Source: Macrostomum lignano
Lineage: Eukaryota
Assembly: GCA_002269645.1 (NCBI GenBank)
Contig: NIVC01004197.1
Span: forward strand, 1-55,754
Direction: 5' to 3'
Length of the DNA: 55,754 nucleotides
Positions within the stretch are counted from its first letter, which is position 1; every line of letters starts with the position of its first letter. The notes under the pieces are model-generated. The model worked only from the letters and a program-made list of their open reading frames with translations, was not told where the DNA came from and ran no database searches. Both the position numbers and the translations under genes were made by a program. Shown one piece after another: positions 1 through 55,754 of the stretch.

Positions 1-156
1 GCCTAGCGCCTGACAAAGTTATGGACACACGCCGATCTATGCGGCGTCCGATGTGGAACGACTGAAACTGCAGGACGCATATGGCTACGCCACCTACAGG
101 GGTAGGCGGAGTCACGCAGAGTTCAAGCCACCGCTATCAACTTCCTGCCACCGTCG

Positions 157-5671
<5,515 letters not shown>

Positions 5672-7156
5672 GCTCTGTAGACGGGTTCGAGTTTTACAAG
5701 CTCGAAACATGAGCTCCAACATGAAAGGGGTGTGCAACAGTGGGTCTGGGATAGGATGTTTGAAGGGCGTTTCCAGTCAGCAGTTGCAGTCGTTTTGATC
5801 CCAAGCTTAAATTAAAATCCCCTATCGGGCTTGCGAAAGTGGCATGATATTTGTTTTAGTTATTAAATACGGGTTGCTAAATTTCAAACTCGTGAAACAA
5901 ACACTGGACTCGAGCTGGCATTCGTAGAAAAAAGATTGTTCATGTTGATTTCATGGACTGTACTGGCAGGTACATGTGCTAGTAGGTGACTTTCAGGGTC
6001 AACAGCTAGTAGTGCGCTTTGAAATGGATTGACAAAATCTGGAGATTTTTAGTCCTGTAAAACTTAATTGCAGCCCTATAGAAGCTGGAAAAGATCATAA
6101 CACTCAGACGAGAATATTGTTTGTCTGTCGTAATATTTTAGTAACATTTCTTATTTTATTTGCTATAGCTACTCAAGTTCAATTTGAACAGAAGTCTCTT
6201 GTATGTTTCTTTGAGTAGAAAATAGAGCTATAGAATATAACTTCTTTGAATGAAGGACTTCAGTGAAGTTCAGTAACAGTAAGAGTTCATTGAGGCCTTT
6301 ATCATCATGTTTTACCAATTGATATTGTTCCTATGAGACTGCAGCTGCTGGTAATTCATCCGGTTTAAGTCCGCCTCGCTAAATACCCACATTATCTGGT
6401 TATTTCTGAAGGCGCCGTAATCACACAAAACACAAGAACTCGTCCTTACTTATTTAAACAAAATACGGCATCGAGTTACAACAAATAATTTAAACAGTAA
6501 ACTAATTTCAAAACAAATACATGTATTATCCATTTGTTTATAAGCTTAATGATCACAGTGTACTCGTAATGTTATACTTGCATAAATACTACTATACTAA
6601 CATTTTAACTAGCTATAGCATGTATGGTTGGACCAAGAGCTGCTTCAAGCGAATATTTATGTCTAAAAATTCGAAACTATGATTTTTATTAAATTCTGCT
6701 TTCGCATGGATCAAAAATAGATTTGTTTAAAAGAACCAAAAAAATTTTCTCTTTTCAAGTGCTGATTTGGATACCATTTTGTTGCTAGCTACCTACTTGT
6801 AGTAGTTCGTCTCAGTTAAACACGAGTTTTGTTTTAATAAAGTATAACTAAACAAATTTAAATAGCTACTGTTTCACACCATCGTTCAAAAAGCTTCAAT
6901 CTAGTGCCTTCTGAGTTTTAAATGTGACATTATAAGCCGAAATGAGCTTAGGAAGTTAATAATGATGTGTTCTTTAAAAATATTATATAGGTAAAATCAA
7001 ACAACCCGTTCTCGTACACACATCGCGGAATTCCTGCTACAAACTGCTTTAATTATATATTATACAAAGTATAGGGACGCAAAGATTATGGTAGGCGTCT
7101 TGCGCGCACGCGCTCGCAGAAGAGACGAGAAAGACAGTTTTTGACAGATTGTGGGG

Positions 7157-9990
7157 TCAGGCTTGTAGGTCAGACTCTAGCGTGGCGGTCAGCGTGGTGG
7201 TCCGGCCTTGGCCCCGTCGGAGACGCTCGGTTGGCTGATGCAGCAGGGTGAGCGCCAGCGGGTTTTGCTCCCCTCTGCCATAGCTGAGGAAGCAGTGGCC
7301 GACGAGCATTAGCCGGCGCCGCTGGAGGGTGGCACTGAGCTGAGGCACGCGGGCTCTCGCCATCAGCAGGTCCGTCGGCAGCCGCTCGGGGTAATGGATG
7401 CCAAGGGCGAACCGCAGCAGCGATCGGTAGGCAGCGTCCAGGGCTCGAGACCTCGAGTCGGTCATTGGCACTGCCTCCAGTCCGTACAGGAAGATTGGCT
7501 CTACGGCAGCGCGGAACAGGCGCATCTTCAGGTCGTCGTTGGCAGCTGAGCTGAAGACCTCCCTGAGGAGATGAGCCGCACGCCAGGCCTGTGACCTCCG
7601 GTCAGCGATGATGGAGTCAGGGCTCATCACGAGGGAGCACAGGTACCGGAAGTCTCTGCAGACTGAAATATGACTTGCCCATCTGGTAGGGTCAGGATTG
7701 GTGCTGCATCGGTGCCCACGTGCAGCACCTTCGTCTTGCGTGCGTTGATTTGGAGTCGGACTCGGGCGCTCTCCTCATAGAGTCTCGAGAGCGCTCTCTG
7801 GGCGGCAGTCGGACTGCGGCACAGCAGGGCGATGTCGTCGGCGTACGCGAGGGCGGGCAAAGGGGCAGCACCGCGGCAGCTCCGTCGTGACGCCAGCAGG
7901 TAACTGTCCTCTGTGAGGCTTCGGCGCAGCACGTAGTCGACGACAAGGATGAAGAGCAGAGGGGCCAACGTGTCACCATGGAGGACTCCGGAGCTGGTGC
8001 AGAAGTCCTCAGTTGGACCATCGCTGGTTTAGACAAAGGCTTTGCTGTTGTTGTAGAGGTCCATCACTGCAGAGATAAGAGCCGGGGGGGACACGCCATA
8101 GTGCTCGAGCAGCCACGCGATCGCGCGCCGGCACACTGAGTAAAAAGCTTTGCGGAAGTCCACAAAGACAATTGACGCAGCTCTTTGGTGAGTTTTACAG
8201 GCCTCGACGACTGCTCGAAGGGCTGCAATCTGCTCTGTTGTCGAGCGGCCGGGCCTGAAGCCACTTTGGAGGCTCAGGATCATTTGTTTGAGGCCAGACA
8301 GCAGCCGATTACGCAGTATAGCATTGAACAGCTTAGCCAGAGTGCATTCCAGAGCGACGTCGCGTTGGTTGTCCGGACTGGTGGATGCGCCCTTCTTGGG
8401 GATGGAGACGATCTTAAAGGTGCGCCAGTTGTCAGCAGCAGTAGCATCTGGGTTGCCTCCAAGCGGACAGTGCTTGTTGAGCACAGTCGTGATGTCCTGT
8501 GTCAGCTCCGGCAGCTTGAGCACCCTGGGTGGAATGCCATCTACTCCGGCGGCAGCGTCGGGGCGCATGGTCTTGAGCACTCGGTTCACCAAGTAGGCAG
8601 TCAGCGGGCCGGAGTTGAAAGTCGAGGGCTCAGCCGGGGTAAAGTTTTCGATCGGCAGCAAAGCAGCAGAGAGCGGTGGAGCGTTGAGCTCATTGTGGTA
8701 GTGAGTGACCAGCAGGGCTTTGCGATTGTGTATGGACTCAGCACCTACAGCGGCATTGGCCCTCTGCTTCCTGCCAGTCAGGCGGTTGATGGCGCGCCAG
8801 GCCGCTGTGTGCCGGCAGTTGTCTGTCGCTAGTTGAATTTCAGCAACAGCCTCCTGGACAAAGGCTTCGGTCCTCCGGGCATGCGTGTCGCGTAGTTGGG
8901 CCCGGGCTGTTTCAGCCTGCTCACTGTCTTGGCCAAAGACTGCGGTTGTTCTTTGCACGTCGCGCCTAGCGATGGAGATCTCCTCGTCGGAGTCCCAGGC
9001 GGCTTTTGGCTGGTGCGGTGTTCGTTTTGGTAGGATCGAGGCAGCTTTCTCAACAGCTCTGGTGAAGGCGTCCGACGATTCATTCAGGGCCGGAGTAGCA
9101 TTTTGCAGTTTTTCAATGAACGCACTGTGCGTGTCTGGGTTTCTCAGATCTGCTCAGAGGGGGTGCGGTGGGCCAGCCTTGAACTTTTTCCATCGGCAGT
9201 CGATGTCGCAGGCCAGCAGAGAATGGTCGGACCTCACGCATCTGGGGCGGATTTGACCACTTTGCGCAGTCGAGAACTGATGGCCGAAGGGCACAAAATC
9301 CAGTCCAGCCTGGTGGTCCGTCCATTTGGGCCGAAGAAGGTGGGTAGCTTGTTGTACTGCTGCCGCATGACACCATTGGCTGCAATCAGGTCTTGAGAGT
9401 GAATGAAAGTTGACAGGAAGTCCGAGTTGGTGTTGGTGGAGCCGCAGTTTTTCTTCACCAGGCGGCCATCAGGGGACAGTGGCGCGTTGAAGTCTCCAGC
9501 CACAAAAAGCAGGTCGCGACCAGGGACCGAGTCGATGAGCGATCCCAGGTGGTCATACATTGACTCAGTCTCGGTAGGGTCAGTAGCTGTGCGTGGGGCT
9601 GTGGGGGCGTAGACGCAGATTACATGAAGGCGCCTGTCCTTCTTGGCAAAAGAGGTAATGTCAAGGCGGTCGGTTGGGAAGCTGGCATTCAGAAGGGCCC
9701 TTGAGGCACTAGGTGACAGCAGAAACCCGATGCCTCCAGAGCCCTGGGCTGAGGCTGGGGCGGCTCGGAACTGCCAGCCAAGGCCTGGATCAGCGCACTC
9801 TTCGGTGCTCCTGCGGTGTTCTTGGACAGCCAGAATGGAGATGTTCATGCTCTTTGCCAGCTTGGTTAGCTCGTGCAGTCTCCAGGGCGCAGTGAGCGTT
9901 CGTGCGTTGAAGGTAGCAAGTCTTGTGCAGTTATCAAGCTGGTTTTGACTTTCTTTGGTTGTCTCAATTGTTCTGCTAGCTGGTGCAGTT
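7157..9990 (-). mobile_element. Non-LTR retrotransposon (APE endonuclease + RT), RTE-like clade, 5'-truncated and disabled
   Basis: EN motifs ATFNARTL, LAVQEH, CVYAPT, AGDFNA, RLDWIL; RT motifs QSGFRPGRST, FVDFRKAF, GVLHGDTLAPLLF, YADD; RTE-type C-terminus (FLYG.E...RRL..VGH). In-frame TAA at about 8029 and frameshifts near 7630 and 9230. Confidence 0.9.
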
Positions 9991-10699
9991 CTTTAATTAA
10001 GTCTATTTAAATTACGATTTTGAAAAAAATTAGAAAAGCTGGAGTTCTAAAATTCAACTTAATTAGCCATACCCATACGGCAATTCTACGCAGATGATAA
10101 ATAAGAGTACATGCAAGTCAGAGTTGGTACAAGGACTACACTACATAAATACGTTACTTTAGTCGTCCTTGAGTTGGTATAGACTCCTGGTTCTATTCTG
10201 TGATTCTGTGGTCGCAGTCATTTGGTCTTGTGCGTGCACGAAAATTGGTGAGCGCGATTCACACCCGTACCGGTACGCATGTACCGGTGTTATGCCAACC
10301 ATTATCCTAGGCAGAAAAGTATTCGGCTGAATAACTTTAGATGCGTTATTTTATCTGGGCCCAGATTGAATACGGCACGACATAAGTCGTGCCAAGCGCA
10401 CTCCTAGGCTGATTTCTCTCTGGGGTTTACGAGATTAAAAACCTGTGAATAATCAGTTTAAGCTGTGATCGGATATCACCTACGTCTACATGAACACTGT
10501 CAAAGTTTTTAAAGCCGCGCATTCTCGTCTGCAAGTCTGTTGACAAGATTTTAAAGTCCTCTGACTTTCAGTACACCGAAATCTATGCAGTATACGTACA
10601 ATTGTACATGTTGTTACGCAATACGTTGCCTATAAATAACTGAAAGTTTAAATATCAACTACACTGGACTTCGTGCACTTGGCTTACTAATACATAAAC

Positions 10700-11993
10700 A
10701 TGTCTGTTGCGTATTCCGACATAAAACTCTATTTGCTTAGTGGCGCATACGACGTCCCTGTGTCTTTAACAACAACTAAGGAGAAGAATAATTTCAAAAG
10801 CAAGGTTCGGCAAAAGGCGCGCAACTTCAAGTACGAGGGCCAGCAGCTGTTCTATCAGCTCTCAGCTCGGGATGATAATCAGAAGAAGCGCCATCGGTCA
10901 AGGGAGCGTCGCCTGGAGGTTGAAGAACAAGAAGAACGGAGTCGATTAATTCAAGAGTATCACACCTCTGCGACTGGAGGAGCTCATCAGGGGATAAAGT
11001 CCACCCTATCGAAGCTGCAGGGACGATTTCATTGGGACGGCATGACGAAATCTGTGCAAGATTACGTTCAGAAGTGCGCCGTCTGCCAGCGCAACAACAA
11101 GAGGGCCGTGGCGAACGAACCCCAGTTGACGCCAATTTTGATTCCTTCGATGGCCGAACGAGTATTCGGTTTTGTCTGCGTTGACTACGTCAGGTTCGAG
11201 CCATCTTCGAAAGGTGATTGTTTAATCGATTAATAGCTTTTGTGGCTACGTGTATCAAATCTAAGTAGCATACTCTCATTCATTTTAATTCATTTTTATT
11301 GACAAGAGACGAACCTCTGCTTATCACCCCCAGGTTAGTAAAGTTAATATTTTTTTGCCTTCCATGCTCTCAGTAATAAGTCTTAATTCGAATAAGTTCA
11401 TATTCGATATTAAAGAACTGACAATGCTCTTTCAGACCAACGGTCAGTGCGAGCGCCTCAAACAGAGCTTAGTCGCAGCTCTGCGCAAAATGTGCGACCA
11501 GGACTCTGACTCTGCGGCATGGGATGATTATGTCGATGGCGCAGTTCTGGCGTACAACAGTCGCGTGCACTCGACAACTGGCGTCTCGCCTTACAAGGCC
11601 GTGTTCGGCAACGAACCACGACTTCCCCATGACAGCATCGGACCAGCAGACGCTGCCATGGTCGGTGACGTCACGATTCGTCATGTAGAGAGAAAGTCCG
11701 AAGCACGTGGGCGGACCATTGAGTTGATGCGTCGACGCATCCGTCGGGCGCAGCAAGCTATGCAGCAGTACCATCAGCAGCGTCTGGCGTCTGCCAGCAG
11801 CCTCAGCTTCAAAGTCGGAGACAAGGTGCTGCTGCGGAACTTCGACCGTGACGATCGGAAAGGCGGCAAATTGAAGACACCATGGTGCGCCAAGGTTTAC
11901 ACGGTCGAACGTGTCCTAAGCAACAACCTGTACCGACTCGAGGGGAGATCTACAGCGATCAATGGCCGCCACCTGAAAAAATACCACGAATAG
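10700..11993 (+). mobile_element. Ginger/GIN-type stand-alone Gypsy-like integrase with spliceosomal introns; exons 10700-11213, 11307-11333, 11436-11993; central exon(s) missing
   Basis: Own Met start with GIN1-like N-terminus (K..F.Y...QLFY), HHCC zinc finger (YH...GAHQG...W.....DYVQKC..CQ), first catalytic Asp (VCVDY), TSAYHPQ|TNGQCER and GPY/F-like tail (VGDKVLLRN...GGKL..PW). No RT/RNase H upstream. Confidence 0.8.
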
Positions 11994-13285
11994 GTGATTT
12001 ACAGAATTTGAATTTCTAATATTTGAAAGTAGCTTTAGGCTCCTAAATAAAATAATCGTTGCACAAGATCAAAATGCTTGATATGAACGAAAAACTAAAA
12101 AGTTTCTAACTTGACTCAGTAGAAACTTTGAGCTTTAAAGCAATGTACACTTAATGGAAGATCTAGAAAGTAGGACTTAAACGATAAGAAAGTTTGATAA
12201 TTCAACATATGCTCGTAATTTCTTTGCGCATATTTGAAAATGTGCAGGATTTGTGCAGGACTGTCTAAATTAGCAATTTACGGATAAATTATTTTTCATA
12301 ATTCATAACCTTTCATATTTCATAGCCTTACAATACGAGCGTATTATAAAGTTTTATAATTTACATAATTTATTTAGTTTTGGATTGCTCTTGTCTTTTT
12401 TGTAGCAATATGCACTTTACAGTAATAATTTATTGTCTACTTGCAAAGTTGTCGGAATATTTTAAGACGAATAAAATAAGGCATACGATAGTTTCTGCTC
12501 AGGGAGTGAGAGAATTCAAGATGGCCGAATGAGTTTGGATAAATGAAAAGTATTTGGCCAAATACGTTTGTCGTCTTATTTCATTCAGCCGAATAAAACA
12601 ACGCAGAATTTTTTTAAGACGTGACACCTGTCGGTATAGGAGTGCAAAAGCGATTATCTCACCGAAAGCGTTACAGCGTTTTTGATATTTATTTTTCCAC
12701 ATCTTGTGCATTAATTGGACTGTAGGAATTTCTTATGATATTTGTCGATATGATTGCTTAAATGCAGACAGTATTTTATCTCGTAATCACAACGCTCCAA
12801 CGCTATAATTTCATTGTCAATCAATGAGCCTTCAGGCCTGCCTGTCAATTTAAGTAGTTAGCAGACAAAAAATTGAAGGAAACCCAAGCCCAGCCCCTGA
12901 AGGCGCCCCATGGTTGGGTGTTGACGCCGAAAAATTGCAGATATTCTAGCTCTGAAGGGTTTAAGCATCTTCCGCATTTTTCGTTAAAGAGCTGTGCTAG
13001 CTACCTTTTAAGAGTGGCACTAGAGTCATTTTCCTCACAGCGATACTTTTCTCAACCATGCAAGCCAATCTTGAATGCGAGACGTGTGAAGTCAACCAGC
13101 CAGCCTCGCCAACACCACCTAGGAGCAGAAATATAACCAGAATCTTAAGTGGAACGGTAGCAGGTGTCAGCGACACACGGCCAATAAGAAATTCTCTGGT
13201 GTGAGAGAAGTTTGTGATAAATACGAGTATTAGGCTCAGAGAGGCGCAAGCCCCAACAATTTATTTCATATCACGACAATCCAAA

Positions 13286-14254
13286 ATGATAGCTCTACTA
13301 CTGCTCGCATCGCTTCTGAGCAGCCCTTGCTCAGCCTCTGGCCAGACGCAGCAGTGCACCGGCGGTCTCCGTCGCTACCAAAACTACAGCCTGCAGCCGG
13401 ACTGCAGCGACTCCAACAGCACAGCTGATGAAGCAGGCGACTCTGTCACGGTGGCCACCTCAAGCCCACTCACCTGTGCACTCATTACCAGCCAGAATGC
13501 CACAGCTGCTCCAGCTGCACTCGTCATGATGAGCTCTCCGACCCAGAACTCCATCAGCGAGTGCCGCATCGTCTCTGCTTCGTGCCAGCGCTTCAAGCTG
13601 ATCAACAAGTCGGAATCAGCTCGGCGACCGACTCCCCTGCTTGTTCTGGTGAGGTCAGCTGACTCGAAGGCGTTCCTTGTGTTCTCAATCAAGGCCGGCA
13701 GCGGAGTGAAGTCGTGGCAGCTGTTCACAGGCGGCCTCGCGGCGTCCAGCAGCGAGCGGCTGCTGCTGCAGTCGATGGATTCCCCTCTGCTGCCGGACAG
13801 GTTCAGGTCCGGCCTGCTGGACAGGATGCCGAGTCTGCTGCGAGCCCTGGCCTTCAAGCAGCTCATTGTGTGCGTGTACAGGCCTGGCGGGGAGGTGGCG
13901 GTGAAGCTGGTGTTCGACGTGTCCGGTCTGGGCGACTCCATCGACAGGGAGAACTGGTTCCACTGGCGCCACCTCGTCTACAGCTGGCCCGTGCCCGACC
14001 TGAGCAGCCGGTCGTTTGACTACTTCAGCATTAAAGGTCATGACGTTTATGAGCGGAGATTTTTCTTGAGTTACCGCTTCCAACCCTGTGAAACAGAGAC
14101 CGGATTTCTGCTCGTATTCGACAGAAGTTCCGAAGGATGCCCTTGGCTTTACTCGATCAGACCGGAGCCCCGGATTGTCTACAATCCGTCAGACAGCGGC
14201 TTGTGGAACGAAGGTGCTACGGATGCCGAATACTTAGCCATCTGGGCTAGATGA
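13286..14254 (+). CDS. Secreted protein, single exon; Cys-containing (PAN/apple-like?) N-terminal part plus uncharacterised invertebrate C-terminal domain
   Basis: Signal peptide MIALLLLASLLSSPCSA; open 322-codon frame with coding-like GC3; C-terminal motif pattern FD....NWF...L..S..DL....YFSI.G..RRFF......C....G.L.V.D....C.W, recalled from uncharacterised marine-invertebrate proteins. Confidence 0.7.
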   Translation: MIALLLLASLLSSPCSASGQTQQCTGGLRRYQNYSLQPDCSDSNSTADEAGDSVTVATSSPLTCALITSQNATAAPAALVMMSSPTQNSISECRIVSASCQRFKLINKSESARRPTPLLVLVRSADSKAFLVFSIKAGSGVKSWQLFTGGLAASSSERLLLQSMDSPLLPDRFRSGLLDRMPSLLRALAFKQLIVCVYRPGGEVAVKLVFDVSGLGDSIDRENWFHWRHLVYSWPVPDLSSRSFDYFSIKGHDVYERRFFLSYRFQPCETETGFLLVFDRSSEGCPWLYSIRPEPRIVYNPSDSGLWNEGATDAEYLAIWAR

Positions 14255-15752
14255 AAACTTATAAATCAACCGAGGCTGCTTGCGTTTTTTGTGGTGGAGC
14301 TATGCAGGGACTTCTAAATTGAACCGAATAGTCTTACTGAACATTTTACACACTATACTATAACTTAATCTACGAAAAGTTAACGTAGCAAGCAAAGACG
14401 CAAACTTTTCAATAATATGTCCTTTTTATAAATAGTCTATGGACGTCGATGACAAGATATGTACTTTAACATTGCACCGACGTGATCAGCCGATGTATGA
14501 CGTCGTTATCCGTTGATGTAATGTACAAAGCACATGCATTTTTGTCCTCGACGTCAGACTGCTGTACGTGTTTGAGTAAACAGGCTGCAGAAAGGAAGAC
14601 AATATTCTATAAAGTGTTAGGTTAGCCTGTGTGACGTATTAATGTGGCAGCCTCGAGAATAATCAGCGAAGGCAAATGAATACGGCAGAGCGAGAGGCAA
14701 TTTTGTAGCGGTAGAACTTAATTGGCAATAATATCAGTTAATGCGATCAATGGCCGCAGACTTGGTTTTTTGGAACAGTTGTTATTGTCAACAGAGACAG
14801 GTCAAAATACAAGTTGGATTCGTAACGATGCACTGGCGGCTACACAACAATGAATAGATAGCTTAGGTAGTAGAAGTGGCGTGACTGAGAGTGGCAGAGG
14901 CGTGGCCTAGGGCCGTGGCGTAGTGAGGCAGGAAGAGAAGGCAACCAAACAATTAAGAGTGCCGGGCGGCAAGGGTCTACCGGCGGGGACGCAAAGCCAG
15001 GCTCCAAGATAATCCCGAGCGCACGGCAAGACAGAACTGATAAGGAGCGGGCTGGGGGTGGGTGCGCGAGGAGAACTTAGTAAAATTAATGCGCGGCTTT
15101 TCCATTGGCCGGCTGGGAAAAACAGAAAACAGAAATTATCGATCGCGCGCTGTACGCAGGCTTTACAAATGTACGCAGCTGATTAAAATTCTTTGGGCAC
15201 TATTTTTTAAGCAGACGTGAGAGAACGAAACTAATAATATTGTAGATTGGTACCGTATGTCAAAACGGCTCTTGGCGGGGCTACTTAAACTGACAACGTC
15301 ACACCTGGATCGATACCCAATTCAACAGATAAACGATCGTGAAGTGTTGCTAATTGTTTTTGTACTGAATGTAATTGCAATATAGACGTTTTTCTTAGAG
15401 CCTGTGCAAACACACTTCACTCCGATAATTAGGCCTACAATGAAAACGGAACGAGATCAAGCTAGCTAGATACGGCGCGGGAATTATAATTGCGATCTTT
15501 ATCGACTAGATGAATTATACGCAGCAAAGTGATAGTGCATGCATTGGCCTGCTTGAAAAATTTGGGATAAATAGAGAAATTTTTATAAAAGAAAAGAAAA
15601 TACATCACCCCCCTTTCCATGTATGCTCCGCAGCGTTCAGCACATGGAGTTTTGCCTTCAGATATACATGTACATCCCGGATATTGCATGCAGTTTTACA
15701 TTTACATGCACCCGAACACTGCATTTTTATAATTCCATGTTCATGTACAATT

Positions 15753-16242
15753 TAGGGGTCGGCAAACTTTTTTACAGTAATCACCGAGTAATCTATAGCT
15801 GCAGACCAGAGTTAAGAGAGAGAAGATCAGGCTATGGAGAAAAAGAGAAGAGGGATAGCAAGGGAGCAAGGAGAGGCAAGGGAGTAAAGAACTGAGGAGA
15901 GACAAAATTCGAAGATGAGAGACAAGATGATCGATGAAAGAAGAGGAGAGGAGAGGAGAGAGGGATCGAGGAGCTGAGATGGGGGGATCGAGAAGAGATA
16001 CGAGAGGATCGGGGATCGATGAAAAGAAGAGGAGTATAGAAGGGAGAGAAGATCAGAGAGAAAGAGGAGAGAGAAGATAGAGAGAAAAGCTGCAAAGACA
16101 CAAGCCTTCAGCTGGCCGCATTGCAATTGTGAAGTAATGAAGTTTCAAAACGACTCAATACAGTATATATATAGGGCCGCGCGTGTAAATTAGATGCTAA
16201 GCGGGCCACCCGTGGCCCGCCGGCAGGATTTTGCCAACACTG
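15753..16242. mobile_element. Degenerate hAT (Charlie-like) MITE with AG-rich core
   Basis: Left end TAGGGGTCGGCAAAC, right end TTTTGCCAACACTG, subterminal palindrome GCGGGCCACCCGTGGCCCGC; TSD not preserved. Confidence 0.5.
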
Positions 16243-16693
16243 GTTACATAGTAACTTGAATTCGATGCACATGTAACTGCAGTACATGTACAATTACTTG
16301 CATGACTTATAGCTGCAGGGGGTCCAGGCATCCGGATGCAGCGAGGAGGCGTTGCTGTCCAGTTCGCTAATCCTAGGCGACATACCTTAGTGAAATTATT
16401 TGTTAAGTTTTTTAGTTTAACCTAGCAACTGCTATATTTTATAATTTCTGTTTAAGATTATGTACCTTTGTTTTTACTGTTTCCTATTGCGCAAATTTAA
16501 AACGGTATTCTGTTTGTTCAAAATCGTGCAGCAGTCATCATGCAGGCTTTATAATTCCTGCATGCTATCTAGGATATAGGATATCTCCTGCTTTTACAGT
16601 CGCAGAACAAATCTAGTAGATTCTTCTACTACAATACAATAGTTTAACACTAAGTTGATCTATTCTGAAGAATACTCATTTTAAGAATATGCC

Positions 16694-19600
16694 ATGATCT
16701 GCAATAACTCACTCACAACGCAATGGGCTATTGTATGCTACTTTCAACCAAGATTTTGGTAAGATATAGGCCTACATACAGCCTGATCTGATTATATTTG
16801 TATTGCGTAATATTGTTAGGCTAGTATATAAATATAAAGTTGCATTCATGTCAGTGTCATTCTTAAAAATGATATTAGAGCTTGGTAGGAAGGTATATTA
16901 TTTTTGGTATAGTTGTGAATTGAATTTTTTGGTAACAGGCTGGCCCATAGATGCCCAACACCCATCCAACCTGTCCGAACCGGATGGGTGAAATGGCTGC
17001 CAGCCAAGGCAAGTCACAAAATTGTAAACGCAAAAAATAAAAAATTGGGGGAAGAAAGAAAGAAGAAAAAAGGGAAAAGAAAGGAGGGACTTGGGAGAAG
17101 AGAGAAAGGGGAAAAGAGGAGAAAGAGAAAGAAAAAGAAGAAAAGAGAAAAATGCAAGAAAAGTCATACAAAGTAAAAATTAAGTTGCAATTAGCAGGAA
17201 CTAAGTTGCAAATCTATACAAAACTAAGTCACACTAGATAGGTGAAATTTTGGACTTCTTCAAGTTTATGTTGATAAAATAGTTTCAATTTGGATAGGAT
17301 CATAATTTTGTCTCTACAGGGGTTTTTGATGGTGCTGATTTCAAATTTGAGCTCCATTTTTAGGTAGCTTTAACCCAATTATATGTAGCTTAAAACCAAC
17401 CACCGGGGCATGGGGAATGGGGGGTTTTAGGGTGGGGAGATTCTTCATGGGGATTGATTTTATCAACATAAACTTGAATAGAGGCATAGAGACCTATTCA
17501 AGATTGTGCTGATAAATTCCAATTCTAATGGGGGGGGGTTGTAGCTTAAAACCACCCACTGGGGCATGGGGAATGGGGGGTTTTAGGGTGGGGAGATTCT
17601 TCATAGGGATTGATTTTATCAACATAAACTTGAAATTGAATAGAGGCATAGAGACCTACTCAAGATTGTATTGATAAATTCCAATTCTAATAGAGGGGGG
17701 GGGGCGGTTGAAACAAGTTGGAATTTATTTGACAATGAATCTCTGTTTAATTATATCAACATAAACTTGAATCAACATAACTTTATCTAAATGAATTTGC
17801 TTACCGAAATTAAGTGCTGTTACTGCCTTAATACAATAGAATTAGTAATCTAGCCTTGTACAGTAGTTGGTTTTGAGGTGCGAAATACAAGTGCGAGTTT
17901 TGAATGTTGCTTTAGCTAGGTGCAGTGAAAGTGCAAGTGCAAAGATTGAGCACATTGTGACGTGGCAGTTTTTAAAAAAAAGCACACAGTGACGTGGCAA
18001 TGTCTATGCATTATAACTAAATTGAAAAACTATAATCCGCAAACATAAAAAACATTTGCATATTAATTTGTAGATATTAGTCTACTTTAAGAAAGAAAGA
18101 AACTTTTTCTTACCAAACCTCATTAAGAGAATAGGGAATCAAGTAAATCGTCATTGCATCAACCGTACAGGTAACTTTCTACACTTTTTTTTGCATTTTT
18201 GCAATTTTGAATCCCCCATAAGTCTCCACCGGAAGTTTCAGAAAAATTGAAAAATCGGAAGTATTTTATCAACATAAACTTGAAGAAGTCCAAAATTTTG
18301 AGGTTGGGCATATATGGGCTAGTCCTAAGTCTACTAATAAAGGCAAAGAAGGCTATGTTATTTAAATAACTTTGCTAAATAAGCATGCCCTATTATATAA
18401 GCCTATGACACTAGTAAATTTGTGCACCATTGCACTAGCTCATATGGCATAGTTGTAATGGTATGCTGACACTAAAGTTGTAAAAAATTACTTTTTAACA
18501 ATGTTTTTTAAAGTAACTTCCAGTTCTAAGATCTAAGGTAAATAACTTTTGGCACTTGTTCCAATACCAGTACTTACTATAAAAAGTAACTTCTATTACT
18601 TCTACTACCAGTCCTAATTTTAAAGAATTGCCTATTATATTAAAAAGTGCTCAAACATGTCTTTATGAAAAAAGTATATACTAGCCCTAGTCTAGAGTTA
18701 AACATGCTATTATTCCTCCATAAAGATGCTTTATAATATTTATTATTATTATCACATTGAAAATTTGAGTGAATAAATAAAACCTTTATAAAACAAGGAT
18801 TAGCCCTATTAAAATAAATGTAAAAAATCTGCAAACAGGTGACAGGTCAAATTATAGCTCAAAAACACAACATGATATAGAACATGTTAACTTTTGAACT
18901 GAATATAGTACAGGCTAATACTAATTAGCTAATGAGGAATCTAGCCCTAATAAGACAATCATAGTTATTCTTGCTGTTTACCCAAAAATTGCATTGTGCC
19001 AGTACTGGCACACTATCTACCTTGACTTCAACTATAATGCAACACTAGAAAGTTCCAAAATTGCAATAGACAATCTACCACGGTTCGGATCGTGTAGTAG
19101 TGTACGCCGGAACAAGAATCCTATCTCAGCTAAATGTATGCCAGTGTATGCCAAAAACAAAAAATTCCCTTAAATGTACGCCAAAAATTCCTCCTAAAAA
19201 AGGTCATTTGGTTTTCACAAGTAGAGTTTTCTAAGAAAGGTTTTTTGTACGAAAAGTCTTTCAAATCTTACGAATATTTTCATTTTAAAAAAACTTAAAT
19301 TAAACCTACAGAAAAAAGAATGCAAAATTTACATTCTTAGCAATAATTTACACAAGTTTTATTCATTGTTAATTGTAAAAAAGCAAAAAGTTTATCACTG
19401 ACTTTTAAGACTATATAAATTTTCTTTTCATTTTATGTAAAAACTAAAAAGGGTTAATTTACATTACAATTTTTTTACACGCATCAATTTATTCACCAAA
19501 ATTGGTACGCCAAAAATTTCTCGAGCTCAAAGTGGTACGCCAAAGTGGTACGCCAAAATAGCCAAACTTCTCAATGGTACGCCGGAAAATTCCGGCTTAC

Positions 19601-22600
19601 ATGTAACCTTCCTGAGTGTGGCCAATCTAATGCTTTTGTCCACTTATTCCAATAAAGAGGATTAGTAGTATCTAATATATAAAGATACTACATATGTGAT
19701 TTACCCTATTGGAATAAATGTTAAAAACCTGTGGACGCGCGCTTTAAGATTATTAGAGATGTTCCAAAAGATCTGCAGTTTCGTCAAAATCAAAATTCGC
19801 TAACTTTCCAAAATCAAAATTGAAATTTCCTGAAATCATAATTCAGAAAAACAAAGTTTAGTATGATCATACATGCGCAACCCCCAAATTTCGGTTGGCC
19901 ATGCGACTTAGTTTTAACAAAAATGCGACATACTTTTTGGCCAAAAATGCGACTTACATGTAAAAAAAACCAAAAGCAAAATTAACGCAACTTTGGGTAA
20001 ACAAAAGGAGTAACTATGACTGTCTTATTAAGCCAAAATGCCTCATCAGCTACTTAGTATTACTACTTGGGTGTTTTTTCGGGTGGGTATTTTTGCAACT
20101 TCCTTAGTTGGCTGCCAAATCGGTCAGCCAGATTGGCCGACTCGGCCGACTGTTGCGCATGTATGAGTATGATCAACACTCACTTTTTTAGTTTCAATTT
20201 ACTGCTTAAGCAGAAAGTAATACATGTATTATGTAGTAGAAAGTAGTTTATTTTTAGCGACTTTTTTGACACTACTAAAATTTTCACTTCTAAATTTTTT
20301 TTGAAATTGAAATTTGCTCTAAAAAATTTCAAATTTTAGAAAATTGAAATTGAATCTTTGGAACATCTCTAAGCTTAATAAATTACAAGTGTATAAGCCC
20401 CTTCAACAGAGGTATTATACCCATTTCCATGTATATGTATTTGCTAGAGCAGCAGGCAGCAGCCAGTAAGAAAGGGCAGCGCACGCACAGGCGCTGCGCC
20501 TATGCGCGCATTGCACTTTAGAAAAATTTCAAAAGTGTGCCGGACACCATCCGCAGTTTTACAACTTTTCCTATAGGGGTGATTTATAGAATGAAATTCA
20601 AAGACAGATTTTCAAATGTTTATTTTGACTCTAAAGTTATATAAAAACAAGGGCAGATTTAGAGGGAGATAGAGGGTGAGGCAGCTGCCATTTCTATCCC
20701 AAAATAGCTTGATAAAACATATTGTGCCCCCAAAACCTACAAGGGGCAGTCAAAAAGTTCTTGGACTTTGGTTCATAAAACCAAAAGGGTAAGTCTAGTC
20801 AGTTTTAATTTTTAGAATTTTTCAAAGTAATCTCCATTAGCATTAATGCAGCAATCCTAGTGCTTTGGCAATTTCTTGATCCTAGCAGCAAACCACTCTA
20901 GGTTGACCTCTAAACCACTTCTCAAGGTCACGCCTAAGCTCCTTTTTATTGCTATAATGCCCACCATGGAGGGCATCCTTCATCAAATTAAAGAGGTAGT
21001 AATTGCTAGGTGCCAGATTAAGGCTGTATAGTGGATGTGGCAGAATTCACCAGTTTTTTCTGCATATTTCTGCCAGTGTAGCTTGGGATATGTGGGGCTG
21101 CGCATTGTCATATAGCAGAAAAATGCCAACATGCAGTTTCCTAGGTTGGCATTTGACTAGCTGCAACTATAAACCAGCTAGGGATGCCATATAGCACTTA
21201 GAGTTAAGGTCTGGCCTTTCTTTAGGTAGTCAATGAAGATGACTCTTTCACAGTCCTAGAAAATTGTTACCATTTGTTGAGCCTGGTGCGTGGGGTTGGG
21301 GTATGCTTTTACTCTGTGTATTGTTTGTGTTCTTAACTCTGTGCATGTACTCATGGTCTGTGGCTCATGCTCTTTGCACGTCTCTGCTCTATTGTGATTT
21401 TAATGTACATTGTTGGTGTTTTAGCCCTGGGGTGGGGGTGGCTACTATTGAACCTCGCTTGTAATAAATCGTATTGTTGGTTGTTGGTGCACTTGGCACT
21501 TTTGTCTCGTCTCGCATACTCTCAGCTCATGACTTGTTCATTTCAACACCATTGTTTTAGTGACAGCTGGTACTGCCTTGGCCTTGGTTGGAGAGGGCTC
21601 TCCAAGGGCCACCCAAACTTTGGACTGCTGTTTAGTTTTAGGGTTGTAGTGTGGTAACTAGGTTTTGTCAGTGGTAACAAAATTATAATAAATAATAATC
21701 TAGTAATAAGATCACCTCTTTTTTACCTCTTTATAATTGTACTGTAAGTATTTTGGTGAAAGTTTTCCACTTTTGGAATATATTTAGTGCTAAATTGGCT
21801 ATTTTGGCACCTCAAATTTCTTTTTCAAGTGCATGAAAACTGGAGTTATCAAAAAGTAACTTATACCTTAGGTCAGATACTTTAGGTTTAGGATCTTGAA
21901 ACCAAAATGTAAAACCTTAGGTAACTTGGCTTGCTACTATTGTTGGCATTGCTACTACCTCTATAACCTTAAAAGAACTATCTTGTTTTTTAAAGCAGTT
22001 GAGACAAGGTTTTATAGCTTTCTTAGTGGTGTTGACCTAGGCACTGACCTAGAAACACAAGTACCACTTTTTTCAAATTGGTTAATATTAGAACTCTTGA
22101 ATTTCTTAAGTAGTGGCTCAATACTCTTGCAGTATGTCTTGTACAAATCTGCTTCTTTCTTCTTTTCCAGTGATACAATTTGGTTAGAAACTGTCAAAGA
22201 ATACTTTAGAATTGTAGTTTGGGCCTTTAGCCATTATTATTGGATGGTTCATTGTCCTCATCTTTCTCTTCATTATCTGCTTCATTAGCATCACTATCTT
22301 TATAACAGTTCTTTAGAATACTTAGAATTTTCATCAATAGATATGAGGGGTGTCCAAAAAGTAGTGATACTTTTAACCGTAGCTCTCATTCTATAGTTTC
22401 CTGTGATTTAAAATTTTATAAACTGATAGTGGCAAATCTCTTCTACAGACTGCTTTTTGAATATTTAAAATTGATACCAGAGAACAAAAGTTTTACCCAC
22501 AAAAGTAATAGTACCTGCATCATATAGTTACACAAACTATATCAAAATTTATGATAGTCGACTTCTGCACTTATTCATTAAGAAGGCATCGATAAATGTC

Positions 22601-25600
22601 TTGTTTAAGCAATACCAAAGCCCAATTGCAAAATGATGCTCACTGTGACTGACTGAAATTTGTCTATGGACAGAATCATGCACAGAAAAATAAAGCATTA
22701 AATTCATTACTTTACTTGCAAACAGAGGAGCTTGCATTTTGCAATTGATTTCATTGCCCATACTCAACAACACACATGGATGTGCACTCAGTTGTTGCTC
22801 AGCAAAGTACTATCTTCACTCTTTGGGGTGCTGGCCATAGTGCCTCAGAAATTCACGCAAAACTTTGCTCTGCGCATGGATCCTCTGTGGTCAGCAAAAT
22901 GACAGTTTATTGATGGATGGAGCAGTTCAGCAAGGGAAGGACTGACTTGGCAGATCAGCATCGGACAGGGCGGCCATACGTTCATCAACCTGATGTACTG
23001 GCGACTCCATTCTGAATCATCTTGATGAGGACTCCCGAATGACCATTAGAGAGATCGCTGACAGGTTGGACAAGCCAAAATCAACAATTCATCGAAGCTT
23101 ACTCGGCATGGATCTCGTGAAGCTCAGCCTATAATTTGTGTAACTCTATGATACAGGTACTGTTACTTTCATGGGTATAACTTTTGTTCTCTGGTATCAA
23201 TTTTAAAAATTCTGTAGTCTGTAGAAGAGATTTGCCGCTATCAATTCATAAAATTTTAAATCACAGGAAGCTATAGAACAAGAGCTATGGTTAAAAGTAT
23301 CACTACTTTTTGGACACCCCTCGTATCTCCTTGTCAAGATTCTCAAATGTAGCTTCAATATTATAAGTATCTTCAGAAAGGTATTCAATAGTTCATTTAG
23401 CAATTTTAATAGTAGCATAAGAGCCAAGCTTGACAATAACAGCATCATGAAATCCATTTTGATATTTAAAGTTGGATTTTTCGATGCTCCTTAAATTCCA
23501 TTTTTGTAGCCTTATCAATATGACTAAGAAAACTAGAATTTACACAAATAACTCCACTGTGTATATTTGTCTTTGGGAACTATAAAATTACATGTTTGAA
23601 ACTTAAGGTTGCAAACTTGTCAAGTTTATTAGCTTGTTTTGAACAAGAAACTCTACTATCTCTCGTCCTATTGAAAGATTCTCAAAGTGAAAAAATAAAG
23701 TAATGGAGGTTCAAATTTTTTCAAATTTACATATATAATAAAAATGACAAATATAATAAATAAATCTATATAAAGTCTAGTAAAAAACATATAAATAGCT
23801 AAAATAGGGACTTTATTAAGGGTCCTATGCAGCTATGGATCCAGAAAAGTTTTGTGGGGGAGAGACAAGCTATGCTACTATATCAATCACTATAACCCAA
23901 TATTGGAAAATAGACCTTGCATTGTTGCAAGCCAAAAAAATATGGCCCAATTTTTTTACCTTGGCTGAAAGGTGTGGGCATTGCCCCCTTTGCCCCCCCA
24001 CCCCCTGGATCCACTGGTCCTTTGACTTGCCAACATGCATAGAAAACAAAAGGGAAATTTGACTTAAAGGGTGGTGGCTCATGTATGGCAAATGAATTAA
24101 CCTTATGTAACTCCACCTTATAAGCTTAAGTTCACATAATAGTCCCTAATGTCCCCTTGCTTGTTATCTCCTATTTCAGGTCCAACTTAAGAGTGCATGG
24201 ACATTTTTATAATTTTAACAAATATGCCATCTTTATAAGCAACTTAATCAAGATAAATATATGTACTTTTATTTACATAGCAGTTTTTATGGTACACTTT
24301 TTGTATACTAGAATTTTCACTTGAGCCATATATACACAAAAATATGTAGTGCATTGACAATCAAAAATCTTGAAATCTAATGATGACTACAAATTTAACC
24401 AGGGAGCCTTATTAACTCTTTTTCTGGCAATGAGCATTGTCATAGTTACACTGAGAAACTGCAAGTCTATGTTGAATTCAATTTATAAAGCAACTATGTG
24501 ATGGAATAATCCTACAGAAATTGACCAAACACCATTGCCATTACCAGGCTGTTTCGCCTGCGGCATGTGCAACGGATTTCGTATTTACAACACCGAGCCG
24601 CTAAAAGAGAAAGAGCGCCAAGATTTCCCAGGGGAATCTGGCAGTGGCGGTGCAATGGGCGGCGTTCGTCTCATTGAGATGCTCTATAGGTGCAATTACG
24701 TTGGCCTGGCATTTTCTAACAATCCCAAATATCCGCCTAACAAGGCCGTCATCTGGGATGATGTGAAGAAAAAGTTTGTCATTGAAATGGAATTTGCTAG
24801 CGAAGTGCTGGCTATTAGACTAAGAAGGGAGAAGTGAGTGATTTTTTATGTACAGATTGATCCCATCCCTGAATCTACAGATTGATCTCATCTCTGAATC
24901 TACAGATTGATCCCATCTCTAAACCTACAGATTGATCCCATCTCTGAATCTACAGATTGATTCCATCTCTTAATCTACAGATTGATCCCATCTCTGAATC
25001 TACAAATTGATCCTATCTCTAAACCTACAGATTGATCCAATCTCTAAACCTACAGATTGATCCAATCTCTAAACCTACAGATTGATCCCATCTCTAAACC
25101 TACAGATTGATCCCATCTCTAAACCTACCGATTGATCCCATCTAAACCTACAGATTATCTACAGAGTGATCCAATCTCACTATCCTCTCACCCACAGGAT
25201 CGTTATCGGTCTGCACACAGCCGTGAAAGTGTTCACATTCACCCAGCCGCCCAGCCTGTTACACGTGTTCGAATCGAGCCCGAATCCCCACGGTTTAATA
25301 GCACTGTGCCCCTCGTCTGACCGGCAACTATTAGCCTTCCCCGGGCACAGCAGTGGGTCGGTGGCCCTGGCCGATCTGGGCCAGCCAGACCGACCAAAAG
25401 GCCAATCCGCTAATCTGCTGCACGCTCACGAAGGCAGATTGGCGGCCCTATCTATGAACAGTCGCGGCACATTGTTAGCAACTGCATCTGAGAAGGGCAC
25501 ACTGATTCGCGTGTTTCAACTGCCTCAACAGCAGCAGCAGCAGCCGCAGTTGCTGCACGAGCTCAGACGAGGATCTCAGCCTGCCCGAGTTTATTGCGTC

Positions 25601-27316
25601 ACATTCAGCTCCGATAGCGGGTTGCTATGCGCCGCTTCCGATCGAGGCACCGTACACGTGTTCCGATTAGATTACAATGATCAACAGTTGAGTCAGCGGG
25701 CTAGCGGCGAGTCTCAACAGCAGCAGCATCACGCTCTGGAAGCTTCGCCAGCAACTGCTGCCGCTTCTGTAGCAAAATTCTTTAGTCAGGTTACTAGCGT
25801 AGCCAGGTTGCCAATACAGCCAGGCGTGCCGACTGTCTGCGCCTTCGGACAGGATAGCTTAGGCCGCACCTGTTCGCTTATTGGTGAGATATTTGATGTT
25901 CATTATGCTACTTGTTAGTAGGATATCGATCTAAATAATGTTAGCGCCTAATAGGCAATGACCTCCAAAAGAAGTTCTAATATTGAGGCCCGTAATTAAA
26001 CATCAGGTGTTATTAAGTCCCCTAATTAAACATCAGGTGTTATTGAGTCCCCTAATTAAACATCAGGTGTTATTAAGTCCCCTAATTAAAATAAGGGTGT
26101 TATTGAGTCCCCTAATTAAGCATCAGGTGTTATTGAGTCCCCTAATTAAAGATCAGATGTTATTGAGTCCCCTAATTAAAGATCAGGTGTTATTGAGTCC
26201 CCTAATTAAACATCAGGTGTTATTGAGTCCCCTAATTAAACATCAGGTGTTATTGAGTCCCCTAATTAAACATCAGGTGTTATTGAGTCCCCTAATTAAA
26301 CATAAGGTGTTATTGAGTCCCCTAAATAAACATCAGGTGTTATTGAGTCCCCTAATTAAGCATCAGGTGTTATTGAGTCCCCTAATTAAACATCAGGTGT
26401 TATTGAGTCCCCTAATTAAACATCAGGTGTTATTGAGTCCCCTAATTAAACATCAGGTGTTATTGAGTCCCCTAATTAAGCATCAGGTGTTATTGAGTCC
26501 CCTAATTAAACATCAGGTGTTATTGAGTCCCCTAATTAAACATCAGGTGTTATTGAGTCCCCTAATTAAACATCAGGTGTTATTGAGTCCCCTAATTAAG
26601 CATCAGGTGTTATTGAGTCCCCTAATTAAAGATCAGGTGTTATTGAGTCCCCTAATTGAAGATCAGGTGTTATTGAGTCCCCTAATTAAAGATCAGGTGT
26701 TATTGAGTCCTTCAAAAAATTGCTTAGCATGCCAATGTTCTTAAAAGTATCGGCGACATTGGTCAGTCCTAATGATGAGTATAAATTTGTTTTAGAGAGC
26801 CTACCTTTCATTTATTGGGCGATGAGCATTGTCATAGTTACTCTGAAGGACTTGAGTTATTATTGGATTTTAATTATCATTGTTCAGCCGTGCAAGATTG
26901 TACAAAAATCTTGTCTATTTGAGTACATATAATTGCTTAGGTTACTGATAACTATTTTACAGAGTAGAGTTCTAATGATGAGTATATTAATCTGTTCGAG
27001 AGCCTGTAGGCTTTTAGCCTTTGCATTATTTGGCGATGAACGCTGTCATAGTTACTCTGAAGACTCTTACGACTTTAAATAGTGTAGGTTGATAGATTCA
27101 TTTTTGTGTATTTTGTTTATAATTTGGAGCCTAGATGATGAGTAAACATATTCTCAGGAGCCTGATTTGCTATTTTTGGCAAAGACTATTGTCATAGTTA
27201 CACTGATAGACTCCATTATATTTAGTTTTTTATAGTTATAGACTGGCTCATTTTAAAAAGCGACATGTCACACAACCGGCGAGAGGCATTACTGCCCGTT
27301 CCGCCGACTCCCCTGA
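16694..27316 (+). CDS. WIPI3: WD-repeat phosphoinositide-interacting protein 3/4 (PROPPIN, Atg18 family); exons about 16694-16758, 24548-24833, 25198-25883 and probable last exon 27261-27316
   Basis: Exon 1 encodes NGLLYATFNQDF|G followed by GTAAG; exon 2 GCFACGM.NGFRIYNT.PLKEKE..., KYPPNK..IWDD; exon 3 AHEG.LA..S.N..GT.LATASEKGTLIRVF and lipid-binding LRRG motif. Start codon is out of frame by 1 nt. Last exon (ATCH..G...Y..F) is tentative. Confidence 0.85.
17245..18298. mobile_element. Non-autonomous DNA transposon with 37-bp perfect terminal inverted repeats, possible AATT target duplication
   Basis: 17245-17281 AAATTTTGGACTTCTTCAAGTTTATGTTGATAAAATA is the exact reverse complement of 18262-18298. 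TIR sub-motif TATCAACATAAACTTGAA is repeated internally, with an internal tandem duplication of about 150 bp. Confidence 0.85.
18990..19630. repeat. Probable non-autonomous DNA element with clustered GTACGCC subterminal motifs
   Basis: (T/G)GTA(C/T)GCC occurs about four times near 19100-19190 and about four times near 19500-19585, around an AT-rich core; termini not resolved. Confidence 0.4.
19754..20371. mobile_element. hAT-like MITE (outer element), interrupted by a nested MITE
   Basis: TIR TAGAGATGTTCCAAA ... TTTGGAACATCTCTA (Ac-like TAGAGATG terminus); TSD not preserved. Confidence 0.65.
19868..20165. mobile_element. 298-bp hAT-type MITE carrying a 28S rDNA-like segment
   Basis: Perfect 14-bp TIR CATACATGCGCAAC; perfect 8-bp TSD AGTATGAT (19860-19867 and 20166-20173); 28S-like segment at 19995-20058. 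Confidence 0.9.
20740..21690 (-). mobile_element. Mariner transposon remnant (catalytic C-terminal half plus one TIR)
   Basis: TA + CAAGGGGCAGTCAAAAAGTT terminus. Minus-strand translation gives VTTDKT.L.HYNP.TKQQSK.W, MVTIF*D, YDNAQPH, HPLYSLNLAPSNYYLF and NGDYFEK*, with stops and frameshifts. Confidence 0.9.
21275..21548 (+). mobile_element. Solo LTR inserted in the mariner remnant
   Basis: TGTTGA...TCAACA termini, 5-bp TSD CCATT (21270-21274 and 21549-21553), internal AATAAA. Removing it rejoins the mariner reading (KTM|VTIF). Confidence 0.85.
22344..23323 (+). mobile_element. Internally deleted mariner element with long (about 195 bp) TIRs
   Basis: TA-flanked (T/C)GAGGGGTGTCCAAAAAGT termini. 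22776-23130 encodes the mariner HTH region (GHSASEIHAKL...TVY*W...F.KGRTDLAD..RTGRP; MTIREIA.RL...KSTIHR); no DD34D domain. Confidence 0.9.
23830..24016. mobile_element. hAT-type MITE
   Basis: Ends CAGCTATGGATCCAG ... CTGGATCCACTG; near-identical 8-bp flanks GTCCTATG / GTCCTTTG; G/C-rich subterminal TTGCCCCC motifs. Confidence 0.65.
24375..24458 (+). ncRNA. SNORD46: Box C/D snoRNA, U46/SNORD46/snR63-type (copy A, weak terminal stem)
   Basis: Box C ATGATGA at 24380; guide TTGTCATAGTTACA directly upstream of box D CTGA at 24451; near the 3' end of WIPI3 intron 1. Confidence 0.75.
24853..25165. repeat. 25-bp minisatellite in WIPI3 intron 2
   Basis: Unit CTACAGATTGATCCCATCTCTAAAC, about 12 copies. 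Confidence 0.95.
25985..26711. repeat. 30-bp minisatellite in WIPI3 intron 3
   Basis: Unit CCCTAATTAAACATCAGGTGTTATTGAGTC, about 24 near-identical copies, no spacers. Confidence 0.97.
26765..26852 (+). ncRNA. SNORD46: Box C/D snoRNA, U46-type (copy B)
   Basis: Terminal stem AGTCCT/AGGACT, box C ATGATGA at 26772, C'-like GCGATGA, guide TTGTCATAGTTACT, box D CTGA at 26843. Confidence 0.9.
26967..27066 (+). ncRNA. SNORD46: Box C/D snoRNA, U46-type (copy C)
   Basis: Terminal stem GAGT(T)CT/AGACTC, box C at 26975, guide CTGTCATAGTTACT, box D at 27057. Confidence 0.85.
27126..27214 (+). ncRNA. SNORD46: Box C/D snoRNA, U46-type (copy D)
   Basis: Terminal stem GGAGCCTA/TAGACTCC, box C at 27135, guide TTGTCATAGTTACA, box D at 27203. 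Confidence 0.85.
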
Positions 27317-27614
27317 TCATACGATCAGGTCAAGCCAAGCCAAGATCAGCTCTAGACTACTAGCTTATTGGGGGGGGGCGTTGCTGAAATGCTGTGGCTC
27401 ATGGTGGCTGCTAAGATGCTTTGATCCTAGGCTCATAGTGAGTCATAGCGGATCTGATAGGCAATGCTTTTTCACTTTAATAATCTTTCCTAAAAGATTA
27501 GTAATCGTGACTACAAGGTCAAAGCGTACCTGTTGGTTTATTAAAAATGTTTCTTTTTTTCTTGCCTCCCCAACAGGGGGCACAGATAGCTAGTTTAACC
27601 TTTTTTATTAAATA

Positions 27615-27709
27615 TTTCGAGTCTTAATGATGAGTTCAATTTGTATAGAGAGCCTGTTGTATTTTATTTGGCGATGAGCATTGTCATAGTTACACTGAAA
27701 GACTCGAAA
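27615..27709 (+). ncRNA. SNORD46: Box C/D snoRNA, U46-type (copy E)
   Basis: Perfect 11-bp terminal stem TTTCGAGTCTT/AAGACTCGAAA, box C at 27627, guide TTGTCATAGTTACA, box D at 27695. Confidence 0.9.
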
Positions 27710-28141
27710 TTTAACTTTTTAGGTAAATTATTTTTCGAGGCATTTTATAAGCTGGTATTTCATTGTCTTAAGTAGAGTTGCATTGCAATCTAAAAAAAGT
27801 TTTGTTGTCAACAAATCGATTTTGAGAGAAACTTTTAAACTGTACTCGTTTATTCTTTTGAGGATTAATAACCAAATAATAAATAACCATAGCATTTTAA
27901 TTTACTGCCTAATGCACTCCGATTAACAATATTGTATTGTAAATTAATAAACGGGAGATAAATATAAAGATAAGCAAGCCAAGGACCGTTACAAGAGATT
28001 TAGGACGAGCAACGCAAAATTGAAGAATAAGAAAGTAAAAGTGTTACGTCACTATGCACTTTTTTAATTAGAATACTTATTAATAGTCGTGAAATCATAA
28101 TCAGAGGCTTAAATCGGAACTCGGTTGCAAGAACGCTCTAT

Positions 28142-30237
28142 TTAATGCTTCACTGCAGTGGCATTGCAAAAGGCCACTTGGTACTTTTTCGGGTCGTGCC
28201 CTCGCTTCAGTCGAACCAATTTCAGATTTCTATTTAGATACTTGGCGCTGTTAAAGTCGTAGGCATTCTTAATCAGGATGTTGAGCACTGACTGGTCATA
28301 TCTGTGACAGTGCATGTATCGACTCTTATAAGCGTGCTGATTGCGATGAAGGTTTGAGCACTTTCGTCTGGCTCTTAGCGGAGCCATGCAGTGCCTTTCT
28401 AGGCCGCAGAGTACGAACCAGAGCATGATGTTGTCACGAACGAATCTTAAAGGAAAGAGGAATATGCGAATAACGGTTCAAAAGTTTCATAGTTCAAACT
28501 TAAGACCATTGAGATTGTTTTCTCTATAAAAAAACTAATAGATCGGCTTCTCAAATGACGAAGTTATGAGAGAGAAAAAAAGAGCAGCTAATAATAATAA
28601 ATAATCATTTCGCAACGCCTTGAAGGACATAGTCAACGCAAGTGTTGTATAGCAGTCTTTACTTTCTAATCGTCAGGCGAATTTTCTTGCACTAGCCCTA
28701 AATGATGCAGTCGTGCCAAGGGTCGTGACGCGAGAGTCAGGTGCGTTTGACGCTGAGCTACTCTGTCCCAATGATGAGAGATGAGTACCCGGCACCAAAG
28801 TGATCTAGATCGAAGAGTGAACAGCGCCAGCTTACTTAATATCACTTACTTTGTATTAATAAGTATAATAGGAGCCGTTTGCATTTGCCCGCTAGTTTTA
28901 ATGCGCAACGGATCTGTTGGCAGGTACCGGTACACTTCCGGATGCGTCACTGTCAGCGTAGAGTACACGTGCTTGCCGCCGAATATCATAGCACCAGTCT
29001 GTTTAGCGAGTTGCACAGCTCGGCCTAGCATTGCCGCATTCATCACTACTCGAGACGAAGATTCTAGCCATAGTATAGCGCCGTACTCGTTTAGTGCGGT
29101 CTGTAGAACTAGCGGTTTCCAGTAGAATCGCGATATTAGCCTTGTGTAAGCTGGATAGCCCACAAATACAAACTTTCGATAGTGCACGTTGCATAACCGT
29201 TTGAGCTGCGTGTTTTTAAGATGAATTTCAATATACGATTACGATGCCACATATCAATAGACCCTATAAGAAAGGCACAACATTCAGTAAAAAAATTTAA
29301 AAGTCAAAAAGATCAATAAACATCAAAAGATGAACACTAGCTGGGTCTCTCCCTGATACCGAAAGCAATAACAATTTGTGTGCTGAAAAAATAGTTACTT
29401 CCTATCTCCGTAGTGTATTTTTCGGCGAAAACCAGCCTCCTCAACATTTTCTAAGAAACGGTAGTTTCCCGTCCTACTTGAGTATTTGTGAACTTAAGCT
29501 CACAAAGCTACTCACCTGAGTAATCTCGTCCATTTTGAGTCCAATGTCAAACACAACCAGTGTTCGATTTGGAAATTGTTTCTGTACGCTAGCAATCATG
29601 TCTAAGCTGTCTTCAAAGCGCAGATGGCTCACAGCCGTCACGAATTGTACGTCGCGTATCTTTTGCGCATCTTTCACGCAATGATTTAGTCCTGTTAGGC
29701 CAAGCCGTCTCAGTATTGGACTAGTTTTACGCACCGTGAAGTAAAGGCCCTTTCGTTTGGGTTGATATGGCGGCGAATACTGCAGGTGTTGCATGCGATG
29801 CCGCATGATGGCGTGCTTCAACGCTGCTAGTTGGAATCGTTGCGGATTTGGTCGCTCGTGGAAGTGGCGTTGGGAGCCGGCAACCATCGCTGCGTGATGA
29901 CGCAACGATTCGTCGTGTTGACGGTCTTTGTCGCTTCGATTGACAATCTTTAGGTTTCGTAAATTGCGTGAGACTTGTAGTTTTAGAATTTGAGCAGTAA
30001 AGAAAACTAAACTACGAGTAAAGTAAAAGATTCTACCCTCACAAAACGTAGAAAATTCACCTGAAGCCTTGGGGTATTTTTCAATTGACTGTCTCTACGC
30101 ATGTCGTTTTTTATAAACAAAGTTGACTGAAAAAACTGGTATAAAAAGCAACAAAAATATCTGAAGGATCTAAAGTCCTTAGTTAAATTATCAATTAGGG
30201 ACAAACGACTGAAAAATTCCCTATCGCGCTGATGCAT
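28142..30237 (-). CDS. DUF1647-family protein (putative glycosyltransferase-like, probably membrane-anchored); exons about 30237-30061, 29947-29516, 29205-28850, 28445-28142
   Basis: Family-typical motifs FVTAVS...F.....I.SVQ..FP....V.FDIGL, F.F..YP.Y......F.WKPLV, THP.VY.YLP, W.VLC.LE..CM.P, CHRYDQS.LNIL. Junction phases are compatible. Start codon uncertain. Confidence 0.8.
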
Positions 30238-30288
30238 GTTGGGCCAAAAATAGACATTCAGTAAAATTTTGAGCATTTAGAAAGGGGC

Positions 30289-30373
30289 ATCACAAACCCG
30301 AAATATCATAACGCCGAAAACTAAAATAGCTAGCGCTAGCGCTTTCGGTGTTATGATATTTCAAGTTTGTGAT
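30289..30373. repeat. 31-bp inverted repeat with palindromic spacer upstream of the DUF1647 gene
   Basis: ATCACAAACCCGAAATATCATAACGCCGAAA pairs with TTTCGGTGTTATGATATTTCAAGTTTGTGAT (3 mismatches); spacer contains GCTAGCGCTAGC. Confidence 0.8.
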
Positions 30374-31995
30374 ATTTCCGGTTTATGAAAGCGATCCATT
30401 AGGAAGAGCAGCGTTCGTCTGCTTAAGTACAGTAGTACGAGATGTGGACAAAACAGTCTGTCAAGGGAACTTATTCACTTACTCACGTATATACTCGTAG
30501 CTACGAGCGTATATGCAAACACACGACCTTTTAAAGTTAGTTAATAAAGCTAAATTAAACTACTGCAATAGTAAAATATATTCACGTAATACTTACATTG
30601 CTATTAATGACGGAATGCTGATAGAACACTATTATAAAGAATAGCAATACCACCGATATAATTGAGGCATAGCGAATAAAAAATTTTGTTGCCAATTGAC
30701 TCTGCGCTGCGTAGTTTACGTGCGGCATGGCTACTGAATTTTAATAGAGAATAATTAATAGTCGAGTTGATCCGTTGCCCTTATACTTGAAAGAATATTG
30801 CTACTCCCTCTAGTTAGCTGACGTGTATGTTTCAGTCTCGGTTGACTGTTATATATTTTCAAAAAAGCTGCCTCGAACGCTCACCCATTCTCTTCTCTCC
30901 CTCTTAACTTCTCTCGTTCGTATTTAAACGTTTTAAAACTTGGCTTCCTTCTGCCTCCCGCTGAGCTGACTCAATTTCTACTGTTAGATCCCAACTTTCT
31001 TTCTTTCTCTTGATTTGCACACTGCTGCACTGCCTTCCCTTCAGTAATATACATAATAATGTATGTCAAGCCTTTATGGCAGTTTGCGCGCGCGCGCGTG
31101 TGCGTTTCCTATGTGAACAACTTGTGCTCAAAAGTTGAATGGAGGACGTAGGAAAACCCCCAGCCCGACAGACAAGGACAATAGTGTGTTAGTATGGCTT
31201 AGAAATGAAGTTTCTAGCGTCTGAACTGAGCTATCGAGCTATCGAGTTCAGAGGTCTGTCGAGGGGTGCGGGTTGGGCAAGCCAGAAAAATCAGGCGGTG
31301 AATCAATATCAACTTTTTCCTTATAGTTCACTTCTAGTCTAACTTGATTGATACAATCTGTTTAATCTGACTTGTTATCGGGCTGTTAGTGGAAACCCCC
31401 TTTTCAAATTTATAGTTAATATGGGAGATCAGCTGCCAGACTAACACGGGGACTCTTGACAGATATGAAACGTGACACAATAGTCACTTCAGTACACCTC
31501 ATTTTATTGGAATTGGAATTTTATCCTTAATACAATAATTGGGTACAGTAAGTCTCAAGTAAGTCATCATCTAAATCCCGCAGCTATCACGGCTAGCGGC
31601 AATTATCTGAAGTTCAAACTCGGCCCCGGCTCAATCAGCGACCAGGTGCACAGAGAGGTATACACTAACTACCTGGATATGACGCAAGACTCTAATAACT
31701 AAACGGTTAGAGGCTATCAACTCCTTCGATTTACAATTTGCGTGCCAATTTTGCTACTCGTATGTAAATGTCAATATCTCCGCTGCTAGAGATCGCAATG
31801 CTCAGAATTAAGCATCCCGTTGTTGATTTTTTACGAACAGAAATTTTGCATGCTTTTTTGATTAGCAATTTCTTGTGTTTAGTCATTCTTCGCTCAACGA
31901 TTCCATAGTGCATGGCTTATATTTTAAAAGTTGAGTTATAATAACTCCTAACAGTTTCTCTGCTAGGAGTTTGCTCAGCTGATAAGAGCGACTCT

Positions 31996-33432
31996 TGGGA
32001 TATCCTGATAAGGGTGACACTAGGGGTGTCTTGATAAGGGTGACACTAGGGGTGTCCTGATAAGAGTGACACTAGGAGTGTCCTGAAGGGTGACACTAGG
32101 AGTGTCCTGAAGGGTGACACTATGAGTGTCCTGATAAAAGTGACACTAGTGGTTTCCTGATAAGGGTGACACTAGGAGTGTCCTGATAAGGGTGACACTA
32201 TGAGTGTCCTGATAAAAGTGACACTAGGAGTGTCTTGATAAGGGTGACACTAGGGTGTCTTGATAAGGGTGACACTAGGAGTGTCCTGATAAGGGTGACA
32301 CTAGGAGTGTCTTGATAAGGGTGACACTAGGGTGTCTTGATAAGGGTGACACTAGGAGTGTCCTGATAAGGGTGACACTAGGATTGTCCTGATAAGGGTG
32401 ACACTAGGAGTGTCCTGATAAGAGTGACACTAGGAGTGTCCTGATAAGGGTGACACTAGGGTTGTCTTGATAAGGGTGACACTATGAGTGTCCTGATAAG
32501 AGTGACACTAGGAGTGTCCTGATAAGGGTGACACTAGGGTTGTCTTGATAAGGGTGACACTATGAGTGTCCTGATAAGAGTGACACTAGGGTTGTCTTGA
32601 TAAGGGTGACACTATGAGTGTCCTGATAAGAGTGACACTAGGGTTGTCTTGATAAGGGTGACACTAGGAGTGTCCTGATAAGGGTGACACTAGGATTGTC
32701 CTGATAAGGGTGACACTAGGAGTGTCCTGATAAGAGTGACACTAGGGTTGTCTTGATAAGGGTGACACTAGGAGTGTCCTGATAAGGGTGACACTAGGAT
32801 TGTCCTGATAAGGGTGACACTAGGAGTGTCCTGATAAGAGTGACACTAGGAGTGTCCTGATAAGGGTGACACTAGGGTTGTCTTGATAAGGGTGACACTA
32901 GGAGTGTCCTGATAAGGGTGACACTAGGATTGTCCTGATAAGGGTGACACTAGGAGTGTCCTGATAAGAGTGACACTAGGGTTGTCTTGATAAGGGTGAC
33001 ACTATGAGTGTCCTGATAAGAGTGACACTAGGGTTGTCTTGATAAGGGTGACACTAGGAGTGTCCTGATAAGGGTGACACTAGGATTGTCCTGATAAGGG
33101 TGACACTAGGAGTGTCCTGATAAGAGTGACACTAGGAGTGTCCTGATAAGGGTGACACTAGGGTTGTCTTGATAAGGGTGACACTAGGAGTGTCCTGATA
33201 AGGGTGACACTAGGATTGTCCTGATAAGGGTGACACTAGGAGTGTCCTGATAAGAGTGACACTAGGGTTGTCTTGATAAGGGTGACACTAGGAGTGTCCT
33301 GATAAGGGTGACACTAGGAGTGTCCTGATAAGGGTGACACTATGAGTGTCCTGATAAGAGTGACACTAGGAGTGTCCTGATAAGGATGACGCTAGTGGTT
33401 TCCTGATAAGGGTGACACTAGGGGTGTCCTGA
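31996..33432. repeat. 26-bp tandem satellite
   Basis: Unit CCTGATAAGGGTGACACTAGGAGTGT, roughly 55 copies with recurring variants. Confidence 0.97.
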
Positions 33433-34570
33433 CTAGGGCAGCTTTTGGGCCTCCTCATCTTTGTAATTACTCCAGTCAACTTGGCAATTTTTATCTCCAT
33501 GTTCATCCGGTCTAAACAATTTTTGTTACCGCTTGTTTTTCGATTAAAATTAATTACTCAACACATTCTTTCCACATCGATTTTTTTCTAACTGTCGTTG
33601 ACTCGTAAATTGTCAATATACAGTATCTCTTTATGTTTATTTGTTCTAATTATTGATTATATACGAAATAAATCACTCCAGATTTTTTTTATAATTAAGC
33701 ATGTAAATTTTTAATTTTAATTGTTCGTTCTTTTGTATCTAAATTTATACTACAAGATTCATCTGGGGAATTGCGGAAGATGGGGAAGATGTCGAAACTG
33801 AGAGGTCAGAAGCTACATGTAGTTTATTAAAATAAATTATTCAATTCTTTATCGCCTCCCCAACGGGGTGCTGATTGCTAGTATCTAAATTCACACTACT
33901 GATGCTACACAGCGATCCGGCCATATGCTCCTAAAGTAAGGCAGTTAAAGTGACTTAGGGAATAAAAATGCAACTTTCTATTGGGGCAGCCGTAATGCAA
34001 ATCAGCCAGCCAGCGCCAGAGGCTTGTACCAAAAATATGTACACCTACGGAAAAATAATGTACGAGCACGTGCTCAGCTTCAATTTAACTTTCAGCTAAT
34101 ATTATAAAACTGATTAATAGACAAGTAGTATATATAATATGTACATTTACACTTCACTAATAATTATAAAATGAGCAACTATTTGTATAGCTTAACAGCA
34201 AGGCTTTTTGTTGTTCCCAGATCCGGAATCCAAAAACACCTGCAGGCATTTAGTGTGCAAACCGGCCTGTCTCTGTTTATTCAACGCGGCGACCATCGAG
34301 ACAGAAAGCATTCTTCAGAAAAAGTTACTATCTAATTACACAGCGAGTCATTGTGCTAGTAGGGGAAGCTGGATTTAAGTGCAAGTTGTACTGTTAAACT
34401 GCAGACTTAAATTTCTAGCGGCACAGAATGTTGACCCAAGCGAAGAAAATGTAGCATAATAAGTACAGTTTCTGAACAGCTGTCTTTAAAAAGTGCAGGT
34501 ATAATAGACGAGCTGGTAAGTTATATAGCTATATGAGAAATCTACTAGTTACTAACTTGATACAATATGA

Positions 34571-34716
34571 TGACGTCACTATCGATTCGATGACGTCATC
34601 GTGTGTTGTCAAAATGCCCATACCCTAAGTCCTGTGTTATGACGTCATCCTATACTAGACTTGAAAGCGCTTTCTTAAGTCATATAGATAGCGTAATCGT
34701 AGCGCCTATGACGTCA
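34571..34716. promoter_or_regulatory. Cluster of four CRE/ATF-type palindromes (TGACGTCA)
   Basis: Exact TGACGTCA at 34571, 34591, 34640 and 34709; function unknown. Confidence 0.4.
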
Positions 34717-34808
34717 TTATATCAGTAAATTGCACGAACGAACCATCTCAAAACAAAAACACAACCTAACACAGAAATACACGGCAGTCAACAAGACTCC
34801 AGACTCAA

Positions 34809-37800
34809 TCAATCGCTCTCCTCGCTGGCCTCCTGCAGCCATTGGATCATTCTAGCCACGCACTGCCTCAGCTCGCCAGCATTGGGATGCGAGCCCTCTT
34901 CGCTGTTCCAGCTCAATATAGCCGCCTCCTCGCACAGATCCGTATCGTAGAAATAGCGCAACAAAACTAGAGCGCACTTCATCAACGGCTGAGGCCGGTC
35001 GCAGCAGGCGTCTTCAAAGCTGCGCAAAAATATTAGTGACTCGTCCTGGCTAGAGAAGCCATTGAAGTAGTGCTCTGCGGATAAAAGTGCAAAGCGACAG
35101 GTCAGCTTGGACTGCCTCTAACCGCCCAATGCCCCAACAGCCATTTATCAGATAATTGCACAATGCCCACCCCACTCCCCAGCTCCAGCTTATTAGATAA
35201 CTGCACAATGTCCACCCCCACTCCCCAGCTCCAGTTTATCAGATAATTGCACAATGCCCACCCCACTCCCCAGCTCCAGCTTATTAGATAACTGCACAAT
35301 GTCCACCCCCACTCCCCAGCTCCAGTTTATCAGATAATTGCACAATGCCCACCCCACTCCCCAGCTCCAGCTTATCAGATAAATGCACAATGCCCACCCC
35401 CACTCCCCAGCTCCAGCTTATCAGATAGATGCACAATGCCCACCCCCAGTCCCCAACACCCATTTATCAGATAATTGCACAGTACCCACCCCCACTCCCC
35501 AGTTCCAGCTTATCAGATAAATGCACAATGCCCACCCCCACTCCCCAGCTCCAGCTTATCAGATAGATGCACAATGCCCACCCCCACTCCCCAACACCCA
35601 TTTATCAGATAATTGCACAGTACCCACCCCCACTCCCCAGTTCCAGCTTATCAGATAAATGCACAATGCCCACCCCCACTCCCCAGCTCCAGTCCATCAG
35701 ATAATTGCAAAATGTCCACTCCCTATTCTAAAGCAATTAAAATTCCATTAGTCAACACCTAACTCACTTAGCAACGGTTTCCAATTCTCCAGACAATCTT
35801 TGACTTGGCTAAAGTGCTCAGCCGGGGTGATCTCAACCTGACAGTCCTCTGACTCGTCATCTTTTTCGCATTTAAGCAGCGGATACAACAAAATAGTGTA
35901 AGCCAGGATCGCTTTCAGTCTATCGATATGCACACAGAAGGCGTGCTTAATTGAGTTGATCTCAACCACCATAGTGTCCACTGGGTGTTTGTCCTGTTCA
36001 GCGCGTTGCAGCACGTCGAGCAGTTCGCGTTTGAAGTGATCTTCGCCCACCTCTGCTGGTGGCACCTGGGAAAGCAATTTAGCACTAATTAGATATCCGA
36101 TATGTATCGATAGTAACTTTGAGACAGTTTTATTTGCGACAACTCTACTTACAACAAAGTAGTAAGAAAGAATATGTAAACTATTTTACTCGCATGAGAA
36201 AGAGCAGATCGAGTGAAATCTCAAGTCCATAAATAATTAGCGCCTAACCTCGTTACCGGCTTCACTAGAACTGTCCGACTCAGACGACAGATACTCAACG
36301 TTGTCAGCCATGAGAGTAGTCTGCCAGATCTCCAATTCAACAGAGTCTTCATCATTCTCTGGTCCGGAGTCGGCGTCTGAGTCGCCGGCCTCGTCACGAC
36401 GATCGCTGTAGGCCGATTTGTAGACAGCGGCGTTGCTGTCTTTACCGAGTTGCTGCGGCAATTGAATGATAGATTAATAATATGCGTTCAAGCTACTGTA
36501 AGTAGGCCTGTAAGGAAATACTAATATTCTTTAAATGTTAGTTGAAAGCTTGAATTTAAATAAATCCTAATGTTAAATTTGAATTAGAGGGCGATTCTTA
36601 TTGTTGGATTAAGGCGATTCTTATTGTTGTTTTAAGGCGATTTTTATTGACGGTTTTAGCCGATTCTTATTGTTGGTTTAAGCCGATTCTTATTGTTGGT
36701 TTAAGGCGATTCTTATTGTTGGTTTAAGGCGATTCTTATTGTTGGTTTAAGGCGATTCTTATTGTTGGTTTAAGGACATTCTTATTGTTGGTTTAAGGCT
36801 ATTCTTACTGTTAGTTTATGGCGATTCTTATTGTTGGTTTAAGGCGATTCTTATTGTTGGTTTAAGGACATTCTTATTGTTGGTTTAAGGACATTCTTAT
36901 TGTTGGTTTAAGGCTATTCTTACTGTTAGTTTATGGCGATTCTTATTGTTGGTTTAAGGCGATTCTTATTGTTGGTTTAAGGCGACTCTAAAACTCAGGT
37001 TTTTACTATTGGTCAAAAAATTACAATTTTTCATTAAAAAACAAGAAACAGATTCCATTGACCCACACCTGTTTGACTTCCTCGTCAGTGGAAGCGCTGT
37101 CCTCTGACCTTCCTGATCGCACAATCAACCTACAATTAGTCAGCACGACAGAAGGCCCAACTCGCACACCGTGAGTCAGCACGCATCGATCAGTGAGTTG
37201 GCTGTCATCCAGTACTGTGCTGTTGTGGCACAGCAGTGACCTTGAAATGTTACAGTCGCTGCTGACCACAGCTCCGGGCCACAGATAGCAGTCACTCAGC
37301 CGAGTCCGGTCGCCAACGCGACAATTGGAGCCAATCACGCAGTTAACCAGGTGACAACCGGAACCAACCTGAGCCCCTGGTCCGATGAGAACGGATTTTT
37401 CTAGCCGAGCGCTACGATGGACGCTGGCCAGGCGGGATACATAGACATTGCGCTGGCGCACCTGGTGCTCTGTGGCAGCCCGACTGCCTGACATGCTGGC
37501 TGGGGTCATCTGCCAGTGTTAGTTAGGAAAAATATTAGAGTATCATTCAAAAAAGTTCTAAAAAGACATTGAGATATCGGCTATGAGAGGGGAAGAGTTA
37601 GATAGGAGTAGATATGGAAGAGAGGTAACAGGGAAGAGGTAGGTTGGGAGTAGAGATGGCAGGGGAGAAGTAGAAGGTAGAGATGTCAGGGGGAGAGGTA
37701 GGTAGATAGAGGGTAGAGATGGCAGGGGGAGAGGTACATAGAGGGTAGAGATGGCAGGGGGAGAGGTACATAGAGGGTAGAGATGGCAGGGGGAGAGGTA

Positions 37801-38955
37801 CATAGAGGGTAGAGATGGCAGGGGGAGAGGTAGATAGAGGGTAGAGATGGCAAGGGGAGAGGTAGATAGAGGGTAGAGATGGCAGGGGGAGAGGTAGATA
37901 GAGGGTAGAGATGGCAGGGGGAGAGGTAGATAGAGGGTAGAGATGGCAGGGGGAGAGGTAGATAGAGGGTAGAGATGGCAGGGGGGAGGTAGATAGAGGG
38001 TAGAGATGGCAGGGGGAGAGGTAGATAGAGGGTAGAGATGGCAGGGGGGAGGTAGATAGAGGGTAGAGATGGCAGGGGGAGAGGTAGATAGAGGGTAGAG
38101 ATGGCAGGGGGAGAGGTAGATAGAGGGTAGAGATGGCAGGGGGAGAGGTAGATAGAGGGTAGAGATGGCGGGGGAGAGGTAGATAGAGGGTAGAGATGGC
38201 AGGGGGGAGGTAGATAGAGGGTAGAGATGGCAGGGGGGGTAGATAGGGGGTAGAGATGTCAGGAGAAGTAGATAGAAGGTAGGGGGAGAAGAGGTAGATA
38301 GGGGGTACGGGGTGAGAAGTAGACTGAGGGCAGACTGGCTGGAGAGAGGTAGATAAAGAAGAAAGCAGCGCGAAATTAAATCTGCCAAGCCAATTAATTC
38401 AATAAGGCCATTCAAACTCACTGGATAGACCCAATTATCCAACAGGTGCCTAGTAACCAGGGCGTACAGGTTCATATTGGACACTCGGCAGGCATATTCC
38501 TGGCCACCCAACACGTGCAGCGACACCGTGTGACCCAGAATCTCCTCGTGTTCGAGAACTCCGCGGACCAGATCGTCCAGGCTGCGATAGTCGAATTCGT
38601 CAGTGAATCTGCGAGGGTGAATTCCCAGACGGGATTTTTCTGCTATAGTGACCTGAAGCGGGTGTCCAGATAAGACTACGGACTCAGGGGGGGGGGGCTT
38701 AATTAAAGACTATAAATACAGGGCTTATGTGGTAAGCAAATTGCACACTTCCGATATTCAGATTGAAGGCACCGCGGCAGGGACAACTTGAACTGCCTAA
38801 GTTTAGGCAGCTTAAGTTGTCCCTGCACTGCGGTAAACTTTTTATAAATTAATTTTATGTAGCATAAGTAAGCACATACTTCAGACAGGGGATTACATAC
38901 AGACCAAATGACAGAGGCAGGCAGAGAGACCGATAGACAGACAGACGGACAGACT

Positions 38956-39030
<75 letters not shown>

Positions 39031-39825
39031 ACAGACAGACAGACAGACAGAGACAACCAAGGCTACAGACAGCTAGATGGCAGAGCACCAAACAAAGACC
39101 TGAAACACAGAAGCCTTATTAAAATTAACACACCTTGGCGGCACGTGAACGGAGCAGACCGCGAGGCCGAGATCAATCAGCCCAGTCCAGAGTCTGCTTC
39201 TACCGCAAGACAGCAAAGCGGCTCGTTCCAGTCGAATCCGGCCGAGTTTGTCCATGCCAGCGGGGCTGAGCATACGCAGACAGCCAGTGTCGGCGTTGCT
39301 GACGGCAATGAAGCTGCGCTCCTGGGCTTGCATCAAGGCGGACGCGTTGAAACCTCCAGTAGTTGATCGCATCACCAAAGTCAGCAAACAATTTGCATCT
39401 TTCACTCGCCTGCGCTTGTGCTCAGCCAGCAGTTCGGCCAAGTTGGCGTTAGTGACCAGATCGGCTGGGGCTAGGATGAAATCATTTTTAATTAACCGAC
39501 TCTGATCTAGGTCGCGTATAGCGTCGCCAAGGCTCGATACGGTTGGCGGGCATTTCCGAACAACTGGCGGAGTAGCAAATCGTTTGGATTGAGGCGAGGA
39601 GGCCAAGTGGCTGGCTAAGGATTTGTAGTGCGACCTGCAGTACACGATGCACTCGTGAACTCCGGCATCCGCTAGACAGTTCAATGCATAGTCAATCAGC
39701 GGCACCCCAGCCAATGGGAACAGGGCGCGCGGAAGCGACCGAGCAACTGGAGCGAAGCGGCTGTTAAAACTGTCGGCGAGCACCACAGCTTGGACAAGGT
39801 CTTTCTCGTCAGCTGGTTTAGACAT
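34809..39825 (-). CDS. EIF2B5: Translation initiation factor eIF2B epsilon subunit; exons 39825-39134, 38608-38422, 37509-37069, 36452-36249, 36065-35768, 35074-34809
   Basis: QAVVLADSFNSRFAP...PRALFPL; FTDEFDY...D.VRGVL..EEILG; left-handed beta-helix hexapeptides; HEAT/W2 domain with EINS.K, YD.DL.EE.AIL.W and WLQEASEESD*. All junction phases are compatible. Confidence 0.95.
35140..35715. repeat. 46-bp minisatellite in EIF2B5 intron 5
   Basis: Unit TTATCAGATAATTGCACAATGCCCACCCCCACTCCCCAGCTCCAGC, about 12 copies. Confidence 0.95.
36590..36986. repeat. 23-bp minisatellite in EIF2B5 intron 3
   Basis: Unit AAGGCGATTCTTATTGTTGGTTT, about 17 copies. Confidence 0.95.
37650..38300. repeat. 31-32-bp purine-rich minisatellite in EIF2B5 intron 2
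   Basis: Unit GGTAGATAGAGGGTAGAGATGGCAGGGGGAGA, about 20 copies. Confidence 0.95.
38925..39055. repeat. (CAGA)n microsatellite in EIF2B5 intron 1
   Basis: Imperfect CAGA repeat. Confidence 0.95.
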
Positions 39826-40055
39826 GCTCTTTTTATTTAATTAAGATGAAGAATTTAACTGTAAACAAATTGTTGTCATGGGAATCATTTTCTGGTGGCG
39901 CCTTTTCTCATCAAGTTAAGCTGAGTTGACTATGGTTAGTGCGCAGATAAATTGAATGGAATTATCACCTTCTAGGGTGTGGGCTCTGATGTGCCAGCAG
40001 CCCAAGCTCGATTCCAAGTGCAGTCACGTTAATTAGGACTAAACTGGAATCTTGG

Positions 40056-40242
40056 CAGCGACATACCCAGGATTTTCAATTGGGGGTCAATTGAAAGACT
40101 GCGCTGCTTTTGATTTTACAGTTTGATTGTGACGAAATGGATTATGGATTACATTTGTAAGGTCGCTTGTCAGTTATCTGTTGAATGTTACTCAGCCTGG
40201 AAATTGGAGACGGGGGTGCGGCCCCCCTTGTATATGCCACTG
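40056..40242. mobile_element. 187-bp hAT-type MITE
   Basis: Perfect 8-bp TSD AATCTTGG (40048-40055 and 40243-40250); imperfect TIR CAGCGACATAC / GTATATGCCACTG; the empty site is seen in SINE copy 1. Confidence 0.85.
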
Positions 40243-40372
40243 AATCTTGGCTTGGCTCTGCTTGTGTATTTAAATGTGTTTGAGGGCTAACCCTCAAGGT
40301 ACAGTGAAGTGTACATGCCTAACGATAAATAAAATTAGGGCTGCTGTCCTGTGTGTGTCTGTGCATATGACT

Positions 40373-40545
40373 GCATATGACCCAGCCAGCTGGCGAGGGG
40401 CCCAGCCACCTGGCCAAGGTAAGTTGCAAAAATGCCCACCCAAAAATACAGACATAGAACTAAATAGATGATGAGGCATTTAGCCTTAATAATACAGTCA
40501 TAGTAAGTAACGCAGCTAGTGTCATTCAGGCGGGTAGTGTATGCA
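40373..40545 (-). mobile_element. Diverged relative of the 19868-20165 MITE, also carrying the 28S-like segment
   Basis: Reverse complement shares TACTATGACTGT...AAATGCCTCATCA.CTA.TTAGT and GGGTGGG.ATTTTTGCAACTT with the 19868 MITE; absent from SINE copy 1; ends poorly defined. Confidence 0.65.
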
Positions 40546-41170
40546 TTATGTATCTGCACACTTGTATGTCTGCTTAGGGGGGAGTTAGCAGGATGTGTAA
40601 TAATGCCTCTCATTAGTTATGTGACAATGTCACTTTAAGTATGCCAAGATGCATACAGCCTCCTGCCTCTAATAAGAAATCACCTGGTACGATAGTCATA
40701 TTAGTCAACTGACAAAAGTATTTATGCATAATATAGCTAGTTAGTTCATTTTTGCTTTATAATTTATTACAATAAAATATTATTTTTTAATTCTATAACT
40801 TTCATAGAACAAAATAAATAAGAATTTTTAGCCTTGAAACAAGTGAAAAAAGAAATAGAAAATCAATCTTTTCAGATTTGGTTTTAAAAGGCAACATTAG
40901 TCTAATAAAAAATATTAAAGTTGAATTGTAAATTAAAGTTGAATGCAATTTTTTTATCTATGTTCTACTTTCTGTTTTTTATTTAACAATTTTAAATAGG
41001 GGCCTACTATATACAAGCTATATTATTTGAGAATAACAATACATATTGTTATAATATTGTGACTCAATCACTAGAATGTGAATCACTAATTAGAATAACT
41101 AGAATAATTGACTCAGTAGGCTAGTTACAATGCAATTAGAGTCTAATAGGCTAAAACTGAGTGTTCATTG

Positions 41171-41911
41171 CCTAATGAAAATGGTACCTAGGCCAAGAAG
41201 CATCCAAGAGTCACTTTTGTCATCTCAGAGTTGTTTCTGACATGTTGCAAATGACACAGGTCAAATAGGAAAGAAATGATTCTAAGTGACTCTAAAATGA
41301 CAAGATGTCATAGTACAAATTACCAAAAAGTTGCAGAAGCTCTTCAGCATTGCTGTTGAATCTTTAGTGTATCATTTCTGTTTCAATGAGCATACATTTT
41401 CTATTTGCCCAGAAATGAAAATCCAGCAGTCTATTTAAGACTGGTAATTACAACTCTATAACATATCTAGATTGCCTCAGAAGTGACACACTAACAAATC
41501 TAGTAATGTTAAAGCGCTTCTGCAACTTTTATGCAACTGCAGAATGCAACTAAAACACCAGAAATGTGACTCTAATTCATCAAAAAAATGCAAATATGCT
41601 TCAAACACAACTCGGTTACTCTATGGCCCAAGAATCATTATACTGTTGCCCCAGTCACTAGTCTTGCGCCAAAATCATTTGTGTTGCTCAGAAATCATTT
41701 TAGAGTTGCAGACAATAAAACACTTCAAATTGATTTTGGGATAATTCTTTGACAACTTTTTGGCAACTTCTATTGTGGCATCTTGTCATTTAGGAGTTGT
41801 TTAGAGTAACTTCTTTTCTTTAGACCTGTCATTGCAATATATTTGAAATGACTCTGGGGTGACACAAGTGACTCTGGGACACTTCTTGGCCTAGGTACTA
41901 TTTTCATTGGG
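41171..41911. mobile_element. Fold-back / long-TIR non-autonomous element
   Basis: 41171 to about 41340 (CCTAATGAAAATGGTACCTAGGCCAAGAAG...) is an imperfect inverted repeat of about 41750-41911 (...CTTCTTGGCCTAGGTACTATTTTCATTGGG); TSD not evident. Confidence 0.75.
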
Positions 41912-43889
41912 ATTCTCTTCTCCTACCTTTCCTGAAGTTAAATTCCCCACCCTCCTGTCATTCCCAATTATAATTTCTCATATGTAAAAATTGTCATTTT
42001 TAGATTTCTAAAAATTTCTACTCAATTAATTGTGTAGCTAGGCCATCATGATGTCTAGATGACTAGTATATCACTCCATTAATAGCTATGTGTCAGGGAA
42101 AGGAAGTGCAAGCTCAAAGTCCAAATTTATGTTGTGAGTTCTAAGAAGGCTGTGATCAGTGCAGCAAAGTAAGTATTCATTATATACTATTTCAATTTTA
42201 GTTTTTCTTAGATTAATTTTTTTTGTTTTGTCACAATATATCATTGCTGTTTAATGGTAGGTGATAATATGGCCTGGGTGACCTCATTATCAATAATTTA
42301 GTAGCCATTTTATCCCTACTACCCACCTAGTCAATTGCCAATTTACCCTGAACATTGATAATAGCATACCAGTTGCATATGGCTATACCACTTTCTTATT
42401 GAACAGTGTCTTTATGCATTGTGAATTTTAGTTCTGGTCCTAGCAAGTCTGGTGCAGACAATTTTGACTGGATAGATATTGATGAATTGGACAACAAGCA
42501 CAAAGAAGAGGAAGCTACTGCTAGTTTTTCCCCTGCCAATCATGCAAATGTGCAAGGTACAACAACAAATTATGGATTAAGTAGGGCATATCTCTGCTAC
42601 TCAGCTTTTGCTCATTCTTTAAGGCAAAAGCAGTGTGCAGCAAGTGCCAATTGAGTCTAGGGGAGACCTTTTGGTGCAAGATGTATGGTCTGCTAAATGT
42701 TTGCTATCAGTTTTTGGAAACTCAGCATTATCATAAGCCACTACATAGAAATGGAATGTAAGTTGTAAAATCATAGTACATATACTGTATGTTGGTGTTC
42801 CTATTTTTATAAAATACCAATATTATATTCAAACAATAGTATCTTCTTTCTTACACTTAGAGGAAATCTTTTTTCAAAGAGAGCAAGCTGTTGTTTGTTT
42901 GAGATAATTGGATATTCCAAGGTTTGAAGAGAGATTAAAGCAGTTTTATTTAACAAAAAAGGTAGACATTACTTATCATAAACTGTTATCTTATAAAATA
43001 TGGTTGGCACTGTAATCACTAAAATAATTATTGTCCTTCAGCTAAAGACATTGATGTGTGTATTTGCCTATGTGGCTGTTCCCAACTTTCTATGGTCATG
43101 TTCAATATGGGATACTGGCCTATTCAAGCAAACCCCAAGAAGGCTCATATGGCCAAGGCTATTTCTATCTAACTATTGCTGTTGATAGTCTATTTGGCAG
43201 ATGACTAGTGCATCACTTTATTTAGTTTGCAAGGCAGAGCAATTGCAGAAGTCTTTACTCTGGGGTTCTAATTCAGTATATTGATATTTAGTTTATAAAG
43301 TGAACTATAATACTCATGGAAAAATTGAAACAATAAATTAAAATAAGGCATACATGTATATTCCATTAAAATTAACTATATGTTTTACAAATATATGTAT
43401 TATATGCATCTTATTTTATATTTTATATCACAGATAAACATATATTGACTGTTGAGCTTGTATGGCTAATAACTCATGGATAAATTCAAATGGTCTAGCA
43501 AGGTTGAATGCGCTGCATGCTTTGATGTAAGAGAAAATGAAAGTTGTGCATTTTATTTGTTTCAACTTAAAGTGTGAACTTCCATTATGATCAATATTAT
43601 GAGTATTAACTAATTGCAATGTGCTAATAGTAACATCATCTTGAAATCCCACAGCATTTAGGTGGTATTAAGATATATAAGCTTATAGTTTTACTATTGT
43701 ACTCTTTATTTTATGAACTGAAATTCCATAAGTTTTTGGCAGTAAAACTACTTGCTTTTTTGCTAGCCCATTGATCAACCAGAACAAGGGAATGTCTATC
43801 CAATCTATAAAGCTCTAGTATTTGCACCTCTCAATAGATGTTTTAGTTTGAAGCACTATACAATAGCTGGCGAAGAGTTCCTTCAATTG

Positions 43890-44696
43890 GCAATTGCCTC
43901 TTTCTTTTTGGATATTGATATAGAAACAATTATAGAGCCAAGAAAAGACTACTGTCCAGATTGGCATGCCATAAGACATAGTCAGTCCCTTGTTTCTGTA
44001 TCATATATATATCACTTGGATATCTTTAGCCATTTCTATGCCTCTTGAGTCTTGCCAATATGGTTCTATTCAATATTTGGCCAACATAATCACACCTTGA
44101 GAAAGGTATTTGTACTCATGCTACTCTTAGTATCAAAAGTTTTTACTTGAAAATTTCCTTATAATTGGCCCTCTACTCATGTGCAATAGTGGCCTAGTTA
44201 ATGAAGGATATTCTCTTTTCTGTCTCCATAGTTGTGCTCTATGACATAGCTTGAAAGTTGGCTAGGCAGTTTAAAAATGCACAGCTGAATTTCCCTATCC
44301 CAGCGTTTTATGCTTAGGGTCACAACTATAGTTATCAACTAGGGCCTAAATAGTAGAGTGCAAAATACCAAAAGAGCTAGTCTGATTAATGGAGAAACCA
44401 GTGACTTGTGTTGGGCAATCTTGTGTTGCTATAGCCCTCAAGTAAAAGAGATCAATGGATGAGTATAAGTATGAGTATGTATGCCATGAGTATGAGACTA
44501 TGAATATCAATAAGAGTATAACATCAAATTTAGATTGCATATTATTCTTTCTTACTTCCATAGACCAGATCATGCTAGCTGCATACCCAAACAAAAATTG
44601 AATAATTATAAATGTATGCCAAAAAGAATTTAGTGCATGCCTATTCTCAAAAATATGCCAGTGTTGCAACAATAAATGACCTTTTGTAAACTGCAT
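43890..44696 (-). mobile_element. Degraded Penelope-like retroelement relic (RT thumb + GIY-YIG endonuclease)
   Basis: Minus-strand fragments MEVRKNN....FDVI, S.H......SSI..F.LRAI, QIPFSRCDYVGQ...RTI.ARLKRH and KKEAI, in PLE order; many stops; YxDD not recognisable. Confidence 0.55.
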
Positions 44697-47351
44697 GATA
44701 GACCTTTATTAGAAAATAATTCAGTTTTTTTTGCTTTTTTGATGATAATAGGCCTATTCAAAACAGAAAATTGATATACACATATTTGTCTAAATGCTTT
44801 TTTGCAAGCTTGAAAAAACTGGAAAGCTTGAAATTTACACTTAAAATTTCACTTTTTTAGTTTTTTTCTATTTCCCAATAACTTTTGAATGTGATTCTAT
44901 AAATTACACACCAGGTGTACACGCATACTTTTTTCTCAGAAGTGATGCACACCAACTGTGCACACCTAATTTTTGGGCATATACTACATGATCTAGAGTG
45001 TGGTCTTATTTTAATATATTTTCAAGGTTATATAGCCTATATATTATAGGGGATAGGGCCTACTCAAGCCAATGAATTTTAGCAAAGGCCTACCATCTTT
45101 TAGGTTTAAATTTTAAAACAGTAACATTGTCATTTGATTAGGCCTAGCTGCACTGGCCTTAAAGATTTTAAACAAAAAATAAATTTTAGATGTAGCATGT
45201 GCCCTATGCCCTAGAATGGCCTAGAAGCTCTGTTAGGCCTATTTAACAATAGGGGACTATAAATGAAAACTCTATTATTCTAGCATATATATGCAATATG
45301 ATTACAGCTAAATCTATAATGTGATTAGGCCCCCTGGCCCTAACATTAACAAAATTCAAAAACAAATTTACCATACAACGATAGCAATTATCATTATCAC
45401 TAACACTAACTCATGATTGGTATCTACGACATCAGACTGAAATAACTAAGTATATTATCTTGGTATTCTTAAGTATTATCCTATTAGCATGATGGTTACT
45501 GATTAGCATGATTAGCATTAGCATAGCTACAGACATAACAAAAATAAAAATGTTGTTTCGTCATCCGACGTGGTCGTGGGGCATATAGTTTTTATTTCAT
45601 AGTAAACTGACTGTTTAAATTTACGCATTAATTATTCCGTGCGTTATAACAGAAAAGGTGCGTTTGAAACAAACTCAGATGCTACGAAAGTAAATACCGG
45701 CAGTATCTATAATTCGCGCATTATATATTAATTAGACAAAAAATAAAATTACTTCTTTCGACCAAGTAAAGCTGGGTGCCCCTAAAACAGCTATAAAGCG
45801 ATGGACTAGTGCCAGCTTGACCTGGACCTAGCTGCTATTAAAGCCCCTCCACGATATCCTGCACCTCTCATATGCAATGGATCGGTATGTACAATGAGAG
45901 CCTTTTAACGTAGTGCATGGGCCTGATCAAGGTTGGACGAAATATGAATCCTTCTCGAGAAGCTTCATATATGAGGGTTAACCCCAAATAATTTTATTAA
46001 ATGGCTACAGCTACTACATTGAGTTTTTACCCCAAGTAGCTAGCCGCTGCTACGCAACGCGACGGCGGCGGCGGCCGGAAGACCAGGGGCGGCCGGCTCC
46101 GCTGGGAGGACTTGGAAATGACACCAACTGCATGGGGCCGCGGATCAGGAGCTGGACCATGCAGACAGGGTGACTGCGATTTGCTGACATTTGCTGACAC
46201 TTAACTTTGGAGTTTCTGACAAATAATATTGGAGCCGTGCTGAGCGCGGGGCTGCAGCAGCTCTGCGTCCTGCATAGACAATTCTGCTAAATCTGTGTGA
46301 TCTTTTGCCAATGCGACTGGCCCATGCACCCCTGTCTACCCACCCTGTCTACCCCACCCCCGTCTACCCCAACCTGTCTAGTATACCTGTCTAGTGCATA
46401 TTTAGTACGTGCACGTACTAAATATCTACTATCAAAGATGACTTTATCATATCTACTTTTTACATGTCATCTTCATTGCCAATTAATTGCAGCTGTGGTC
46501 GAACCGCAATTCATATATTCATATATACATAGTACACGTATTTTGTAGGGGAGTTACATCGTAAACATTTTTAATGTATGCAGAGCTGAAGAAAATACGT
46601 GTAGATCGATATATTGTGCTGATTTTCCCCATACAGTTGCTAGTTAATGATCTACTATGTACACGAAGCATTATTTGTAATGATTTACAAATAAGGAAAC
46701 TTTTGCATATACCGACCCTAGTGTTGTATAGTTTATATCTTTCTAATAATGATGAGGACGCATCTTTTTTCAATCTTAAAACCGCACGTTTTGCTCCGAT
46801 GCGCTTTTTTTCTACTGTCAGTAGGCTAGCTTAGGATATGATTTTCTCTCTACACTCTCATCTAGGCTGAGTCCTATGTCATTTTATGACATTACTATTA
46901 ATTATGTTAGAGGCTTAATGTACTTCCCTTAGGATTCTAATTTTGGGTTGTTTACGCATCTCTGAAGGTCATGGGCTATCCCGATCCGGGTCTGAATTGG
47001 TTTGACCTCTAACAGTCTAGACAGGCGACACTAAGTCTGGGAGGAATGTTTTTAATCTCATTTTGACCCCTGATTTGTGACGTTTTCAATATTTTTAATG
47101 ATTTACTGCGGTCTGCATGGCTGTCACTTTTGACTCCAGCCTGTCCGGGTCAAAGAGGTCTTTCCAGCCTCCTCCCCACTCGCTCTATTACCTTCTCCTT
47201 TGATTTATGGGCTTTTTGCAGTCACCTCATGGCGCCAGGATGTCTAGACAAATGACCTTTATTCGGTTTTGCTCATGATTTATGACCGCGCCTGTCAACT
47301 TCCCGGGGTCTGAAGGCCACCTGGTGGGATGGGTTTTGGGGTCTTGAGCTC

Positions 47352-47486
47352 AGCCAATCAGAGTCGACCTGACCGCCCCCGGCTCGACCAATCAGAAAAT
47401 TCGGCACCGATTTTAACAAAGGCTCCCAGCCGATGGGAAAATTCGGCACTCGTTATAACAAATCGGCCGCGTGAGATCTATAAAAG
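47352..47486 (+). promoter_or_regulatory. CCAAT-CCAAT-TATA promoter-like module, possibly retroelement LTR/ITR
   Basis: AGCCAATCAG at 47352, GACCAATCAG at 47387 and TATAAAAG at 47479, in a GC-rich island with no recognisable downstream CDS. Confidence 0.4.
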
Positions 47487-49267
47487 GCGGCATGTCGGCC
47501 CGCGCTCGACAAAGGTGTTCGTTCAGTCCCTGGCAACCTTGGACTCCTTGGGCGGAGGTCTCTCCAACGCTCGTCCTTCGGCCGAGGTCACTCTTGATCC
47601 CCTTCCCCCCCCCCCCTTGGCAGTTTCGGCTTCACCAGTTAAGTCTCCCCTGATCAGCATCGTCAGTACTTCCCGGTCGTGATCTAGGAGCAGCAACAGC
47701 AACCGACAAGTGAAGAGTAATGGCGGCACTCGTCAGTTAAGATCAGCATCAGCATCCCGTCCGAGCGCTTCGGTCTCTGTGGAATCCTTGGCTACCGGCA
47801 GATATAGGTCCTCTGATTGGTTGGGTGAGAGGCTTTCTTGACCTGCTTAACTGGGTGCGCCCTTTGTCTGACCCCTTCCTAGGTAGTCTGATAGGATTTG
47901 CACTTTTGTTTACTTGCTTTTGTGTGCCAAACTTGAGGCAGAAGTTTCATTTAATACTAAAAGTAGCCATTTGCTCTGACTCAATCTAAGGCGTTTAGGA
48001 TTGTAGATTAAGTAAGAAAGTTAAATCTATAAGTTAAAGACTTAGTGTTTTCTTTCTTTTTCGCAATGCCAGCTGAGATGAGTGGCTAGATCTAGGGGCA
48101 GAGGTCACAGTGGACCGGAAGCGGCACAGTCCCAGTCAATCAGTCGATCTAAGCAATCATGATAAGCATGCAACCTAAGTGCCAGACTGGCGCTTTGGCG
48201 CGGTCACAGGCAGTCAAGCGCAAGAACCCCCTGCAAAAGTCCTCTCTGTCCTTGCATGGCCAATGCGATCTTAGTCCCAGCAGCGTCCCTTCTATTCGGC
48301 TATGACTTCAAGATAGACAGCTAAAAGACACTAGATGGCAGGTAAGTGCAGTGCCCCTCTAGTCGGAAGTCCGATTTCGATAGCTCCGGTTTGGTGAGCC
48401 GGGGCGCATGGACTGGTGGCAGCGGGTTGGTTAATCTGTGGATTAGCTAAATCTCTACCTTTCAAATTCTCCCTGCTTGTCTCTCGCTGTCTTCTCTTAG
48501 CTATAGGACCTTGCTGCTCGCCCACAATCTTGCTACCACGGGGCTGACCATCTGACAGGAGTGAGAGGCCAGAGCTTTAAGTGATTCATTTCTGAGTTCT
48601 GAGGCCCGAAGCTTACAGGCTAAAAAAGGCCGAACCCATCAATAACTTAATTACTTATACGTAGCACTCCTGTCATTCTCCGAGCTTGGTAATTGGTAAA
48701 TTGATTATTTCAGCTATAGTTTTAAAAGGATCGAGAGCCAATTGTGCCGGGGACCGATTTGGGGGGGGGGCGGGGGCGGCCCCACTGCTAGATGTACCAC
48801 AAGAAACTGAAGTACTTACATGTATTTAGCGACCACGTACATATGTACGTTACAAGCATGTGCAAGAGCTAGCTTTGCATTCGGACATGCCTTAGTTAGA
48901 TTTTGGCTTTATTATGCAGGTCTCTGTCAATTTAACTTGAGCGATTTTATATTAAATGTACCACAATTGCATGCATATATATACCTGCGCCAAATGCTGC
49001 AAAATCTGCAGCATTAGTCATTTGAAACACGCGTAAACACAGAGTGCTATGCAAAAGAAACTACATGTAGCCTACATGCAGAAAGTTTACATAATTTCCG
49101 TCAATCGTAAATTACTCGTATACTCCGTTTACTTAAAAGAATGGTCCAAAAGTTGCATCAAATATTCAACTTGCGCTGACACCTGTATAAATAACACTAG
49201 AAAGATATCAGTTTAAAGCCACCTTCAAATTGCACAGACACTATACGCACTAGTCAAAATCGAAATT

Positions 49268-51287
49268 ATGAATATTTTATCTCCAGTATTCGCCCTCGGA
49301 ATTCTGCTGTCACTGTCAACTCCAACAGTTCGAGCTGCATCGCTGGTTAACAAAAGTTCAAGCAATGCCAACACGGTCAGCCTGTTTGAGGATACGAATC
49401 CCCCCGCTTCTGTGGCTAAAAGACCCGCCATCGTGAAACCCGTGCTGAAATTTGAGCGAGTCTGCGATCCGCTTGTTGGCTACAGTGGATTGTACAGAAG
49501 GCACCCTCTAGTGCTGCCTTTGGCAATCAGTTTGTCCAGAAGTTCGAACGCTCCTGCAGACTATGTGGCAACCGACATCAAGCTGAGCGTTGATGAAGCT
49601 CTGAAATCCACCTTGCTTGATGGCAGTGAAAGCTCCACAGTCAAGTTGTTGGTCCAGCTGAAAAGGCGGCAGCCAGATGAGATAGGAGCAGGACAGCTGG
49701 TGTTCCTGTGCAGTGACTTCACCAGATGCCAGCAGTTGAGGGAATCGATCGAAGATGATCCAGAAGAGCTCTGGCGTTCTATCAGATTTTCTATCGAATT
49801 GAAACCCACTGTAGAGCCGTCATCGAACGTCGAATCAAAAGTTATTCGATTTGACAATCTTCGACCTGTCAATCTGCCAGAGCTGGCCTGCGAGTCCAGA
49901 TCTGACTGGATTGTATTTCAGAGGCGCGTTGACGGCAATCTTTCCTTCGCTAAGAATTGGGACGCCTACGTGAATGGGTTTGGAAATCCTGAATCCAACT
50001 ACTGGATGGGTGAGTTTGCTAGTTGAAACTCAATCAGAAGGTGCAGAGGTGCTTCACGACGTTTCACCCTGACACAAGTGTACACCTGGGAATGCATGCA
50101 GCAATGAAGAAAAAAACAATTAATTTAATTTCTTTAGCTCGATAAATTTTCAATATCCTGCTTTCGAGGCGAATACGTTTGCAATTAGGGGTGTGGCCTA
50201 GTGGTTAGGCGTCGGACTCACGACTTAAAGGTCGTGCGTTCGATTCTAGATCCATCTGGAAAAATTTGTGCCCCTGAGCAAGACACTTAACTCTGCATTG
50301 CTTCAGTTCACCCAGCTGTAAAATGGGTGCCAGCATTAGCTGGGGTATTTGAGGCCGTGTGTGGCGACCCCCAGTCCTTGGACTGAACAGCCGTACGTAG
50401 CCTTCAGATGCGCCTCGCAATAGCTGAGGCTGAGCACATCTGGCCATTTAGGGCAGGTGTAATCAATTACTAATTTTATTATTAGTATTATTATTATACG
50501 CGTTTTTGTCTGGGACCTTAGAGTTTGGTGCTCTCTTTCTTAAGATAGATGTCTAGCGGTCTAAGGTTCGTACAGCTCTAATCCTGTCGTAAGCTGTTCG
50601 TACAGCTCCTTTGTTCACTGTTGGGCACACTCTCGTCATTAATCGTTTGATTAGTTGATCCGATAGTACCGGAAGCTAGATAATTAACGTACCATAAAAT
50701 ATTAACTTTATATATGTTAACGTTTTATAGTAGGGGAGAGGGAGAGTGAGTGAGAAAACAAAAGTAAGGACTAATAGTAACGAGCAACGTAACAACGCTT
50801 TATTGAATTCCCTGACTGAAAAACCTCGATCCTCAGGTCTTGAACGACTGTTTCAATTGACTGCCACGGGCAAGAAGAGCAGCTACCATGACACCTCCAG
50901 GTGTCGGCTGCGCATTGACCTGCGCGATTTCAATGGCAACAGCTACCGGAGCGAGTACGGCCTGTTCCAGGTGCTGGATTCCGGTCAGAACTACCGCTTA
51001 AGAGTTGGACAGAAGGTGCCAAATTCTCAGATTGATGGGTTCGCTTCGGTGCACAGCGAATCTCAGTTCAGCACCTACGAGAGGAGCAATGACAGACTGC
51101 CTGGGGACTCCTGCTCTCAGCTATACGGCTTCGGCGGCTGGTGGTACAATGCCTGCCACCACGTCAACCTCAACGGCGCCTACCTGACTAACAGAAACAT
51201 CACGGACAGTCCGATCTACGCGTCCTTTCGTCGGGATGGAAAATTTGTGCCGTCATGTTTACCGAGATGAAGCTAAAATGCGGCTGA
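49268..51287 (+). CDS. Secreted fibrinogen-related-domain (FReD) protein; exons 49268-50009 and 50837-51287
   Basis: Signal peptide; WIVFQRRVDG..SF..NW..Y..GFG.P..NYWMG|LE.L..LT, LRIDL.DF.G....EY..F, FSTYERSND, GGWWYNAC..VNLNG. Phase-1 intron fits. Canonical TEMK terminus only after a 1-nt frameshift near 51255. Confidence 0.9.
50188..50460 (+). mobile_element. tRNA-derived CORE-type SINE in the FReD intron
   Basis: A box TGGCCTAGTGG and B box GTTCGATTC, followed by TGTGCCCCTGAGCAAGACACTTAAC...CAGCTGTAAAATGGG, which resembles the MIR/CORE domain. Confidence 0.8.
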
Positions 51288-51504
51288 GATGATAACCCGC
51301 GTATTGACGTTGTGAAACATTTTTAAAACAATTACAAAAACCAATTTATCGATGATTAACTAAAAAGACTTTTCAGTTTTTGGAGTGGTCAATATCAAAA
51401 TATAAATACAAAATGGCACTTAAAGGATTTTATTTATACAGGAGTTTGGCAACTCTCACTCAGCTATTAAAAGCTTGTATGCAAGCCTTTGCTTCCTCGT
51501 GCAG

Positions 51505-53635
51505 ATCTGCCACTCCGCTCACTCAGTCATTGAGAATCTGCCTCTCCGCTCACTCAGTCATTGAGTCTGCCTCTCCGCTCACTCAGTCATTGAGAATCTG
51601 CCTCTCCGCTCACTCAGTCATTGAGAATCTGCCTCTCCGCTCACTCAGTCCATTGAGAATCTGCCTCTCCGCTCACTCAGTCATTGAGAATCTGCCTCTC
51701 CGCTCACTCAGTCATTGAGAATCTGCCTCCGCTCACTCAGTCATTGAGAATCTGCCACTCCGCTCACTCAGTCATTGAGAATCTGCCTCTCCGCTCACTC
51801 AGTCATTGAGAATCTGCCTCTCCGCTCACTCAGTCATTGAGAATCTGCCTCTCCGCTCAACTCAGTCATTGAGAATCTGCCTCTCCGCTCACTCAGTCAT
51901 TGAGAATCTGCCTCTCGCTCACTCAGTCATTGAGAATCTGCCTCTCCGCTCACTCAGTCATTGAGAATCTGCCTCTCCGCTCACTCAGTCATTGAGAATC
52001 TGCCTCTCCGCTCACTCAGTCATTGAGAATCTGCCTCTCCGCTCACTCAGTCATTGAGATCTGCCTCTCCGCTCACTCAGTCATGAGAATCTGCCTCTCC
52101 GCTCACTCAGTCATTGAGAATCTGCCCCTCCGCTCAACTCAGTCATTGAGAATCTGCCTCTCCGCTCACTCAGTCATGAGGATCTGGCTCTCCGCCTCAC
52201 TCAGTCATTGAGAATCTGCCTCTCCGCTCACTCAGTCATTGAGAATCTGCCCCTCCGCTCAACTCAGTCATTGAGAATCTGCCTCTCCGCTCACTCAGTC
52301 AGTGAGAATCTGCCTCTCCGCTCACTCAGTCATTGAGAATCTGCCCTCCGCTCAACTCAGTCATTGAGAATCTGCCTCTCCGCTCACTCAGTCATTGAGA
52401 ATCTGCCCCTCCGCCTCAAACTCAGTCATTGAGAATCTGCCTCTCCGCTCACTCAGTCATTGAGAATCTGCCTCTCCGCTCAACTCAGTCATTGAGAATC
52501 TGTCTCTTTGCTCACTCAAGTCATTGAGAATCTGCCTCTCCGCTCACTCAGTCATTGAGAATCTGCCCCTCCGCTCAACTCAGTCATTGAGAATCTGCCT
52601 CTCGCTCACTCAGTCATTGAGAATCTGCCTCTCCGCTCACTCAGTCATTGAGGATCTGGCTCTCCGCTCACTCAGTCATTGAGAATCTGCCTCTCCGCTC
52701 ACTCAGTCATTGAGGATCTGGCTCTCCGCTCACTCAGTCATTGAGGATCTGGCTCTCCGCTCACTCAGTCATTGAGAATCTGCCTCTCCGCTCACTCAGT
52801 CATTGAGAATCTGCCTCCGCTCAACTCAGTCATTGAGAATCTGCCTCTCGCTCACTCAGTCATTGAGGATCTGGCTCTCCGCTCACTCAGTCATTGAGAG
52901 AATCTGCCCCTCCGCTCAACTCAGTCATTGAGAATCTGCCTCTCCGCTCACTCAGTCATTGAGAATCTGCCTCTCCGCTCACTCAGTCATTGAGAATCTG
53001 CCTCTCCGCTCACTCAGTCATTGAGAATCTGCCCCTCCGCTCAACTCAGTCATTGAGATCTGCCTCTCCGCTCACTCAGTCATTGAGGATCTGCTCTCCG
53101 CTCACTCAGTCATTGAGAATCTGCCTCTCCGCTCACTCAGTCATTGAGGATCTGCCTCTCCGCTCACTCAGTCATTGAGAATCTGCCTCTCCGCTCACTC
53201 AGTCATGAGAATCTGCCCCTCGCTTCAACTCAGTCATTGAGAATCTGCCTCTCCGCTCACTCAGTCATTGAGAATCTGCCTCTCCGCTCACTCAGTCATT
53301 GAGGATCTGCCTCTCCGCTCACTCAGTCATTGAGAATCTGCCTCTCCGCTCACTCAGTCATTGCAGAAATCTGCCCCTCCGCTCAACTCAGTCATTGAGA
53401 ATCTGGCCTCTCCGCTCACTCAGTCATTGAGGATCTGGCTCTCCGCTCACTCAGTCATTGAGAATCTGCCTCTCCGCTCACCAGTCATTGAGAATCTGCC
53501 CCTCCGCTCAACTCAGTCATTGAGAATCTGCCTCTCCGCTCACTCAGTCATTGAGAATCTGCCTCTCCGCTCACTCAGCATTGAGGATCTGCCTCTCCGC
53601 TCACTCAGTCATTGAGAATCTGCCTCTCCGCTTTC
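51505..53635. repeat. 31-bp tandem satellite
   Basis: Unit GAGAATCTGCCTCTCCGCTCACTCAGTCATT, roughly 68 copies with scattered 1-nt indels. Confidence 0.97.
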
Positions 53636-54258
53636 TCAATCATGCATCCATTCATTCACCGAGCTAAATAATAACTATCACTGTGGGATGTGTGTCTTGT
53701 GCCAGCTCTTAGTCTACAGAAACAATTATTACCACTAAAAACTACTAAAAGACTACTAAAAACTTTCTTATGCCAAGCTGTGCTAGTTTCCACCTCTTGT
53801 ATTGAGTAGCAGAATCCATAAAATTTATTTAATGTACTTTTTATTTGTTGCGATTCGAATTGCTTTAATCATAGCATCGAAGTCAATTTTGGCCATAGAC
53901 AAAAACTTAGTGCTAGCTTATTGAAATTCAATCCTTCATCTACGCATACGCGGCGATGATCCTATTAGTTTAGCCCATAGACCAAACTGCTCTACCGTCG
54001 CAAGTTGGACAGCCGAAGTAACAGCCAATGAGTCCCTACCTTAGTTTCATAGCTTAATTTCTCTATCTAGATGTCATACGCTCGTATTTTGTTTCTTATA
54101 GAACGAGTGTCAACTCTTAGCTTAATTTATTATTGATTTGGAAATGCTGTTCTGTTAATCAGACATCCGGCAAGGCGAATATAAACTGAATCAACAGCCA
54201 AGATCGTAAACGGCTGCTAACTGAAGGAATTAAGCTCAACAAACACGAAAATTCAGAA

Positions 54259-55470
54259 ATGATAGACCTTGCAGTTATCGTTTTAATTCTCTGCTTCGCC
54301 ATGGTCTACTTAGTTCATTCCTGTTCACGGTGGCTCTGTACTTTATCAGATGTCTCGCACCTGCCGAGACAGCAGAGACGGCGCAACGGTTTCACAGAAG
54401 CAGCACTGCGCTCCGGTTTCGGCCACTTCAAACGTGAAAAAAGCGACATCAAAAGCTTTGAAGAAACCGACATCGAAGCCCGCTGCTGGCGATGGAGACG
54501 CGATGAACGATAAACGAACGGATGAAGATGGCCAGCACGACCACCACCAGCTACACCAGTTGCGAAAGATGCAGCCAAGGTCTCGTGCCTCAGCGACAGG
54601 AACAGCAGCAGGAGAAACGCAGACAGCAGCAGCAGTTCCTCCTCAGCAGCTGAACGGAGGACACCCCAGCTGGCGGCAGCGCTGGGATTTACACCTGCGA
54701 ACTGTGCGGTTCCTGCTGCGCTGGCGATAGTCGAAAGGTGAAAATTGATTTATTGATATACAGATTTTTTTTGTCTGAATCAAGTTCGACCAAAATTCTG
54801 AAACTTTCGCAAAATTTTATGCATGTTATTCTGTAAGGTATCTCACCTTTCATCTCAGACCTATCGACCCATGGACGCTGGAAGCATTGACGCCGAAGTT
54901 GTGCATCGACAGGTCCTCGGTTCGATTCCGGCGTTTGTCGCACCGGAGTCGGAGCCTATTTCTTCAATCAGAACGGCAAAGACCAACAAGCAGCCTGCGG
55001 GAATCCGTGTCCGCAGTGTCCGCTACATTGTCACTGCCGGCCGAGACAGGTTGCATGTACCACCTTCGTTTCTGCACCACCAATGGAGAATTGCATATCA
55101 GCCAAAATCAATAAATGCTGCGACTGCCGATCGATACTGTGCTTCGAATTGATTAAAATATTGAAGCAATGCCAGACGTGCTAACAACGCGCGAGACAAT
55201 TCTGTTTGTCAATCGGTTGCGACAGAAGCGCAAAGAGTTCAAACGCGTCTTTTGGACAAGTTTCTATCCAAGAAATCGACTCCTGGTTGGTGGCGATTTT
55301 AACAGACTCCGTTTCTAATGAAGCCACCATCGCCTATAGCGGCATGACGAGAAAGTTTGTACAGATTGCCAGACAGCCAGACAGTCAGTTGGTTCTGCAG
55401 TTGTGCCTGCAAGCCAGCAGACCCAGTGCCTGGAGCCCTACTCCAATATTGTGCAGGACTGCGATGGTAA
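54259..55470 (+). other. Possible fragmented coding exons of an unidentified Cys-containing membrane/secreted protein
   Basis: Hydrophobic start MIDLAVIVLILCFAMVYLV; GC-rich coding-like blocks; IYTCELCGSCCAGDSRK|GTGAAA donor at about 54738 and QCLEPYSNIVQDCD|GTAAG donor at about 55468. No single continuous frame. Confidence 0.3.
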
Positions 55471-55559
55471 GACACTCTGTCCTTTACTGCCAGCTTGCAA
55501 AAAAAATTTGGAAACCGTCTCTACTATGTAGTACAATGTAAAGTTAAGTGTTGAAGCAA

Positions 55560-55754
55560 AGTGTGAAAACACGAAGAAAAGCACAGTGTGAAACACGAAG
55601 AAAAAAAAAAAGCACAGTGTGAAACACGAAGAAAAGCACAGTGTGAAACACGAAGAAAAGCAGTGTGAAACACGAAGAAAAGCACAGTGTTGAAACACGA
55701 AGATAAGCACAGTGTGAAACACGAAGAAAAGCACAGTGTGAAACACGAAGAAAA
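55560..55754. repeat. 24-bp tandem repeat running off the window end
   Basis: Unit GTGTGAAACACGAAGAAAAGCACA. Confidence 0.92.

What the first reader, a model, noticed from the sequence alone, without database searches (positions are those of the whole stretch)
24375..27709. Five paralogous U46/snR63-type box C/D snoRNAs dispersed through an autophagy (WIPI3) locus, three in one intron
Seen: five units of about 85-100 nt (24375, 26765, 26967, 27126, 27615), each with ATGATGA ... (C/T)TGTCATAGTTAC(A/T)CTGA. Four have terminal stems that differ between copies yet still pair (AGTCCT/AGGACT, GAGT(T)CT/AGACTC, GGAGCCTA/TAGACTCC, TTTCGAGTCTT/AAGACTCGAAA), while the interiors have drifted. Established: the guide is complementary to LSU rRNA helix 69 (AGUAACUAUGAC), the D+5 rule points to the A equivalent to yeast Am2256 (snR63), and human SNORD46 ends in the same UUGUCAUAGUUACACUGA, but its host is RPS8. 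Inference: a lineage-specific amplification in a non-ribosomal host, with B, C and D apparently sharing one intron (unusual in animals, where one snoRNA per intron is the norm) and E lying beyond the probable stop codon. This implies polycistronic intronic processing, hidden non-coding exons or UTR introns.
Basis: partly seen in the sequence, partly recalled or inferred. Interest (0 to 1): 0.75.

Follow-up and report, generated by a model that had tools for sequence, protein, structure and literature searches.

The report
Five flatworm U46-type snoRNA genes
Two introns of an autophagy gene (WIPI3) in the flatworm Macrostomum lignano carry five old, diverged copies of a small guide RNA predicted to direct one conserved methylation in the ribosome; the RNA family is well known, and only its host gene and the four-in-one-intron layout are unusual for an animal.

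Summary
Exactly five units on the + strand carry ATGATGA ... TGTCATAGTTAC(A/T)CTGA, against 0.03 expected by chance. The window is a whole contig of Macrostomum lignano.

They are box C/D snoRNA genes of the U46/SNORD46/snR63 functional family. Their guide pairs with 11-12 nt of the LSU helix 69 loop and selects the A that is Am2256 in yeast. Rfam gives only sub-threshold hits, but to the right families.

Function is supported in three ways:
- C box, guide and D box are identical in all five copies, while interiors are only 39-69% identical.
- Terminal stems covary.
- Against a second M. lignano contig with the same five units, the units differ by 1.5% and the surrounding intron by 4.8%.

The last coding exon is at 31584-31702, so B, C, D and E all lie in one 5.7-kb intron. 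A lies 93 nt upstream of the acceptor of the preceding intron.

WIPI3 loci of a brachiopod, an annelid and a placozoan lack such a unit. Eleven environmental contigs carry RPS8 exons on the same stretch as a unit. The WIPI3 host therefore looks derived.

Expression and processing are untested. Verdict: new members of a known kind, modest interest.

The parts
24380..24454 (+). Unit A. Box C ATGATGA at 24380-24386, guide TGTCATAGTTAC at 24438-24449, box D CTGA at 24451-24454. It has no terminal stem and ends 93 nt before the end of intron 1 (intron ends at 24547).
   Evidence: 85.7 bits with R1, a model built from these same copies. It has 3 differences from the sister contig in 97 nt, so constraint is weakest here.
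26765..26852 (+). Unit B. Stem AGTCCT (26765-26770) pairs with AGGACT (26847-26852). Core 26772-26846.
   Evidence: SNORD46, 20.9 bits over 26765-26852; the minimum-free-energy fold keeps the terminal stem. The core is identical in the sister contig.
26967..27066 (+). Unit C. Stem GAGT(T)CT/AGACTC. Core 26975-27060, with an extra 12-nt hairpin insert (AGGC-TTTTA-GCCT) between the D' and C' elements.
   Evidence: (snR63 18.7 bits, snoR442 21.1 bits).
27126..27214 (+). Unit D. Stem GGAGCCTA/TAGACTCC. Core 27135-27206. Its C' element is weakest (AAAGA).
   Evidence: (snR63 19.7 bits). The stem mismatch at 27130 is a perfect pair in the sister contig.
27615..27709 (+). Unit E. Stem of 11-12 bp, TTTCGAGTCTT/AAGACTCGAAA. 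Core 27627-27698.
   Evidence: SNORD46 20.7 bits; 105.4 bits; fold z-score -2.5. The whole unit is identical in the sister contig.
16694..16758 (+). Candidate first coding exon of the host gene (MICNNS..NGLLYATFNQDFG, donor GT at 16759). In the window a 4-nt CTCA duplication shifts its frame.
   Evidence: The exon is in frame in sister contig L001.
24548..24833 (+). Host coding exon 2 (WIPI3/WDR45B-like).
25198..25883 (+). Host coding exon 3.
25884..31583 (+). Last host intron, 5700 nt. It holds a 30-nt minisatellite (25981-26710), units B-E (26765-27709) and a gene on the opposite strand (28142-30728).
31584..31702 (+). Last host coding exon (AITASGNYLKF...DSNN, stop TAA at 31700-31702).

Best explanation
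The five units are box C/D snoRNA genes of Macrostomum lignano. They are functional counterparts of human U46/SNORD46, yeast snR63 and Arabidopsis U46.

Inferred mechanism. Each unit would assemble with the core box C/D proteins, including the methyltransferase fibrillarin, on a terminal C/D kink-turn. The 11-12 nt upstream of box D would pair with the loop of helix 69 of 28S rRNA (GUAACUAUGAC). This places the second A, the equivalent of yeast Am2256, opposite the fifth guide nucleotide for 2'-O-methylation.

The interior letters that never vary also fit a second, internal kink-turn: NNGA-GCC ... GGC-NNN-GA, meaning a D'-like GA, a 3-bp stem and a C'-like GA. The sequence upstream of D' is not conserved between copies, so no shared second guide is apparent.

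Inferred biogenesis. All five units lie on the sense strand of introns of the WIPI3 gene and are most likely cut out of its pre-mRNA. A sits 93 nt from the 3' splice site and has no stem. From memory, that distance is near the range that favours splicing-coupled assembly in mammals. B-E share one 5.7-kb intron and lie 3.9-4.8 kb from its 3' splice site. They carry 6-12-bp external stems, as expected for splicing-position-independent assembly followed by endonucleolytic separation and exonucleolytic trimming.

History. The copies arose by old local duplication, before the split of the two M. lignano contigs compared here. The WIPI3 host is probably a relocation from an RPS8-type host.

Status of each step. 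Shown: the sequence features, the gene structure and the conservation. Inferred: expression, processing route and methylation.
For: - Five exact guide plus D-box matches against 0.03 expected.
- Geometry fits a C/D kink-turn: stem, 3-nt bulge, GAUGA ... CUGA, stem.
- The best sub-threshold Rfam hits for four of the five units are SNORD46, snR63 and snoR442, which share this guide.
- C box, guide and D box are invariant, while interiors are 39-69% identical.
- In the terminal stem 77.7% of cells pair, against 33-48% when partners are slid. Six pairs change on both sides.
- The interior GCC/GGC pair is invariant.
- The sister contig NIVC01001781.1 has the same five units in the same order.
- Units differ from the sister contig at 7 of 473 positions; flanking intron differs at 76 of 1573 (Fisher p = 7e-4). 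No difference falls in a box or in the guide.
- The CDS maps exactly, which places B-E in one intron and A in the preceding one.
- Target assignment is documented in PMC2794176 (Am2256, snR63, helix 69) and PMC2685112 (U46 in Arabidopsis, human and yeast).
- WIPI3 loci of three other phyla lack the unit. RPS8 exons lie on the same stretch as a unit in 11 environmental contigs.
Against: - No Rfam family reaches its gathering score.
- There are no expression data, and the M. lignano 28S sequence was not examined. The target rests on the universal conservation of helix 69, which is established knowledge.
- Unit A lacks a stem, has a weaker C' element, and diverges at 3 of 97 positions, close to the intron rate. 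It may be decaying.
- Unit D has a degenerate C' element.
- The conservation test uses only two closely related contigs and seven differences.
- Exons between the units, or an independent promoter, cannot be excluded without RNA-seq.
- The internal kink-turn is my own reading of the invariant letters. It was found in only 8 of 108 environmental relatives, against 1.75 in shuffled controls.
Confidence: 0.8

Rival explanations
1. The units are real snoRNA genes but follow the one-snoRNA-per-intron rule. Short non-coding or alternative exons lie between B, C, D and E, as in UHG/GAS5-type hosts. They would produce frame-shifted, decay-targeted isoforms of the WIPI3 transcript alongside the coding mRNA.
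For: The segment 26888-26940 is bounded by an acceptor-like TTGTTCAG and by AG|GT. It carries no difference between the two contigs. One snoRNA per intron is the prevailing pattern in vertebrates and silkworm (PMC3089462).
Against: The deposited CDS joins 25883 directly to 31584. The donor GTTACT is poor. Zero differences in 53 nt is not significant at a 4.8% background (about 7% by chance). No comparable candidate exons were identified between C and D (58-nt spacer) or between D and E. External stems of 6-12 bp on exactly the four distant units fit splicing-independent processing.
Confidence: 0.12
2. Some or all copies are decaying relics, either snoRNA pseudogenes or retroposed or transposon-borne copies. 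At most one would still be functional, and the true functional U46 gene would lie elsewhere, for example in RPS8.
For: Unit A has no terminal stem, and its divergence of 3 in 97 is near the intron rate. Unit D has a degenerate C' element. The rest of the genome, including RPS8, could not be searched.
Against: All 24 positions of C box, guide and D box are intact in all five copies, apart from the one variable letter before box D. They are also intact in all five sister-contig copies, despite interiors that have drifted to 39-69% identity. The units have no poly(A) tails or obvious target-site duplications in their flanks (by eye). All five are on the host's sense strand and at syntenic positions in the sister contig. 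Stems keep pairing through double changes.
Confidence: 0.06
3. The cluster B-E is an independent polycistronic transcription unit that happens to lie inside the intron, as in plant and yeast snoRNA clusters. It would have its own promoter and not depend on WIPI3 transcription.
For: Clusters of two to four units with this guide, 160-1075 nt apart, occur in 34 of 120 environmental contig stretches. Independent polycistronic clusters are the norm in plants and yeast (PMC7671301).
Against: All units share the host's strand. No promoter could be assessed, because the promoter scan offered is for bacteria only. The clustered environmental units seen are mostly short and AT-rich and look plant-like, which is my judgement. 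The GC-rich D-E spacer is not conserved.
Confidence: 0.1

Closest known systems
Human SNORD46 (U46), Rfam RF00218
   Same: Box C/D architecture. Identical 3' end UUGUCAUAGUUACACUGA. Same predicted target, the helix 69 A (Am3739 in PMC2685112). Intron-encoded on the host's sense strand.
   Different: The host is RPS8, one copy in its own intron (PMC5025248). The interior is unrelated, and the Rfam score here is 20.7-20.9 bits against a cut-off of 40. Macrostomum has five copies in WIPI3, four of them in one intron.
Yeast snR63, Rfam RF01259 (same clan, CL00061)
   Same: Guides Am2256 in helix 69 (PMC2794176). Same antisense element. Units C and D give their best clan hit to this model.
   Different: The Rfam model for snR63 is 255 positions long. 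From memory, snR63 is independently transcribed. Scores here are 18.7-19.7 bits against a cut-off of 50.
Arabidopsis U46-1 and U46-2; Rfam snoR442 (RF01232)
   Same: Same guide and target (Am2246 of 25S). One copy lies in an intron of a gene that is not RPS8 (At3g51800) and one lies in a cluster (PMC2685112). The snoR442 consensus shares the interior GCCUGU ... GGCG arrangement just upstream of the guide.
   Different: Different kingdom. The score is 21.1 bits against a cut-off of 50. Plant clusters are usually independent polycistrons.
Intronic snoRNA gene clusters of Drosophila and rice
   Same: Several snoRNAs on the sense strand inside a single intron of a protein-coding gene.
   Different: The paper read here describes the Drosophila clusters as H/ACA clusters (PMC3089462). 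The rice case is known to me only from its title in that paper's reference list. Here the cluster is four box C/D paralogues with one and the same target.

Membership tests
Box C/D snoRNA | Box C (RUGAUGA) near the 5' end and box D (CUGA) near the 3' end, 60-100 nt apart, brought together by a terminal stem with kink-turn geometry (stem, 3-nt bulge, GA) | tested here: met
   All five units have ATGATGA and CTGA spanning 72-86 nt. B-E have 6-12-bp stems directly abutting CTGA and separated from GAUGA by 3 nt. A has the boxes but no stem.
Box C/D snoRNA | Internal D' and C' boxes | tested here: inconclusive
   The invariant interior letters GA-GCC ... GGC-NNN-GA fit an internal kink-turn. The boxes are degenerate and the assignment is my own inference.
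Box C/D snoRNA | Accumulates as a discrete small RNA bound by fibrillarin, NOP56, NOP58 and SNU13 | not testable with these tools
U46/SNORD46/snR63 functional family (Rfam clan CL00061) | At least 10 nt upstream of box D complementary to the LSU helix 69 loop, with the fifth nucleotide opposite the A that is Am2256 in yeast and Am3739 in human | tested here: met
   UGUCAUAGUUAC(U/A)-CUGA gives 11 bp with GUAACUAUGAC, or 12 bp in B and C. The fifth nucleotide is U, opposite the second A. Target identity comes from PMC2794176 and PMC2685112. The M. lignano 28S itself was not read. Conservation of helix 69 is established knowledge.
U46/SNORD46/snR63 functional family (Rfam clan CL00061) | Score at or above the Rfam gathering threshold for RF00218 or RF01259 | tested here: not met
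   No gathering-level hit. Best scores are 20.9 and 20.7 bits (SNORD46, cut-off 40) and 19.7 and 18.7 bits (snR63, cut-off 50). This is an operational criterion for the Rfam models, whose consensus matches these units mainly at the boxes and guide. I therefore file the units as functional counterparts, not as Rfam family members.
U46/SNORD46/snR63 functional family (Rfam clan CL00061) | 2'-O-methylation present at the helix 69 A in this organism | not testable with these tools
   Needs RiboMeth-seq or primer extension at low dNTP.
Intronic polycistronic snoRNA cluster | Two or more snoRNAs on the sense strand within one intron | tested here: met
   B-E lie at 26765-27709 inside intron 25884-31583 of the exactly mapped CDS. 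The layout is the same in the sister contig.
Intronic polycistronic snoRNA cluster | No exons between the snoRNAs, and release from the intron by endo- and exonucleases | not testable with these tools
   Needs RNA-seq junctions and processing assays.
snoRNA retroposon (snoRT) | Poly(A) tail and target-site duplications flanking the copy | tested here: not met
   No A-runs follow any unit, and no direct repeats flank them, on inspection of the flanks.

The most novel reading that the evidence does not exclude
Four box C/D snoRNAs with one and the same rRNA target are matured from a single 5.7-kb intron of an animal protein-coding gene, far from the splice sites. Their external stems would substitute for splicing-coupled assembly. 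This would be an intronic box C/D polycistron in a flatworm, a phylum where homology searches have found almost no snoRNAs. Copy number would compensate for a move from a highly expressed ribosomal-protein host to a weakly expressed autophagy gene. The frame-shifted first exon of this gene copy could additionally mean that one homeolog is turning into a pure snoRNA host.
Probability: 0.45. Interest if true: 0.45.

Novelty: new member of a known kind. Interest (0 to 1): 0.3.

Why it matters
Helix 69 forms the central bridge between the ribosomal subunits, and its Am is conserved from yeast to human. Finding the guide in a flatworm extends that conservation to a phylum where homology-based snoRNA annotation has largely failed. 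In Schistosoma only U3 was recognised (PMC2770079).

The locus also offers a small natural experiment on intronic snoRNA biogenesis. One stemless copy sits at a short distance from a 3' splice site, and four stem-bearing copies sit kilobases away in one intron. It also illustrates host-gene turnover, from RPS8 to WIPI3.

For genome annotation, the practical value is five snoRNA genes in each of two M. lignano contigs, plus a covariance model that can be run on the whole genome. None of this changes what is known about how box C/D snoRNAs work.

Tried and rejected
- Rfam at gathering thresholds on the whole window found nothing. Sub-threshold SNORD82 hits at 25978-26583 (- strand) fall on the 30-nt minisatellite and are spurious.
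- A sixth or decayed copy was sought with covariance model R1 in the window and in L001. None was found, and the best other hit scored 12.7 bits.
- Other box C/D candidates in the window were sought with a C-box/D-box/6-bp-stem scan. It returned only B and E.
- A hidden ncRNA in the GC-rich D-E spacer (27255-27470) was considered. The fold is only mildly stable (z = -1.8), and the segment diverges at or above the intron rate, with a 10-nt indel. Rejected.
- An ancient WIPI3-U46 association was tested on Lingula, Owenia and Trichoplax WIPI3 loci. They show no guide match, no R1 hit better than 18 bits (that one inspected and judged chance) and no Rfam snoRNA.
- WIPI3 was sought on the 120 environmental contig stretches that carry the unit. 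None was found.
- The internal kink-turn with a 3-bp stem was tested as a family-wide feature. Only 8 of 108 environmental units fit, against 1.75 in shuffles, so it is not general.
- Literature searches for Me28S-A2634, for SNORD46 together with snR63, and for snoRNAs in Macrostomum found nothing relevant. The Drosophila (PMC1370813) and rice (PMC135747) cluster papers are not held.
- I did not search for M. lignano RPS8. The protein search lists only the best 120 hits, and no collection of eukaryotic genomes can be scanned by DNA pattern.
Full report
**What is there**

The pattern TGTCATAGTTACWCTGA occurs five times in the 55,754-nt window, always on the + strand, at 24438, 26830, 27044, 27190 and 27682. 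Shuffles give 0.03 matches on average and never five. Each match is preceded by ATGATGA, so the C-box-to-D-box cores are:
- A: 24380-24454
- B: 26772-26846
- C: 26975-27060
- D: 27135-27206
- E: 27627-27698

The cores are 72-86 nt long.

Four units have flanking inverted repeats that abut CTGA on the 3' side. On the 5' side exactly three nucleotides separate them from GAUGA, which is the geometry of a box C/D kink-turn:
- B: AGTCCT/AGGACT
- C: GAGT(T)CT/AGACTC
- D: GGAGCCTA/TAGACTCC
- E: TTTCGAGTCTT/AAGACTCGAAA

Unit A has none. A covariance model built from the copies (R1) finds no further copy in the window.

**Source and host gene**

The coding exons next to the units are 100% identical to a partial 361-aa protein of Macrostomum lignano (BOX15_Mlig033971g1). 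That protein is 45-54% identical to WIPI3/WDR45B proteins from across animals. The window is the whole contig NIVC01004197.1 of assembly GCA_002269645.1.

The deposited CDS maps exactly onto 24553-24833, 25198-25883 and 31584-31702, ending in TAA, with GT-AG introns. Exon 2 actually starts at 24548. A candidate first exon lies at 16694-16758 (..NGLLYATFNQDFG|gt).

Unit A therefore lies in intron 1 (16759-24547), with box D ending 93 nt before the acceptor. Units B, C, D and E all lie in the last intron (25884-31583, 5700 nt), 0.9-1.8 kb from its donor and 3.9-4.8 kb from its acceptor.

That is wrong: it is four in one intron. The same intron also holds a 30-nt minisatellite upstream of B and a gene on the opposite strand downstream of E (DUF1647, window 28142-30728).

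**What the units are**

Rfam gives nothing at gathering thresholds. In the permissive mode, four of the five units hit families that share this guide:

| Unit | Family | Bits | Gathering cut-off |
|---|---|---|---|
| B | SNORD46 | 20.9 | 40 |
| E | SNORD46 | 20.7 | 40 |
| D | snR63 | 19.7 | 50 |
| C | snR63 | 18.7 | 50 |
| C | snoR442 | 21.1 | 50 |

In those alignments only the boxes and the guide match well. This fits the report that snoRNAs are poorly conserved in sequence and that, in Schistosoma, no known snoRNA other than U3 had an unambiguous homologue (PMC2770079).

The guide UGUCAUAGUUAC pairs with GUAACUAUGAC, the loop of LSU helix 69. In B and C the next base is U, which adds an A-U pair (12 bp). 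The fifth nucleotide upstream of CUGA is U, opposite the second A. That A is Am2256 in yeast, guided by snR63 (PMC2794176). It is Am3739 in human, guided by U46, and Am2246 in Arabidopsis, guided by U46-1 and U46-2 (PMC2685112). I did not read the M. lignano 28S. That helix 69 is invariant among eukaryotes is established knowledge.

**Evidence that the copies are kept by selection**

1. Among the five paralogues, C box, guide and D box are identical apart from the single letter before box D. The remaining interior is only 39-69% identical.
2. On the ten-sequence alignment, the terminal stem forms standard pairs in 77.7% of cells, against 33-48% when partners are slid by 1-3 columns. Six of eleven pairs change on both sides, for example C-G in B against U-A in E. 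The sequences are related and few, so this is supportive, not decisive.
3. A second M. lignano contig, NIVC01001781.1 (L001), is about 95% identical in non-coding DNA. It carries the same five units in the same order and encodes the same protein. Units with their stems differ at 7 of 473 aligned positions (1.5%), and the flanking intron at 76 of 1573 (4.8%), Fisher p = 7e-4. No difference touches a box or the guide, and the one stem difference (27130) turns a C-A mismatch into a U-A pair in L001.
4. For comparison, the coding exons differ at 2 of 1091 positions, both synonymous.

Three of the seven unit differences are in A, so A is the least constrained copy.

**Interior**

The interior letters that never vary are GAGCCU and UGGC.A.GA. 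They can be read as NNGA-GCC ... GGC-NNN-GA. That is a D'-like GA followed by a 3-bp stem, whose partner strand is followed by a 3-nt bulge and a C'-like GA, making a second kink-turn. The GCC/GGC pair is invariant in all ten sequences, and the Rfam snoR442 consensus pairs the same letters.

This reading is my own inference. Only 8 of 108 environmental relatives fit the same strict geometry, against 1.75 in shuffles. The 14-16 nt upstream of this D' element differ between copies, so no shared second guide is apparent.

**How it most likely works**

Shown:
- box C/D architecture
- the helix 69 guide
- sense-strand intronic position
- conservation

Inferred:
- The units are transcribed as part of the WIPI3 pre-mRNA.
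- A, stemless and 93 nt from the acceptor, is assembled in a splicing-coupled way. From memory, that distance is near the optimum reported for mammalian intronic box C/D snoRNAs.
- B-E, kilobases from the acceptor and equipped with external stems, are assembled independently of splice-site distance. They are then released from the intron by endonucleolytic cuts and exonucleolytic trimming. [quoted passage not shown]
- Speculatively, several copies in a non-ribosomal host make up for lower host transcription.

**Comparison and history**

Human SNORD46 lies in an RPS8 intron (PMC5025248).

- None of them encodes WIPI3.
- Eleven carry RPS8 exons on the same stretch. Where I checked the coordinates, the unit lies in an adjoining intron, and the intron differs between contigs.
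- Thirty-four carry two to four units 160-1075 nt apart. Those I inspected are mostly short, AT-rich units that look plant-like, though the organisms are unknown.

WIPI3 loci of Lingula, Owenia and Trichoplax have no such unit and no Rfam snoRNA. The WIPI3 host is thus not ancient and is probably derived from an RPS8-type arrangement. Local multiplication of this snoRNA is common in eukaryotes at large.

One snoRNA per intron is the pattern in vertebrates and silkworm. Intronic clusters, described as H/ACA clusters, are reported in Drosophila (PMC3089462). A rice paper on intronic snoRNA gene clusters appears in that paper's reference list. I could not read the primary Drosophila and rice papers.

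**Rivals**

- Hidden exons between the units cannot be excluded without RNA-seq. Its lack of homeolog differences is not significant.
- Pseudogene or retroposon copies are unlikely. All functional letters are intact in ten copies despite drifted interiors, there are no A-tails, and all copies share the host strand and syntenic positions. Unit A is the one candidate for decay.
- An independent promoter inside the intron cannot be assessed here.

**Verdict**

These are five new members of a well-known snoRNA family, in an organism and phylum where such genes are barely annotated. The host gene is unusual and the four-in-one-intron layout is uncommon for animals. Interest is modest (0.3). It would be somewhat higher if RNA-seq showed a true intronic box C/D polycistron.

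Noticed in passing
window 16694-16758 (about 16707-16714): The candidate first coding exon of the WIPI3 gene has a 4-nt CTCA duplication compared with the sister contig. This shifts MICNNSQRNGLLYATFNQDFG out of frame. It is either an assembly error or a real lesion in this gene copy. Both deposited gene models are 5'-partial.
   Followed up: partly
window 24851-25156, 25981-26710 and 32003-33432: Three minisatellites with 25-, 30- and 26-nt units lie in or just after the WIPI3 gene. The first two lie in its introns and differ greatly in length in the sister contig: the first spans about 1.7 kb there against 0.3 kb here, and the second about 0.25 kb against 0.73 kb. The 30-nt array gives spurious sub-threshold SNORD82 hits on the - strand.
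   Followed up: partly
window 28142-30728 (- strand): A 407-aa DUF1647 gene is nested on the opposite strand in the same intron as units B-E. The stretch 28676-30319 is 99.3% identical to the sister contig, against about 95% around it. No gene was called there in the sister contig.
   Followed up: no
window 34809-39825 (- strand): The neighbouring gene encodes a 695-aa protein with NTP_transferase, hexapeptide, LbH_EIF2B and W2 domains. It looks like an eIF2B epsilon subunit.
   Followed up: no
L025, L087, L061, L020, L024, L059, L114, L007, L118, L009, L048 (environmental contigs): U46-type units lie on the same contig stretch as RPS8 exons. Where I compared coordinates, the unit sits in an adjoining intron, but the intron differs between contigs (after about aa 38, 72, 130 or 172). 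This suggests the snoRNA has moved within RPS8 during animal evolution. The organisms are unknown.
   Followed up: partly
L018, L039, L014, L033 (environmental contigs, GC-rich): An unidentified eukaryote has three U46-type units spaced 218 and 159 nt apart. The middle one has a changed guide (AAGTCATAGTTAC). The spacing resembles the 214 and 146 nt of Macrostomum B-C-D, but the sequences are unrelated, so I take this as coincidence.
   Followed up: partly
window 17252-18293, 19077-20579, 22344-23324: Three stretches of intron 1 have no counterpart in the aligned part of the sister contig. They are probably insertions or deletions of repeats. A 156-nt tandem duplication lies at 17384-17685.
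   Followed up: no
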